Shown here: in pieces, positions 1-64,000 of the stretch
Layout: every line of letters starts with the position of its first letter
Position numbering within the stretch: the stretch's first letter is position 1
Source of the DNA: Candidatus Eiseniibacteriota bacterium
GTDB lineage: Bacteria; Eisenbacteria; RBG-16-71-46; CAIMUX01; JAHJDP01
Assembly: GCA_018831195.1 (NCBI GenBank)
Contig: JAHJDP010000032.1
Coordinates: 159,094 to 223,093, forward strand
Direction: 5' to 3'
DNA: 64,000 nt
Program-made: the position numbers and the translations under genes
The notes under the pieces: generated by a model
Databases searched by the model: none
Seen by the model: only the letters and a program-made list of their open reading frames with translations
Told to the model about the DNA's origin: nothing

Positions 1-348
1 CATTTCGGCGGAGAACCGGCGAACTTTCTGGACATCGGCGGATCCTCCAATCCCGATAAGGTGGTGACCGCGCTGGATATCATCACAAAGGATCCCAGTG
101 TCAAAGTTATCCTCTTTAACATTTTTGGTGGGATAACCCGGTGCGATGATGTCGCGAAGGGTCTTGCCAAAGCGCTTGAAATAAAACCGGTGGCCTTGCC
201 TATCGTCATTCGTCTCACGGGTACGAATGAGGCTGAAGCACGCGAGTTCCTGAAGAAGGTCAGCGGAGTGGAGGCGCAGGGAACCATGGAAGATGCTGTT
301 CGGCGTGCTGTTGAGCTGACAAACGCCGGCGGGGGGGCGCAGCGGTGA
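1..348 (+). CDS. sucC: succinyl-CoA synthetase beta subunit, C-terminal fragment; the 5' end lies outside the window
   Basis: The translation (…[33 protein letters not shown]…[13 protein letters not shown]…) matches the SucC C-terminal CoA-ligase domain. Reading frame is open from base 1. The stop overlaps the sucD GTG start as GTGA. Confidence 0.85.
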
Positions 349-1217
349 GTATCCTAATTGATAAATCCACAAAAGTGGTTGTGCAAGGTATCACAGGGCG
401 CGATGGATCGTTTCATGCAAAGGCGATGAAGGCGTATGGAACCCATGTCGTGGCTGGAGTGACCCCAGGGAAGGGTGGACAGTCCCTTGATGGGATCCCG
501 GTTTTTGAGACGGTGCGCGAAGCGGTGGAGCAGACCGGAGCCAACGCCTCGGGCATTTTTGTTCCCCCAGGGTTCGCCCCCGACGCTGTCCGGGAGGCGA
601 TCGACGCCGGTATCAAGCTGGTCGTCGTGGTGACCGAGGGTGTGCCGGCGCTCGAAATGTGCGCGGTTCATGAAGAGGTTCGCGCCAAGGGCGCCCGGGT
701 TGTCGGCCCCAACAGCCCCGGATTGATCAGTCCGGGAAAGTGTAAGCTTGGGATTATGCCGGCGGAGATTCACAGACCGGGCCCGGTCGGCGTTGTTTCA
801 CGCAGCGGCACCCTGACCTATGAGATGGTCGACCAATTGACAAAGAGCGGTTTGGGACAGACCACCTGTCTGGGCATCGGCGGTGATCCTGTCATCGGAA
901 CGACCTTCATGGACGCTTTGATGATGTTCAAAGATGACCCGGAGACCAAGGGCGTCGTCCTCCTTGGTGAAATCGGCGGCACGGCCGAAGAAGAAGCGGC
1001 GGTTTATATCAAGGAGAAACTCGGAAAGCCTGTGGTGGCCTTCATCGCGGGACAGACGGCGCCTCCCGGCCGACGGATGGGGCATGCCGGCGCGATTATC
1101 TCCGGGGGATCGGGAACCGCCGCCGAAAAGATCAAGGCGCTGGAAACGGCCGGCATCCGCGTCGCGCGGTTGCCATCCGAAATCGGCCCCCTCATGAAGA
1201 AAGCCTTGCGTATTTAA
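345..1217 (+). CDS. sucD: succinyl-CoA synthetase alpha subunit
   Basis: 290 aa with typical SucD motifs ([41 protein letters not shown]). Starts at a GTG overlapping the sucC stop. Confidence 0.9.
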
Positions 1218-1230
1218 GGAGGAAGCCGAG

Positions 1231-1650
1231 TTGGAACGGACCTTAATGATGATCAAGCCGGATGCGGTCCGGCGGAACCTCTGCGGCTGGATCTTGAAAA
1301 CTGTGGAAGAAGCGGGTCTCAGCATCCGGCAAATGACATTGATTCATCTGACACCGGAAGCGGCAAAGGGTTTCTATCATGTTCACCAAGGGAAACCATT
1401 TTTGAACGATCTGGTGGAATATATGTCTTCCGGTCCCATCGTCGTTGCTGTCCTGGAGGGCGAGGGCGCCATCCTGGGGCTGCGAAAAATCGTCGGCGCC
1501 ACCGATCCGGCAAAAGCTGAACCCGGTACCATCCGGGGTGAGGTGGGGCTCAATGTACAAGAAAACTCGGTTCATGCTTCTGATTCCGAAGCGAGCGCTG
1601 TAAGCGAAATCGCTTATTATGGTCTAGATGAGATATGGCGGAAGCCTTAA
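1231..1650 (+). CDS. ndk: nucleoside diphosphate kinase
   Basis: ERTLMMIKPDAV…YMSSGPIVVAVLEG…GTIRGE…NSVHASDS is the canonical Ndk sequence. TTG start 7 nt after an AAGGAGG Shine-Dalgarno. Confidence 0.9.
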   Translation: MERTLMMIKPDAVRRNLCGWILKTVEEAGLSIRQMTLIHLTPEAAKGFYHVHQGKPFLNDLVEYMSSGPIVVAVLEGEGAILGLRKIVGATDPAKAEPGTIRGEVGLNVQENSVHASDSEASAVSEIAYYGLDEIWRKP

Positions 1651-2171
1651 CGATTGACCTGTTTGGAGTTCCCCAAGGGGAGAGCTCCCGGGATGTCAAA
1701 ATATCGGGTGAGTTGCTGGATGCCCGATTAGAGCAGGTGGAGCTAAAGTCCCCGATTGAGATTCATTTGGATCTCTTTCGCGCCGGTGATTCCATTCGAT
1801 GCCGCGGGCATTTTGCCTGCAAGATCAGCGTCGTCTGCTCACGGTGTTTGGAAACCGGTGATCGATTTATCGAGGGTGACTTCGATTTTTATTGTCAAAG
1901 AAGTGAAGGGGAATTATCAGAGGAGGATGGTCAATCCCTGGAAGACAGCGGATTGATTTTCCATGATGGGATGGTTCTGAATCTCTATGAGGAGATTCGC
2001 CAAACGATACTCTTGGAATTGCCCTGGAATCCCGTTTGCGCTGACAATTGCCGCGGGTTATGTTCCCGCTGCGGAAAAAACCTCAATCAGGGTGCGTGTG
2101 GTTGCCGGCCGGGCCCGGTTGAGTCACGCTGGACGGCTCTCGAGAAGCTGCGCGAGGAAGACCGGCAATAA
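1635..2171 (+). CDS. yceD: YceD/DUF177-family protein (large-subunit rRNA accumulation protein)
   Basis: 178 aa with Cys pairs (CSRC…, CSRCGKNLNQGACGC) and the conserved position directly upstream of rpmF-plsX. Confidence 0.7.
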   Translation: MAEALTIDLFGVPQGESSRDVKISGELLDARLEQVELKSPIEIHLDLFRAGDSIRCRGHFACKISVVCSRCLETGDRFIEGDFDFYCQRSEGELSEEDGQSLEDSGLIFHDGMVLNLYEEIRQTILLELPWNPVCADNCRGLCSRCGKNLNQGACGCRPGPVESRWTALEKLREEDRQ

Positions 2172-2186
2172 AGAGGAGTTGGTTTC

Positions 2187-2366
2187 ATGGCGTTACCGAA
2201 AAGAAGACATTCAAATACCCGGCAGAGGAAGCGCCGGACGCATTGGAAATTGGCTCGGCCGAGCACATCGAGCTGCGCACGGTGTGGACAGCCCAAACGG
2301 TCGCACCGCATCTGTCCTCATTGTGGCTACTACCGGGGGCAGGAAATGGTTGTTGTTTCGACATAG
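2187..2366 (+). CDS. rpmF: 50S ribosomal protein L32
   Basis: 59-aa ORF MALPKRRHSNTRQRKRRTHWKL…CARCGQPKRSHRICPHCGYYRG. It falls below the 60-aa cutoff of the ORF track. Conserved yceD-rpmF-plsX order. Confidence 0.85.
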   Translation: MALPKRRHSNTRQRKRRTHWKLARPSTSSCARCGQPKRSHRICPHCGYYRGQEMVVVST

Positions 2367-2421
2367 ATTGAAGAGCTATGCCGAGTCACACCAAACACCT
2401 TGATTTCCAAGGAACCCGTGT

Positions 2422-3459
2422 ATGACCAAGCTCTTGCGAATCGGTGTCGACGCCATGGGGGGAGATCATGCTCCCGAAAGGATCGTTCGTGGAGCCGTTG
2501 AAGCGGCCCGCGCTCATGAAAATGAGTGGCAGGTTGTTCTCATTGGCGACCGTGAGGCGATCCGGCCTCATTTAGAGGCTCTCAAGGCCGACGAAAAGAA
2601 AATCGCCATCGTCCACACGACTCAGAAGGTCGAGATGTCGGATCGTGCGGTTGAGGCCATCCGGCGCAGCCCAGACGCCTCGATTGTGGTGGCGTCCCGG
2701 CTGCTCCGGAAAGGGGAACTTGATGCCGTTGTCAGCGCCGGCAATACAGGCGGTGTTGTGGCATCATCCCTTCTCAACCTGGGTCGGATCCCCGGAGTCC
2801 TTAGACCGGCCATCGCGGTCATCGTCCCGACACCGAAGGGTCATTGCGTTCTGCTGGATGCGGGAGCGAATTCCGATTGCCGGCCGGTTCATCTTCTGCA
2901 ATTCGCGATCATGGGCCGGGTTTACGCCAAGTATCTATTCGGTGTCGACAAACCACGTATCGGGCTCCTGAATATCGGCGAGGAGAGTTCAAAGGGGAAC
3001 GATCTGACGCAGCAGACTTTCGTATTGCTGGATGAGAACAAAGAAAAGTTAAACTTCATCGGCAATGTGGAAGGAAGGGATGTTCTGCGGGGAACGGCTG
3101 AGGTTGTCGTCTGCGACGGATTTGTTGGAAATGTTATTCTGAAGTTTGCCGAATCGGTTCTTGGTCTGGTTATTGAAACCACCCGGCGGGAACTGCAAAA
3201 CAATCTCAAGCTTCAAATCGGCGCTTTGCTGATGAAACCGGTGATCTCCCGTATCCGGTCCCGGTTTAATTATGAGGAATACGGGGGAGCGCCTCTTCTG
3301 GGAGTCAATGGGATCACCGTTATCGCGCATGGTAGCTCCTCAGTGACGGCTATTCGGAATGCGGTAGAGACGGCCGCGCGCTCCGCACGACTCAGGATTC
3401 AGGACCTCATTAGAGAGGAGATCCAGGGTGAGCCCAATGCCCGCGAAGCAGCCGGTTAA
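2422..3459 (+). CDS. plsX: phosphate acyltransferase PlsX
   Basis: MTKLLRIGVDAMGGDHAPE…, 345 aa, PlsX family. ATG start. Confidence 0.9.
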   Translation: MTKLLRIGVDAMGGDHAPERIVRGAVEAARAHENEWQVVLIGDREAIRPHLEALKADEKKIAIVHTTQKVEMSDRAVEAIRRSPDASIVVASRLLRKGELDAVVSAGNTGGVVASSLLNLGRIPGVLRPAIAVIVPTPKGHCVLLDAGANSDCRPVHLLQFAIMGRVYAKYLFGVDKPRIGLLNIGEESSKGNDLTQQTFVLLDENKEKLNFIGNVEGRDVLRGTAEVVVCDGFVGNVILKFAESVLGLVIETTRRELQNNLKLQIGALLMKPVISRIRSRFNYEEYGGAPLLGVNGITVIAHGSSSVTAIRNAVETAARSARLRIQDLIREEIQGEPNAREAAG

Positions 3460-4438
3460 AAATGTACAAATTGTTGGAACTGGGTCTTATGTGCCCGAGC
3501 GAGTCCTGACGAATGCTGATCTCGAAAAAATTGTGGATACGACCGATGAATGGATCGTGACCCGGACCGGTATCCACGAACGCCGGATCAGCTCTCCCGA
3601 ACAGGCCTCATCTGATCTGGCCGAGATGGCCAGCCGCCGCGCCCTCGAGGATGCCGGCATCGATCCGCTGGAACTCGACGCGATTATTGTCGCGACGGTG
3701 ACCCCCGATCATTTTTTCCCCAATGCAAGTTGTCTTTTACAATACAAGCTTGGTGCAAATAACGCCCTGGCCTTTGACGTTTCGGCCGCCTGTTCGGGAT
3801 TTCTTTACGCCCTCCATGTGGGGCGGTGCATTATCATGGCGCAGGAGATGAAGACCGTCCTTGTTATTGGCGTCGAGTCGCTATCGAAAATTACAGATTA
3901 TACAGATAGGACCACCTGTATTCTATTCGGCGACGGCGCCGGGGCTGCTGTTCTGCGGCCGGGACCGCCCGAGACGGGAATTCTGGGAACGATCCTTGGC
4001 GCCGACGGATCCTTCGGCCCTCTGATTCAGCAGATCGCCGGTGGCAGCCGGGTTCCCTGGTCTCAAGAGGCTCTGGACAACCGTCTTCAATATCTTAAAA
4101 TGCGGGGCAATGAAGTTTTCAAGATTGGTGTCCGCGCCATGGAGAATGCTTGCCGGCAGGTCTTGGATAAGACCGGGTTGACCACGAAGGATGTTGATAT
4201 CCTCATACCGCATCAAGCGAATATTCGGATCATCGAAGCACTGGCCAAGCGGCTCGAAATTGCCCATCATAAGGTCATCATCAATATAGATCATTACGGC
4301 AATACATCGGCCGCATCGGTTGCCATCGGTTTGGATGAAGGCCGGCGTTCCGGAAAAATTAAATCAGGAGATACGGTCCTCACCGTCGCCTTCGGCGGAG
4401 GCGTCACCTGGGCGTCCAGTGTCATTAGGTGGGCCTAA
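3437..4438 (+). CDS. fabH: 3-oxoacyl-ACP synthase III
   Basis: GTGSYVPERVLTN…AACSGF…HQANIRI…GNTSAAS are the KAS III Cys/His/Asn catalytic motifs. I prefer the ATG at 3437 over the longer GTG ORF that starts at 3428. Confidence 0.9.
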   Translation: MPAKQPVKNVQIVGTGSYVPERVLTNADLEKIVDTTDEWIVTRTGIHERRISSPEQASSDLAEMASRRALEDAGIDPLELDAIIVATVTPDHFFPNASCLLQYKLGANNALAFDVSAACSGFLYALHVGRCIIMAQEMKTVLVIGVESLSKITDYTDRTTCILFGDGAGAAVLRPGPPETGILGTILGADGSFGPLIQQIAGGSRVPWSQEALDNRLQYLKMRGNEVFKIGVRAMENACRQVLDKTGLTTKDVDILIPHQANIRIIEALAKRLEIAHHKVIINIDHYGNTSAASVAIGLDEGRRSGKIKSGDTVLTVAFGGGVTWASSVIRWA

Positions 4439-5403
4439 TGATCGATCAAAAAGGAATCGTCTTTCTTTTTCCCGGGCAGGGATCCCAACGCGTCGGAATG
4501 GGATTGGATCTCGTTGAGACCGTCCCGGACGCCCGCAAGATCTTTGATAAAGCCGATGAAATCCTCGGCTTCTCGCTTTCAAAGCTTTGTTTTGAAGGCC
4601 CCGAGGAAGAGCTTAAACATACCCAGGTAACCCAACCGGCTCTCTTTGTCCATTCCATGGCGACTCTGGCCGCGATGGAGATCCAGCCGGAAGAGGGATC
4701 GGCCGTCGCCGGGCACAGTCTCGGGGAATGGACGGCCGCGGTCGCCTCAGGGGCGATTGATTTTGAGGATGGGCTCCGCCTTGTCCGGCGCCGCGGGGAG
4801 TTGATGGAGAAGGCGGGCGCTGAGCAATCCGGAACGATGGCCGCCATTCTGGGGCTTTCCAGGGATACGATTGAGGAAGTTTGTGCAGGGACCCCTGGGT
4901 CCGTCGTGGTTGCCAACCTGAATTCTCCCAAGCAGATCGTTATATCTGGAGAGGTCGCCGCGGTCGAAGCGGCTATGGAGAAAGCTCGGGAGGCGGGGGC
5001 GAAGAGGGTTATTCCCCTCTCCGTCGGGGGCGCCTTTCATTCACCTCTTATGGGATCTGCCGCGGAAGGTCTCAAGGAAGCCCTGGATGGGGTCTTTGTC
5101 CGGCGGGCCAGAGTCCCGATCATGGCCAATGTTTCCGGAAGATTTGTTCAGGAACCGGCGGATATTCGCAAGGCGATGACAGATCAACTTCTCAACGCGG
5201 TGCAATGGGATGCCTCGATGAGGAATCTTTTGGAGTGGGGCGGAAGATTATTTCTTGAGATTGGATCGGGTCGTGTATTATCTGGCCTTCAACGGCAAAT
5301 TCATGGCGAGGACCTCAGCTTGGCTGTTGGAGATGTGAGTAGTCTTGTGGTTTGGCGAACCCGTTCTCAGGACCTCCAATCCGCGAAAGGGACAAGCAGA
5401 TGA
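4438..5403 (+). CDS. fabD: malonyl CoA-ACP transacylase
   Basis: FLFPGQGSQ…GHSLGEW are FabD motifs. I prefer the ATG at 4438, which overlaps the fabH stop as TAATG; the longer GTG option starts at 4429. Confidence 0.9.
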   Translation: MIDQKGIVFLFPGQGSQRVGMGLDLVETVPDARKIFDKADEILGFSLSKLCFEGPEEELKHTQVTQPALFVHSMATLAAMEIQPEEGSAVAGHSLGEWTAAVASGAIDFEDGLRLVRRRGELMEKAGAEQSGTMAAILGLSRDTIEEVCAGTPGSVVVANLNSPKQIVISGEVAAVEAAMEKAREAGAKRVIPLSVGGAFHSPLMGSAAEGLKEALDGVFVRRARVPIMANVSGRFVQEPADIRKAMTDQLLNAVQWDASMRNLLEWGGRLFLEIGSGRVLSGLQRQIHGEDLSLAVGDVSSLVVWRTRSQDLQSAKGTSR

Positions 5404-6149
5404 CGGCGTCATTGGAAGGACGGGTGGCGGTGGTGACCGGTGGAAGCCGGGGGATCGGACGCGCCATATCGCTTGAATTAGCTCATCTTGGGGCTGATGT
5501 TGTCTTAATGGATCGGACGGGAGATCCTGAAGGCCAAACAGTCAAGGATATCCGGGCCCTCGGCCGGAAGTGCCGGCACATTGCCTGTGATGTTTCCAGG
5601 GGCGCCTCGGTGGAGGAAGCTGCAGCGAAGGCCAGAGAATCACTTGGACCGGTGCAGATTCTGGTCAACAATGCTGGAATCACCAGGGATCAACTGGCTG
5701 TAAGGCTCAGCGAAGAGGACTGGGATAAAGTCCTGGATATCAATCTCAAGGGGGCCTTTCTCTGCTGCAAGGCCTTCGCCCGGGATATGATGAAGGCCCG
5801 CTGGGGGCGGATCATCAATATCTCCTCGGTTGTCGGCCAGCGAGGAAATGTCGGGCAAGTTAATTATGCGGCCGCAAAGGCGGGAATGATCGGTTTATCC
5901 CGCAGTCTGGCCCGTGAGCTCGCGGGCCGGGGAATCACCGTGAATGTGGTGGCGCCCGGATTTATCGAAACAGCAATGACCGACGCCATCGGGGAGAAGG
6001 CCCGGGAGGCTCTTCTTCCCTTGATCCCCATCTCCCGTTTGGGGAAATGTGAGGATGTCGGGTCGGCCGTTGGTTTTTTCGCTTCAGATCAAGCCGGCTA
6101 TATTACCGGACAGGTCCTGAATGTGGATGGCGGTATGGTTATGTCCTAG
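5400..6149 (+). CDS. fabG: 3-oxoacyl-ACP reductase
   Basis: Short-chain dehydrogenase signatures TGGSRGIGRAI…NNAG…YAAAKAG. ATG at 5400 overlaps the fabD stop as ATGA. Confidence 0.9.
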   Translation: MTASLEGRVAVVTGGSRGIGRAISLELAHLGADVVLMDRTGDPEGQTVKDIRALGRKCRHIACDVSRGASVEEAAAKARESLGPVQILVNNAGITRDQLAVRLSEEDWDKVLDINLKGAFLCCKAFARDMMKARWGRIINISSVVGQRGNVGQVNYAAAKAGMIGLSRSLARELAGRGITVNVVAPGFIETAMTDAIGEKAREALLPLIPISRLGKCEDVGSAVGFFASDQAGYITGQVLNVDGGMVMS

Positions 6150-6221
6150 GAGGCGGTGCTGTATCGCCTTTCTGGGGTTGGTAGGGGAATCGAGACTCAA
6201 TAGAGGTGCGGAGGAATGGTC

Positions 6222-6458
6222 ATGGACGATTTCGAACAAAAAATCAAAGACATCATCGTTGAACAGCTGGGCGTCTCACCGGAGCAGGTGACCCCGGAAG
6301 CATCCTTCATCGATGATTTGGGGGCTGACTCCCTGGATACGGTGGAATTGGTTATGGCGCTCGAGGAGGCTTTTAAACTCGAAATCCCCGATGAAGATGC
6401 AGAGAAAATGGAGAAGGTCGGAGACGCACTCGAATATGTTCGGGAACGCGCAAAGTAG
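6222..6458 (+). CDS. acpP: acyl carrier protein
   Basis: [19 protein letters not shown] is the phosphopantetheine attachment motif. The ATG at 6222 sits 6 nt after a GGAGGA Shine-Dalgarno; the in-frame ATG at 6216 is too close to it. Confidence 0.9.
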
Positions 6459-6507
6459 GTGACATCGCTTTCACCTGGCAGCGAAGCCGGAGTTGGTGAG
6501 GTAATGG

Positions 6508-7749
6508 ATGAAAAGGCGGGTGGTGATCACAGGACTGGGTGTCCTCTCTCCTGTGGGACTCAATACCGGAGATTTTTGGGATTCCCTTATTGAGGGTCGT
6601 AGCGGTATTACGAGAATCACAAAGTTCGATCCTTCGGCGTTTTCCGCCCAGATTGCGGGTGAGCTGAAGGGATTCGATCCGGTCGCCTGTTTGGGAGCCA
6701 AGGAAGCTCGGCGTACCGATGCCTTTGTACAATATGCTCTTGTCGCCGCGCAGGAAGCGTTCGATCATGGCAAACTCAAATCGGAAGGAATCGATCCCGA
6801 ACGTTTCGGTGTCATTATCGGCTCCGGCATCGGTGGCATCAATACGCTGGAAACCCAACATTCAGTTCTCATGGAGAGGGGACCGGATCGGGTCAGCCCC
6901 TTCTTCGTGCCGATGATGATTGCCGACATGGCTTCCGGGCAGGTTTCCATGAAGATGAACGCGAAGGGGCCTAACTTTGCCACCGTTTCGGCCTGCGCCT
7001 CCGGGGCCCATGCCATTGGGGAAGCTTTCCGTGTCTTAAGGGAAGGTCTTGCCGATGTGATGCTGACGGGCGGTGCGGAAGCTCCCCTCTCTCCTTTGGC
7101 ATTGGCAGGCTTTTGTTCAATGAAGGCCCTCTCCACCCGCAATGACGATCCTGAGAGGGCGAGCCGGCCCTTCGACAAGGATCGCGATGGGTTCGTGATG
7201 GCGGAAGGAGCGGGGATCCTTTTGTTGGAAACTTTGGAATTCGCCAAAGCGCGTGGGGCGACGATTCTAGCAGAGCTGTGTGGGTATGGCGCAACGGCCG
7301 ATGCGCATCATCTGACCGCACCGGCGCCCGGCGGGGAGGGGGCTGCGCGCGCCATGAAGGGAGCCATGGCTGAAGCGGGAATGAAACCGGAGGATGTGGA
7401 TTATATCAACGCGCATGGGACTTCCACGCCTCTTAACGACCGATTCGAGACAATGGCTATTCAGCATGTCTTCGGCGCTCACGCGAAGAAACTCATGGTG
7501 AGTTCAACAAAATCGATGACGGGGCACCTTCTGGGAGCCGCCGGTGGAATCGAAACGGTTGCCTGCGTGCAATCCCTATTGACGGATATCGTCCCCCCGA
7601 CGATCAATTATGAAAATCCGGATCCCGACTGCGATTTGGACTTTGTTCCGAACGAAGCCCGGAGGAAGCCCGTTCAGGTGATACTGTCCAATTCTCTCGG
7701 GTTTGGGGGCCACAATGTCTCTCTCTTACTCAAAAAATACGTGGATTGA
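6508..7749 (+). CDS. fabF: 3-oxoacyl-ACP synthase II
   Basis: 413 aa KAS I/II with the active-site Cys context SACASG, HGTST and GHLLGAAG. Confidence 0.9.
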   Translation: MKRRVVITGLGVLSPVGLNTGDFWDSLIEGRSGITRITKFDPSAFSAQIAGELKGFDPVACLGAKEARRTDAFVQYALVAAQEAFDHGKLKSEGIDPERFGVIIGSGIGGINTLETQHSVLMERGPDRVSPFFVPMMIADMASGQVSMKMNAKGPNFATVSACASGAHAIGEAFRVLREGLADVMLTGGAEAPLSPLALAGFCSMKALSTRNDDPERASRPFDKDRDGFVMAEGAGILLLETLEFAKARGATILAELCGYGATADAHHLTAPAPGGEGAARAMKGAMAEAGMKPEDVDYINAHGTSTPLNDRFETMAIQHVFGAHAKKLMVSSTKSMTGHLLGAAGGIETVACVQSLLTDIVPPTINYENPDPDCDLDFVPNEARRKPVQVILSNSLGFGGHNVSLLLKKYVD

Positions 7750-7840
7750 GGATCTCTTTATTAGAACGGCAATATAAGGATCACTCTATCATGTCTCGTT
7801 TCTTCATTCGAAGTCGATTTTGTTTCGCATAGATATTGTC

Positions 7841-8602
7841 ATGAATTTTTGGCGCCATTTCAGGAACTTCCTAACCGGATCCCGCAAGAGAAAGTTCTAT
7901 AATCTTAAGGATGAAGAACGGATTACCGAGTTCCAGCGGCGGACCGGGGTTTGGTTTCAGAATCCCGATCTTCTGCGGTTGGCCCTGACGCATCGGTCTT
8001 TTCTGGGTTCGACCGATTTTGATCCCCGTGATTCCAATGAGCGGTTGGAGTTTCTCGGTGATGCGGTCTTGGAATTGACGGTAATTGATGATCTCTTCAA
8101 GCGGTTTCCTGATGATCTGGAAGGTGAATTAACCCGTAAAAAATCTCTCTTGGTCAGCAGGAATGTTCTGGCCGAAAGGGCCGAGATGATGGGTCTGGGA
8201 CAATATATTCTCATGAGCAGCGCCGAGAGGGATTCGGGAGGTGGTGAAAGAGCTTCAATCCTGGCCGATACCTTTGAGGCTGTTCTTGGGGCGATCTTTC
8301 TTGATCAGGGCCTCGATGCGTCGCAGCACTTTGTCAATTCCCGGATTCTGGCCAATGCGGAAGGATTGCTGCGGGACAGGGATCATCGCAATTATAAAAG
8401 TGAACTTCAGGAGATTATTCAATCGCGATACAAGGTTCCTCCTCGGTACCGTGTTGTGGGAGAGGTGGGTCCTGAGCACCGGAAGCAGTTTACCATTCAG
8501 GTGGAATTAAAGGGACAGGTCTTGGGAAGCGGGGCTGGTTCCAACAAGAAAGAAGCCGAGCAGAACGCAGCCCGGGATGCGCTGGAAAAGGGCCTTTCCT
8601 GA
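7841..8602 (+). CDS. rnc: ribonuclease III
   Basis: ALTHRSF…ERLEFLGDAVLEL is the RNase III signature, followed by a C-terminal dsRBD (KSELQEI…GSGAGSNKKEAEQNAA). The longest ORF starts at a TTG at 7820; I chose the ATG at 7841. Confidence 0.8.
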   Translation: MNFWRHFRNFLTGSRKRKFYNLKDEERITEFQRRTGVWFQNPDLLRLALTHRSFLGSTDFDPRDSNERLEFLGDAVLELTVIDDLFKRFPDDLEGELTRKKSLLVSRNVLAERAEMMGLGQYILMSSAERDSGGGERASILADTFEAVLGAIFLDQGLDASQHFVNSRILANAEGLLRDRDHRNYKSELQEIIQSRYKVPPRYRVVGEVGPEHRKQFTIQVELKGQVLGSGAGSNKKEAEQNAARDALEKGLS

Positions 8603-8618
8603 GAGAATCCCTCACCTT

Positions 8619-9914
8619 CTAGAACCGGAAGGCCGCCCCCAAATAAATCTTATCTTCATTCGTTCCCTCAATAATGCCGGTGCCCTCTCTCTCGTACCAG
8701 CGATGTGTATAGGCGGCGTCAATCGTGAAGGATTCCTCAAGCAGCGCGCCAAAGCCAAAAGCAAACTCCCAGCGCTCCGGTGAAAACGCCGCTGTCTCAT
8801 ATCCGCCGTTGAAAACATCGGTGAAGATCAGCTTGTACGGGATAGGATCCCGGGAGATCCCGGCGCGGAAACGGACAGGCCAGATCTCCGGTGAGTACTC
8901 GGCGCCGAGCCTTAACGCGATCACCTCACGATAAGCATATTCTTGGTCGGGCCAAGGCGTTCTCATCGGTCCGGAATAACGGAGTTGAGTCCAGTCGGTG
9001 AATTGCAGATCTCCGGCGACGAGCAGAGGTCCGAAGAGCCACGCGAGCCCCGTCGTGACGGAGAAGGGAAGCGTCATATTGTCTTCGAAATCGAAATCGT
9101 CGATATAATCGACATCAATGGTTGAATCAGCGCTCGGGTAACTGTACTGAACATCCTCTGAAGCCGTCCCGGTAAAATCCAACGCCTTGGGGAGATCGAT
9201 GGTCAAGGCGAACCGGCCGTTGTCCGCCACATGAATCAAGGCGCCGACCGATCCCGTCACCCCGCTGAATTCTGAATCATCAATGAAGAGGGAGTTATCA
9301 AAAGCCCCATTGGAGGCCTCGTAGTCATATCTTCGCTCGCGGTACGAGGTTCCGGCGAGAAGGGTCGCGGCCGCGCCGATGGAGACCCGCGGTGAGGCAT
9401 CCCATGCCAATCCGGCCGACCAGGCGCCGAGGGACCCTTCTTCAAAGATATTTTCATCTTCGAAGAGAACGCGCCCCCCCTCGCCACGGCGCAGATAATC
9501 CTGATCGAGATCGGTGATCCGGTGGTAAGAAAGGCCGACGACAAAAGATCCCCGGTATGTCGGAAAGGGGTACACAAAACCCATCTGGGAGATCCGAGAC
9601 GGGCTCATCGTTTTCTCTGACTTTGTGCCGAGATAGTTGGTCGTTTTTGTGGTCTGGTGATGCGTCAGGACCGCCGATAACTCGATTCGCTCCACACGGG
9701 CGAGGGCCGCGGGATTGTAATAGAGGGCGGTGGCGTCATCAGCGGCGGCCGAGTAAGCCCCCGCCATTCCCATGGCCCGGGCGCCGACCCCCGTCCGGTC
9801 GGCCAGGGGGATTTCCTGGGGGATCTGAGCCCAGCCGATCGTGACGAATATCGTCGCCAGCAGGGACAGGGCGATGGTTGCGATGCGGAGAAAAGAACAG
9901 GCGGAACCGACCAT
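8619..9914 (-). CDS. FadL/TodX/PorV-family outer-membrane beta-barrel protein
   Basis: Signal peptide, N-terminal GARAMGMAGAYSAAADDATALYYNPAAL hallmark of the FadL family, and a C-terminal aromatic residue (…AAFRF). Start taken at the ATG at 9914; the longest ORF begins at a TTG at 9932. Confidence 0.6.
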   Translation of the reverse strand: MVGSACSFLRIATIALSLLATIFVTIGWAQIPQEIPLADRTGVGARAMGMAGAYSAAADDATALYYNPAALARVERIELSAVLTHHQTTKTTNYLGTKSEKTMSPSRISQMGFVYPFPTYRGSFVVGLSYHRITDLDQDYLRRGEGGRVLFEDENIFEEGSLGAWSAGLAWDASPRVSIGAAATLLAGTSYRERRYDYEASNGAFDNSLFIDDSEFSGVTGSVGALIHVADNGRFALTIDLPKALDFTGTASEDVQYSYPSADSTIDVDYIDDFDFEDNMTLPFSVTTGLAWLFGPLLVAGDLQFTDWTQLRYSGPMRTPWPDQEYAYREVIALRLGAEYSPEIWPVRFRAGISRDPIPYKLIFTDVFNGGYETAAFSPERWEFAFGFGALLEESFTIDAAYTHRWYEREGTGIIEGTNEDKIYLGAAFRF

Positions 9915-9966
9915 ACCTTGAGAGCTCTGCAAGGGTGCGTCTCCTTCTATGACGGGTAATCGTTGA

Positions 9967-10446
9967 CTATTTGCCGCGGCCCCAGAGGCGCCGTTTCTTC
10001 TTTTCGTCTTTCTTCTCTTCCTCTTTCTTGCCGCTTTCGGCGCTGGGCTGAGCGGGCTGATCGCTCGGCGGCGCGGAGCCTATTCTGGGGATGGGCGCCT
10101 GGTCCGGATGGGAACCACGATCCCATAGCCGTCCGTCGCCGGATCGAACTTGGGAACCTTCTTCGCCGTCTTGAGGGTAGTACCAATACCCGTCATACCA
10201 CCAGGGTACGACATAGTATCCATACCAAGGGCTATATTCCCGATCGTAGTAGCCGCCGGAGTGGAGGAATGGATCACGGAAGTGATAGAGATCGGCATCA
10301 GCATGGCAGGTCGCACACTCATAGGTCTCTGCTTCCGAATTGGATTCGATCTGTGGATGGCGAAGCACCGTGTAACAGCCGACAAATAGGAAGGCGGCGA
10401 TGAGAATGAAGCAAGCGCCTGAGATGCACCGTTGCCATTTATTCAT
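9967..10446 (-). CDS. hypothetical lipoprotein with a single CXXCH motif and an aromatic-rich low-complexity segment
   Basis: ATG at 10446 is preceded by a GGGAG Shine-Dalgarno. Lipoprotein-type signal peptide (FILIAAFLFVGC). Contains ECATCH (CXXCH), then YYDREYSPWYGYYVVPWWYDGYWYYPQDG and a Lys/Glu-rich tail. Confidence 0.5.
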   Translation of the reverse strand: MNKWQRCISGACFILIAAFLFVGCYTVLRHPQIESNSEAETYECATCHADADLYHFRDPFLHSGGYYDREYSPWYGYYVVPWWYDGYWYYPQDGEEGSQVRSGDGRLWDRGSHPDQAPIPRIGSAPPSDQPAQPSAESGKKEEEKKDEKKKRRLWGRGK

Positions 10447-10643
10447 TTTCAATACTCCCATGTCCTTGGCCAAACTTGAATTCAAGTATAGGCTTGTGGG
10501 TCAGGAGTGTCAAAGAGACGCCATCTTCCACAAGACTGCAATCGAATCCCAATGCTGATAAGGTGAGGATTCCATCGTCTCAAGGATGCATACCCGCAAG
10601 GATCGGCGAGGGTTCCGATCTCGCGGGTTAGGAGGTTTACCGG
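10447..10643. promoter_or_regulatory. divergent intergenic region, presumed to hold promoters for the lipoprotein/OMP operon on the minus strand and the TPR-sigma operon on the plus strand
   Basis: 197-bp non-coding gap between divergently oriented starts. No specific promoter boxes were identified with confidence. Confidence 0.3.
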
Positions 10644-12431
10644 GTGCTGACAGGCAGGTGTATCGGCAGGCGTATCAATCGGTTTAATGGCGGTCGGGAT
10701 AGAAGCGAAGGTCGCCGGGCCTGTCGTTGGGCCGTCTCTTTCCTGCCCCTGATCTCATTCTTCTGGCTCAGCTGCGCCGGCTCCCCTCCGCCGCCATCGC
10801 CCTTGTTGCCGCCATCATTGTCGCCGGCTCCGTTCGCGGCTGATCTCGATGCCTTTACGGCCGGTCTCCATTTCGAGATGAAGGGAGAGTACGAGAGCGC
10901 GCTGGCAGCCTATGTCAAAGCGCTCCGCGCCGATCCAGAAAATGCCTATCTCCTGGCCCGCGCCGCCGCCTGCCACATGGAGTTGAAGCAGTTCGATGAG
11001 GCGGCCGCGATCGCCTTCCGTTCCCTCGAAGCCGATTCCACCCAGGCTGAGGCGCATTGGATCAGGGGATTGTCACTGGCGCGGTCCAATCTTCTCCAGG
11101 AATCTTTGCCTGATTTGGAAGACGCCGTCCGTCTTGAGCCTTCAAAGGATCTCTATCTGGGGAGCCTCATACAAGTTCTCACGGCGGCGGGTCAGATGGA
11201 TCTGGCGACGGAGACCCTCGAAAGGATCCTAGGAACAGGTTCCGAGTCCTCCCGTTGGCTCTTCCGTCTTGGAATGTACCTGTTACAGCGCAACCATGAA
11301 TCATCCGCCCTGAAAATGTTTCGCCGGGTTGTACAAAACGATCCACAGAATGCAGAGGCCTGGATCTTGATCGGTGATATTGAGGGCAAATCGGGAAGAC
11401 CCGCTGAAGGGGCGGAAGCCTATCTTCAGGCTCTGAGATTGCGACCGGAGAGCCCAAAGATCGCGCGGCAGGTTTTGCCTTTATTGATCTTCGAGGAGAA
11501 GTGGGAGGATGCCGCCGATGTCTTGAGCCTTCTCAATGACGGAAGCGGCTCCACGGACCAGGAGATGCTGAAACTCGCTCAGTGGCTCCTGAGCCAGAAC
11601 GAGCCAGCCAAGGCGAAGGCGCTCCTCGAATTCCTGAAAAAAGAGTCGTCCGACAGTTCCGAACTCCGGCGTGTCTGGATGCAAACCCTCATCCTTCAAG
11701 GATCGCCGAGTGATGTTTATCGGGCCAGCCGGGATTTGCTCGATCTCGTGCCTGGGGATGCCGAGGGGCTGCGTGTCGGTGCGGCGGCCATGGCTGACTC
11801 GGGACGGATCGAAGAATCCCTGGAAATGCTGGGGAATCTTCTGAAGAGGTATCCGAGGGATATTCAGGGATATATGCTCCTCGGAGAAATCGAATCCCGG
11901 AGAGATCATTGGGAGGATGCCCTTCAGGCCTTCAGGCTTGTCTTGGAGATCGACTCAACGAGGGTTCGGGCCCTCTTTCAAGAGGGTGTTTCACTGGAAC
12001 GTCTCGGCCGTTTTGATGAAGCGATCGATACCTTTCAAAGACTCATTGCCATGGAGCCTGATAACCATCAGGCTCTCAATTACATGGGTTACATGTGTAT
12101 CGATCTGGGGATTCATCTCCCGGAGGCGATGGAGTGGATCAAGGAGGCCCTGGAGATTAGGCCCGATACACCAGCCTATCTCGATAGCCTGGGGTGGGGT
12201 TATTATCAATTGAAGCAATATAACGACGCCCTGACCTGGCTGCTGAAGTCGGTTGAGGGAGGTGGAAATGATCCTGAGATCTATCTTCATGTTGCCGGAG
12301 TCTTGAAAGAATTGGGCCGGATCGACGAAGCTATCGACTGGGTGCACCGGGTGCTGCGGCACCGTCCCGATCACGTCGGCGCCCTGCAGTTTTTGCAGGA
12401 TTTGGAGGGGGTTCGGGAGGGCGTCCAGTGA
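10644..12431 (+). CDS. tetratricopeptide-repeat protein, secreted or lipoprotein
   Basis: GTG start 8 nt after an AGGAGG Shine-Dalgarno. Hydrophobic N-terminus, then many TPR-like helices (AxxYxxALxxxP spacing). The stop overlaps the ECF sigma GTG start. Confidence 0.7.
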   Translation: MLTGRCIGRRINRFNGGRDRSEGRRACRWAVSFLPLISFFWLSCAGSPPPPSPLLPPSLSPAPFAADLDAFTAGLHFEMKGEYESALAAYVKALRADPENAYLLARAAACHMELKQFDEAAAIAFRSLEADSTQAEAHWIRGLSLARSNLLQESLPDLEDAVRLEPSKDLYLGSLIQVLTAAGQMDLATETLERILGTGSESSRWLFRLGMYLLQRNHESSALKMFRRVVQNDPQNAEAWILIGDIEGKSGRPAEGAEAYLQALRLRPESPKIARQVLPLLIFEEKWEDAADVLSLLNDGSGSTDQEMLKLAQWLLSQNEPAKAKALLEFLKKESSDSSELRRVWMQTLILQGSPSDVYRASRDLLDLVPGDAEGLRVGAAAMADSGRIEESLEMLGNLLKRYPRDIQGYMLLGEIESRRDHWEDALQAFRLVLEIDSTRVRALFQEGVSLERLGRFDEAIDTFQRLIAMEPDNHQALNYMGYMCIDLGIHLPEAMEWIKEALEIRPDTPAYLDSLGWGYYQLKQYNDALTWLLKSVEGGGNDPEIYLHVAGVLKELGRIDEAIDWVHRVLRHRPDHVGALQFLQDLEGVREGVQ

Positions 12432-13171
12432 GACCAAGTGAATCGAAACCTATCCGATCCAAAGTCGATCCGCCGGATCTAACTTCCGGGGAACCGGAAG
12501 CCGCCGACAAGGTAACAAGTGAGGGACCGGACAAGAGGCCGATGGAACCTGGAAACGCAGCCGATGATATCTTGCAGCTGAACGCCATCGCCGATGAGGA
12601 TCTCATGGGCGTGATCGTTCAGGGTCGGGAAGACGCCTTTGAAGAATTGGTCCGGCGTTACCGAGGCAAGATTATTAATTTGGTGCACCGCTTCATCAAT
12701 GACCGCGAGCGGGCGCAGGAGTTATCGCAAGAGGTCTTCCTCAGGGTTTTTGTCCACAGGAAAAGGTATCGGCGCAGTGGGAAGTTCAGCACATGGATCT
12801 ACACCATCGCCGTTAATCTTGCCAAAAATGAGATTCGGCGAAAGGTAAGGTTGCGGGGCCAAATGAGCCTCGATGCGTTGCTGGAGATGACGGGGGATTC
12901 CGCCCCCTTCTTCGCCGACGACCGGCCGAAACCCGATCGTCGAACGCACCAAAGAGAGGTGGAGCGCATCGTTACGACGGCCATATCCACACTGCCCCCG
13001 AAGTATCGGGAGGTGCTCATCCTCAGAGATATTCAGCAACTCTCTTACGAGGAGATCGAGCAAGTCGTCGGTATTCCCGGCGGAACGGTAAGGTCACGCA
13101 TCAATAGAGCGCGCCAGGCGCTCAAGGAACGTTTGGAACCGATTCTGGGAGGAGATAAGGATGCAGTGTAA
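12428..13171 (+). CDS. ECF-subfamily RNA polymerase sigma-70 factor
   Basis: Region 2 (LVRRYRGKIINLVHRFINDRERAQELSQEVFLRVF…STWIYTIAVNLAKNE) and region 4 (LPPKYREVLILRDIQQLSYEEIEQVVGIPGGTVRSRINRARQALKE). An alternative ATG start lies at 12542. Confidence 0.8.
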   Translation: MRPSESKPIRSKVDPPDLTSGEPEAADKVTSEGPDKRPMEPGNAADDILQLNAIADEDLMGVIVQGREDAFEELVRRYRGKIINLVHRFINDRERAQELSQEVFLRVFVHRKRYRRSGKFSTWIYTIAVNLAKNEIRRKVRLRGQMSLDALLEMTGDSAPFFADDRPKPDRRTHQREVERIVTTAISTLPPKYREVLILRDIQQLSYEEIEQVVGIPGGTVRSRINRARQALKERLEPILGGDKDAV

Positions 13172-13823
13172 GAAGGTCATCCATCTGTTCAGCGCATACC
13201 TCGACGGCGAGCTGATGATAGAGGAAGAAGATCGCATCGAGCAGCATCTGAACGGGTGCCCCCAGTGCCATGCGGAGTTTGTTAAACTTCGTAATATGGT
13301 GAATCTCATGGGGCAGCTTCCCCAAGACGACCCGGGGGAGGCGTTCAGCCAGAGTGTTATGCGGAGAATCCGGACCGCGGGCGACGCGGCGCCTCTGAAG
13401 GAGTCCCTGCCATGGGGTGATCGGTTGGCGCAATGGTTCCGTTTTGAGAAAGCGCCGCGACCCATTTTTGGAATGGCGGCGACGCTTGTTTTGGGACTTG
13501 TTGTCGGCGCCGGTATCTACCAGGTTCTGGGCGGACATCTCACCGGCGAGAGCGATTCAACGCCGGGCGGCGTGATCGCCCGCAGCGAAGCACCCACTTT
13601 GGCGGTCGATGGAGATCGTGAGACACCGGTGGTAGGGATGGCGGATGCGGCTGGCGCCGCAGTGATTCAACCGAGCGATTCCCTTGCAAACACGGCTCCG
13701 GAATTCGTCCTGGATCCCTACATTATGGAGGATGAGTTGAGGCAGGTCGCTGTTCCACTTTATCCTCGGGGCGTCTTCAATGTTCGCGATGCTTCTCCCA
13801 AAGATGATACGATCACATTCTAA
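13161..13823 (+). CDS. zinc-finger anti-sigma factor with one transmembrane segment
   Basis: It sits immediately downstream of the ECF sigma gene with a 11-nt overlap. N-terminal HLNGCPQCHAEF (HxxxCxxC ZAS-type motif) and one TM helix (IFGMAATLVLGLVVGAGIY). Confidence 0.65.
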   Translation: MQCKKVIHLFSAYLDGELMIEEEDRIEQHLNGCPQCHAEFVKLRNMVNLMGQLPQDDPGEAFSQSVMRRIRTAGDAAPLKESLPWGDRLAQWFRFEKAPRPIFGMAATLVLGLVVGAGIYQVLGGHLTGESDSTPGGVIARSEAPTLAVDGDRETPVVGMADAAGAAVIQPSDSLANTAPEFVLDPYIMEDELRQVAVPLYPRGVFNVRDASPKDDTITF

Positions 13824-15111
13824 AACTCGAGATCCGATCCTCGTAACGAGAGGCTTTCTGGTCTTGCTTTTGGGACTCTTGTCTCTCATTTCGAGCCCGG
13901 CCCCTCTCCGGGCTGCCGGCGAGTTAGGATCCACCCTCGATAAAATGCTTGAGGAGATGCAACCGAGTGTTGTGGCCGTGGAGGCGCACCGGCCCCTCTT
14001 CTCTTCGAATGCACAGGATCTTAGGAACCGGCGATTGCCGGGCGACTTTTCCCATAAGCTTTTTGTTTCATCCGGCGTTCTCATCGCGGGCGGGCATTAT
14101 ATTGTGACGACCGCTTCAGGCGTCGAATTGGGCGATTCGATCGTCATCCGTTTCCATACGGGGGAGCGTATAGCGGCGCGCCTGCATTATGAAGATCGGC
14201 GAATGAACGTCGCCTTAATCGAATTAGACGAGGTTGTCTCCGGAGTCCGAAGCCTGCCGATTCGCGAAATCCCGGATAGTCTTTCGGCGCGGGGGGATTG
14301 GGTCGCCGCCTTAGGTTATTCCTCCGGAAATCCCGAACCGGTTCTCACCATCGGGCAGTTTTTTGGGAGATCGTATACTCGCGATGGAGCGACGACGCGG
14401 GCTGTTCTGCGGACCACCGTGCCGATCTTCCCGGGAAGCAGCGGCGGACTTCTCGTCGATGCCGATGGGAATTGGATCGGTTTGCTCTCCGGTTCCTGCT
14501 ACAGACCCGGCGCGGTTCATGATTGTCCCAATGATATCACTCTCGGGAGCGGGCCCCAGGTCGCCCTGGCGATACCGGTTCGCGATGTCCTTGCCGCCGC
14601 AGAGCGGCTTGAGGTGGAAGGAAGATCCAGTCGCGCTTTTCTCGGTGTCCGTATCTCAACCGAGGCCGAGTCAAGCGGCGCGGCGCGAGAGGACTCAGCT
14701 GAGGGTTATAAAGGTTTAACAATATTCGCCATTCTTGAGGAGAGCCCGGCCGCGCAAGCCGGTCTCCTGGCGGGGGACATTATACTCTCCATAGAAGGAA
14801 TGCCCGTCAATAATATGGAGACTCTCCGTGATCTCGTGTCTCAGCGGGAATCAGGGATGACGATGAACCTGAAGATTCAAAGAGAGGGCCGTTCCTTCGA
14901 TCGTACCGTTCAATTGGGGGATCGAAGAATATACGATTTGTTTGCGGAAACGCGTGAACGTGAAATGTTCCAGGAACGGCAAATCCAAACCCAGATCCGC
15001 CAGTTAGAACAGCTTTTACAGAGGCTGCGCTCAAGCCCCTATGCCCAAACCAAATCGGTAGAACCGGCGCCGGTTGTGGGCCGGGGAGAGACCGGCCGGC
15101 GTTCTCCCTAG
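13804..15111 (+). CDS. trypsin-like serine protease with a C-terminal PDZ domain (HtrA/DegP-like)
   Basis: GSSGGLLVD places the catalytic Ser; upstream His (GGHYIVTTAS) and Asp (DVALIEL). The PDZ region is GLTIFAILEESPAAQAGLLAGDIILSIEGMPV. The ATG at 13804 is preferred; the longer ORF begins at 13780. Confidence 0.75.
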   Translation: MIRSHSKTRDPILVTRGFLVLLLGLLSLISSPAPLRAAGELGSTLDKMLEEMQPSVVAVEAHRPLFSSNAQDLRNRRLPGDFSHKLFVSSGVLIAGGHYIVTTASGVELGDSIVIRFHTGERIAARLHYEDRRMNVALIELDEVVSGVRSLPIREIPDSLSARGDWVAALGYSSGNPEPVLTIGQFFGRSYTRDGATTRAVLRTTVPIFPGSSGGLLVDADGNWIGLLSGSCYRPGAVHDCPNDITLGSGPQVALAIPVRDVLAAAERLEVEGRSSRAFLGVRISTEAESSGAAREDSAEGYKGLTIFAILEESPAAQAGLLAGDIILSIEGMPVNNMETLRDLVSQRESGMTMNLKIQREGRSFDRTVQLGDRRIYDLFAETREREMFQERQIQTQIRQLEQLLQRLRSSPYAQTKSVEPAPVVGRGETGRRSP

Positions 15112-15142
15112 CTGTTGAGACCTTCCTGTGCCTCATGGAACA

Positions 15143-15180
15143 AAGCCCCCTGCGCTGGACCCGGCGGGGGGCTTATGGTA
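15143..15180 (+). terminator. candidate rho-independent terminator after the HtrA-like gene
   Basis: AAGCCCCC…GGGGGCTT forms a perfect 8-bp GC-rich stem around a 16-nt loop, followed by ATGGTAGTTTCC. Confidence 0.3.
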
Positions 15181-15244
15181 GTTTCCTCGGCGAGTGCAGC
15201 AAGGGTGTGAGCCGGGGTCTTCAATAGGATTTTGGAGGGATCGC

Positions 15245-16276
15245 ATGCGGCTGAAAATGGGGATGAGTCTGCTTCTTCTGGGCCTCTTTCTATCGGGCTG
15301 CAGCAAACCATTTGAGTTGGCGAAGGGATCGACTCAGAGCGTCAGCCTCTTTACCGTGTGGCAGCGGCAGGATGACCGGGTTGAGTGGATCCGGGAGAGA
15401 CTCGAAGCGCCGGTCATTGTCGCCATCCGTCCTGAAAGAAACTTCAGTGTCGAGGTGGTTGAACCGAGCGGGTTACCATCCCGCCGGGAATGGCGGACAC
15501 ATATTTTTCTGGAGGATCTCAGCCAGAACGGGCGGATCCGGCAGACCGTGGAGAAAATTCTTGGGAAGGAAGAGCTGGAAAAACTCGCCGCCCTCCCCGC
15601 CGGTCATCGGATGCTTCGCGATGTCTGGGCTCGGGGCCAGACCATCCTCATCCTCCATTGCAAGGATCCAGAGGCCTTCCGGGACTATTTGGAGGAGAAC
15701 GGCGAACAGCTTATGCGGTCGCTCGAAGCGACCGTAACAATCGGTGTTGCAGAAACACTTTACATATCAGGCGAGCAGGAGGGGATGGAGCAATCGATCA
15801 GAGATAAGTATCATTTTTCCCTGCGCATCCCGGCGGGCTACAAGGTTTCTGAAGATCCGGAGAACAAGGTTATCCGAATGACATTTGTACGTTACAAGGG
15901 TCCCGCTCAGTTTCTCATTCTTCACACCCGGCCTAGAGAGGGTGTTTTTCTTGATCCGGACTGGGCTCTTAAATTCCGGGATGCCTTGGTGGTCCTCTAC
16001 AACGAGGGGGACCATGTTGAGTTTTCCCGTTCGGTGGGGTGGTTCGAGCCCTTTCAAGGTAATGAGGCGGTGCGGCTGAGGGGCTTATGGCAGAATGAAG
16101 AATACAATATGGGGGGCGGGTTTGAGTCGATCCTCTTTTTGCTTGAAGATCAGGCCATTTTTATGGATCTGGCGATCTTCAATCCGACGGGGGAAAAGCT
16201 GCCCTATATGAGAGAGCTGCGCGCTATCGCCTCCACCTTCAGAGTCGACGACCGGGAAGGTGACGACCCCTTGTGA
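15245..16276 (+). CDS. hypothetical lipoprotein
   Basis: ATG 4 to 6 nt after a GGAGGGA Shine-Dalgarno. Signal peptide with lipobox MRLKMGMSLLLLGLFLSGC. No recognisable catalytic motif. Its stop overlaps the aroB start. Confidence 0.5.
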   Translation: MRLKMGMSLLLLGLFLSGCSKPFELAKGSTQSVSLFTVWQRQDDRVEWIRERLEAPVIVAIRPERNFSVEVVEPSGLPSRREWRTHIFLEDLSQNGRIRQTVEKILGKEELEKLAALPAGHRMLRDVWARGQTILILHCKDPEAFRDYLEENGEQLMRSLEATVTIGVAETLYISGEQEGMEQSIRDKYHFSLRIPAGYKVSEDPENKVIRMTFVRYKGPAQFLILHTRPREGVFLDPDWALKFRDALVVLYNEGDHVEFSRSVGWFEPFQGNEAVRLRGLWQNEEYNMGGGFESILFLLEDQAIFMDLAIFNPTGEKLPYMRELRAIASTFRVDDREGDDPL

Positions 16277-17370
16277 AAAAGCTTCAATGCCGGACCGATC
16301 CACCTTACACAATCTATGTCGGTCCGCTGAACGATGGGGAGATCCGTGAGGCCCTCTTCGCCTTGGCACGGGAAGAAGAGTGGGCCTCCCCCGCCGTGAT
16401 CGTGAGTGACAACCATGTCGCCCCGCTTTATGCCGACCGCCTTCAAACCCTCCTCACCGATGCCGGACTGGCCCCAAGCCTCATGACCGTGGAGGCGGGG
16501 GAGGGCTCAAAGTCGATGGCGACCTTCGAGGTTCTCTGCCAGTCCTTCCTGGAACGGGGCGTCTGCCGCCGTTCGCCGGTTTTCGCACTTGGCGGTGGTG
16601 TTGTGGGAGATCTTGCCGGTTTTGCCGCGGCGACATTCTCGAGAGGGATGCCATGGGTTGTTGTTCCGACCTCCCTTTTAGCTCAGGTAGACAGTTCTGT
16701 CGGGGGGAAAGTCGCCATTAATCTCCCGGTGGCCAAGAATATGCTGGGATCCTTTCACCAGCCCCGGATGGTCATTGCTGATCCGAACTGCCTCAAGACC
16801 CTTCCAGAGAGGGAGTACCTGAGCGGTTTGGCGGAAATCCTGAAATCGGCGATTGTGGGGGATCGAGAGTTATTGACCCTCCTGGAGGAGAGAGGGCAAG
16901 CTATTCTGGATCGAGAGGTCCAGCTTCTAGAGGGGGTTGTCGACGCTTCCCTGAAGGTCAAATGCGACGTAGTAGAGAGGGACGAAAAGGACTATGGTCA
17001 CCGTCATGTTCTGAACCTTGGACATACCTTTGGGCACGCCATCGAGGCGGTCGCAGGATACGGCCGGTGGCTCCATGGAGAGGCTGTGGCGGTGGGTCTG
17101 TGCGCCGCCCTCTGGTTATCCTGGCGCATGGGTTCTCTGTCTGAGGAGGCCATCCTAAGAATCGAGAACCTCTTGACTCAATGGGGGTTACCCGTGAGGG
17201 CCTCCGGGCTCGATCCCGCCGAAGTGGAAAAGGCCATGGGGTATGATAAGAAATTTACGCGGGGCCGACAACGGTTCGTTCTTATAGAGGATTGGGGAAG
17301 ACCGGTCATTGTCCCGGATCCGCCCCGTGAACTCGTGAGAGAAACCATCCGGCGCATGGTCTCGGCATAG
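16273..17370 (+). CDS. aroB: 3-dehydroquinate synthase
   Basis: GGGVVGDLAGFAA…VPTSLLAQVDSSVGGKVAIN…HTFGHAIE are AroB motifs. GTG start overlapping the upstream stop. Confidence 0.85.
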   Translation: MKKLQCRTDPPYTIYVGPLNDGEIREALFALAREEEWASPAVIVSDNHVAPLYADRLQTLLTDAGLAPSLMTVEAGEGSKSMATFEVLCQSFLERGVCRRSPVFALGGGVVGDLAGFAAATFSRGMPWVVVPTSLLAQVDSSVGGKVAINLPVAKNMLGSFHQPRMVIADPNCLKTLPEREYLSGLAEILKSAIVGDRELLTLLEERGQAILDREVQLLEGVVDASLKVKCDVVERDEKDYGHRHVLNLGHTFGHAIEAVAGYGRWLHGEAVAVGLCAALWLSWRMGSLSEEAILRIENLLTQWGLPVRASGLDPAEVEKAMGYDKKFTRGRQRFVLIEDWGRPVIVPDPPRELVRETIRRMVSA

Positions 17371-17381
17371 GGGGGTGATGC

Positions 17382-17828
17382 TTGAAACGTGTTTTGGTGC
17401 TCCTGGGACCCAATCTAAATATGGTGGGCCGCCGTGAGCCTGGGATATATGGCGAGATCTCGATTGAGACCATAATGAAGGATTTGACCGGCGAGGCGGA
17501 GAAGCTCGGGATCCGTCTGGAGGTTTTTCAATCAAATCATGAAGGGGTTCTCATTGACCGTCTTCAGGAGGCCCAAGGTATCTATGATGGAATCTTGTTG
17601 AATCCAGGGGGATATTCACATCAAAGTATAGCCCTTCGGGACGCCGTGGCGGCTTGCGGAGTGAGTGTCATTCTAGTTCATTTATCCAATACTTGGGCGC
17701 GCGAATCGTATCGCCACCAGGATATTGTCGGATCGGCCTGCCATGGTGCGGTGATTGGCTTGGGACGTGTGAGCTTCTCCGCTGGATTGTGGGCCCTGTA
17801 CCGTTTGTCGGAGGAAAGGCCGGGCTAA
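17382..17828 (+). CDS. aroQ: type II 3-dehydroquinate dehydratase
   Basis: MKRVLVLLGPNLNMVGRREPGIYG…LLNPGGYSH…HLSN is the canonical type II DHQase sequence. TTG start. Confidence 0.9.
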   Translation: MKRVLVLLGPNLNMVGRREPGIYGEISIETIMKDLTGEAEKLGIRLEVFQSNHEGVLIDRLQEAQGIYDGILLNPGGYSHQSIALRDAVAACGVSVILVHLSNTWARESYRHQDIVGSACHGAVIGLGRVSFSAGLWALYRLSEERPG

Positions 17829-17860
17829 CGGCATTTCCAGAATTTGAAGGAGGAGGGGCG

Positions 17861-18424
17861 ATGGCATCGACCGGTGATTTTCGCAACGGGATGATGGTAA
17901 AAATCGATGGGGATATCTGTAAAATTGTTGATTTTCAGCATGTGAAACCGGGTAAGGGGGGGGCTTTTGTCCGCACCAAACTGAAAAGAGTGGTTTCCGG
18001 TGCTGTGATCGATAGAACCTTCCGGGCCGGTGAGAAGGTCGAGGAGGTCCGGGTTGAACGACACAAGATGCAGTATACCTACCGCGATGGCTCACACTTT
18101 CATCTCATGAATCTGGAAACCTATGAAGAGGTCGTGATGGATGAGGCCGCTATCGGCGATGACGCCAAATATCTTAAGGAAGGGACCGAGCTGGATCTTA
18201 TGATGAGTGATGATGGTCCTCTCGGCATGGAGCTTCCGACCTTTGTTGTCCTCGAGGTGACGGAAACTGACCCCGGATTTCGTGGTGACACAGCCTCAGG
18301 AGGCGGAAAACCGGCCACGATGGAGACGGGATTGGTCGTTCAAGTGCCGCTTTTCATCGAAGTTGGAGAACGCCTTAAGATCGATACCCGCAGCGGTGAG
18401 TATGTGGAGCGGGTGAATCCGTGA
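17861..18424 (+). CDS. efp: elongation factor P
   Basis: The ATG at 17861 follows GAAGGAGGAGGGG. MASTGDFRNGMMVKIDG…KPGKGGAFVRTKLK (the Lys-type loop) …LVVQVPLFIE. Confidence 0.9.
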   Translation: MASTGDFRNGMMVKIDGDICKIVDFQHVKPGKGGAFVRTKLKRVVSGAVIDRTFRAGEKVEEVRVERHKMQYTYRDGSHFHLMNLETYEEVVMDEAAIGDDAKYLKEGTELDLMMSDDGPLGMELPTFVVLEVTETDPGFRGDTASGGGKPATMETGLVVQVPLFIEVGERLKIDTRSGEYVERVNP

Positions 18425-18469
18425 ATCGGCCTTCCTTGACCATGTGAACTGCTGCTGGAGGGATACGGG

Positions 18470-18958
18470 ATGGATGTCGAAGAATTGAAGAGACTCATCC
18501 GTTTGGTGGAAGAGAGCCAGATCGACGAATTGGAGATCCGGAAGTTATGGTCCCGCGTCCGGATCACTAAGGCGGGAGCCCTGGGCCTCCATCCGTCTCG
18601 AGCTGACGGAGGCGGGTGCCCAGCCAGTGAGCCGATGGTTGTCTCGGTGCCATCAATCGTCACGCCGGCCGCGCCGGCGCCGGTCGGCAAAGAGCCGGAA
18701 GTGGATGAGGGGCTGGTACCAATTGTATCCCCTATTGTGGGTACGTTTTACCGAGCTCCGTCGCCTGATGCCGCGCCCTATTCGGATGTCGGCACAAGGG
18801 TCTCCCCGGGTCAGGTGGTCTGCATTGTGGAAGCGATGAAGCTGATGAACGAAATCGAAGCAGAGGTTTCCGGCACGGTTGAGCGCATTCTCGTTGAGAA
18901 CACGCAACCGGTGGAATTCAACCAGCCTCTCTTTCTCGTTCGTCCAGACGCTTCCTGA
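18470..18958 (+). CDS. accB: acetyl-CoA carboxylase biotin carboxyl carrier protein
   Basis: C-terminal biotinyl domain with the EAMKLMN motif. 162 aa. Confidence 0.9.
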
Positions 18959-18981
18959 GCCGCGGTAAGGAAGGAGGCTAC

Positions 18982-20145
18982 TTGAGCCTGAGGAATCTTT
19001 TGGAAGTGATGATGGAGAAAGGGGCATCTGATCTCCATCTCAAAGCCGGATCCCGGCCGGTTATTCGTATTGATGGACTTCTTCATAATACCGACTATCC
19101 CGTGCAGACTCCCGAATCGGTTGAGGAAATCTCCATGGAAATCCTCAAACCGAGCCAACAGGAGGCGTTGAGGGAAGAACGGGAAATCGATTTAGCTTTC
19201 GGTGTGCCCGGATTGGCGAGATTCCGTTGCAATATCTATTTTCAAAGAGGATCACAAGCCCTGGCGATCCGTTTTGTTCCGCTTGGGGTGCCTTCGTTGA
19301 GTGAGCTGAATCTTCCTCCGATCGTGGAAAATCTGGCCCTGTTGCCGCGCGGTCTGGTGCTCGTCACCGGCACCGTCGGCTCTGGGAAATCGACGACCCT
19401 CGCCGCCATGATCGATTTGTTAAACCGAACGCAATCGAGGAATATCATTACAATTGAGGACCCGGTTGAGTTTTTGCATCGGGATGACCGTTGCATTATC
19501 AACCAGCGGGAAGTTGGACAGGATACACCGAGTTTTGCCGCGGGGTTGAAACATGTTCTTCGCCAGGATCCCGATGTCATCATGCTGGGTGAAATCCGGG
19601 ATTCGGAGACAATGTCGGTGGCCCTTATGGCGGCTGACACGGGCCACCTTGTCTTGTCCACGCTGCACACTGTCGATGCGGCCCGCACCATCAACCGTGT
19701 TCTGTCGTTTTATCCGCCCGATCAGCATCAAGAGGTCCGGTATCTTATGGCGCAGACTCTCGCGGGCGTCGTGAGTCTGAGGCTGCTCCCGAGAAAAGAC
19801 AGCGCGGGTCGGGTTCCCGCCGCCGAGGTCTGTATCGCCACTCCGACGGTTAAAGAATATTTGATGGATGCCGCCAAATCGAATCGCATCTATGAGGCGA
19901 TGGCGGAGGGCTCGAACACATACGGCATGCAGATATTCGATCAGTCCCTTATGAAACTTTACTCTGAGGATCTGATCGGCTTGGATGTGGCTTTGCGCAA
20001 CGCTACCAACCCGACTGAGTTCAGACTCCGAGTCGCTGGAATCGAATCGGCGAGTGATGGGACTTGGAGGGGATTTCAGAAGGGGGCGGATAATCCGGAA
20101 GGGATGAAGGAGAAGAAGTCCCAGCACTTCGATTTTGATTCCTAG
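18982..20145 (+). CDS. pilT: PilT/PilU-family type IV pilus retraction ATPase homologue
   Basis: TTG start 4 nt after AAGGAGG. GASDLHL, Walker A GTVGSGKST, Asp box, Walker B DPDVIMLGEIRD and His box HLVLSTLHT are all present. Unusually, it is inserted between accB and accC. Confidence 0.85.
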   Translation: MSLRNLLEVMMEKGASDLHLKAGSRPVIRIDGLLHNTDYPVQTPESVEEISMEILKPSQQEALREEREIDLAFGVPGLARFRCNIYFQRGSQALAIRFVPLGVPSLSELNLPPIVENLALLPRGLVLVTGTVGSGKSTTLAAMIDLLNRTQSRNIITIEDPVEFLHRDDRCIINQREVGQDTPSFAAGLKHVLRQDPDVIMLGEIRDSETMSVALMAADTGHLVLSTLHTVDAARTINRVLSFYPPDQHQEVRYLMAQTLAGVVSLRLLPRKDSAGRVPAAEVCIATPTVKEYLMDAAKSNRIYEAMAEGSNTYGMQIFDQSLMKLYSEDLIGLDVALRNATNPTEFRLRVAGIESASDGTWRGFQKGADNPEGMKEKKSQHFDFDS

Positions 20146-20201
20146 GGGATGGGACACCATCCGCGCTGAAGGAAACCCGGCACCGCCAAGGAGGGCGACG
20201 A

Positions 20202-21572
20202 ATGTTTAAAAAGATCCTGGTGGCCAACCGGGGTGAAATCGCCGTTCGTATCATTCGGGCCTGTCATGAGCTGGGTATCGAAGTGGTCAGTGTTTACTCC
20301 GAGGGAGATCGGGACTCGCTTCATGTCCGACTGGCCGATGAAGCGGTCTGTATCGGCCCGGCCCCAAGCCGCAGCAGTTATCTCAACACCACCGCCATTA
20401 TCAGCGCCGCCCTCGTCACACGGTCGGAGGCCATTCATCCCGGCTATGGATTTCTTGCTGAAAACGCCAATTTTTCCGAAGCCTGCGAGCAATCCGATCT
20501 CGTCTTCATCGGACCGCGACCCGAGGCTATTCGCTTGATGGGTGACAAGGCGATGGCCCGGAAGGCGATGCAGGAAGCCGGCGTTCCTGTTGTTCCGGGA
20601 AGCGACGGTATCATTGAATCGCTTGAGCAGGCCCGTAACGTAACCCAGAAAATGGGCTTTCCCATGATTATGAAGGCGAAGGATGGGGGCGGTGGCAAGG
20701 GGATGCGGATTGTCTGGAGTGAATCGGAACTGGAGTCTGCCTTCGCAATGGCCACAGCGGAAGCTGAGGCGGCCTTCGGCAGCGGTGCTATGTATATGGA
20801 ACGATTCCTCGAAAAACCCCGGCATGTAGAGATCCAGGTTGCGGCGGATTCGGAGGGGAATGTCGTCCATTTTTATGAAAGAGATTGTTCTATTCAGCGG
20901 CGGCATCAGAAGCTGCTTGAGGAGTCGCCTTGTCCGATTCTCACCAAAGAGAAGCGCGCACAGCTGACCGATACGGCGGTTCGCGGCGCCCAGGGAATCG
21001 GGTATTCCAGTTTGGGCACCATGGAATTCCTGCTCGATGAGGACGGCAGTTTTTATTTTATGGAGATGAATACACGGCTTCAGGTTGAACATCCCGTCAC
21101 CGAAATGATAACGGGAAGGGACCTTGTTCGGCTTCAGATTTCGATCGCCGCGGGAAATTCCTTGCCGTTCCTGCAGCAGGATATTCAATTGAGCGGACAC
21201 GCCATTGAATGTCGGATCAACGCCGAGGATCCCCGCCGCAATTTTCGTCCGGTTCCGGGCCCGATCCGTTTCTTTCATGCGCCCGGAGGGCCGGGTGTGA
21301 GGGTTGATTCACATTTGTACAGCGGATACAGTGTTCCATCCCACTATGATTCTCTCTTAGCGAAGATCATTGTTAAAGATGATGAGCGTGGCGCGGCGAT
21401 TGCGCGGATGAAAAGAGCCCTGGATGAGCTGGTGATCGAAGGCATACCGACAACAGCGACCTTCCATATCGATGTGATGCAAAATGAAGATTTTATCATC
21501 GGGAAAAATGTCGATACCGGATTCCTTCGGAAGTACATGCCACAATATGATTCGAGCCGGAAAAAAGAGTGA
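20202..21572 (+). CDS. accC: acetyl-CoA carboxylase biotin carboxylase subunit
   Basis: MFKKILVANRGEIAVRIIRAC… ATP-grasp and biotin carboxylase motifs. 456 aa. Confidence 0.9.
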   Translation: MFKKILVANRGEIAVRIIRACHELGIEVVSVYSEGDRDSLHVRLADEAVCIGPAPSRSSYLNTTAIISAALVTRSEAIHPGYGFLAENANFSEACEQSDLVFIGPRPEAIRLMGDKAMARKAMQEAGVPVVPGSDGIIESLEQARNVTQKMGFPMIMKAKDGGGGKGMRIVWSESELESAFAMATAEAEAAFGSGAMYMERFLEKPRHVEIQVAADSEGNVVHFYERDCSIQRRHQKLLEESPCPILTKEKRAQLTDTAVRGAQGIGYSSLGTMEFLLDEDGSFYFMEMNTRLQVEHPVTEMITGRDLVRLQISIAAGNSLPFLQQDIQLSGHAIECRINAEDPRRNFRPVPGPIRFFHAPGGPGVRVDSHLYSGYSVPSHYDSLLAKIIVKDDERGAAIARMKRALDELVIEGIPTTATFHIDVMQNEDFIIGKNVDTGFLRKYMPQYDSSRKKE

Positions 21573-21583
21573 CCGTATCCTGA

Positions 21584-22669
21584 TTATCTGTGAGCCCGCC
21601 AAAGCAGGAAGAGACCGATTATAGAAAATGTGATATTCCCAAGCCATGCCGAAAGAAGGGGTGGGAGGGTGGCATGATACCCGAAGGCCTGTCCGACCCG
21701 GATGAAGGCGAAGTAGGCGAAACCCAAAAAGAGCGAGAGGCCGACTCCCAGTGCGACATTGCCTCCCCGCCTGTTGCGGAGCGAGAGAACCGATCCCAGT
21801 AACACCATGACCAGACTGCTGAACGGGAATGATCCCCGTATGTGATAATTGACCTCATATTTCTGGACCCGCACGCCCCCCTCGCCGAGACGGCAGATAT
21901 ATTGACGCAACTGTGTACGGCTCATGTAGAGCGGATCACCTTCCGGCCGCGCAAAATCTTCGGGTCTTTCCTCAAGGCGGGAATCGGCATATTTGTTGAA
22001 ACGGACCCCGATTTCCTGCTCTTCTAAAAAGCGACGCAGGATACCGGTGCGGAATTCCCAAATCTCATTACGCCAGGTGGCGCGCTGGGCGTCCAACCGC
22101 CACTCCAATTCCTGGGCGCCCTTCTTGGGATGCTGAACGGAAACAGTTCTGAGAATTTTGGTTGGGGCTTCATACGAAGCCGCCAGATAGATCCGGCCCA
22201 TGTGGCCGAGAAGGAGGATATCGCTGCGGCTGGCGCCCGATGTATGCTGGCGTCCGCGGATCTTGGTTCGATAAAGCTCTTCTTGCATGCGCGTCGTGTT
22301 CGGTGTCACCTGTTCGTTGATCAGCAGGGTCCCGACGGAAATGGCCGCCCCGGCCACAAGAAGCGGAGCGAGGATACGCAAGGGTGTGAATCCGGAGACC
22401 TGCATCGCGGTCAGCTCTCCCCATTTTTTAAGCTGGCCGAGGGAGAGAACGGCTCCCAACAACAGCGCGATGGGGATGACCTCGATGATGACCAGGGGAA
22501 GCCCAAAGAGGTAATACTGAATAACCACAGGGATAGAGGCTTTGTGATCGATAAATATATCGATTTTTTCGAAAAGATCGACGATGACAAAAATGCCGAC
22601 GAAGGCGACGAATCCGATGGTGGAGAAGAGTAGAAACTCTCTCAGAAGATGTCGATCAAGGATTTTCAC
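21584..22669 (-). CDS. lptG: LptF/LptG-family LPS export permease
   Basis: YjgP/YjgQ-family sequence. I chose the GTG at 22669 (VKILDRHLLREF…) because it lies 8 nt downstream of the lptF stop and parallels the lptF start. The longest ORF would overlap lptF by 91 nt. Confidence 0.7.
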   Translation of the reverse strand: MKILDRHLLREFLLFSTIGFVAFVGIFVIVDLFEKIDIFIDHKASIPVVIQYYLFGLPLVIIEVIPIALLLGAVLSLGQLKKWGELTAMQVSGFTPLRILAPLLVAGAAISVGTLLINEQVTPNTTRMQEELYRTKIRGRQHTSGASRSDILLLGHMGRIYLAASYEAPTKILRTVSVQHPKKGAQELEWRLDAQRATWRNEIWEFRTGILRRFLEEQEIGVRFNKYADSRLEERPEDFARPEGDPLYMSRTQLRQYICRLGEGGVRVQKYEVNYHIRGSFPFSSLVMVLLGSVLSLRNRRGGNVALGVGLSLFLGFAYFAFIRVGQAFGYHATLPPLLSAWLGNITFSIIGLFLLWRAHR

Positions 22670-22677
22670 CGTGTGGC

Positions 22678-24030
22678 CTACTTCCCCGTACCGAATGCGC
22701 ATGTCTTCCAGGTCAGATAGATGCCCAACAAACCCAGAATAATATTCGGCAGCCACATCGATACCCAAGGAGGCAAGATAGCCCGGTCCGCCAATTGTTC
22801 TCCTCCCACAAGGGCCAGGTAGTAGAAAAGGAAGAATCCGACGCTGATGAATCCCGCCGCCATGCCGCCCCTCCGCGATTGAATACCTAATGGAGCCCCC
22901 AAGAGAACAAAAATGATACAGGCGGCCGGAATCGAAAATTTCTTCTGTATCTCAACTTTGAACTGAGCGATTCGTTTTCCGGTGGCGAGAACCTGCAGCT
23001 CCTTTCGGCGCGCTTCCTCAACCCAGCGCCTTTGCTTCGGCCCCACCATCGAATCGGGCAGGACCGATTGGACCGTTGCGGGGCGCAACCAGGGGATCCA
23101 TCGCAGCAGCCTGGGAAGCGGCTTTGGCGCTGGGCCCGGCAGCTGGCGAAAATCGGTGAGCCCAAGCGTGGCCAGAGCCGTGTCCCGCTCCGCTTCATAT
23201 TGACCCGCCTCGGCATGCAGCTCTTCTATCTTTTCTACCATCATCGGGATCGACATCTCCCGTTGACCACGGGACCGGCGCACCGGGTTGGCTTGCCCCC
23301 GTTGGGAATTGTCGGTGATATTCATGGTTTGCCTTTCGAAGTGCAGGCGCCGGTATGTCGTGCCGCCTCCCTCGGCCTGAGCCTCATGAACCTCGCCGTC
23401 TTCCAATTCAAGGACAAGAATTCCCTGCTCCGGCTTGTAATGAAGAAAACCCTGTTTGGCCAGAATGGTCCGGGGCTGGGTCGAGCCCATGGAAGAATCA
23501 AAAATCATAACCTGCTGCATCCTTCCCGATCGGTCATCAAGCCGGCTGATAAACAAGGTGTAACCTGGAAAGTCGTCGATGAAGACTCCTTCCTGAATCT
23601 GTGCCGTTGGTCGGGTTTTGTTGACTTGTACGATGAGGTTGGCGAAGGCATGATTTGTATCGGGTAGTATGTAATTATTGAAGAGCGCCAGGGCGGCGGC
23701 AATGATCACGGAAAGGATCAGGGAAGGCATGATAATCTGGGTGAGAGAGACACCCCCGGCTTGGAGGGCCAGAGCTTCGTTGTCCTGAGCCATCCTGCCG
23801 TACGTCATCAGGACGCCGACGAGAACGGCACAGGGTACGCTGAGGGCCAGCATCCACCCGAGTCCCAAAATATACATCCGGGCCACGGTGAGAAAGGGGA
23901 TCCCCTTGCCGATGAAGAGATCGAGGTAGTCCAGCAGAAAATCCATCGATAGGAGCGCGGTCACAACGCCCAGCCCGAGCAGGCTCGGCCAAATGAGGGA
24001 TCGGATGACGTAGCGTTGCAGGATCGTCAC
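22678..24030 (-). CDS. lptF: LptF/LptG-family LPS export permease
   Basis: YjgP/YjgQ family. GTG start at 24030 (VTILQRYVIRS…) is preceded by GGAAAGGGG. The 54-codon N-terminal extension of the longest ORF is not family-like. Confidence 0.7.
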   Translation of the reverse strand: MTILQRYVIRSLIWPSLLGLGVVTALLSMDFLLDYLDLFIGKGIPFLTVARMYILGLGWMLALSVPCAVLVGVLMTYGRMAQDNEALALQAGGVSLTQIIMPSLILSVIIAAALALFNNYILPDTNHAFANLIVQVNKTRPTAQIQEGVFIDDFPGYTLFISRLDDRSGRMQQVMIFDSSMGSTQPRTILAKQGFLHYKPEQGILVLELEDGEVHEAQAEGGGTTYRRLHFERQTMNITDNSQRGQANPVRRSRGQREMSIPMMVEKIEELHAEAGQYEAERDTALATLGLTDFRQLPGPAPKPLPRLLRWIPWLRPATVQSVLPDSMVGPKQRRWVEEARRKELQVLATGKRIAQFKVEIQKKFSIPAACIIFVLLGAPLGIQSRRGGMAAGFISVGFFLFYYLALVGGEQLADRAILPPWVSMWLPNIILGLLGIYLTWKTCAFGTGK

Positions 24031-24174
24031 GAAACCCCTTTCCAGCGGTTCGCTCGCGGCTGAAAATCCGCCCGGTGGATGACTTTTGAACTTTTCCCCA
24101 ACCCCAGAGTATAGAATGCGGGGCCGGAAGGGAACCGAGTCCTTGAACCCTCTAACCTTATCGCTGTTCCGGAG
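24031..24174. promoter_or_regulatory. divergent promoter region between lptF (minus strand) and the giant OMP gene (plus strand)
   Basis: 144-bp non-coding gap between divergent starts. Confidence 0.3.
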
Positions 24175-27100
24175 ATGACCGGTAGTATTCACTACAAAAA
24201 ATGGGGCCGCAAGGCCGGTCTAGTTGGGATCATCACGGGTATCTGCCTGTTGATATTCTTCGGACTATCGCAGGGGCTACCTCAAGAAATGATTCCCGCA
24301 CCGGATCAGCTGGCGCCCGGTGTCTTATCGGGGGACTCAACAGAGGTTGATACCCTCGAAATGTCGGCGGAGGGAGAAATCTCTTCGGCTCAGGATACCG
24401 CAGAGCCCGATTCTCTCCCGGCGCCGATCACGGCCGCCATGGACCCCCTGATGGGCCCACCGGTTGCTTTGATCCCGGAGTCCGCCGATGCACTCCCGGC
24501 GCCGATCACGGCCGCCATGGACTCCCTGATGGGCCCACCCGCTCCTATGCTTCCCGATTCCCTGCCGGAGATAACGGTGACCGTCGCGCCGAAAGCTCTT
24601 CCCAGTCCAAGGGCCGGAACAGATGTGGAGACCATCCAAGCCGAAACCTTTGAAGGAGACAGCTTGAAAATAAGTCCCCTCTGGGACTTTATTCCCCGGT
24701 GGCATCCAAGTGATGATCTGCTGTTTTTCCGAATCTATAGAACGAACCGGGCGCGCGCTTTTATTTTGGATACCCTCGGACTCTATCATGAGAAGTTTCC
24801 TGTTTCAGACACGACAGGTTTTTCTATCATTTTCCCCGAAGATATGGGGATTAGGGATCGCGAACGGACGACCACTCAATATGCGCCGGATATCAACAAC
24901 CGGACCATCGTGCGATACAAACTCATCCGCGATGTCGCCCTCGGCCTCAGGATTCAGGAAACATATGATCAATATCTCGAGAGATTGACCCGCCTAACGA
25001 TCCACAAGATCTGGAGAGAAGAGGTCAAAAAGACGCTGGCGGAGCAGGCTGATCTGGGAAGCAAAGCCGGATTGGTGAAAATCGACCTGCCGGTCGAGGT
25101 CCCATCGCAACTCTCTCCCATCTTTGGAAAGGGGAAACCGAATCTTTCGGTTCGGGGAAGCGAGAAGATCTCTATCGGCGGAACATCACGCTGGCATCCC
25201 AACCGCCCCGTCAACGAGTTCCAACGGAGGGAATCCAAATTTCCACAGCTGGATATGAAGCAGGAATTGAACCTGCGCCTTTCGGGAAATATTGGAGACA
25301 AGGTTTCCGTCGACGTCGATCAAAACAGCGCGGCGGTCACGCCCCTCGAAAACCGGATCAAGATCCACTACACCGGTTATGAGGATGAGATCATCCAGCG
25401 GGTTGATCTTGGAAATACAAGTCTCAGCCTTCCCGGAACCCGTTACGTCTCCTACGGCGGCAGCCACCAGGGGCTCTTTGGAATTAATGCCCAGGCCAAG
25501 ATGGGGGATGTGGGGCTGAATATGATTCTCTCAAAGCAGGAAGGAGAGACGGCCTCGAAAACGGTGACCCGATCCAGTGAAATGACGACGATTTTGATCA
25601 AGGATTTAAATTATCAGGGGAATCAGTATTTCTTCTTTAGCGACCCGAATTTGAATCCAACCAATATTGATGCCAACTCAGTCTTTGTCTTCGTTGACGA
25701 CGCCAATGGGTATAACAATACACAGACCGGCGCCATTCATGGATTTGCGACATTAGACGGATCATATGATCCACAGAACCCGACTGCCGGCGCGGTTTAT
25801 GAAGGAGATTTTGATCAACTTCATTTGAAAGATGATTTCCTCCTTCAGACCGACCTCTACTTCGGCCACATGGTTCTCATCCTGAACCAGCCCCTCAGTA
25901 CAGATGATGTTCTGGCTGTTATGTACAAGACGACCAGCGGATTCCAAGTGGGCGGCATCGACGGTGATAGGCTCATCGCGAAGATGATCCGGCCCTCGCG
26001 CAGTGATTCGGACTATGATCTTACCGATTTGACATCCGGCGTGTGGGCTTCAACGCGCCATCTGGAAATGAAGAATATTTATTGGCTCGGCGGCCGCGGC
26101 ATTCTCGAGGAAAGCCTCGAGATAAAGGTCCGCCGCGAGCTGACCTCCGGTCAGCAGATTGATCCGTGGAAGGAAGGACGCTTCAGCTATCTCCAGATCC
26201 TCGGCGTCGACCTGCTGGAGCAGACAGGAGCCTCATCATGGGAGCCCAGCCTGGAGGGGGATGATATCGTCGATCCTCAATGGATCGATCCGGAGGGGGG
26301 ATTCATCATCTTCCCCACGCTTCGGCCTTTTGATCCAAGTCCGGCGGATAGCCTGCGGATGTACGGTCCCGGGGGAATCATGGCGTCGCAAGGCGTCAAT
26401 CCTGATTCGATCCCGATCCTGGCTCCATCTGTCAGAAATTCCGATGTCTATGATGCGAAGGCATTCGATGATGATCCCCTGACCCACAGCAAGTTCTACC
26501 TCGATGTGACCTATCGCAGCCCCGTCACAAGCCTTCAAATCGACGCCTTTAACATTATTGAAGGGTCTGAGGTGATTACCTCAGGCGGCCGGACGCTGTC
26601 CCGGGATCGGGATTACCGGATCGATTACCTGACCGGTGATATCGAGATCCTGCCCGCGGCGAATCTGTCGGAAGATGATGAAATCAAGGTCAATTATTCG
26701 ACGATCCCCTTCGCCGGGGGAGCCGATAAATCTCTGTTCGGTTTCGCCGCGGCTTACAAACCGGAGGGCTCCCCTCTCGCGCTTTCCTCAACCTGGGTTT
26801 TTGACAGCCAGGGATCACAGGATCGAAGACCACGATTGGGGCAGGAGCCCCGAAGGACCGCCGTCGGCGAGCTGGCCATGAGCTACCAAACATCACCCTG
26901 GTTCCTGACCTCCCTGATCGACGCCCTCCCCGGTGTTGATGCGCGGGCGAGAAGTTCCCTCTCGATAGACGCCGGAGTGGGGATGAGCATGCCCAATCCC
27001 AATACAAAAAACCGCCTCTACCTGGATGACTTTGACGGCACCAACGAGACTCAAGATATCTCCGTCAACCGGCAGGCTTGGCGGCCCTCATCGATCCCGC

Positions 27101-30100
27101 AGGGTGTCTTCGGAGAGAATGAAACAGAGAGGGCGGGAAAGAGGGGCGAGATTTGGTTCTACTCGCCGTTGAATGTTGTTCATGAGGGGAATCTTCAGCC
27201 AACCCTTAAAGAAACGGAGGCCGATGACAGCAAGACGGTTCTGGAGATGAAAATATTCCCTTATGGCACGAGCGATGAAGATCGATTCACTTCTTGGAAC
27301 GGGGTGACGCAGGCGATCTCCCGCCGGGACATTGATCTTTCACAAGCTCAATTTCTCGATGTCTGGATAAATGATAAGCACCAGTACCAAGAGGGTGTGG
27401 ATCCCTCAACCTACCGGCAGGGTGTTCTGCATCTCGATTTCGGGATTGTAAGCGAGGACGCCGTCTGGAAGCGCCGGAATCCGAGATCCGACGATTTTAT
27501 TTTCGCTAACAACCCGGCTGAGCCGCCGAATCTGGAGCTGGACACAGAAGACAAAAACCTCGATGGGCAGCTCGATCAATCTTCTGGTGAGGGGGAGGAT
27601 ACGGGGCTTGACGGGATACCCGATGGACAAGCCGGAGATGACCCTTTTGATGATTGGAGTTTTGATAAAGAGGATCGCCAGGACGACCCCTGGATCTATG
27701 GACATGTGAACGGTACGGAGAAAAATGGCCGTCTGGATACGGAGGATCTGAATGGCAATGGCCTTCTTAATCAGAGTGAGGCCTACTTTGAATTTACCAT
27801 TCCATTGGATGATACGACGATTGTCGAGACCGATATCTATCGTGATTTCGGCGGCGGCCGGTGGGTCGATGAAACAAATGCTTGGAGGCGTGTGCGGATT
27901 CCAATCAGCGCCGCCGCAGATACGATCGGTTCGGCGGCATGGAATAAAATACAGCATGTTCGTCTTTGGACGGAAGGTTTTAGAGACACGACCAATTGGA
28001 TTCAGGTCGGTGGGATCCAGATGATTGGAAACCGGTGGCTCGATGATCCGATCCTGAAGGCCGATGGAGATGTTGTCAGCGATAGCTTCCTTAATGCAAA
28101 TAACGAAGCCTTTTTCCCCGGTGTTCTCAATAACAAGGAAAACAGCGATATTTATACGCCGCCCTTTAAAGTTCGAGTTCAAAACGGAGTCGATGAGCGT
28201 GAGCAATCCTTGACACTGGAAATGCGAAATATGCCCCCGGGTCACTCCGCCCAGGTGTACCGCACCTATGCCAGGGGCCAGGATTTCATAACCTATTACG
28301 AGACGATGGAGTTTTATCTCAACCGGCGGATGGAGCAGGAGAGCGCCGAGGTCGATTTTTACATTCGATTGGCCAAAGATGTCATCAGCGATACGACAAA
28401 CTATTATGAATACCGCATTCCAGTTAAACGTGGGTGGGAGTTGATCACCGTTCCCTTGGCCGATCTGAGCGCACTGAAACTTGTTCAGGATTCCACGGAG
28501 TATGTCGAGCGGATCCTGCCCGACGGTGGTATCGTCAGCATGAAGGGCAAGCCGACTCTTACCAGCGTGGGCCGCATCGCCATGGGTGTTCGGGTGCAGG
28601 GTGATACGATGGTCGAGCAGGGAAATGTCTGGGTCGATGAATTGCGTCTGACAGGTGTCCGGAGGGATACGGGGATCGCCGGAAGGTTCAGCCTTTCCGC
28701 CAAGCTGTCCGATGTCGCCGAGGTGAATTTGAACTATGAACGCGCCGACGCCGACTTCCTCCAGGTGGGCTCCCCGAAGGGATCCGGCTTCACGAGGACA
28801 TTGACCGGGCTCAATTCGCGAATCAATATGGAACGCTTTATCACGTGGTCCCGCCTGGTTCTGCCGGTCTCGTTCGGATTTCAACAGGACAAGAGAGTTC
28901 CAAAATACAGGGTCAACAGCGATATCGAATTGAGGGGGCAGGAAACCGACCGGGATATCTCCGAATCCGCGACTCGGAATTTCCAAATGCGGATCAGCCG
29001 CGTGCGGACCGATAATCCATTACTGAAGTATACCATTGATGCCATGTCGGGGAGTTATACATATAATTGGAGTGGGAAAAGCGAACCGTTGAGCCAGGAT
29101 ACGACGCGATCATCACAATACAGCTTTTCCTATGCGCCGCAGGTTTCATTCCGGGGCTTGAAAGTATATAAGAATACGATGTTCAATCCCGTACCGACGA
29201 GTTTCGGGATCACATCCAGTTACCACAAAAGCGAATCGGTCCGATACCAGAGGATCAACAGTGATTTGGCACAAGATTATGAGCGTCTTGACCGCCAGGC
29301 GAAACAGAAATCGGCCGCATTGAGCACCTCTTTGGGCTTCAAACCGATCGGTCCGATAAGTTACTCACTGAGCTCCAGCCGGGATCTTATGGTGAAGGAA
29401 AAGATGCCGATTCTCGGTTTAGCGTGGGGACGCGAAACATCGAGAAAAGAACAGGTCTCGGCGAGCACATCAGTCAGGTTCTTAAGCTTTCTACTGGGAC
29501 CCAAGATTACTCCGTCGGTAAGCTTCACCGGGCAGTCGACCCTTGATCTCAACCGGCCCGGCAATGCGGGGGACAGTCTCGGTGTACGGATTAATACATT
29601 GAGAAATTCCCGATCCACATCTTTGTCGGTGCGTTTTCCGATTAAGGAGCTCTTCGCCCGGTTCTCCGGAGGCGGTTCTTCAAAAAATTCAATTCAGGAA
29701 GGCAGAGATAAGGGCGGAGGCCAGGATAGAAATGAAGAAGATGATGAAGAAACGCAGGTTGGGGATGGGGGAACAACGCAGACCCGGCAGCGCAAGCGAT
29801 CGGGTCCCTCGCCGCTCGCCAGGCTGCTCACTGTCGGTAATCTCAATGCCTCTTACAGCAAAAACCTGAGTACGAGCTACAACAGGGCTCAAGGCATACC
29901 TGATTTTATCTATCGGCTGGGCTTAACCAATGATCCCGGCAAGAGCGTTAAACAGTTGGATGGAGCGACTTCCTTAACAGGGGATGGGGATAATCTATCC
30001 CTGAAGACCGATTTTACCTTCATGAAAGAAGTCCGGGTCTCGACGAGTTATCAAAGAAACAATACCGACACACGTCAGATCGGAGGCGTCAGCCATTCAA

Positions 30101-30720
30101 AGAAGACAACCTGGCCCGAACTTGACATTGAATGGGGTTCTCTCCACAAAAAAATCAAGTTTCTCGCCGATCACCTGCCGAAGACATTGAGGGCTTCAAC
30201 GAAATACAGAAAGGACCTGAGCGAATCGGGAACCGGAACTACGGGTAGGGATCGGATGGAGACGACCACAAACTGGTCTCCCCTTCTCAATCTCAGCACG
30301 ACACTGTCCAACGGTGTTCAGTTGCAATTCAATTCTTCAAAGCGCAATATCAAATCCGAGCAGTTCACTCCATACAAGACGGTTACAAATTCGAATTCCC
30401 GCCAATTTTCCCTGGATCTCAGTAAATCGATGAGGATTACCCGGGAGGTCAAAGTCCCACTTACAGGCAACGTGAAAAAGGTTCAATCAAAGCTGGACAT
30501 GACCCTGGGATTGGAGTTCCGTGAAGAGAAGAGTCAAACGGGAACCAATATCCTCAGGAATCTGGCATCGGCCGAGGTCAACACGCGTGGGAGTTATGAA
30601 TTTACAAAGAGCATTCGAGGAGAGGGTCGAATCTCAATCGGCAAAGATATCGACCGCAAGAGTGAGACGAATACCGCATGGAATGTCAGTGTCTTCCTTT
30701 CGGCTAGTTTTTCTTTCTAG
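24175..30720 (+). CDS. giant (2181 aa) outer-membrane protein, candidate SprA/Sov-like T9SS translocon-family protein
   Basis: A single ORF with an N-terminal signal or anchor (LVGIITGICLLIFFGL). Beta-rich composition with alternating Y/S/T/N, and a terminal aromatic residue (…SASFSF) typical of BAM substrates. Its length matches the SprA family (about 2200 to 2500 aa). That the CDS is real is certain; the family assignment comes from size and composition only. Confidence 0.55.
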   Translation: MTGSIHYKKWGRKAGLVGIITGICLLIFFGLSQGLPQEMIPAPDQLAPGVLSGDSTEVDTLEMSAEGEISSAQDTAEPDSLPAPITAAMDPLMGPPVALIPESADALPAPITAAMDSLMGPPAPMLPDSLPEITVTVAPKALPSPRAGTDVETIQAETFEGDSLKISPLWDFIPRWHPSDDLLFFRIYRTNRARAFILDTLGLYHEKFPVSDTTGFSIIFPEDMGIRDRERTTTQYAPDINNRTIVRYKLIRDVALGLRIQETYDQYLERLTRLTIHKIWREEVKKTLAEQADLGSKAGLVKIDLPVEVPSQLSPIFGKGKPNLSVRGSEKISIGGTSRWHPNRPVNEFQRRESKFPQLDMKQELNLRLSGNIGDKVSVDVDQNSAAVTPLENRIKIHYTGYEDEIIQRVDLGNTSLSLPGTRYVSYGGSHQGLFGINAQAKMGDVGLNMILSKQEGETASKTVTRSSEMTTILIKDLNYQGNQYFFFSDPNLNPTNIDANSVFVFVDDANGYNNTQTGAIHGFATLDGSYDPQNPTAGAVYEGDFDQLHLKDDFLLQTDLYFGHMVLILNQPLSTDDVLAVMYKTTSGFQVGGIDGDRLIAKMIRPSRSDSDYDLTDLTSGVWASTRHLEMKNIYWLGGRGILEESLEIKVRRELTSGQQIDPWKEGRFSYLQILGVDLLEQTGASSWEPSLEGDDIVDPQWIDPEGGFIIFPTLRPFDPSPADSLRMYGPGGIMASQGVNPDSIPILAPSVRNSDVYDAKAFDDDPLTHSKFYLDVTYRSPVTSLQIDAFNIIEGSEVITSGGRTLSRDRDYRIDYLTGDIEILPAANLSEDDEIKVNYSTIPFAGGADKSLFGFAAAYKPEGSPLALSSTWVFDSQGSQDRRPRLGQEPRRTAVGELAMSYQTSPWFLTSLIDALPGVDARARSSLSIDAGVGMSMPNPNTKNRLYLDDFDGTNETQDISVNRQAWRPSSIPQGVFGENETERAGKRGEIWFYSPLNVVHEGNLQPTLKETEADDSKTVLEMKIFPYGTSDEDRFTSWNGVTQAISRRDIDLSQAQFLDVWINDKHQYQEGVDPSTYRQGVLHLDFGIVSEDAVWKRRNPRSDDFIFANNPAEPPNLELDTEDKNLDGQLDQSSGEGEDTGLDGIPDGQAGDDPFDDWSFDKEDRQDDPWIYGHVNGTEKNGRLDTEDLNGNGLLNQSEAYFEFTIPLDDTTIVETDIYRDFGGGRWVDETNAWRRVRIPISAAADTIGSAAWNKIQHVRLWTEGFRDTTNWIQVGGIQMIGNRWLDDPILKADGDVVSDSFLNANNEAFFPGVLNNKENSDIYTPPFKVRVQNGVDEREQSLTLEMRNMPPGHSAQVYRTYARGQDFITYYETMEFYLNRRMEQESAEVDFYIRLAKDVISDTTNYYEYRIPVKRGWELITVPLADLSALKLVQDSTEYVERILPDGGIVSMKGKPTLTSVGRIAMGVRVQGDTMVEQGNVWVDELRLTGVRRDTGIAGRFSLSAKLSDVAEVNLNYERADADFLQVGSPKGSGFTRTLTGLNSRINMERFITWSRLVLPVSFGFQQDKRVPKYRVNSDIELRGQETDRDISESATRNFQMRISRVRTDNPLLKYTIDAMSGSYTYNWSGKSEPLSQDTTRSSQYSFSYAPQVSFRGLKVYKNTMFNPVPTSFGITSSYHKSESVRYQRINSDLAQDYERLDRQAKQKSAALSTSLGFKPIGPISYSLSSSRDLMVKEKMPILGLAWGRETSRKEQVSASTSVRFLSFLLGPKITPSVSFTGQSTLDLNRPGNAGDSLGVRINTLRNSRSTSLSVRFPIKELFARFSGGGSSKNSIQEGRDKGGGQDRNEEDDEETQVGDGGTTQTRQRKRSGPSPLARLLTVGNLNASYSKNLSTSYNRAQGIPDFIYRLGLTNDPGKSVKQLDGATSLTGDGDNLSLKTDFTFMKEVRVSTSYQRNNTDTRQIGGVSHSKKTTWPELDIEWGSLHKKIKFLADHLPKTLRASTKYRKDLSESGTGTTGRDRMETTTNWSPLLNLSTTLSNGVQLQFNSSKRNIKSEQFTPYKTVTNSNSRQFSLDLSKSMRITREVKVPLTGNVKKVQSKLDMTLGLEFREEKSQTGTNILRNLASAEVNTRGSYEFTKSIRGEGRISIGKDIDRKSETNTAWNVSVFLSASFSF
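24415..24540 (+). repeat. two tandem copies of a 78-bp unit encoding a 26-aa repeat inside the giant OMP gene
   Basis: ctcccggcgccgatcacggccgccatggac[c/t]ccctgatgggcccacc appears at 24415 and again at 24493 with one mismatch in the 47-nt core. Encodes LPAPITAAMD[PS]LMGPP twice. Confidence 0.8.
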
Positions 30721-31639
30721 ACTTCTCCCATCTCCGGTTCGAATCCAGCTGGCGATTCTTGGGTTGTCTCTTTTGGGCGGGATTTGTTCAACACAGGCCC
30801 AATCGCCCCCTTTCTCAGGTGATCTGGCACTGCTTTTTATTGAGGAACAGGTCGCCTTTGGACCCCGCGTGCCGGAATCGGACGCCCACCGGCGGACTCT
30901 GGATTGGATGGAGCGCAAACTCGACACAGGCGGAGGATTGTACTTTCGACAACAGTTTGTGGCTTCCAGGGGCGAGAGAGAGCCTCTTGAGTTGACGAAT
31001 GTCATAGCGCGATTCGGTCCCTTGCGGGATGGGGGGCTTCTCATCGGGGCCCATTGGGACAGCCGGCCTTGGGCCGATAGGGATCCCGATTCGACCCATC
31101 ACGAGACACCGGTGCCAGGGGCCAACGATGGAGCCTCTGGAACGGCGGTCCTCCTCGTCCTCGCCGATATCCTCGGGAGGTACCCGCCGCCCATCCCGGT
31201 CACACTCGTCTTTTTCGATGGGGAGGATCTGGGGAGACCGGGAGCCGAGGAGGATTGGCTCTTGGGATCGAAATATTTCGCGGCATACTGGCCCGTCGAC
31301 CGGCCCCAGGTCGCCTTGGTGATCGATATGGTCTGTCGTTCTGATCAACTCTATGACCGGGAGGGGATGTGTCAGGCCACCTCACCGGAAGTTTACGGGC
31401 TTCTGGAATCGATCGAAGAATCCTTGGGATATTTCCTGCTGAGCCGCCAGGTCCGCGACCCTATCACCGATGATCACTTGCCCCTCCTTCAGGCCGGGAT
31501 TCCCACCGGACTCCTAATCGGCTTGGAGGACCCTGATTGGCATACTCTGAACGATCTGCCCGGGAACTGTTCGGCAGAAGCCCTCCAACAAATGGGTTCC
31601 CTACTTGTAGAGATGGTCTATGGGAGCTATCTTCACTAG
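30683..31639 (+). CDS. M28-family metallopeptidase-like protein or glutaminyl-peptide cyclotransferase-like protein
   Basis: GAHWDSRPWAD…GANDGASGTAVLLVLADIL…VFFDGEDLG…DWHT are the M28/QC zinc-ligand pattern, and there is an N-terminal signal peptide. The ATG at 30683 overlaps the last 38 nt of the giant OMP gene; the start is uncertain. Confidence 0.6.
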   Translation: MSVSSFRLVFLSRLLPSPVRIQLAILGLSLLGGICSTQAQSPPFSGDLALLFIEEQVAFGPRVPESDAHRRTLDWMERKLDTGGGLYFRQQFVASRGEREPLELTNVIARFGPLRDGGLLIGAHWDSRPWADRDPDSTHHETPVPGANDGASGTAVLLVLADILGRYPPPIPVTLVFFDGEDLGRPGAEEDWLLGSKYFAAYWPVDRPQVALVIDMVCRSDQLYDREGMCQATSPEVYGLLESIEESLGYFLLSRQVRDPITDDHLPLLQAGIPTGLLIGLEDPDWHTLNDLPGNCSAEALQQMGSLLVEMVYGSYLH

Positions 31640-31698
31640 AGATTCTGCTCAGAAAAGCTGTTGTCCGTAAGATCTAACTGGGTGTAATCTTTGGGACG

Positions 31699-31722
31699 GG
31701 AGTGGACCGTTGTTGTCCACTC
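31699..31722 (+). terminator. hairpin between the QC-like gene and rimP
   Basis: GAGTGGAC-cgttgtt-GTCCACTC is a perfect 8-bp inverted repeat, followed by AGATTTGT. Confidence 0.25.
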
Positions 31723-31787
31723 AGATTTGTATGGGCCGGAGGCCGTCTCAGGAGCGGCAACGGGCCATAGAACGGGGAGGAAAAGGG

Positions 31788-32330
31788 GTGACAAGCCAGG
31801 AACTCGAACGGCTCGCCCGGCCTCTCCTCGAAGAGCTGGGCTTTGAATTGGTCCAAGCCACGGCCAGTCGCACCCGGTTTCGGCATTCTTTTCGCATTTA
31901 TGCGGATAAGGACGAGGGGATCGCGCTAAAGGATTGCGCCTTCTTGAGCCGGACAATTTCTCAGGTGCTGGACCAGGATCCGATATTGGCAGGGGCTTAT
32001 TCGATAGAGGTTTCTTCACCGGGAATGCAGCGTCCGGTGAGGACTCTCGAGCACTACCTGCGTTTTCGTGGTGAAAAAGTGCACATAATGCTGAAAAGCC
32101 CCAGGGATGGGGGGCGGCGCCGTTGGAAGGGTCAGATCATCGACGTTGAAGATCAGATGATTCGGATTTCTCTCGGAGATGACAAAGAGGAGCGTTTCCG
32201 ACTCGAGGAGATCCAGGAAGCACATTTGGAGCTGGATCCGTGGAAAAGAAAAGACCCCGAGGAAAACGTCGGGGTGAACGATACAGGTTTGACCCCTAAA
32301 AACGGAAATAAGAACGGAAAGGAGCGCTAA
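31788..32330 (+). CDS. rimP: ribosome maturation factor RimP
   Basis: LERLARPLLEELGFELV…YSIEVSSPGMQRPV is RimP-like. GTG at 31788 is 7 nt after a GGGGAGG Shine-Dalgarno. The longest ORF starts at a TTG at 31710. Confidence 0.8.
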   Translation: MTSQELERLARPLLEELGFELVQATASRTRFRHSFRIYADKDEGIALKDCAFLSRTISQVLDQDPILAGAYSIEVSSPGMQRPVRTLEHYLRFRGEKVHIMLKSPRDGGRRRWKGQIIDVEDQMIRISLGDDKEERFRLEEIQEAHLELDPWKRKDPEENVGVNDTGLTPKNGNKNGKER

Positions 32331-32338
32331 GCGCGGCC

Positions 32339-33871
32339 ATGAGTTCAGAGATGTTGGACGCCCTAGAGATCATCGCCAAAGAAAAGGGTGTGGACCGGGA
32401 TTATCTCCTGGAAACCCTACAGGAAGGTCTCCTCGGGGTAGCTGAAAAACGCTTCCGGAAAGCCGTTCATGTCGAAGTCGACGTCGATCCGATCACGGGC
32501 AGTATTCGGATTATCGTTCATAAGAGGGTGACGGAAGTGGCCCTGGATCTGACCTGCGAAATCGATCTTGAAGACGCACGAATGATTCGTTCGGGTGTCT
32601 CTGAGGGAGATGTTGTTCCGGTTGAAGTCTCCCTTGATGATTTTGGGCGCAATGCCGTTTCCGCCGTGAAACAAGCCCTGGTTCAGAGAGTCCGCGAAAA
32701 GGAAAGGGCTCTGGTTCACGACGAGTATTATGCGAAGATCGGCACCATTCTTTCGGGGACGGTCCAGCAGGTCGACCGCGGCAGTATCATTTTTAAAGTC
32801 GCCCGGACCGAGGGGATTGTTCCATCCGCAGAGAATATTCGCAGGGATCGTCCAAAGATCGGTGATCATCTGCGGGCCCTGCTCGTTGATGTGGACCGAA
32901 ATGCACGGGGGCCTCAACTCATCCTTTCACGGACGCGCCCCGAATTCGTCCTAAAACTCTTTGAGCAGGAGGTACCGGAGATATTCGAGCGGGTTGTGGA
33001 AATCCGCGGTATCGCCCGGGAACCCGGCTCCCGTACAAAGGTGGCGGTTGTCTCCCACGACGAACGGGTTGACCCCGTGGGAGCCTGCGTCGGCGTGAAA
33101 GGATCCCGCGTCCAAAACATTGTAAAAGAATTGGGCGGCGAAAGGGTTGATATCGTGCCCTACAGCAGCGATGCTGTGGTCTTCGTCAGCCGCGCCCTGA
33201 GTCCGGCGAGGGTGCTCGATGTTAAATGGGATGAAGAAACCAAGTGTGTTCGAGCGGTTATTCCGGATGACCAGCTGGCATTGGCCATGGGCCGGGGAGC
33301 ACAGAATGTTAAACTGGCTCACCAACTCACCGGTTTCACTATTCATTTGATTAGCCAGCGCCAGGCGGAAGCGATGCGGGATCGGTCGGGGCAGACCGAT
33401 ATCGATCTGGACCAGCTGACGAAGGAGCTGGGACCGAAACTCGTTGAGAAGCTGATACGCGAGGGCAAGGAAACTCTTCAGGACGTCATGGCGACACCGG
33501 TGGAAGAGTTCATGGAAATTCCGGGTATCGGTGAGAAAACGGCGCAGAAACTCCTTACCCTGGCGGCGCATCTGCTGGAAGAGAAGGCGCGTCAGCTCCA
33601 AGAAGAAGCAGAGGAAGAAGGGGCTGCCGATGACGGGGCTGATGTTGAAGAAGCGATGGAAGAGGTCGACCTGCCCGGCGCTCTGATTGTGGATCAGGCC
33701 GGTGTCACGCCGGTTTCGAGCAATGAGCTTGAGGAAGGCGACTTGTCAGGCGAAGTCCCCAAAGCTGGGGATTCGGATGATGATGTGGAAGATAGTGAGA
33801 CAGAGGGTGATGCCGAGGAGAATTCCGATGAACTAGATCAAGAGGATGAGGATTCACCCAAGACTGATTAG
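32339..33871 (+). CDS. nusA: transcription termination/antitermination factor NusA
   Basis: N-terminal domain, S1 domain, two KH domains, and an acidic C-terminal tail. Conserved rimP-nusA-infB order. Confidence 0.9.
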   Translation: MSSEMLDALEIIAKEKGVDRDYLLETLQEGLLGVAEKRFRKAVHVEVDVDPITGSIRIIVHKRVTEVALDLTCEIDLEDARMIRSGVSEGDVVPVEVSLDDFGRNAVSAVKQALVQRVREKERALVHDEYYAKIGTILSGTVQQVDRGSIIFKVARTEGIVPSAENIRRDRPKIGDHLRALLVDVDRNARGPQLILSRTRPEFVLKLFEQEVPEIFERVVEIRGIAREPGSRTKVAVVSHDERVDPVGACVGVKGSRVQNIVKELGGERVDIVPYSSDAVVFVSRALSPARVLDVKWDEETKCVRAVIPDDQLALAMGRGAQNVKLAHQLTGFTIHLISQRQAEAMRDRSGQTDIDLDQLTKELGPKLVEKLIREGKETLQDVMATPVEEFMEIPGIGEKTAQKLLTLAAHLLEEKARQLQEEAEEEGAADDGADVEEAMEEVDLPGALIVDQAGVTPVSSNELEEGDLSGEVPKAGDSDDDVEDSETEGDAEENSDELDQEDEDSPKTD

Positions 33872-33931
33872 GACTCTCCTTCTTCGAATTCAGTTTGTTG
33901 AGACGGATATCGGAAGGGGAACGGGGGTTTA

Positions 33932-36436
33932 GTGATTATTAAGAAGACACGTATCTTTCAGCTCGCACGGGAACTCAGGATTTCTAGCGAAGCCCTAATG
34001 CATATTATCGAATCGCTCAATCTTGGAGACGAGGTCAAGAGCCATATGGCATCCGTCGACGCGGATACCGTGGCGAAGATTAAGGATCATTTCCAGAACG
34101 AGAAGGCGGCGGTGAAGGAAGCTCAGCGCCGCAAGGTGCGTATCGGCGGCATCGGTGTCGTCTCCCCCGTGAAACCGGCGCCGAGAGCGGTTGCGCCGAC
34201 GCCGGCTCCCCCGGCGCCTCCCCAGGAAGTGGAGGTCAAAGCTCCGCCCCCGCCTTCAAAAGCATCGGTACCGCCGGTGAAGCATCCGGCGCCCCAGCAT
34301 GCCAAACAGGAACCCAGAACCAAAGTCCGTCCTACAACCCGGCCCAGAGCTCCCATGCCGCCGCCGACGGCGGTTCAACCGCCCACATCGGTGCAGCCCG
34401 CGGTCGCATCGGCGCCGAAGAGACCCAAGGCCAGGCCGGAACGCGAGGTCCGTCCGCCGATGGAACCTCGGCCGGTTCAAAGAGACATATCTGCAGGTGA
34501 GCACACCGGCCGTTCGGCTCCTGCTCCCGCTCGTGGGCGCGGTAAAAAGAAGAAAAAGAAGAAGGCGCAGGTCGATCAAGCGGCGGTCCGTCAGAGTGTG
34601 AAGAAGACCCTTGCCACGATGGATACCACGCGCAGACGAACCCGGAAACGCCGTCGGGATGATGGTGAGCCGGTTTTGGAAGAAGAAATTCTCATCATTC
34701 AGATTGAGGAATTTGCCACGGTTGCGGAACTGGCTGGAGCGATGGATGCCAGCCCGGCAGAGGTTATCGCCGCATGTCTACAGTTGGGGATCATCGCGAA
34801 TATCAATCGCCGTCTGGATAAGGACAGTATCGAGGCGATCGCTGATGAATTCGGATATCAGGTGAAATTTCACAACGAATTAGCTCAAAAGGAAGTGGAA
34901 AAGGAGGAAGTGGTCGATGTTCCTTGGAGCCCCCGCCCGCCGATCGTCACTGTTGTCGGGCACGTGGATCACGGGAAGACATCGCTTCTTGACTATATCC
35001 GAAAAACAAATGTGATCGCTCAGGAATCGGGTGCCATCACGCAGCACATCGGCGCATCGGATGTCCATTTGAAGCAAGGCCGTGTTGTCTTTTTGGATAC
35101 ACCGGGTCACGAGGCTTTTACGGCCATGCGGGCCCGCGGTGTTCAATTGACCGATATCGTCGTCCTTGTTGTCGCGGCCGACGATCGGGTTAATGAGCAA
35201 ACCATTGAAGCGATCAACCACGCCCGAGCCGCCAATGTGCCGATCGTTGTCGCCATAAATAAATGTGATCTGCCAAATGCCAATCCCGATAGGATCAAAA
35301 AGGAGTTGGCGGATCAGAATCTGCTTGTCGAGGAATGGGGTGGAAAAGTTGTCGCGGTGGAGATCTCGGCGAAGAAAGGTGACAACGTCGACAAGCTCAT
35401 GGAGATGATTCTTCTGGTTTCGGAACTCCTTGAATTGAAGGCGCAGCCGACGCGGAAGGCTAGGGGCGTTGTCATAGAAGCCAAGCGGGAAAGAGGGCGG
35501 GGTATCGTCGCGAGTATTCTGGTAGGAACAGGAACACTCCATGTCGGCGATCCCTTTGTCTGTGGATCGAACTCGGGCCGCGTGCGAGCGATGCATGATG
35601 ATCACGGCGAACGTGTCAACGATGTTCCACCGGCAACGCCTGTCGAAGTTTTAGGATGGTCCGATCTTCCTATGGCGGGAGATATCCTGTCCGTAACGGC
35701 AACCGATGACGAAGCGAGAAGTATTGCTTCACGCCGCAGCCAGATCCAACGCGAATACCAGATGCGCCAACGCCGTCCGACCCTGCTTTCATTGCAGGAG
35801 AAGATCCGGCAAGGTGAGATGGCCGAACTGAAGATCGTTCTCAAAGGCGATGTAGCGGGGTCGGTTGAGGTGCTGCGGGAGACACTGGAGCACCAATCCA
35901 CGGAAAAAGTCGCCCTGCGCATCGTCCATGCGGCTGTCGGCAGTATCAACGAATCGGATGTCAATCTGGCGCTGGCCTCTGAGGCGGTCATTATAGGATT
36001 CCAGGTGCGACCCGAACCCCGGGCCCGTTCATTGGCCGAGGAAAGCAAAATCGATATCCGTCTCTATTCTGTGATCCATGAGGTTATTGACGATATCCGT
36101 GACGCCATGGCCGGAAAACTGAAGCCGAAGCGGGTGGAAAAGATTCTTGGAGAGGCAGAAATCCGTGAGGTTTTCTATATCAGCAAATTCGGATATGTAG
36201 CGGGATCCTATGTCACAAGCGGTTCGGTCGCGCGGCAATCTCGGGCGCGTGTGCTTCGTGATTCGGAACAGGTATTTGATGGACGGATCAGAGCCCTGAA
36301 ACGGTTCAAGGAAGATGTCCGGGAGGTCACCACCGGTTACGAATGCGGAATTTCCCTCGAAGGATTTACCGATTTCAAAGAGAACGACAAGATACAAGTC
36401 TATGAAGTCGAAGAGGTGGCCGCAGAGCTTGAGTGA
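33932..36436 (+). CDS. infB: translation initiation factor IF-2
   Basis: [22 protein letters not shown] is the IF-2 N-terminal domain. Then a Pro/Ala-rich linker with a K8 run, a GTPase G domain ([23 protein letters not shown]), and a C-terminal beta-barrel. Confidence 0.9.
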
Positions 36437-36471
36437 TGCGGTGAGTGCAGCGCTCAAGGGAACCTCAATAA

Positions 36472-36855
36472 ATGTTTGTCGCTCTATGCAGTATCGATCT
36501 GCTCATCCCGGCAAGCCGATCCCTTAAGGCGAAGCGATCCGTGCTTCAACGGATCAAGGGTCGGCTGATTCAGCGTTTTCAGGTGTCCGTCGCAGAGGTC
36601 GGTTTTCAGGATCGCCGGCAGCGGGGCCTGTTGGGCGCCGCTATTGTCGGGGAACGGCCTGGATATCTTCGCGATCGATTGCAGGCCTTGCGGAATGCGG
36701 TGGAACAGGAACATGAATGCCAAATCCTATCCTGGATAGAAGAGGTACAGCGGTTTGACCCGGATGGGTTTGGTTTGGTTTCCGGTGTAGCGGATGAGGA
36801 TGACATTGCCAATGATTTTGAAGTCGATATGCCGGAAGAGGATGAATTCGAATAG
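36472..36855 (+). CDS. DUF503 (YlxP-like) protein
   Basis: 127 aa in the conserved position between infB and rbfA. MFVALCSIDLLIPASRSLKAKRSVLQRIKGRL is typical of DUF503. Confidence 0.7.
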   Translation: MFVALCSIDLLIPASRSLKAKRSVLQRIKGRLIQRFQVSVAEVGFQDRRQRGLLGAAIVGERPGYLRDRLQALRNAVEQEHECQILSWIEEVQRFDPDGFGLVSGVADEDDIANDFEVDMPEEDEFE

Positions 36856-36873
36856 GCGTTGCCGGGAGCGGAT

Positions 36874-37260
36874 ATGAGCAACATCCGCAGAGAAAGATTA
36901 CAAGGGCAGCTGATTCGTGAAATCAGCGATATTATACAAAACAAGCTTAGAGATCCCCGGCGCGGTTGGATGAACGTCACAAGTGTGGAGATGAGCATCG
37001 ATCTCCGGTACGCAAAAGTCTTCGTCAGTTTTCTGGGTGGGGAAGATCAAGTCGACCAGGGCCTCAAGGTGCTTCGAGGCGCGGCATCCTACATGCGGGT
37101 CGAACTCGCCCGCCGCTTGCGGGTCCGGCATTGCCCCGAATTGAATTTTCAAGTCGATCGCGGGCTGGAGATAAGTCAAAAGGTATTTGACATTCTTGAT
37201 TCGCTGGACATTCCCGAAGCTGATGAATCGAATGGTGAGGACCTGGAGGAAGGATTGTGA
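36874..37260 (+). CDS. rbfA: ribosome-binding factor A
   Basis: MSNIRRERLQGQLIREISDIIQ…VTSVEMSIDLRYAKVFVS… is RbfA-like. ATG 5 nt after a GGGAG Shine-Dalgarno. Confidence 0.85.
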   Translation: MSNIRRERLQGQLIREISDIIQNKLRDPRRGWMNVTSVEMSIDLRYAKVFVSFLGGEDQVDQGLKVLRGAASYMRVELARRLRVRHCPELNFQVDRGLEISQKVFDILDSLDIPEADESNGEDLEEGL

Positions 37261-38258
37261 ATAGTATCCGTTCCAGCGGATATAGAATGGTTCGCCGTAC
37301 GACACGCCGCCGCCAAGAGAGGGCCGACGGCGAGGTCGGATATGTGCTGCCTGTCATGAAGCATTCCGGGTGTACAAGCCATGATGTGGTCGCCCAACTG
37401 AGACAACTGCTGGGGATCCGTAAGATCGGCCATAGCGGCACACTGGATCCGTTTGCGACCGGACTCCTGGTCTGTTGCGTCGGGCGCGCGACGAAACTCA
37501 GCAATTATCTCATGGATCTCGACAAGACCTACGAGGGAGATCTAAAACTTGGCGTGCGGACACATACCGGCGATCGAACCGGCGATGTGATAGCTGAAGC
37601 CGTTGTTCCGCATGTGACCATCGAACAATGCCGGGAGGCCGCCGGCCGGTTTGAAGGGGAACAATTACAAATCCCCCCCATGATGTCCGCGCTTAAATAC
37701 AAGGGGCGGCGTCTGTATGAATTGGCGCGAGAGGGCATGGAAGTTGAACGAACGCCAAGAAAAGTAAAGGTCCACGAGTTTCACATCCTCGAGATTCTGG
37801 ATCATCTTATCCGATTCAGAGTCCGCTGCGGCCGGGGCACCTATGTCAGGACTCTCGTTGAGGATTTCGGCCGGGCCTTGGGAACAGAGGCGACGGTGGA
37901 GGAGCTCGCACGAACGGCTATTGGAGGCTTCACACTGGAGGGAGCCTGTGATCAGGCTGAGATCCGCGCCGGCGATTTGGATGCTGTCGGCAAGATGCGG
38001 GTAGAGATGGCGGAGGCGCTCGGCCATCTTCGTCATCTGACACTGACCGGATTGTGGATCCGCCGGGTTCGGCAGGGGACGCCACCGCCCTTATCTGTTT
38101 TCGAGCTCAACGGCGATCCCCCTAAGCCGGGAGAGGTTCTCAGGCTCCTGGGGACCGAGGGGAGCCTCGTCGCTCTGGGAAGAATAGAGCCGACGCTGGG
38201 TCCCGCCGATCGGCCTTGGCATGAGTCGGGACGGATGGTTATCGAAAGGGTCTTGTAA
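37257..38258 (+). CDS. truB: tRNA pseudouridine(55) synthase
   Basis: GCTSHDVV…GHSGTLDPFATGLL…YKGRRLYELAREG are TruB motifs. GTG start overlaps the rbfA stop as GTGA; an alternative ATG lies at 37287. Confidence 0.85.
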   Translation: MNSIRSSGYRMVRRTTRRRQERADGEVGYVLPVMKHSGCTSHDVVAQLRQLLGIRKIGHSGTLDPFATGLLVCCVGRATKLSNYLMDLDKTYEGDLKLGVRTHTGDRTGDVIAEAVVPHVTIEQCREAAGRFEGEQLQIPPMMSALKYKGRRLYELAREGMEVERTPRKVKVHEFHILEILDHLIRFRVRCGRGTYVRTLVEDFGRALGTEATVEELARTAIGGFTLEGACDQAEIRAGDLDAVGKMRVEMAEALGHLRHLTLTGLWIRRVRQGTPPPLSVFELNGDPPKPGEVLRLLGTEGSLVALGRIEPTLGPADRPWHESGRMVIERVL

Positions 38259-38289
38259 ATCTTTCGCCGGATCTTGGGGAGAGGGATCG

Positions 38290-39258
38290 ATGTCTTGCGG
38301 TAAGGGAATTTTCAAGAGGGCCTACGCCACCATCGGGGTCTTTGATGGGATTCACCGCGGTCATCAACTGATCTTCTATCAGATGCTCCAAAGGGCGCGT
38401 CATAAGGGTGGCCGGTGCGTTCTTGTCACCTTTGATCCTTATCCCGGAGAGATATTTGCGCCCAATAATCCCATCCGCCGCTTGCAGACGGAGGATCAAA
38501 AACGACGCTTTCTCGTCGAGCTGGGTTTCGAGGGGATGCTGGTGGTCGGTTTTTCAAGAGAACTCTCGCAGATGTCCCCGGGCTCGTTCCTGGATGAGAT
38601 TCTGCTGGCCCAGCTCGACCTCGAGGAGTTGTATGTTGGATATGATTTCCGGTTCGGCCGGGATCGCGAGGGGGGCATCGAGGAACTGGAGAGCCTGAGT
38701 CGATCCCGGGGATTTCGGGTATTTCAGGTTCCGGCCCTGGTGGATGAGGGGATGCCGATCAGCAGCTCTCGCATCCGGCAGGCTCTTCTTGCGGGGGATG
38801 TGGCATCCGCCCGGCGATGGCTTGGACGTCCTCACGCCCTGGAAGGCCGGGTTGTCCGGGGAAGAGGAGAAGGCACCCGGCTTCTCTTTCCGACGGCGAA
38901 TTTGGAGCTGGATCCGAGGATCCTTCTCCCGAAGGATGGTGTCTATGTTGTTCAGGTAGAGGTGGAAACACAAGTGCGGGGCGGTGTTATGAACATTGGG
39001 CGCCGCCCGACCCTTACCAAATCCACGTTCTCGAATGTCGAGGTTCACCTTTTTGATTGGAATTTGGATTTGGTCGGAAAAACACTTCAAGTCCACATTT
39101 TGACCCGGATTAGGTCTGAAAAGCGATTCCGGTCGGTGGAGGCCCTGAAGAAAGCGATTCAGGATGATATGTCCCAGGCCCGCGCAGCTCTCTCCCGAAT
39201 GGGTGAGAATACAATAAGTGAAGGCGATGGGGTTGAACAGCTAAGGAGCGTGTGCTAA
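38290..39258 (+). CDS. ribF: bifunctional riboflavin kinase / FAD synthetase
   Basis: GVFDGIHRGHQ is the FAD synthetase motif, and the C-terminal riboflavin kinase part has PTANL…GVY. ATG at 38290 follows GGGGAGAGGG. Confidence 0.85.
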   Translation: MSCGKGIFKRAYATIGVFDGIHRGHQLIFYQMLQRARHKGGRCVLVTFDPYPGEIFAPNNPIRRLQTEDQKRRFLVELGFEGMLVVGFSRELSQMSPGSFLDEILLAQLDLEELYVGYDFRFGRDREGGIEELESLSRSRGFRVFQVPALVDEGMPISSSRIRQALLAGDVASARRWLGRPHALEGRVVRGRGEGTRLLFPTANLELDPRILLPKDGVYVVQVEVETQVRGGVMNIGRRPTLTKSTFSNVEVHLFDWNLDLVGKTLQVHILTRIRSEKRFRSVEALKKAIQDDMSQARAALSRMGENTISEGDGVEQLRSVC

Positions 39259-39329
39259 GTTGGGTTTTCTATGGTCAAGAAACAAAGAAGCCCGCGCACA
39301 TTTAGAGCGTTATCGGGAGGCTTAAAGGG

Positions 39330-39599
39330 ATGGCGCTGACGAAGGTTAAGAAGCAAGAAATCATCGAAAGATATAAACTGCACGAACTGGATTCGGGCTC
39401 ACCCGAAGTACAGATCGCGTTGTTGACGGAGAAGATCCGATACCTCACAGAGCATTTCCGCGTGCACAAAACTGATCACCATTCAAGAAGAGGCCTTTTG
39501 CGAATGGTCGGGCAGCGGCGTCGACTTCTGGATTATCTAAAGAGTACAGAAGTCGATCGTTACCGTAGCATTGTGAAGGAACTCGGCCTCCGCCGGTAG
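39330..39599 (+). CDS. rpsO: 30S ribosomal protein S15
   Basis: 89 aa. …[14 protein letters not shown]…[19 protein letters not shown]… is canonical S15. Confidence 0.9.
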
Positions 39600-39677
39600 C
39601 TTTCTGATCCCCTTGAAAAGATCCATCGCGCAAGGAATTATTTTCCCAAGGAACCGGCGCGTAAACTGGAGGAATCT

Positions 39678-41774
39678 ATGAGTGAGATTCATCAGGTCGA
39701 GCGGACTATAGGCGGTCGACCCCTAAAAATCGAAGTAGGACGTGTGGCACGTCAAGCCGGCGGCTCCGCATGGGTTCAATATGGTGAGACCGTTGTATTC
39801 GCCGCCGCTGTGGCGGATCCGGAATCGAATTTAGAGCGAGATTTTCTACCATTAACGGTTGATTACCGTGAGAAATCTTACGCCGCTGGGAAGATCCCCG
39901 GCGGTTTTTTTAAGCGCGAAGGAAGGCCGACTGAGAAGGAGACCTTGAGTTGTCGCATCATCGATCGCTCTATCAGACCGTTGTTTGACAAAAATATCCG
40001 GTTTGAGATGCAAGTCTCCGCTCATGTCCTCTCTTCCGATAAACTAAACGAATCGGATACCCTCGCCTTGATCGCCACGGCGACCGCATTGAACATTTCC
40101 GATATTCCTTTCCCCGAACCGGTTGCCGCCGTTCGTGTCGGTATGATCGGTGAGGAAATGATCTTGAATCCCACTTTTCCAGAAGCGGATAACTGCCGGA
40201 TGAATCTGGTGGTTGCCGGCACGGCGACAGAAATCGTTATGGTCGAGGGCGAGGCCCGCGAGGTCTCAGAAGCGGAAGTCCTTGAGGCGCTGAAATTCGC
40301 CATGACCGCCATTCAAGAAATCGTCGCGATGCAGGCTGAGCTCGTTGAAAAGTGCGGCAAGGCGAAAAGGCCGATCGAGGTTGTTGAAACCCCGGCCGAC
40401 ATCGAAGAGAAAACCCGGGCCCTGACTATCGCGAAGATGGATGAAGCTCTCAAGGTGACCGGCAAGGATGCCCGCCGCGAGGCGATTAATCTCTTGAAGG
40501 AAGAGGTTAAACAAAAACTCCTTGAGGAGTTTCCAGAGGGAGAAAGAGATATTTCCTGCGTCTTCCATGCGATCGAGAAGGAACGCCTGCGCTCCATGAT
40601 TATTAAGGACCGGCGCCGGGTTGATGGCAGGGGGCTCGATGAGGTTCGCCCGATCACTTGCGAAATCGGTGTTCTCCCGAGAACGCATGGCAGCGCACTC
40701 TTTACGCGGGGTGAGACGCAAGCTTTGGTCGTGACCTCCCTTGGAACATCATCAGATGAGCAGAAGATTGAGGATTTTGGCGGGGAGCACTGGAAGACGT
40801 TTATGCTCCATTATAATTTCCCCTCCTTCAGTGTCGGTGAAGTCCGCCCGATTCGCGGACCGGGTCGCCGGGAGATTGGGCACGGCGCCCTGGCCGAAAA
40901 ATCCCTTCTGGCCGTTATCCCCAGTAATGAAACCTTCCCGTACACGATCCGGATTGTGTCGGACATCATGGAATCGAACGGCTCCTCATCGATGGCTTCG
41001 GTATGCGGAGGAAGTCTTTCTCTCATGGACGCCGGTGTGCCGATCCAGTCCTCGGTCAGCGGCATCGCCATGGGCCTGATTAAGGAAGGCGACGATATCG
41101 CCATCCTCACCGATATCCTCGGTATGGAAGACCACCTGGGCGATATGGATTTCAAGGTTGCCGGGACGAAGAAGGGGATTACGGGAATTCAGATGGATAT
41201 AAAGCTCGGGGGATTGGATTTTGGTATCCTGAGCGAAGCGTTGGACAAAGCCCGTGCCGGCCGCACCCATATCCTTGGGATCATGGACAAGGCGATGTCC
41301 GGGGCCCGCTCCGACCTGTCGCCCTTCGCACCAAGAATCAATGTCCTCGAAGTTAATCCTGAAAAAATCCGGGATATCATCGGCCCCGGAGGCCGTACCA
41401 TAAAGAGAATCACTGAGGAGACGGGCGCCACCATTGATATTGATGACAGCGGCAAGGTGAAGATAGCCTGTACCGACGCAGAGGGCGGGGCTCGGGCGAT
41501 CGAGATGGTTCGCAGCCTGACGGAAGACCCTGAAGTCGGCCGCATTTATAACGGCCGGGTCCGGTCCATCATGAATTTCGGCGCTTTCGTGGAGATCCTT
41601 CCCGGGCGTGACGGCCTTGTTCACATTAGTGAGCTGGATCACAAACGGGTCAATAAAGTCGAAGATGTCTTGAAAATTGGAGACATGGTCCTCGTAAAGT
41701 GTATAGGGGTAGATGATGAGGGCAAGGTTCGTCTAAGCCGCAAGCAGGCGCTGGAGCCGACGAACGCCGGGTAG
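39678..41774 (+). CDS. pnp: polynucleotide phosphorylase
   Basis: 698 aa with two RNase PH domains, a KH domain and an S1 domain (…GRVRSIMNFGAFVEI…). Confidence 0.9.
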   Translation: MSEIHQVERTIGGRPLKIEVGRVARQAGGSAWVQYGETVVFAAAVADPESNLERDFLPLTVDYREKSYAAGKIPGGFFKREGRPTEKETLSCRIIDRSIRPLFDKNIRFEMQVSAHVLSSDKLNESDTLALIATATALNISDIPFPEPVAAVRVGMIGEEMILNPTFPEADNCRMNLVVAGTATEIVMVEGEAREVSEAEVLEALKFAMTAIQEIVAMQAELVEKCGKAKRPIEVVETPADIEEKTRALTIAKMDEALKVTGKDARREAINLLKEEVKQKLLEEFPEGERDISCVFHAIEKERLRSMIIKDRRRVDGRGLDEVRPITCEIGVLPRTHGSALFTRGETQALVVTSLGTSSDEQKIEDFGGEHWKTFMLHYNFPSFSVGEVRPIRGPGRREIGHGALAEKSLLAVIPSNETFPYTIRIVSDIMESNGSSSMASVCGGSLSLMDAGVPIQSSVSGIAMGLIKEGDDIAILTDILGMEDHLGDMDFKVAGTKKGITGIQMDIKLGGLDFGILSEALDKARAGRTHILGIMDKAMSGARSDLSPFAPRINVLEVNPEKIRDIIGPGGRTIKRITEETGATIDIDDSGKVKIACTDAEGGARAIEMVRSLTEDPEVGRIYNGRVRSIMNFGAFVEILPGRDGLVHISELDHKRVNKVEDVLKIGDMVLVKCIGVDDEGKVRLSRKQALEPTNAG

Positions 41775-41860
41775 AACCCGGGAAGAGCCTTTACCTGAGA
41801 GGGTTAGTGGGCTCCCCTGGAGCCTGTTGGCTCTCTTTCTACATTTTGGAGGACTCATAT

Positions 41861-43135
41861 ATGGCTCTCCAAGAGCCCAGAATCGCCCGGCGGGTTATGC
41901 CCGGCGGTTTAACGATTGTGGCCGAGCAGGTCCCCGCCAGCCGTTCTGTTGCTCTCGGGGTCTGGATTCGGTGCGGCTCCCGTCATGAAGCCTCCTCCAG
42001 CGCCGGATTAACCCACTTTCTCGAACATATGCTTTTTCGAGGATCGCGCGCGCACACATCCTTGGCCTTGGCCAAAGCAATGGAACGAATCGGTGGGCAG
42101 GTCGATGCCTGTACAGGCAAGGAATCGACCGCAGTCTATGCGAGAATCCAACCCGAAAATCTCCGAAGAACCCTCTTACTGCTCGCCGAGCTCGTGGCCT
42201 ATCCCAGCCTCGAACCCAATATGGTGGAAGTGGAGAAGAGGGTCGTCTTGGAGGAAATCCGCAGCTATGAGGATGATCCGGAGGAAGGTGTTCACGATCT
42301 GATGGCGACCCTTCTCTGGCCCGATCACCCCATGGGACGGCCTATTCTTGGGTATGAGCGCACCGTCCGTTCCTTTCAAAGTGAGCCGATCCGTCGTTTC
42401 CATGAGATGCGCTATCGGGGGTCGAATACCATCATCGTGGCGGCCGGGGACTTGAATCCTGAAAAATTTCTCGACATGACCTCAGAAGTATTCCCTCTGC
42501 CGCCGGGTGGAGGGCGGGGCCGGGAGATCCAACTAACGAAAATCCGACGGGGATCCCTTCATGCGACCCATTCACTAAGCCAAACCCACATTTCCCTGGC
42601 GGCCCGAGGACCCTCGTATAGCGATCGGCGCCGGTATCCTATCTATCTTTTGAATCTCATCCTCGGCGCTGGTAGTTCCTCCCGTCTCTTCCAGAGGATC
42701 CGGGAGCGGGAGGGTCTGGCCTATGGGATCCAATCCTATGTTGATTCCTTTGAGGATACAGGCGCCTTTGGGATCTATCTTTCTGTCGATCCACGAAACT
42801 TGAACCGCTCTTTTCGGTTGTTAATGAAGGAGCTGGGCAAGCTCCGCCGTGAAGGTGTCAAGAGGTGGGAACTGTCGAATGCCAAGGAACAAATGATTTT
42901 AGTGCACCTTCTTTCACAGGAGAGTATAGCGGATCGCATGAGTCGGTTGGCGCTCAAAGAGTTACTCTATCAAGGCCAGCCGCGTGACGGCAAAGTTGTT
43001 GAGAAGATTCGATCCATCACCGTGGATGAGGTCAATCAGGTCGCGGAGCAGATTCTGAATCCAGCGAGGTTCTGCCTCGTGACCCGCGGTCCTCAGGATG
43101 GAAATGGTATCAGAATCGATGATGTCGATTTTTAA
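41861..43135 (+). CDS. M16-family (insulinase-like) zinc peptidase
   Basis: HFLEHMLFRGS is the inverted zinc motif HxxEH. ATG at 41861 follows TTGGAGGAC. Confidence 0.8.
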   Translation: MALQEPRIARRVMPGGLTIVAEQVPASRSVALGVWIRCGSRHEASSSAGLTHFLEHMLFRGSRAHTSLALAKAMERIGGQVDACTGKESTAVYARIQPENLRRTLLLLAELVAYPSLEPNMVEVEKRVVLEEIRSYEDDPEEGVHDLMATLLWPDHPMGRPILGYERTVRSFQSEPIRRFHEMRYRGSNTIIVAAGDLNPEKFLDMTSEVFPLPPGGGRGREIQLTKIRRGSLHATHSLSQTHISLAARGPSYSDRRRYPIYLLNLILGAGSSSRLFQRIREREGLAYGIQSYVDSFEDTGAFGIYLSVDPRNLNRSFRLLMKELGKLRREGVKRWELSNAKEQMILVHLLSQESIADRMSRLALKELLYQGQPRDGKVVEKIRSITVDEVNQVAEQILNPARFCLVTRGPQDGNGIRIDDVDF

Positions 43136-43155
43136 GTCGGTTCACGAGGAGATCG

Positions 43156-43641
43156 ATGGCCAAGATGCCGAATAGTATTCGTATCGCGGTACAGCGTCTT
43201 TCGCCGAGGGCCCAGTTGCCGCGGCGTCAAACAGCGGGCGCCTCGGGCTGGGACTTGCATGCCTGCCTTGAAGAGGATCAGGTCATCCAACCTGGGGCGA
43301 GAGCAGCAATACCATCGGGGATTGCCGTCGCCGTGCCCGAGGGATATGAGCTTCAAATCCGGCCGCGGAGTGGGTTGGCTTGGCGCCAAGGGGTGACCAT
43401 TGTCAATACACCGGGAACAATCGATGCGGATTATCGAGGAGAGATAAAAATTCTCCTGGTGAATCTGGGAAGTGAGCCTTTCAGGGTTCGCCATGGGGAT
43501 CGTGTCGGACAGATGATCCTTTCATCGGTGCCGGCGGGAATATTGGAAGAAGTGGAAGAGCTGAGTGCAACAGAGAGAGGCGCCGGAGGATTCGGCCATA
43601 CGGGTCTTGGGGATGGCGAAATAAAACCGACACTTTCCTGA
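43156..43641 (+). CDS. dut: dUTP diphosphatase
   Basis: AGASGWDL…RSGLA…GTIDADYRGE…RVGQMI are the dUTPase motifs. Confidence 0.9.
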   Translation: MAKMPNSIRIAVQRLSPRAQLPRRQTAGASGWDLHACLEEDQVIQPGARAAIPSGIAVAVPEGYELQIRPRSGLAWRQGVTIVNTPGTIDADYRGEIKILLVNLGSEPFRVRHGDRVGQMILSSVPAGILEEVEELSATERGAGGFGHTGLGDGEIKPTLS

Positions 43642-43650
43642 GGATGAAAG

Positions 43651-44562
43651 ATGATCCTTCGCGGCCCGGATAATTCTTTTCTCTCCGGTTTGTTCATCCG
43701 GGGATTTCTCCTGGCCCTTCTTATCATGCTGATGGCCCAACCCAGCGCCACCTCCGAAATCGATCCGCTGGAGAGCTCAATCGACTCTCCGGAAACATTT
43801 CTACCCGAATCCGAGATCGGGAACATCCGCATCCGTTCATTTGAAGATCGATATCTCAGGCAGGTACGTGAAGAAACGCCCCTGCGGGAGACCGCCCTCG
43901 TGTCGGGTGAAAAGCTGGTTTTCTCCGTGCGATTTGGTCCCTTGCGTGCGGGAGAAGCGACACTGGAATTCTCTGAAGCGCTCGATCAACGCAACCGGCC
44001 TGTTTATCGGATTCAAAGCCGCGCCCAATCGAATTCCTTTGTCAGTTCCTTTTACCGCGTCGATGACCATATTGAATCCCTCATCGATAGGGACTATCTC
44101 ACTCCGGTTCATTTCGAGAAGCACCTCAGGGAGGGAAAATACGAATCGGACCGGGTTGTCAAAATGGATCAGGACAACCATTTCGCGATCTATGAAGGGG
44201 GCGAAATCTATGAAATGCCCCCGCGCGCGCATGATGTTCTCAGCGCTTTCTACTATGTCCGGGCTATGAAAATGGCCGTCGGCGATACCCTTCGACTCAG
44301 CAGCCATTCCGATAAGAAAAATTATCCAATTGATGTTATTGTCCATCGCAAAGAGAAAGTGAAAGTGCCCGCAGGTGAATTTAATTGTTTTGTTATCGAA
44401 CCAAAGGTCTCATCCTCAGCTTTGTTCAACAGTAAGGGGAAATTGTGGATCTGGATCACTGACGATGAACGCCGGATCCCGGTCCTGATGAAGAGTGAGA
44501 TCCCCGTCGGATCGATCGATGCCGTTCTGACCCGGCTCGAAGGGAGACCGGATCGCAATTAA
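43651..44562 (+). CDS. hypothetical secreted protein, possibly DUF3108-like
   Basis: N-terminal signal or TM segment, and beta-rich content. No catalytic motif recognised; the family name is tentative. Confidence 0.4.
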   Translation: MILRGPDNSFLSGLFIRGFLLALLIMLMAQPSATSEIDPLESSIDSPETFLPESEIGNIRIRSFEDRYLRQVREETPLRETALVSGEKLVFSVRFGPLRAGEATLEFSEALDQRNRPVYRIQSRAQSNSFVSSFYRVDDHIESLIDRDYLTPVHFEKHLREGKYESDRVVKMDQDNHFAIYEGGEIYEMPPRAHDVLSAFYYVRAMKMAVGDTLRLSSHSDKKNYPIDVIVHRKEKVKVPAGEFNCFVIEPKVSSSALFNSKGKLWIWITDDERRIPVLMKSEIPVGSIDAVLTRLEGRPDRN

Positions 44563-44588
44563 TTGGGACCAAACAAGGATGTTGAATT

Positions 44589-45557
44589 ATGTCCCGATAC
44601 TCCGAAATTGATCTCAGCGGCATCCGCCGCCGATCCATCGAAGGGCACGCTCGGATTGTGGCCCAGGAAATGTCCAGCCATCCGCCGGTCGATCCCGACT
44701 CCTTTTCCCAATTCTGGGATGGTTTGCCTGATATCCTGGCCGCCCGTGACTTGAAACAATTGGCGAGCCGGCTTGTCGATGCGAGGTTGGAGGCCCGGCC
44801 TGTTTTGCTCTTCATGGGCGCCCATCTTATTAAAACGGGACTGACACCCCTCCTGGTCCGTCTCATGGACGAAGGTCTGCTGACCTCAATCGCCAGCCAT
44901 GGAGCCGGTCTGGTCCATGATCTGGAGTTGACTCTCTTCGGGCGGACTTCAGAGGATGTGGGCGAGGGTCTTGAGACGGGTGATTTCGGTATGGATCTGG
45001 AAACCTCATCCTTCATAAATAATTGGACCCGCGAGGCAGCGGCGGCCGGTGAGGGGTTGGGGGAGGGGTTGGGCCGCCGGATTCTGGAAGAGGCGGAACG
45101 ACGAGGTCTGGATCCCGATGCTGGGTGGCTCTCCGCGGCTTACAGACGGGGGATTCCAGCCACCATTCATGGATCGATTGGTACCGACATTTATCAGCAG
45201 CACCCGGAATTCAATGGCGCCTCCTTTGGTGAAACATCCACAAGGGATTTTCGGATCCTGGCGCATCAGGTTTCTCTGGCTGAGGGAGGTGTTATCCTGA
45301 ACTGGGGAAGCGCTGTCATCCTGCCAGAGGTCTTCCTGAAGGCGCTCTCCGTCGCCCGGAATCTCGGGCATCCTGTGACGGATCTGACCACGGCGGTCTT
45401 TGACTTTATGAAGCATTACCGCCCCGCGGAGAATGTTGTCCGGCGGCCGACGCAGGCTTCGGGCTGGGGAACCTATATCGTGGGGCATCATGAGATTATG
45501 ATCCCCCTATTCGTGCAAGGTCTCCTTCTTGAGCTGAAGCGACGCCAGGAGCGGTAA
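44589..45557 (+). CDS. deoxyhypusine-synthase-like (DHS-fold) protein of unknown function
   Basis: LLFMGAHLIKTGLTPLLVRLMDEGLLTSIASHGAGLVHDLE aligns with the DHS NAD-binding segment (LGYTSNLISSGIRE…VLVTTAGGVEEDL). IHGSIGTDIY resembles …ALTDGSLGDMIF, and ILNWGSAV resembles ILGGGVVK. The catalytic Lys of eukaryotic DHS is not conserved. Confidence 0.5.
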   Translation: MSRYSEIDLSGIRRRSIEGHARIVAQEMSSHPPVDPDSFSQFWDGLPDILAARDLKQLASRLVDARLEARPVLLFMGAHLIKTGLTPLLVRLMDEGLLTSIASHGAGLVHDLELTLFGRTSEDVGEGLETGDFGMDLETSSFINNWTREAAAAGEGLGEGLGRRILEEAERRGLDPDAGWLSAAYRRGIPATIHGSIGTDIYQQHPEFNGASFGETSTRDFRILAHQVSLAEGGVILNWGSAVILPEVFLKALSVARNLGHPVTDLTTAVFDFMKHYRPAENVVRRPTQASGWGTYIVGHHEIMIPLFVQGLLLELKRRQER

Positions 45558-45726
45558 CTATATGAAACCTGAAGATCTTGCGGTCTTTTGACGATCTACG
45601 AGTTAGAGGAAAACCCAGGAGGCGCGTTGAACCTTCCATTGACCATGCCGCCATGGGATGCTAGCGTATTGCGTTGCAACGATGTGGGCGGTGGACTCCA
45701 AATGGGAACTCCTGTAACGCAAGAAA

Positions 45727-46530
45727 ATGAGGGGCGCGATGCCGTGGCATGACCTGTTTGGCTCAGGGCGCTTTCCGTCGGCGCAATGGATGTTGGGTCT
45801 TCTCGTCATCCTGATCCCAATTTTAACAAGTTGTGGTGGCGGAACAGACATCCCGCCGCCGGGGTTGAATGTTCAGATTCCGGATGAGGGATCTGGTGCA
45901 CCGCCTTCATATTTCAGTGACTATGTTCTTCAGGCGGATGATGAGATCACTGTCAGAGTCCTGGCCAACCCTGAAATGAATGCAACGGTACCGATCCGTC
46001 CTGATGGAACGGTATCGATTCCCGGCGCTGGAGTGATCAATGCGGGGGGTATGACCCCGTCCCAATTGGCCGATGTCATTGAGACCCGTCTTGGACAGCT
46101 CATCCGCCAACCGCAGGTGGATGTTCTCGTAACGGAGTTACGACCGCGGGGGATCTATGTGATGGGTGAAGTTGAGGCGCCGGGAGAGAGGGTTTATCGG
46201 CCGGGGATGTCCGTTCTGCAGGCCTTGGGCGCCGCAGGCGGCGCCTTGAGAAGCGGCAAGCTTTCGAGTGTTCTGCTGATGCGCCGGGTGGGTCCTGAAG
46301 ATGTCGAAGTCCGGCGGGTTGATATCGAAGCCATCTTCGAACGCACGGAAGGGGCCGTCGATCCACTGTTGGCGCCGAACGATATCGTGTTTGTCCCAAA
46401 GACCTGGATCTCCCGCTGGGGGCAATTCGTCGACGAGTATATAAGACCGACGATTCAACCATTTGCGCTCTATGTTCAAGCCTGGTGGGCTATGAATCTA
46501 ACGAGCGACAGCGTCAACGTGACATTCTAA
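45727..46530 (+). CDS. polysaccharide export lipoprotein (Wza/GumB/EpsE-like; Poly_export plus SLBB domain)
   Basis: Lipobox (ILTSCGG). DYVLQADDEITVRV…PDGTVSIPGAGVINAGGMTPSQLADVIETRL…IYVMGEV is typical of the polysaccharide export N-terminal domain. Confidence 0.75.
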   Translation: MRGAMPWHDLFGSGRFPSAQWMLGLLVILIPILTSCGGGTDIPPPGLNVQIPDEGSGAPPSYFSDYVLQADDEITVRVLANPEMNATVPIRPDGTVSIPGAGVINAGGMTPSQLADVIETRLGQLIRQPQVDVLVTELRPRGIYVMGEVEAPGERVYRPGMSVLQALGAAGGALRSGKLSSVLLMRRVGPEDVEVRRVDIEAIFERTEGAVDPLLAPNDIVFVPKTWISRWGQFVDEYIRPTIQPFALYVQAWWAMNLTSDSVNVTF

Positions 46531-46576
46531 CAGTCTGGGGCGAACAAGATGAAGCCTATGGGATGAGGACAGCTTC

Positions 46577-47998
46577 GTGACACCACAGCAACTGGAACAT
46601 GAGAGCGAAACTAACGGCTACGATGAACCGCCCGAACCTGTAGAACGCCGGCGGACCTCGATGCGTGATTTCATCTCGGTGATTTTCCGCCGGAAGGGAA
46701 TCGTTATCGTCATTATAGTGATCGCCATTATCGCTGTATTGATTCTGAACGCCACATCACCCACGACTTTCCAATCGCATTCATCCCTGCTTGTCAGCCG
46801 CGGACATCCACAGTCGGTCTTTTCCACCGGTTACCAGATTCTTTCGTGGGAAGAAGAGTTGAATTCAGAAGTGGAAATTATAAAGAGCCAGCAAATTCAC
46901 CAATTGGCTCAGGACTATATTGAGGATTGGGGATTACGAAAAAACAACGGTGAGCCAATAAAGATCGATCCCCTCCAGATCCGTGCGACCACACCCGGCA
47001 AGAGCAGCGTTATTAATATCGCCTATAGATCGCATGCCCAGGAAGAAACGCAGCATGTCGCGCAGGCCCTGGCACAGGCCTATATTGATTTTAGGCATCA
47101 GACCCGCGGGGGACCGGAGGTTGAATCCTATTTCCAGCAGCAGCTCGAACAATTAGAGGATCGCCTCGGTGACTGGGAACAACGCCGGGCCGATTATATG
47201 ACCGAAGAAGCGGTGACGTCTCCCAAAGACGAGAGGTATTTCCTTCTCCAGGAACGTAGAGACGCCCAGGCCGAATTGGCTCGGATTCAGTCAAACATTA
47301 CGGAACGGCAGGCCCAGATTGAATCGATACGCCGGCTCCAGGAGGAGCGGCGGAATCAACCTGATCTGCAGATTATGCCTTTCTCGAATCCTACGACCAA
47401 CGAAGAATCGATCCTGGATATGCTCATGAAGGAGCTGACACTCCGCCGGAGTGAATATTATTCATCTGCCGCACGCTATACGGAAAACCATCCGGATGTT
47501 CAAAATAAGCGGCGGCATGTCCTTGAACTCGAGTCAGCTCTAGACAGGGAGCTTAATAATTATCTGCGGCATCTCGAGGCGCGAATCGAGGTCATGCTCG
47601 CCCAAGAGGCGAATCAAACTCAGGTTCTTGAAGCCTTGTCGGCGGAGTTGGCCGAGATTCCATCGAAGGAGATGCGTTTGGGGCAGATTGATCGCGTACT
47701 CGCTGCGATGACGACGCAATACAATGCCCTTGTACAAAGTAGTGTTGATGCAAGAATCAAGAAGACAGGATCAGCCGATTGGAACGTCATTCTTCTCACG
47801 CCGGCTTCTGAATCGATTCCGATCCTCGTGACCGACTATGTCCGTCTGGCGATTCTCCCGCTTTTTAGTATTATCCTTGGAATCGGGATGGCTTTCCTCG
47901 TGGACGGGCTGGATCACTCGATTAAGGATGCGGGAGACGTGGAGGCCTATATCGGTCTTCCCGTGCTTGCATCGGTGAGCCCGTTCGGGGGCCGGTAA
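46577..47998 (+). CDS. polysaccharide copolymerase / chain-length determinant (Wzz/GumC-like, no kinase domain)
   Basis: An N-terminal TM helix (IVIVIIVIAIIAVLIL) and a C-terminal TM helix (LAILPLFSIILGIGMAFLV) flank a long coiled-coil periplasmic domain. GTG start. Confidence 0.7.
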   Translation: MTPQQLEHESETNGYDEPPEPVERRRTSMRDFISVIFRRKGIVIVIIVIAIIAVLILNATSPTTFQSHSSLLVSRGHPQSVFSTGYQILSWEEELNSEVEIIKSQQIHQLAQDYIEDWGLRKNNGEPIKIDPLQIRATTPGKSSVINIAYRSHAQEETQHVAQALAQAYIDFRHQTRGGPEVESYFQQQLEQLEDRLGDWEQRRADYMTEEAVTSPKDERYFLLQERRDAQAELARIQSNITERQAQIESIRRLQEERRNQPDLQIMPFSNPTTNEESILDMLMKELTLRRSEYYSSAARYTENHPDVQNKRRHVLELESALDRELNNYLRHLEARIEVMLAQEANQTQVLEALSAELAEIPSKEMRLGQIDRVLAAMTTQYNALVQSSVDARIKKTGSADWNVILLTPASESIPILVTDYVRLAILPLFSIILGIGMAFLVDGLDHSIKDAGDVEAYIGLPVLASVSPFGGR

Positions 47999-48001
47999 AC
48001 C

Positions 48002-48868
48002 GTGGCCGTCTATGAAACATTCTACGGGTTGACGGAAAACCCATTTAACATTACTCCAGATCCCCGCTTTCTGTTTTTGACTCCTTCGCACCGCGCCGCG
48101 TTGAACTACCTTGAGTACGGTGTTGAGGAGCGCAAGGGATTTCTTGTTGTTACGGGAGAGGTCGGTGTGGGCAAAACCCTGCTGATCAGGACACTGCTTC
48201 AACGGGTTGATTCCCGAACCGAAACCGCCTTGGTTATGAATGCCCGCTTAACATTTAAGGAGCTCATGATCCTCGCTGTCCGTGATTGGAATCTCCCTGT
48301 GCAGGGACAGACAAAATTGGATTTATTGATCGCCCTTCAAGAATATCTCGTCGATGTGAAAAATCACGGCGGGAATGTTCTGTTGATCATTGATGAGGCG
48401 CAAAACCTATCGGCCGAGTCTTTGGAGGAATTCCGGCTGCTCAGCAATATGGAAACGAGCACGCAGAAACTGCTGCAGATTGTTCTGGCAGGGCAGCCTG
48501 AATTGAAAGTGATCTTGAACCAGCACGGCCTTCGGCAGCTGCGTCAAAGAATCCCGGGAATCTGTGATATTAAAAGTCTCGACCCGGATGATGTCGGTGA
48601 TTATGTGAGGCATCGGCAGAGTGTCGCGGGTCTATGTGCGCCCAATGATTGGATTTTTGACGAAGCTGCCATCGACGAGATCTATCGCAACACCGAGGGT
48701 ATCCCGCGATCGATCAATCAATTATGCGATCGTGCCCTCCTCTTGGGATATCAACGGAACATGAAGGTTTTGGGATCCCGGGAAATTATCGACGCGATGG
48801 ATGCCTTGAAGTCCGGGGATGTTCATTGGACTCCCGCGCGGCGGGGCGGCAAAGGGTTCATCGAATGA
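48002..48868 (+). CDS. ExeA/GspA-like AAA ATPase (PEP-CTERM-locus 'secretion ATPase' type)
   Basis: Walker A GEVGVGKTLL and Walker B/DEAQ box LLIIDEAQNL, with ExeA-like overall similarity. GTG start overlaps the upstream stop. Confidence 0.7.
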   Translation: MAVYETFYGLTENPFNITPDPRFLFLTPSHRAALNYLEYGVEERKGFLVVTGEVGVGKTLLIRTLLQRVDSRTETALVMNARLTFKELMILAVRDWNLPVQGQTKLDLLIALQEYLVDVKNHGGNVLLIIDEAQNLSAESLEEFRLLSNMETSTQKLLQIVLAGQPELKVILNQHGLRQLRQRIPGICDIKSLDPDDVGDYVRHRQSVAGLCAPNDWIFDEAAIDEIYRNTEGIPRSINQLCDRALLLGYQRNMKVLGSREIIDAMDALKSGDVHWTPARRGGKGFIE

Positions 48869-49602
48869 GCCGGATCCATGACAGTCTCACAGGACCAAGA
48901 TCAGGTGATCCCAGGGGTCCGGGTCCCTTTCAAACAATCCATACGATTGAAACCGGAATGGACAAGGTTCCGGATTTTCGCCTGCTGCATGAAATGGAGC
49001 AGCTTCAGGCGGCCCTTGGTGTCGCGATGGCGCCAGAAAGCAGGCGCGTTCTCGCCTTTCTGGGCGCTGTTGTCGGTGAAGGTGTTACGACCCTGGCTCT
49101 TCACTACTCGCTCTATCTGGCCCGATCGGCCGATCACAATGTTCTGCTGGTCGACTCCGATCTCGCTCACTCCAGCTATAGTCTGAGCGACGGCGTAGGC
49201 AAAAACCCGGGTCTTGCAGATATACTTCGTGGGGAGGTGGAACCCGGCAACGCCGTTTTGGGAACAGAAGAACCGAAGCTGCACTTTCTTTGTTCAGGCA
49301 ATGATATTGCAGGGCATACCGATCTTTTGAATTCACCTCGTTTTGGAATGCTGATGGCGGATCTTGGACGACGTTATCATACCGTTGTTCTCGACGGTCC
49401 ACCGGTGCTCGCCCATCCTGAATCGACGATCATTGGAGCAGCCGTAGATGGAGTCATTTTTGTCATCCAGCACCGGCGCACACGGAGAGAAGTTATACAA
49501 AAGGCGATCCATACCTTGAGGGGGGCGAAGTGCCAGCTCCTTGGCACGGTTCTCAACAGAAGAGTGCACGATATCCCCAACTTCATCTATCAGAGGATTT
49601 AA
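48865..49602 (+). CDS. BY-kinase (CapB/Wzc C-terminal domain)-like protein with a degenerate Walker A, a candidate pseudokinase
   Basis: FLGAVVGEGVTTLALHYSLYLA…LLVDSDLA…VVLDGPPV aligns with BY-kinase Walker A, A' and B motifs. However the invariant P-loop Lys is replaced by Val (GEGVTT, codon GTT), and there is no C-terminal Tyr cluster. ATGA overlap with the ATPase gene. Confidence 0.65.
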   Translation: MSRIHDSLTGPRSGDPRGPGPFQTIHTIETGMDKVPDFRLLHEMEQLQAALGVAMAPESRRVLAFLGAVVGEGVTTLALHYSLYLARSADHNVLLVDSDLAHSSYSLSDGVGKNPGLADILRGEVEPGNAVLGTEEPKLHFLCSGNDIAGHTDLLNSPRFGMLMADLGRRYHTVVLDGPPVLAHPESTIIGAAVDGVIFVIQHRRTRREVIQKAIHTLRGAKCQLLGTVLNRRVHDIPNFIYQRI

Positions 49603-49608
49603 CCCTCC

Positions 49609-50868
49609 GTGGCCGGAAGGATGAAGGACACAATGAACCGGCCAGATCACTTTGAACTGCCCGCCGTTCCCTTTGCGCAGCATCCGGAATTCGAAAGGGC
49701 CCTTCGGCGGCTAATGGAATGGACGATCCCGGCCCTCCTGAAGAGGAGTTCCGAAGTCCTGCCACAAGCGCTCTTCCTTTCCGGCACGGCCGCCTGGGGT
49801 GAGATGTCGGGCGTGCCGTGTTCCAACGGCCTATGGCTCCCTCTTTCCGATATCGATCTCTCCCTGGTCGTGAAACACCGGACCCCTGAATTGAAGGGTA
49901 TTCTCGAACACGATCTGCAACAGAACTTCAGAGAGAGGGGAAGGGCCACGGGCCTTAGCGCCTCTCCCGTCACTATTGGCACCTACGATATAAAAAAGCT
50001 TCGCCTTCAAGCCCCGACACTTGGCGTTGCGGAGATGCGACGGGCCGGGTGCTGTCTCTGGGGCGATGCTAAGCTCCTGTACCGCTTCCCCGACCCTGAA
50101 AGGGATGGACTGCGCCGCTGGGAGATCATCCGCCTGCTTTTTAACCGTTCTATGGAATTGGTGGAAGCCTGTGCCGCCGCGGATAAGGCCGCGGCGACAG
50201 GCGACGAGGAAGCGGCCTGGAAGCGTGGGTATCTGACCGCGAAGATGAGTTCTGATCTCGGAACCATTTTATTGGCCATGGAGGGGCGTTTGCTCTGGGG
50301 GATGGCGAACCGGCTATCTGTTTTGGATGACTGGGTTTCAGAAGGTCTGCTGCCGAAGGCGCTTGGTGATTTTCTAAAAGAATCGGTGCGATGTCGGCAA
50401 GATCCAACCTCCCTGCAACCGGAGAGAAAGACATCCTGGGATAGATTGGAACCCCTTGCGGACATGCTGGGCTGGTTGCATTGGACCTGGGATCGGATTT
50501 TGGATAAGTATAATCTGACAGAGCGCCCCTTCCCGCATACGGTCCTCCGGTGGGAGGAAGGCGGTCTTAGGGATCGCTTCCGGCAATTGCGCCAAATTCT
50601 GACGACTCCCCAGGAAAGGGGAAAGCTTCGCAGCTTGGCGAACTGGTGGGGAATGCGTCCGGCGGCTTGCTTCCGAAGCTCTTTGGGCTCGACTTGTCTC
50701 ATGTATCTTCTCCTACTGGACCCGGGGAGGGAGCAGTGGAGCCTCTCCGCCCGCGAGCACCTGGGCGGGCTTTCCCCCTGGGTGGACGGAAGAAGTAGAG
50801 AGGCGCCGCGTTCCGCGCTTCAAGAGCTGGGGCGATGGATAGTCTGGATGCGGGGGATTGAAGGTTAA
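49609..50868 (+). CDS. hypothetical protein with a minimal nucleotidyltransferase-fold signature
   Basis: LSGTAAWGEMSG…LSDIDLSLVV fits the h[GS]x(n)DhDh pattern of Pol-beta-type nucleotidyltransferases. Trp-rich C-terminal half. The start is uncertain: GTG at 49609, or ATG at 49621 or 49633. Confidence 0.4.
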   Translation: MAGRMKDTMNRPDHFELPAVPFAQHPEFERALRRLMEWTIPALLKRSSEVLPQALFLSGTAAWGEMSGVPCSNGLWLPLSDIDLSLVVKHRTPELKGILEHDLQQNFRERGRATGLSASPVTIGTYDIKKLRLQAPTLGVAEMRRAGCCLWGDAKLLYRFPDPERDGLRRWEIIRLLFNRSMELVEACAAADKAAATGDEEAAWKRGYLTAKMSSDLGTILLAMEGRLLWGMANRLSVLDDWVSEGLLPKALGDFLKESVRCRQDPTSLQPERKTSWDRLEPLADMLGWLHWTWDRILDKYNLTERPFPHTVLRWEEGGLRDRFRQLRQILTTPQERGKLRSLANWWGMRPAACFRSSLGSTCLMYLLLLDPGREQWSLSAREHLGGLSPWVDGRSREAPRSALQELGRWIVWMRGIEG

Positions 50869-50890
50869 ACAATATGAGCGAGGAGCGAGT

Positions 50891-52045
50891 GTGAAGGGAG
50901 AACGACTGGTTCTGATTATCCTGATCGACGCATTGGGATATCGGATCGTTAAAGAAACAAAGTTCCTCGATGGATTTGTGAAACCTGCGAATCCCATCCG
51001 GACCATTTTCGGCTATTCAAGCGCGGCGATCCCCAGCCTGTTGACCGGCGCCCTCCCGGAAGCCCACGGCCACTTTTCCATGTATCTCCGTGACCCGGAA
51101 AACTCCCCGTTGAAAAAAGACCGGTGGATAATCCGCCTTTTCGGCGAATGGATGAAGAGACCCTGGTTCCTCAAAAAAAGACTGACGCCGCGCCTGATCC
51201 GTCGGGGGATTACCGGTTATTTCAGTCTCTACGAAATTCCCTCCGAACTTCTGTCGGAATGGGATCTCTGCCAGAAGCGTTCGCTGTTCAAGCCGGGCGG
51301 CATTCCCGGATTTCCAACCGTCATTGATGAATTGGCCGAACGCCGCACGCCACACAGGATTTGGGATTGGAGCGTGCCTGAAGAGCGGGCATTGCCGGAG
51401 CTGCGCCGCGAGGTTTCCCAGGGAAAACTGCCATTCCTCTTTTTCTATACGCCGGGATTGGACAGTATTATGCACATGTATGGGACGCGGACTGAAGTTG
51501 TACAAAAAGCGCTTCGGAATTGGGATACAACGATTCGTGAACTCGTTGCGGAGGGGGAGAAGCATTACCGCGAAGTTCGTCTCTTTGTGTTCGGCGATCA
51601 CGGGATGGCGGATGTAGCTGACGCCCATGATTTGTGGGCTCGATTGCCGGTGATCGGGCCGCCAAAGAAACGGGGGACGCTCTACTTCCTCGATTCCACC
51701 ATGGCTCGGTTTTGGTTTGACTCTGATGCCGAGAGACGGCGGACGGTGGAAATCCTTTCAGAAGAAGGGTTCGGGCGCTGCCTATCCATCGAGGAGGAAA
51801 AGTCTCTGGGGGTTCATTTTCCCGACGGCCGGTATGGGGAGTTGACCTATTTGGCCGATGCGGGGCAACTCATCGTGCCCAGTTTCATGGGCTGGGAGAA
51901 GATCGCGGGAATGCACGGGTATCATCCGGATGATGTCGATTCGGATACGACCCTGCTGACGAATACAAATGTGGACCATCCGGCGGATATTCGGGGATTT
52001 TCCGACCTGTTGAAGAGAGAGGCGCTGGCCTTCTCAAGGGGATAG
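50891..52045 (+). CDS. alkaline-phosphatase-superfamily protein (type I phosphodiesterase / nucleotide pyrophosphatase-like)
   Basis: LVLIILIDALGY…SSAAIPSLLTGALPEAHGH…VFGDHGM are core metal-ligand motifs of the AlkP superfamily. GTG at 50891 follows GAGGAG. No TM segment. Confidence 0.65.
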   Translation: MKGERLVLIILIDALGYRIVKETKFLDGFVKPANPIRTIFGYSSAAIPSLLTGALPEAHGHFSMYLRDPENSPLKKDRWIIRLFGEWMKRPWFLKKRLTPRLIRRGITGYFSLYEIPSELLSEWDLCQKRSLFKPGGIPGFPTVIDELAERRTPHRIWDWSVPEERALPELRREVSQGKLPFLFFYTPGLDSIMHMYGTRTEVVQKALRNWDTTIRELVAEGEKHYREVRLFVFGDHGMADVADAHDLWARLPVIGPPKKRGTLYFLDSTMARFWFDSDAERRRTVEILSEEGFGRCLSIEEEKSLGVHFPDGRYGELTYLADAGQLIVPSFMGWEKIAGMHGYHPDDVDSDTTLLTNTNVDHPADIRGFSDLLKREALAFSRG

Positions 52046-52050
52046 GATTG

Positions 52051-53064
52051 ATGAAACGGAAACTCCTCTTCGGATCTATATTAAGCCTTCTCTTTCTATA
52101 TTTGGCCTTCCGCAAATCGGACTTTGCCCAGATCATTGAGCATATCCGAAACACGCGCATGATCTATCTCCTCCCGGGAGTCATCCTGACACTTCTCAGT
52201 TATTTTGTTCGAGCCGTCAGGTGGCGTTATCTCCTGGCTTCGGTGAAAACCATTTCATTAAGTCCTCTCTTTAAATCCACCATGATCGGTTTCATGGCCA
52301 ACAACCTCCTTCCGGCGCGACTGGGGGAGCTGGTGAGGGCGCATACCATCGGGACATGGGAGGGCATCTCCCGATCTTCGGCCCTGGCGACCATCGCCAT
52401 GGAACGTGTCTTTGATCTCTATACCATGTTGGTGCTTTTCGGCGTGATATCGATCTTTCTCCCATTGACGCCGGCGGTCCAGAAATTGGGCATGATCGGC
52501 CTGCTCTTCGGCCTCCTTGTTCTGGGTCTCTTTATCCTGCTGCTGCGCGCCGGTCCCAAGACGATCCAGCTTTTTGGCCGGTATATCCCCTCCCGATTCA
52601 GGGAACGCGGAATCGGTCTTCTCTGTGCTTTTCAGGAGGGTCTAGGAGTCCTCAAAAAGGGACGACAATTACTATGGGCCTCCATGTTATCGGTGCTGAT
52701 GTGGGGGTTCATCGTCGGTGTCATCTATCTTTGTTTCACGGCAACCGAGATAGAGGTTGATGGGAAACCCTTGCCGGTATCAGCGGCGGTGGTCGTCCTG
52801 GTTGTCATGGCGATCGGACTAATGGTGCCCTCGGGCCCTGGATTTATCGGATCTCTTCAGCTAGCAGCGAAACTCGGTCTCAGGGTTTTTGGAGTGGAGG
52901 ACAATATGGCGCTATCCTTCGCCATCGTCTATCACGCCACTCAATGGGTTCCGGTCACTTTGGTCGGGCTGATATTTCTCATCCATGCGAATCTCTCGCT
53001 CAAAGAGATCAGCCGGACATCGACCGGTGATAAGGGTCGCGATCCGACGGGGGCCGGGTTATGA
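52051..53064 (+). CDS. UPF0104 / lysylphosphatidylglycerol-synthase-TM-region family membrane protein (flippase-like)
   Basis: Multi-TM protein with RAVRWRYLL…MIGFMANNLLPARLGELVRAH, typical of the UPF0104 family. Confidence 0.6.
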   Translation: MKRKLLFGSILSLLFLYLAFRKSDFAQIIEHIRNTRMIYLLPGVILTLLSYFVRAVRWRYLLASVKTISLSPLFKSTMIGFMANNLLPARLGELVRAHTIGTWEGISRSSALATIAMERVFDLYTMLVLFGVISIFLPLTPAVQKLGMIGLLFGLLVLGLFILLLRAGPKTIQLFGRYIPSRFRERGIGLLCAFQEGLGVLKKGRQLLWASMLSVLMWGFIVGVIYLCFTATEIEVDGKPLPVSAAVVVLVVMAIGLMVPSGPGFIGSLQLAAKLGLRVFGVEDNMALSFAIVYHATQWVPVTLVGLIFLIHANLSLKEISRTSTGDKGRDPTGAGL

Positions 53065-54554
53065 ACCGGCTCGCACGCCCGGCTCCATTCCGACAGCGCG
53101 TGAGGAGGTTATTCTTTCCACCCGGCCCGCCCCAGCGGTTTCAAGAGCTTATTATTTCGCGCGGCGTGGTCATTCTCGCGGCCGCGGTCGTCGGGTTGAT
53201 TCTCGGTATCCAATGGTTTCAAGTTAATCCCCGTATTGTCAAAACACTTATCGGATTAATAGTCTTCTTTGTTTTTGTACGTTTCCCCGTCTATATGGGT
53301 GTCGGCGCTTTCCTATTGCTATATCCATATCCTACCGCTATCGCGTTGGGAAATACGAACTTTGTATTTGCTATTCTCTTTACCATGGTTTGGATTGTAA
53401 AAGTTGGTTTGGGATTGGAGCCGCGACCGCAGGGATCCCTTGTCGGCAAACCCATCTTTTTTCTTTTGGTGGCGCATGCCCTGTCGCTGATCGTGCTGCC
53501 TGAGTGGATGGATTTCAAAGAGACCTTTGCGTTTCAACAATTCCTGCTGGCCGCCGTGCTGATGTACACGGTGATGACGAATACCGTTACGACGCCGAAG
53601 CGTCTTCACTATATATTTCACATGCTTACTATCGGATCGATTATTGTTAATGTGCAATCGGTTCTTCAGTTTATTGCGCCGACCCTCCGGATTATCCCCG
53701 AATGGTATTATTCCTCCCCGGCTTTGGGCGCGGCGGTGGAGTTCGGAGGGCGTGTCGGTGGTGTTTTTCGTTCGCATCCTCTTCTGGCGGACTCGGCGGC
53801 GATGATGATCCTGCTGCAGCTCTTTATGGCCAGCCGCTGCGCCGGCAAACCATGGCAGCGTCTGTACCATTTTGGCGTCATCGGCCTGGCCATCATCACC
53901 CTTTTCATCACGGTGAACCGCGGAGGAATGGTCATTCTTGTGCTGGGATTGGCTATCATCGGATGGCACCTGCGCCGGGAACTGAAGTTCTCGCGGATCG
54001 CCATTGCCGCATCGGCGCTGGTGCTTGTCTTTATCATTGCGGAAGCGGTGACCAGCGGCCGGTATGAGCAGGAAGTCACCATGTTTTCCCGTCTTGCCGG
54101 CACCCGCTTTGAGTCGTTAATGCCTGAAAACAGAGCCGTCGTCTGGATCGCCTACTGGGCCTGGATTCTCGAATCTCCGTTTATCGGACATGGGCCCCGG
54201 ATCGATACCACCGTCCTTGGATTCTGGCCTCACAACGCCTATCTCTTTTATGCCTACACGGTCGGTTTCCTGGGAATGTCCATATTTCTTTTTATCATTC
54301 TGAAGAGCATTATAAAAACTCGACCCCGGGGCAGGGTCTCATGGACCAGGGGGTCATATGTCAAAGGAGCTTTACTCCTGGTTCATGTGATGCTTATCCA
54401 ATTTGCCGTCGGTCAGCTCCGAACCGACCACCAGCGAGGAAATGTTTTTATCTACTTGACCTACAGTCTGTTAGCGCAGGCCTCGATTGTCTATCGTCTT
54501 TCTGAAAAGGAAGACAAGCGTCGGCGCTCATTGACACGTAACCGCCAGGTATGA
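53061..54554 (+). CDS. O-antigen ligase / Wzy-type polymerase family membrane protein
   Basis: About 12 TM helices. The Wzy_C-like motif FIGHGP…HNAYLFYAYTVGFLG matches H-N-x-Y-L…G-x-x-G. ATGA overlap with the upstream gene. Confidence 0.65.
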   Translation: MNRLARPAPFRQRVRRLFFPPGPPQRFQELIISRGVVILAAAVVGLILGIQWFQVNPRIVKTLIGLIVFFVFVRFPVYMGVGAFLLLYPYPTAIALGNTNFVFAILFTMVWIVKVGLGLEPRPQGSLVGKPIFFLLVAHALSLIVLPEWMDFKETFAFQQFLLAAVLMYTVMTNTVTTPKRLHYIFHMLTIGSIIVNVQSVLQFIAPTLRIIPEWYYSSPALGAAVEFGGRVGGVFRSHPLLADSAAMMILLQLFMASRCAGKPWQRLYHFGVIGLAIITLFITVNRGGMVILVLGLAIIGWHLRRELKFSRIAIAASALVLVFIIAEAVTSGRYEQEVTMFSRLAGTRFESLMPENRAVVWIAYWAWILESPFIGHGPRIDTTVLGFWPHNAYLFYAYTVGFLGMSIFLFIILKSIIKTRPRGRVSWTRGSYVKGALLLVHVMLIQFAVGQLRTDHQRGNVFIYLTYSLLAQASIVYRLSEKEDKRRRSLTRNRQV

Positions 54555-54572
54555 TATGATTTTAGACGGATC

Positions 54573-54603
54573 GATAGACGCCGATAGATAGACATAGATA
54601 GCT
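54573..54603 (+). repeat. short degenerate GATAGA/GATA microsatellite-like tract
   Basis: gatagacgccgatagatagacatagatagc contains five or more GATAG/ATAGA units. It lies in the 432-bp intergenic region. Confidence 0.5.
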
Positions 54604-54641
54604 GGACAAGGAGGTATGGACGCGACTCGTTGCTAATGAGG

Positions 54642-54672
54642 GATCCTCCGCTTCGAGCGGAGATCTTTATGG
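54642..54672 (+). terminator. candidate terminator hairpin downstream of the Wzy-like gene
   Basis: GATCCTCCGC-ttcga-GCGGAGATC is a near-perfect inverted repeat, followed by TTTATGG. Confidence 0.3.
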
Positions 54673-54986
54673 ATGAAGTATGGAAGTGACCGGGGCGTTG
54701 AAAACGAACGACCCCTGGACGGGTAGGAACAGCAACGAGCCCTCATGTGGCGGCACGTCCGGTTCGCCTGGGGGATACATCAAGGGTTTACCCTGTGGAC
54801 AAGATGACTCCGGCGGAAACGGGCATGGAAAATATCTCTACGGAGAGGGCTTCCCGACCTCCCCGAATAAAGTCCTCGAAGAACGGAACAGCACGCCCCG
54901 CGAAGAAGGTTCCGCGGGATGCATTGTCTGTTCCCTGTTCTATTCCCAAACCACGCCGGGCGAAATCGTGGCATCGCCGCTGTTAT

Positions 54987-55583
54987 ATGGCATTCGGCAA
55001 ACGCCTCTTTGATCTCGTCATTACTATACCCGCCATTATCATCCTCCTTCCCCTCTTTCTTGTTCTCGCCATTCTCATCCGGGTCGATACGCCGGGCCCT
55101 GTGATCTACACAAGCCGCAGGGTTGGAGAGGGAGGAAGGATCTTCAACTTCTTCAAGTTTCGCTCAATGGTTGTCGGCGCGGAAGGTTATCGAGATCGAC
55201 TTCAAGAGCTCAATGAGGTGGATGGCCCCGTTTTCAAGATCGCCAATGATCCCCGCACGACCCGTTTCGGCCGCTTTCTCAGGCGCACCAGCTTAGATGA
55301 GCTGCCCCAGATGTTCAATGTCCTGCTGGGCGATATGACCCTCGTAGGCCCGCGTCCACCTATTCCGGATGAAGTTGTTCAGTATTTGCCCTGGCAGCGG
55401 GCCCGGCTCAGTGTCAGGCCGGGTATAACCTGTCTCTGGCAAATCAGTGGAAGGAGCCAATTGGGTTTTGATGAGTGGATGCGTCTGGATCTGAAGTATG
55501 TAGAAGGGATCAGCCTCGGGTTGGATATAAAGATCCTTCTCCAAACCATACCAGCCGTTCTCTCGAGAGAAGGCGCCTACTGA
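54987..55583 (+). CDS. polyprenyl-phosphate sugar phosphotransferase (bacterial sugar transferase, WbaP/EpsL C-terminal domain type)
   Basis: MAFGKRLFDLVITIPAIIILLPLF…RVGEGGRIFNFFKFRSM…DELPQMFNVLLGDMTLVGPRP are family-defining motifs. I chose the ATG at 54987; the upstream ORF extension has no homology. Confidence 0.85.
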   Translation: MAFGKRLFDLVITIPAIIILLPLFLVLAILIRVDTPGPVIYTSRRVGEGGRIFNFFKFRSMVVGAEGYRDRLQELNEVDGPVFKIANDPRTTRFGRFLRRTSLDELPQMFNVLLGDMTLVGPRPPIPDEVVQYLPWQRARLSVRPGITCLWQISGRSQLGFDEWMRLDLKYVEGISLGLDIKILLQTIPAVLSREGAY

Positions 55584-55678
55584 TTTTCGAGGTGGTTTGG
55601 ACGGATTGGAGAAGCGAATTTGTATATCACGGCAATAATCGCGGCAACGAAGTGAGCCATCAGGGGGAGTCACGTATT

Positions 55679-57232
55679 GTGAGGCGCGGGAAGATTGCTC
55701 ATTCGAACCGGGTATGGGCATGGGCACTCCTACTTTTAATGGCTCTGGGTCTCCGGGTGGCGGGTCTTGGAAGACAATCCCTATGGATCGATGAAGCCTA
55801 CTCTGTGAAGTATGCGCATCTGGGTGGATCGCTGACCTGGGATGACTATTTGGATAACCTGCATGGGCCCCTGCATACCATACTCTTGCACAATTGGTGC
55901 ACTATCGCCGGGGATGGAGAGGCCGCGTTGAGGTGGCCGAGTGTCATGGCCTCAGTTCTAACACTGCCGTTCTTCTGGCGCCTGACACGCCGCCTCATAG
56001 GAGCTAGGGGGGCCTGGGCCGCAACGGCGGCCATAGCGGTTTCTCCCTTTTCCATCTGGTATGCGCAGGAAGTGCGCAATTACAGCCTCTTTCTTCTGAT
56101 GGCCTGTGTTGCCTTGTTGGCATGGTTTCGATCTCTGGATGGGCCGGGGCATATCGGGCGGTGGATTCTGCATGTCCTCCTTCTCTTCGGTGCCTTTCTT
56201 TCCAATCTAGCCAGTCTCTTTATTATCCCGGTGCAACTCATTTGGTTGATTGGACGCCGCCGTTCACACTGGGTGAGCACGCTCTCAGCTTGGGCCGCCG
56301 TGATGCTGCTACTGCTTCCTTGGGAGATTCGTTTCTATAATTACCGGGTTGTCCCCTCCGGCTTGTTGGACAAAACAAAGACGGTCGAGTTGGCCCCGGC
56401 GCGGGAAGAAACATGGGCGAGTTCCTGGAGTATCCCTTTTACCTATTATGCTTTTGCCGGCGGTTATACATTAGGCCCTCCGCTTGAAGAACTGCATGAA
56501 GACCGGATCGGCGCCCTCAAGCATCATATGCCGCTGTTGATAGCGGCCGCCCTTCTTTTTGCGGGCCTTATCGGATGGGGGGTTGTCGGCCGCCGTGAAC
56601 CGAATCGCAAGCAGCGACTTCGCCTCTTAGCCTGGTTGCTCATACCTCCGCTGGGTGTTTGGCTTATTTCTCTTCTCAATCTGAAAGCGATGAATCCTCG
56701 CTACGCTCTGGTCGCCTATCCGGCATTTCTTGTTCTTCTCGCCGCCGGTTGGATAAGCATGAAGCGAAGAGGTGTGCGGATCGCTGCCGCGATCGCAGTG
56801 CTGGCGATCTGGGGATTGTGCTGGGGACGAGTTCAGTGGGATGAAGCCTATGCGAAAGAGGATTACCGTTCCATTTCCGGTTGGATGAGGGAACAGCTTG
56901 ATGCGGAAGTATTATGGATCACCATTGGTGTCGATGACCCGCTGCGGATCTATTACCTTCGTGATTGTTTTAACGGGATGGATTTGAAGGTTGGAACATA
57001 CCGCCGCCTGACATCGTATCCGCCTTCACATTGGGAACGGTTTTGGAATGAGACGGAAGAACTCGCTTCGGAACATCGAAGAATTCTACTCTTTGAATCG
57101 CGGACATGGCACCTTGATCCCGATGGCCGGGGTCCCGGATTGCTAAGAAAATATTGTTCAAATCCGGAGACCATCAACCGCCACGGCATCCGTGTCTTGA
57201 AATGTGAAAGAGGGGAGAACACCGATGACTAG
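55679..57232 (+). CDS. GT-C-fold glycosyltransferase family 39-like (ArnT/PMT-like) membrane protein
   Basis: GTG at 55679 is 9 nt after GGGGGAG. N-terminal multi-TM region with LWIDEAYSVKYA… (the DE motif in the first periplasmic loop), then a large C-terminal soluble domain. Confidence 0.6.
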   Translation: MRRGKIAHSNRVWAWALLLLMALGLRVAGLGRQSLWIDEAYSVKYAHLGGSLTWDDYLDNLHGPLHTILLHNWCTIAGDGEAALRWPSVMASVLTLPFFWRLTRRLIGARGAWAATAAIAVSPFSIWYAQEVRNYSLFLLMACVALLAWFRSLDGPGHIGRWILHVLLLFGAFLSNLASLFIIPVQLIWLIGRRRSHWVSTLSAWAAVMLLLLPWEIRFYNYRVVPSGLLDKTKTVELAPAREETWASSWSIPFTYYAFAGGYTLGPPLEELHEDRIGALKHHMPLLIAAALLFAGLIGWGVVGRREPNRKQRLRLLAWLLIPPLGVWLISLLNLKAMNPRYALVAYPAFLVLLAAGWISMKRRGVRIAAAIAVLAIWGLCWGRVQWDEAYAKEDYRSISGWMREQLDAEVLWITIGVDDPLRIYYLRDCFNGMDLKVGTYRRLTSYPPSHWERFWNETEELASEHRRILLFESRTWHLDPDGRGPGLLRKYCSNPETINRHGIRVLKCERGENTDD

Positions 57233-58367
57233 AGGCCGGGTCGTTCTCTTCTCCAATGCCCCCTATTTTGGCGGGGCCGAAGGGTATTTGGTCTATCTGG
57301 CGCAGGGTTTAAAACCTCTTGGGTGGGACCCGATCGGTCTGGTTCCCGAGGGATCGTGTGGAGCGGTGCTTGCGGGCCGCTTTGAAAAGGCCGGCTTTCC
57401 CGTCGAAAAATTCAATCACCGGCACTGGACATCTCCGGCCGGCGCCTGCGACATCCTCAAAAAGTTAAAGCAGATCGATGGCGAGATATTGCATCTTAAT
57501 CTTCCCTCGCCCTATGAGGCGCTGCGGAATACCGTCGCCTTTTGGGGGCGGCTGGCGGGTTATCGACGCGTTGTCGCAACAGAACACCTTCCGATGTCTT
57601 TGCGGGCCCGGAGGCGGGCCTTGCTCAAAATCCTGCTGGCTCCAGCCATTGATGCCTTTATTATTATGACGCGATCGGGCGCGGAAGATTTGCATCGGAT
57701 TCATGGTATCGGTCAGGATAAAATTGTACGCATTCCATATGGGATTGATCCGGCGCCGGAGGTTGCTCCGGCCGGCCGCCGCGACCTGCTTGAAGGATTG
57801 AAACTTCCACCGGAAACGCGCCTTGTCGGCCATGTCGGCCGTCTTACCGCGCGGAAGGGGCACCGCATTCTGCTGGAGGCGCTGGCACAAGAGAAAGAGA
57901 TGCTTCGGGATCGCCGGACCGCTGTTCTATTCATCGGTGAGGGAGAAGAAGAAGAAAATCTGCGGCGATGCTCCGAGACACTCGTGCTGAATGAGTTTGT
58001 ACATTTTATGGGCCATCGCGAGAATGCCCGGAATCTTATCGGTTTGCTGGATCTTCTCGTGCTACCCTCCTTTGTTGAAACACAGCCCTTTGTCATCCTC
58101 GAGGCCATGGCCGCCGGAATTCCGGTTCTCTCGACGATGGTCTATGGGATTCCCGATATGGTTGTCCACGAGGTCACGGGGCTTCTGGTCGAGCCGGGAG
58201 CGATCGGCCCGCTCGGGGCCGCGCTCAAGCGCCTTCTCCTCGAGGATGAGACCCGAATCAAGATGGGGCGATCCGGTTTGGAACGATTCAATGAGCTTTT
58301 TCGGATGGATAGGATGGCGGAGAAGACGGAGAGGGTCTATGCCGCCCAAAATGGGGTTGGGCTTTGA
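57225..58367 (+). CDS. GT4-family glycosyltransferase
   Basis: GT-B fold with the C-terminal EX7E-type motif region (…FVETQPFVILEAMAAGIPVL…). The ATG at 57225 follows a GGGGAG Shine-Dalgarno and overlaps the upstream stop by 8 nt. Confidence 0.8.
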   Translation: MTRGRVVLFSNAPYFGGAEGYLVYLAQGLKPLGWDPIGLVPEGSCGAVLAGRFEKAGFPVEKFNHRHWTSPAGACDILKKLKQIDGEILHLNLPSPYEALRNTVAFWGRLAGYRRVVATEHLPMSLRARRRALLKILLAPAIDAFIIMTRSGAEDLHRIHGIGQDKIVRIPYGIDPAPEVAPAGRRDLLEGLKLPPETRLVGHVGRLTARKGHRILLEALAQEKEMLRDRRTAVLFIGEGEEEENLRRCSETLVLNEFVHFMGHRENARNLIGLLDLLVLPSFVETQPFVILEAMAAGIPVLSTMVYGIPDMVVHEVTGLLVEPGAIGPLGAALKRLLLEDETRIKMGRSGLERFNELFRMDRMAEKTERVYAAQNGVGL

Positions 58368-59593
58368 ACATATTGCTAATCAACAAGTTCCATTATGCAA
58401 AAGGTGGAGCCGAGCGGTATTACCTCGATATTTCCCGGCTTCTCAGGGAGGCGGGCCACCAGGTTGGGCATCTCTCCATGGCCCATCCGCGCAATGTCCC
58501 TGCCACCGAAGCCGATGCTTTTGTGGAGGAGGTCGATTATCACAAGTCGATGGGTGGGCTGGGTAAGTTGAAGGCGGCCTCCCGGGTTCTTTACAACCGG
58601 GAGAGTGTGAGGCGGGTTCGAGAGCTGGTTAGGGCTCGGAGACCGCATGTAGCCCACCACCAGAATATCTATCACCAGATTTCTTTATCCGTCGTGAGGG
58701 AGTTGGCAAGATGTGATGTTCCTATGGTCATGACATTGCATGACTACAAGCCGGTCTGCCCCGCCTATCTGTTGATGGTAGGGGGGGAGATCTGTGAGCG
58801 GTGCCGGAAGGGCCGTTTCTATCATGCCGCCATGAACACTTGCATCCTCAATTCCAGACCCGCCAGTATCCTGGGCAGCCTGGAGGCTTACCTGCATACT
58901 CTCTGGGGCACTTATGATCAGATCGCCCTCTATCTCTGCCCCAGCCGTTTCCTTGTGGATAAAGTCGGTGAAATGAGCCAAAGGCCGATCAAACTCCGGC
59001 ATCTTCCGAATTTTCTTCCGACCGATGATTTCAAGCCGGTCTACGAGGGTGACCCGGTTGTGGTGTATGCTGGAAGACTGTCGCGTGAAAAAGGACTACC
59101 GACCCTCATTGAGGCCGCGCGGCGGCAGAATGTCGGCCGGGGATGGAAGCTTCGGATTCTGGGTGAGGGCCCGCTTCGCGCGGAGTTAGAGGCAAAGGTC
59201 ACCGAATGGGGCTTGGAGGACGGGATCCGATTTGAAGGATTCTGTTCGGGTGAAGATTTAAAAGAGGTGATTCAAAGCGCCAGCGTGGTGGTGGTTCCAT
59301 CGGAATGGTACGAGAATCAGCCCTATGCCATTCTCGAGGCCTTCGCGCTGGGAAAACCAGTGATCGGAAGTTCCATCGGAGGTATCCCGGAGCTGGTTCG
59401 TGCCGATCGGACAGGATGGACGTTCCCGCCAGGGGATGCTGATGGCCTGGGCATGGCGATGCGCGAGGCTCTGGATCATCCGGAGCAAACCCGCGAAATG
59501 GGGCGGGAGGCGAGACGATTGGTGGAGAAGGATCATAATCCCGCACTGCATATGGAAAGGCTGTTAAACATTTATGAAGAGGTTTCCTCATGA
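58364..59593 (+). CDS. GT4-family glycosyltransferase
   Basis: MNILLINKFHYAKGGAE…SEWYENQPYAILEAFALGKPVI is GT4-like. TTG start overlaps the upstream stop. Confidence 0.8.
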   Translation: MNILLINKFHYAKGGAERYYLDISRLLREAGHQVGHLSMAHPRNVPATEADAFVEEVDYHKSMGGLGKLKAASRVLYNRESVRRVRELVRARRPHVAHHQNIYHQISLSVVRELARCDVPMVMTLHDYKPVCPAYLLMVGGEICERCRKGRFYHAAMNTCILNSRPASILGSLEAYLHTLWGTYDQIALYLCPSRFLVDKVGEMSQRPIKLRHLPNFLPTDDFKPVYEGDPVVVYAGRLSREKGLPTLIEAARRQNVGRGWKLRILGEGPLRAELEAKVTEWGLEDGIRFEGFCSGEDLKEVIQSASVVVVPSEWYENQPYAILEAFALGKPVIGSSIGGIPELVRADRTGWTFPPGDADGLGMAMREALDHPEQTREMGREARRLVEKDHNPALHMERLLNIYEEVSS

Positions 59594-60879
59594 GCCCTCC
59601 TGATGACAGGAAGCACGGGGCCGATTCGGTCCTGGGGGGGCGGCGGCCGCTGAAGATCGCCATGGTGGGGCAGAAGGGTATTCCCGCCACCTATGGCGGT
59701 ATTGAGCGGCATGTCGAGGAAATCGGTATGCGGTTGGTGGAACGAGGGCATGAGGTCACCGTTTTCAGCCGGAACCATTATTCATCTCATACGGGGATGT
59801 ATCGCGGGATCCGCACCATCCGTTTTCCTTCGCTCAACACGAAGCATTTCGACGCGATTTCACATTGCGCGATTGCGACATTGATAACGATGTTTTCGAA
59901 GTATGATATTGTGCATTTTCACGCCCTGGGACCGAGCATTTTCGCGTGGCTGCCCCGGCTCAAAAAAACAAAGACAATTGTCACGGTCCATGGTTTGGAT
60001 TGGCAGCGCGGAAAATGGGGGAAGATGGCCCGGCTTTTTCTTCAGAAATGCGAAGAGCCTGCGGTCAAGTTCCCCAATCGCACTATTGTCGTTTCTAAAA
60101 CACTGCGAAAGTATTTCAAAGAGGAATACAACGCCGAGACATTTTTTATTCCCAATGGAACAAACCCTGGCGCGCAGTTGCCGCCGAACAAGATCAAGAG
60201 GTACAACCTCGACAAGCATCCTTACATTCTCTTTGTAGGGCGGTTGGTGCCTGAGAAGGGTTGCCACTATTTGATCGAGGCCTTCCGGAGACTTGATACT
60301 GATGTCCGTCTTGTCATGGCGGGGGGATCCTCTTTCAGTGACGGCTATGTCGATAGCCTTGAGAGTCTTCGTGACAATGATCCGCGCGTGCAAATGGTCG
60401 GATATGTTTATGGCGAGGTGCTCGATGAACTTTGGACGAATGCCTATTTTGTGGCTTTGCCGTCGATCCTGGAGGGGCAGTCGATTTCACTGATCGAGGC
60501 GTTGAGTTACGGCAAGTGCGTTCTTTTGAGTGATATTCCGGAGAATGTAGAAGTCGTTGAAAATGAGGCGGTGACCTTCCGCAGCCGGGATGTCGAAGAT
60601 CTCCACAAGAAGATGAAGATGTTGCTGGAAAACCCGGAAATGGTGAGCCGGGTGGCAAAGCAATGCGGTCATCTGGCCGAAGATCAATTCAGCTGGTCTC
60701 GAATTGTTGAAGCAACGGAATCCGTATATTACGACGCGGTGAGCGGATCGCCCCCCAAACCGAAGCGGAAGAAAGATGAAGAAAGTCATTCATCGGAAAA
60801 AGAGGATGAGCTGCAAATCATCGAGGGGGGGAAGGAGGAGGATGGGTCCGATCGGCCCCAGCATCGGTCTCATTTCTAG
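59590..60879 (+). CDS. GT4-family glycosyltransferase with a charged C-terminal tail
   Basis: LKIAMVGQKGIPATYGGIERHVEE…PSILEGQSISLIEALSYGKCVL is GT4-like. ATGA overlap with the upstream gene. About 50-aa Lys/Glu-rich tail. Confidence 0.8.
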   Translation: MSPPDDRKHGADSVLGGRRPLKIAMVGQKGIPATYGGIERHVEEIGMRLVERGHEVTVFSRNHYSSHTGMYRGIRTIRFPSLNTKHFDAISHCAIATLITMFSKYDIVHFHALGPSIFAWLPRLKKTKTIVTVHGLDWQRGKWGKMARLFLQKCEEPAVKFPNRTIVVSKTLRKYFKEEYNAETFFIPNGTNPGAQLPPNKIKRYNLDKHPYILFVGRLVPEKGCHYLIEAFRRLDTDVRLVMAGGSSFSDGYVDSLESLRDNDPRVQMVGYVYGEVLDELWTNAYFVALPSILEGQSISLIEALSYGKCVLLSDIPENVEVVENEAVTFRSRDVEDLHKKMKMLLENPEMVSRVAKQCGHLAEDQFSWSRIVEATESVYYDAVSGSPPKPKRKKDEESHSSEKEDELQIIEGGKEEDGSDRPQHRSHF

Positions 60880-60907
60880 CATCCCGCAAGAGACAAGGCC
60901 GCCCCAC

Positions 60908-61171
60908 TTATTTCGGAAGGGGTTTTAACCTCTCCACCTGCTGAATTGTCAAAAATACATCACAAACCGCGCAGTTCATCAGTTTTACAGCGAACGATCC
61001 TTCCACGATACCGCCGCTGAGGGTTCCCGCAATGTCCCAGCAATGCCGCGAACGATCTCCCTTGTCTGAAGAAGGCTCCCATGCGGCCGCGGCAGCGGGG
61101 CAAACACCCAAATCGTCGACCTGAAAACCGCCGGGCTCCCGGCCGCATTTTTTCAACTCCCAACAATTCAT
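60908..61171 (-). CDS. small Cys-rich protein with two CW motifs (two-CW-domain-like)
   Basis: 87 aa read from the ATG at 61171 (preceded by AGGGGAG): MNCWELKKCGREPGG…GVCPAA…RHCWDIAGTLSGGIVEGSFAVKLMNCAVCDVF. Seven Cys, two C-W dipeptides, and a CGREPGG motif. It is the only minus-strand gene inside a 40-kb plus-strand block. Confidence 0.5.
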   Translation of the reverse strand: MNCWELKKCGREPGGFQVDDLGVCPAAAAAWEPSSDKGDRSRHCWDIAGTLSGGIVEGSFAVKLMNCAVCDVFLTIQQVERLKPLPK

Positions 61172-61427
61172 CGTCTCCCCTGTCTTCTTCCCGGTTCTGC
61201 GGCGCCATGCCATCTTGAAATCCAGGGATCTTCTTCGGCATCAAGTGTCTATGGGGGTGGTCGGCATATAGTGCTTCGACCTTGATCCCAATTCAATCCT
61301 CTCTTTTGATCGCAGGGGGGTGGCGGGTGGAAGGGGTCGGCTTCCTGGCACCTATCCTTTTCAGTGACTTGAGGTTTGGGGTTTTGTATTCTGAGACCGG
61401 TTTCAACGTGCTGAGGGAGGAAAACCC
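61172..61427. promoter_or_regulatory. divergent intergenic region between the two-CW ORF and manC
   Basis: 256-bp non-coding gap between divergent starts. A strong GAGGGAGG Shine-Dalgarno precedes the manC GTG. Confidence 0.3.
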
Positions 61428-62513
61428 GTGCCTGAATCTGATCTTGCCGTCTTCATCCTGGCTGGGGGATCCGGAGAGCGTTTCTGGCCCCTAAGCCGCA
61501 AGGTGCGTCCAAAGCAGTTTTTCGCGCTGGGCGGAGAGGATTCTCTCATCCGCCAAGCCTATCGCCGGGCCTTGGCTCTCAATCCAAAGGGCTCTCCCTG
61601 GGTCCTCTCATCGGAAAGCCTTGCCTCGGCCCTTTTGAAGGAGCTGCCCCGCCTCCGCCACGAGAGGGTGATCCAAGAAACAGTGGCAAAGAACACCGGT
61701 CCCGCCATTGCCCTGGGTTGTCATCTCCTGGCCATGGAACATCCCGGAGCCTGCGTTGTCATCCTTCCCTCGGATCATTGGATTCCGGAGCTTGATCTAT
61801 TTCTGACGACGGTCAAGACCGCGATAAGGGTCGCCCGCAGCACGGGTGGGTTGGTCACCCTCGGTATCAAACCCCACCGGGCTGAAACGGGATACGGCTA
61901 TATTGAGCGCGGAACGCCAAAGGGTGATATTCCGACCGCGTACAGCGCCAATGGATTCTATGAGAAACCCGAACTCGCCGATGCGAAGAAATATCTGAAA
62001 TCCGGAATGTATTTCTGGAACAGCGGGATTTTTATCTGGACCGTAACGGCATTCTTGACGGAATTGAAAAGAGTTCAGCCGGATATCTATGATGCGCTGC
62101 CGGCTCAGGAAGAGCTGGAAACTGAATCGAACCGGCGGGCGGCTATCAATAAATATTTTGTAGCAGCGCCCTCGATTTCAGTGGATCAGGGCATCATGGA
62201 GAAGGCGAAAAGTGTCTGGGTCGTGGAGGCGCCTTTTGCCTGGTCGGATTTGGGGACATGGGAAGCCTGGGGCGAAACCCGCCCAGCCGACACCACGCAG
62301 AATCGTACAGATGGAGATGTTATTGTTCAGGATGCAAGCGGCAATATTGTATATTCGGACGAAGAGGGCCGGGTCGCCCTGCTAGGAGTCGACAATCTTG
62401 TTGTGGTGCGCACAAAGGATGTGACCCTGGTCTGTCCCCGGGAGCGGGTACAGGAAATCCGGGAGCTGGTCCGGAGGATGCGGGAGGAGAATCATGAAGA
62501 TCGGTTCTTATAG
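61428..62513 (+). CDS. manC: mannose-1-phosphate guanylyltransferase (nucleotidyltransferase domain only)
   Basis: FILAGGSGERFWPLSR…PKQFF…YGYIERG are ManC/CpsB N-terminal motifs. 361 aa, so it lacks the C-terminal PMI/cupin domain found in bifunctional forms. GTG start. Confidence 0.8.
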   Translation: MPESDLAVFILAGGSGERFWPLSRKVRPKQFFALGGEDSLIRQAYRRALALNPKGSPWVLSSESLASALLKELPRLRHERVIQETVAKNTGPAIALGCHLLAMEHPGACVVILPSDHWIPELDLFLTTVKTAIRVARSTGGLVTLGIKPHRAETGYGYIERGTPKGDIPTAYSANGFYEKPELADAKKYLKSGMYFWNSGIFIWTVTAFLTELKRVQPDIYDALPAQEELETESNRRAAINKYFVAAPSISVDQGIMEKAKSVWVVEAPFAWSDLGTWEAWGETRPADTTQNRTDGDVIVQDASGNIVYSDEEGRVALLGVDNLVVVRTKDVTLVCPRERVQEIRELVRRMREENHEDRFL

Positions 62514-62940
62514 CCTGGTACTATTTTTAACGATGATTCTCGCTTTCGGGTGCGGGAAATCCCGGAAGCAGACGACGCCGGTGGAAGAGGCGCCGGGGCG
62601 GGAACTGCCCTCAGAAGCACCGGATAACCGGGTGCAGCCAGGATTCCCAGAGGCGATGCCGCTGCCGGGTGAAGAGAGCGGCGAAGACGAACCGAATACC
62701 CGGTATGGGTATCGTGTGCAGGTCGCGGCCTTTACCCAGATGGACCCGGCGGAAGCGCGGGCCGCGGAATTGCGGCGCCTCTTTGATGAACCTGTATATA
62801 TTGTCCATGAAGGGTTGTTGTACAAAATCCAGGTTGGTGATTTTGTCAGCCGGGATCGAGCGCAGGAAATTAGGCGTAGAGCCGTCGATTTGGGATTGGA
62901 TGGCGCTTTTGTCATCGACACGATGATTAACAAGCAATGA
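62494..62940 (+). CDS. SPOR-domain lipoprotein
   Basis: Lipobox ILAFGCG. C-terminal SPOR-like repeat (YRVQVAAF…YKIQVGDFVSRDRAQEIRRRAVDLGLDGAFVI). Confidence 0.7.
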   Translation: MKIGSYSLVLFLTMILAFGCGKSRKQTTPVEEAPGRELPSEAPDNRVQPGFPEAMPLPGEESGEDEPNTRYGYRVQVAAFTQMDPAEARAAELRRLFDEPVYIVHEGLLYKIQVGDFVSRDRAQEIRRRAVDLGLDGAFVIDTMINKQ

Positions 62941-63016
62941 TGGAAGAAAATGAATGGAAGTAAAATTGACGGAAGAACCATAAAGAGCGCGGGCTGAATA
63001 GGGAGCGATTCAATCA

Positions 63017-64000
63017 GTGGAATATCGTCTTTTCGAGGATGCGGGCTGGCGGCGTCTTCAACCGTTTACTTGGATGCGCCCCGTCTATGAATTGAGGGTC
63101 GGCGCGTGGACTCTGCGGGAACGCTGGCAACGGCTTCTCGGGCGCGAAAATCTGGGTTTTGCGGCCCGTCCTGATCTCCACGATCTAATCTCAGAGCGGT
63201 ACGGGGAGCGGGCCGGTGAACAGCGGCCGGAGGCCGATCTCATCCTGATCAACGGATGTTGGCTGCCGGAGGCCGATGCCGCATCTCTTGAAAAATCTTT
63301 CGATCTCTTGAAGGCGGGGCAGGGGTACATCGACGATGACCGCATTCTCGCTATCCGGCCGGCGCCCCCGGTCTCACAGAAGGCGCTGGGCGAGATGCAA
63401 GCTATCCTATGTGAAGGGGAACGTCCCAAAGGAATCGATTGGCTTGATTTTCCCAAACGGCAAAAATGTCTCGGTCATTTGTGGGAATTGGTCGGTTGGA
63501 CAGAGGAACTTCTGGAAAGCGATTTGGCGAAGAGATTGGGAACACCCTACGGCGAGGATGTTATTGTTAAAGGAGAGATTGAAGAACCCGATCGGGTTTC
63601 GCTGGGAGCCGGTGTTGTTGTCCGGCGGGGCGCCTTGCTCGACGCCAGTGAAGGTCCGATCGTTCTCGAGGCGGGATGCCGGGTGGCGCCGATGACCTGG
63701 GTCAAGGGACCGGTTTGGGCCGGTCCGGGATGTCTTCTGCTGGGTGAGAGAATCGGCGGCGGTGTGGTGTTGGGGCCCGAATGCCGGGTTCATGGTGAAA
63801 TCGATTCCACTGTTGTCTTGGGTTATTCGAACAAAGCCCATGAAGGTTTTGTCGGGCATTCATACCTCGGTGAGTGGGTGAATTTGGGCGCCCTCACGAC
63901 CACCAGCGATCTTAAGAATAACTACGGCGATGTCCGATTGATGGAGGAAGGGCGTGCGGTTTCATCGGGCCGGATCAAGTTGGGATCTTTTCTTGGAGAT
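63017..64000 (+). CDS. left-handed beta-helix (hexapeptide-repeat) protein, putative sugar nucleotidyltransferase or acyltransferase-like; 3' end outside the window
   Basis: Open frame from the GTG at 63017 (alternative ATG about 19 codons downstream) to the window end. The C-terminal part shows hexapeptide-repeat periodicity (…VVLGPECRVHGEIDSTVVLGYSNKAHEGFVGHSYLGEWVNLGA…). Confidence 0.5.
   Translation, partial: MEYRLFEDAGWRRLQPFTWMRPVYELRVGAWTLRERWQRLLGRENLGFAARPDLHDLISERYGERAGEQRPEADLILINGCWLPEADAASLEKSFDLLKAGQGYIDDDRILAIRPAPPVSQKALGEMQAILCEGERPKGIDWLDFPKRQKCLGHLWELVGWTEELLESDLAKRLGTPYGEDVIVKGEIEEPDRVSLGAGVVVRRGALLDASEGPIVLEAGCRVAPMTWVKGPVWAGPGCLLLGERIGGGVVLGPECRVHGEIDSTVVLGYSNKAHEGFVGHSYLGEWVNLGALTTTSDLKNNYGDVRLMEEGRAVSSGRIKLGSFLGD

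Follow-up and report, generated by a model that had tools for sequence, protein, structure and literature searches.

A divergent six-cysteine two-CW protein in an Eisenbacteria genome belongs to a family joined to signal-transduction proteins

Between a long exopolysaccharide (EPS)-type locus and a manC-like gene in the genome of a Candidatus Eiseniibacteriota bacterium lies one short open reading frame (ORF) on the opposite strand, and it raises two questions: whether it is a gene at all and, if so, what a small cysteine-rich protein does there. We analyzed the surrounding 64,000 nucleotides (the window; contig JAHJDP010000032.1). A preliminary description of the window, made from its letters alone, had read the ORF as a lone minus-strand gene and offered three roles for its product: a metal- or redox-sensing element, a RiPP-like precursor, or a regulator of the EPS locus. 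The sequence and translation of minus-strand positions 60908..61171 bear out the 87-amino-acid frame described there (MNCWELKKCGREPGGFQVDDLGVCPAAAAAWEPSSDKGDRSRHCWDIAGTLSGGIVEGSFAVKLMNCAVCDVFLTIQQVERLKPLPK, stop codon TAA). Its isolation also holds: it had been described as alone on the minus strand over some 40 kb, and the checked genes from 24175 to 60879 are all on the plus strand, with lptF and lptG (21584..24192) as the nearest real minus-strand genes upstream. The region that separates the ORF from the divergent manC-like gene has the size first stated for it, given the GTG start of the latter (Table 1), and presumably holds the promoters of both genes; a consensus scan of this region found no sigma-70-like promoter. 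The sole terminator-like hairpin nearby (60850..60869, plus strand) falls within the last stretch of the glycosyltransferase gene. A search of the whole window against Rfam gave no match, a tRNA scan gave nothing informative close to the ORF, and no second copy of its domain was found elsewhere in the window.

The plus-strand genes leading up to the ORF fall into several blocks. A 2181-aa ORF with an SprA_N (motility/secretion) match (24175-30720) directly follows the divergent, minus-strand lptF/lptG pair, and a conserved housekeeping block of rimP, nusA, infB, truB, ribF and pnp (31710-41774) parts this SprA-like gene from the EPS-type locus (45727-60879). The locus itself encodes Poly_export/SLBB, AAA_22 ATPase, phosphodiesterase, LPG_synthase_TM, Wzy_C, Bac_transf and PMT_2 proteins and three GT4 glycosyltransferases, and ORFs at 44589-45557, 46577-47998, 48724-49602 and 49609-50868 in and around it have no Pfam match. 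The last of the GT4 proteins carries a Lys/Glu/Ser-rich C-terminal tail of about 45 residues past its Pfam domains (…SPPKPKRKKDEESHSSEKEDELQIIEGGKEEDGSDRPQHRSHF).

ORF length is weak evidence here, because a window of 55% GC is full of such frames (52 ORFs with 40 aa or more overlap positions 58000..64000), and homology decides the matter. The HMM and homologue searches that the preliminary description had proposed as a check both returned matches. The protein matches the NCBIfam family NF045718 (two_CW_domain) with 75.7 bits and an E value of 2.8e-21, residues 1-77 aligning to profile positions 1-78 of 80; this is far over the curated cut-off of 35 bits, and the name 'two-CW domain', given in the preliminary description, proved correct. 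Pfam holds no match for the protein at E≤1. Among 5.8 billion proteins, a homologue search found 121 matches, of which the identical one is a hypothetical protein (MBU1702542.1, locus tag KJ970_06890) of a Candidatus Eisenbacteria bacterium metagenome-assembled genome (MAG) whose contig matches the window in gene order. The non-identical matches share 37-56% identity with the window protein and belong to Nitrospirota, Desulfobacterota, Coriobacteriia, a cyanobacterium, Promethearchaeota and other hosts. Scans of genomes and metagenomes returned, identical copies aside, no relative closer than 54% identity. A chance ORF in a promoter region, the reading to which the frequency of random frames of this length lends itself, is ruled out as a negligible possibility by the strength of the curated HMM match, by homologues that span bacterial and archaeal phyla, and by the presence of every family-invariant residue. 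Judged by its sequence and homology, the ORF is a real gene, and it encodes a cytoplasmic, stand-alone, single-domain two-CW protein, a divergent six-cysteine member of the named family.

Gene calls disagree on where this identical sequence begins: NCBI annotates 87 aa, and the Logan gene call gives 101 aa, as expected from an in-frame ATG further upstream. We favor the 87-aa start, and the upstream ATG is probably not the true one, because the family consensus opens with MNCWE, preceded at most by a few residues, and because NCBI annotates the shorter protein. The AGGGGAG that the preliminary description had called a good Shine-Dalgarno sequence is present and purine-rich, but it stands merely 3 nt from the ATG; with this short spacing we treat it as a putative Shine-Dalgarno that may function in initiation. 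The two C-W dipeptides noted earlier (C3W4 and C44W45) are in the translation, as are CGREPGG at residues 9-15 and CPAA at 24-27, to which LGVCP at 21-25 can be added; the earlier count of seven cysteines was wrong, and the protein has six, at residues 3, 9, 24, 44, 67 and 70.

Table 1. Coordinates of the two-CW gene, its codons of interest and its flanking features in the window.
Feature	Coordinates	Strand	Size, basis or remark
Last GT4 glycosyltransferase gene (of three), convergent with the two-CW gene	59590..60879	+	
Gap between convergent stop codons of the last GT4 gene and the two-CW gene	60880..60907		28 bp
Two-CW coding sequence	60908..61171	-	87 aa + TAA; NF045718 match, homologues
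Two-CW domain match, residues 1-77	61171..60941	-	NCBIfam HMM
Invariant Cys codon C70	60962-60964	-	sequence, family alignment
Invariant Cys codon C67	60971-60973	-	sequence, family alignment
Ser52 codon, in place of the family's 91%-conserved seventh Cys	61016-61018	-	
Invariant Cys codon C44	61040-61042	-	sequence, family alignment
Invariant Cys codon C24	61100-61102	-	sequence, family alignment
Invariant Cys codon C9	61145-61147	-	sequence, family alignment
Invariant Cys codon C3	61163-61165	-	sequence, family alignment
Putative Shine-Dalgarno-like AGGGGAG	61175..61181	-	3 nt before the ATG at 61171; read from sequence
Alternative in-frame upstream ATG	61211..61213	-	would give a 101-aa product
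Divergent intergenic region, two-CW gene / manC-like gene	61172..61427		256 bp
manC-like gene, mannose-1-phosphate guanylyltransferase-like	61428..62513	+	GTG start at 61428; NTP_transferase + ManC_GMP_beta-helix

We then asked how the window protein compares with its family. An alignment of 119 sequences has the invariant residues C3, W4, E5, C9, G15, G22, V23, C24, P25, C44, C67 and C70, and the window protein carries all 12. Family cysteines follow the spacing C-x5-C-x14-C-x19-C-x7-C-x14-C-x2-C; the first CW is invariant, and the tryptophan of the second occurs in 104 of the 119 homologues. A seventh cysteine at alignment position 52 is present in 108 sequences and missing from 11, including the window protein, which has Ser52 instead; since this cysteine is not invariant, Ser52 does not bar family membership. 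Only three of the 119, the window protein among them, have as few as six cysteines. The window protein is also divergent in the loop at residues 26-43, where it has Ser41 in place of a glycine found in at least 90% of members. Conserved residues run across positions 3-70, the only variable part is the short C-terminal tail, and no histidine column is conserved in the alignment. Counted as clusters at 50% identity, the family is large: searched with a profile, 1.84 billion cluster representatives yielded 1801 members at E≤1e-3, of which 1056 reach E≤1e-10. In the literature library searched, no paper on the two-CW family or NF045718 was found, nor did a search on cysteine-rich chemoreceptor sensor domains turn one up.

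Domain architecture gives the clearest view of the company that two-CW keeps. Among the best 149 representatives out of the 1801, 95 are of stand-alone size (≤160 aa), and in the 54 longer proteins the domain is N-terminal (34), C-terminal (15), in the middle (1) or present in two copies (4). Pfam scans of 30 long members and of several genome-encoded proteins place the domain N-terminal to HisKA/HATPase_c, with or without PAS/GAF (P0149, P0193, P0196, P0206, P0240, P0259), and, at residues 89-179, near the N-terminus of a PAS and HATPase_c protein (P0218); N-terminal to a cNMP-binding domain plus Pkinase (Ser/Thr kinase), with or without PP2C (P0203, P0261, P0123, L013), and to Pkinase alone (P0258); and N-terminal to PAS-GGDEF (P0264), to the adenylate/guanylate cyclase domain Guanylate_cyc (P0158), to Usp (P0159, L005), to PilZ (P0161), to a cNMP-binding domain plus rhodanese, and to an NAD-dependent epimerase. 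At the other end of the chain, two-CW follows histidine kinases (P0177, P0231), methyl-accepting chemotaxis proteins (MCPs; P0210, P0140 and L053 by Pfam, L056 and L062 by size and position), GGDEF (P0166), REC (P0176, P0220, P0257) and a rubrerythrin-like domain (P0221). Some of these fusions could be gene-calling artefacts of metagenomic data; identical architectures recur across separate clusters. Two-CW is a module that moves among signal-transduction proteins, and so wide a range of partners is characteristic of a modular signaling domain.

Stand-alone copies keep similar company. In a scan of one genome per species we found 301 loci and studied the neighborhoods of 80 of them, calling and clustering the neighboring ORFs and using genes at least 4 positions off in the same loci as the control. 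The largest neighbor clusters, confirmed by Pfam, are those of PAS/GAF histidine kinases and sigma-54 activators, present at 21 loci, and of MCPs, present at 12. Genes for signaling proteins (chemoreceptor, kinase or sigma-54 activator) make up 11.7% of the immediate neighbors (±1) and 3.7% of genes at least 4 positions away (Fisher p = 1.6e-4), and MCP genes alone 5.2% and 0.6% (p = 2e-4), p-values that are optimistic in that the 80 loci share phylogeny and are not independent. Stand-alone two-CW genes thus preferentially adjoin genes for chemoreceptors, kinases and sigma-54 activators. At 63 of the 80 loci no signaling gene stands at ±1, and the window gene, which has no adjoining signaling partner, is likewise an 'orphan'. 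The hosts of the 80 loci are nearly all uncultivated lineages typical of anoxic habitats (Nitrospirota, Desulfobacterota, Omnitrophota, and Asgard and methanogenic archaea).

Three of these loci merit individual description. In locus L086 (3630-7615), an apparent operon encodes a response regulator (RR), a KaiC-like ATPase, a receiver-like protein (RR), a two-CW protein and a HATPase_c kinase. Locus L087 (2037-10070) runs from an 800-aa Ser/Thr kinase through two tandem two-CW genes to an MCP-like gene, whose start overlaps the stop codon of a two-CW gene, and then to a hybrid histidine kinase; one protein of the two-CW pair is among the closest relatives of the window protein (53% identity). 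Locus L001 (6930-8306; the same region as L017) comes from a Nitrospirae MAG: three two-CW paralogues, each 101 aa long, stand there in tandem and are followed immediately downstream by two NIR_SIR (sulfite-reductase-like) genes.

Structure prediction adds little on function. AlphaFold2 models reached a pLDDT of 51 with 34 sequences and a moderate 68.5 with 119 sequences, and neither a sequence-profile search nor a fold search with the moderate model found a relative in the Protein Data Bank (PDB); with a model of this quality and no PDB match, the fold yields no functional hint. Within the sequence, residues 1-24 and 44-67 share the pattern CW-x(4-6)-C-x14-C, and an hhalign comparison of the halves places C3W4..C9..C24 in register with C44W45..C52..C67, weakly (P = 0.029, probability 1.7%), so that the two halves may stem from an ancient internal duplication.

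What, then, does the window protein do? On balance it is probably a stand-alone signaling module with a cysteine-bound metal cofactor that acts in trans on a partner. The six invariant cysteines would bind the metal; our first guess at the cofactor is an oxygen- or redox-sensitive Fe-S cluster, with zinc as the chief alternative. When the cofactor changes state, the two-CW domain would alter with it, which in fused proteins would switch the attached kinase, cyclase or chemoreceptor and in stand-alone proteins, that of the window included, would exert the same control by binding a separately encoded partner. We favor Fe-S because of a set of resemblances, namely cysteines that are dispersed with a single CxxC among them, C-P and C-W dipeptides that do not vary in the family, and hosts that come mostly from lineages typical of anoxic habitats, which would also suit an oxygen-labile cofactor. 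Counting against a sensor reading are three properties of the window protein itself: the missing seventh cysteine, the divergent loop, and the lack of a signaling neighbor. Of the three roles first proposed, a metal- or redox-sensing element fits best: the fusions and neighbors place the family in signaling, and the cofactor and its redox role are what we infer.

The strongest competitor holds that two-CW is a structural zinc module for dimerization or docking, an adaptor or output that recruits signaling proteins without sensing anything. Six invariant cysteines and a CxxC knuckle (C67-x2-C70) would suit such a scaffold, as would the domain's occurrence at both ends of proteins. Tandem pairs and triples of genes and two-domain proteins are common in the family, and they suggest self-association of two-CW. 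The REC fusions, in which two-CW is the sole domain after the receiver and so occupies the usual output site, mean that the domain may there act as adaptor or effector rather than as a sensor at the input, and together with the C-terminal rubrerythrin-like and GGDEF fusions they complicate a plain 'input sensor' reading. We nevertheless consider the zinc scaffold unlikely. Its cysteines, a single CxxC pair with the others dispersed, are unlike those of typical zinc ribbons and fingers, no zinc-binding domain matched its fold, and near-restriction to lineages of anoxic habitats would be unexpected for a plain zinc scaffold; moreover, the domain mostly sits N-terminal, ahead of PAS, GAF or cNMP-binding and kinase domains, as is typical of input domains.

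Less probable again, and in our view quite unlikely, is that the window protein is a lineage-specific regulator of the adjoining EPS locus or of manC, for example one that couples redox state to exopolysaccharide synthesis. Its position, convergent with the last GT4 gene and divergent from the manC-like gene, speaks for this role, and we found nothing beyond position to support it locally. c-di-GMP signaling often controls EPS production, and two-CW is fused elsewhere to GGDEF and PilZ. But the neighborhood survey counts against the idea: homologues of the window's glycosyltransferases, manC, SPOR, PMT_2, Bac_transf and Wzy genes occur within 10 kb of the two-CW gene at none of the 80 loci, and the setting between EPS genes and manC is not shared by the family. 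The window protein also has no DNA-binding domain by NCBIfam or Pfam, and the family offers no close relatives for a comparison of synteny.

Another of the roles first offered is that of a precursor of a RiPP (ribosomally synthesised, post-translationally modified peptide). In its favor, the protein is small and cysteine-rich, family members at times come as tandem paralogues, and at one locus (L003) a pair of radical-SAM/SPASM genes lies within 8 kb. We nonetheless reject it as very improbable: the window encodes no modifying enzyme, protease or exporter, and the gene's neighbors there are glycosyltransferase, manC-like and SPOR genes; the suggested check for modifying enzymes beside homologues found radical-SAM genes to be rare (2 of 80 loci) with no recurring neighbor cluster of that kind; conservation and the invariant cysteines extend over the whole 77-residue domain, where a RiPP would combine a conserved leader with a core that varies; and two-CW also occurs inside multidomain proteins of 300-800 aa.

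A cysteine-bound cofactor in a module acting in trans thus remains the reading we prefer for the window protein, and a bolder version of it extends to the family as a whole. We offer this version tentatively, as a possibility rather likelier to fail than to hold: two-CW may be a widespread class of sensor that carries a cysteine-bound metal cluster, probably Fe-S, in a fold new to the PDB, perhaps built from two CW-x(4-6)-C-x14-C halves, and that in anaerobes would feed redox, oxygen or metal input to chemotaxis, two-component, Ser/Thr-kinase and cyclic-nucleotide signaling, in cis or, in its free-standing form, in trans; the Eisenbacteria protein would then represent a minimal variant with six cysteines. 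The single gene is a modest find, a rather divergent but ordinary member of a family already named by NCBI curators, and the family is of more interest than the gene, with about 1800 clusters at 50% identity in bacteria and archaea and no Pfam model. If its cysteines do hold a redox-active cluster, the domain would add a sensor input of a new type to chemotaxis, kinase and cyclic-nucleotide pathways in anaerobes, and the small stand-alone proteins would lend themselves readily to biochemical work.

Comparison with known systems sets the window protein in this frame. With NF045718 it shares a full-length match, both CW dipeptides, the six invariant cysteines and the typical stand-alone size, and it differs in Ser52, in its divergent 26-43 loop and in having at most 56% identity to non-identical members. 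Ferredoxin-type Fer4 domains differ from it, as it has no Pfam match and a cysteine spacing unlike CxxCxxCxxxCP. Fe-S sensors such as the [4Fe-4S] PAS domain of NreB, FNR and WhiB-like proteins offer a mechanistic analogy only: they too are cysteine-rich cytoplasmic inputs to kinases and regulators, and the invariant C-P and C-W dipeptides of two-CW recall what we take to be the cluster-ligand environments of such proteins, whereas sequence and fold similarity to them is not detectable and we know of no Fe-S motif that its cysteine spacing fits. The chemoreceptor zinc-binding (CZB) domain (PF13682) is a functional analogue and not a relative. CZB is a zinc-dependent sensor found on MCPs and GGDEF proteins and as a free-standing protein, with a His3Cys zinc site; two-CW likewise is small and cytoplasmic, C-terminal on MCPs, fused to GGDEF and free-standing, but Pfam gives it no match at E≤1, and it has six or seven cysteines with no conserved histidine and a different predicted secondary structure. 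With the input and adaptor domains of signal transduction more broadly, two-CW shares recurrent fusion to histidine kinases, Ser/Thr kinases, GGDEF, cyclases, MCPs, REC, PilZ and Usp.
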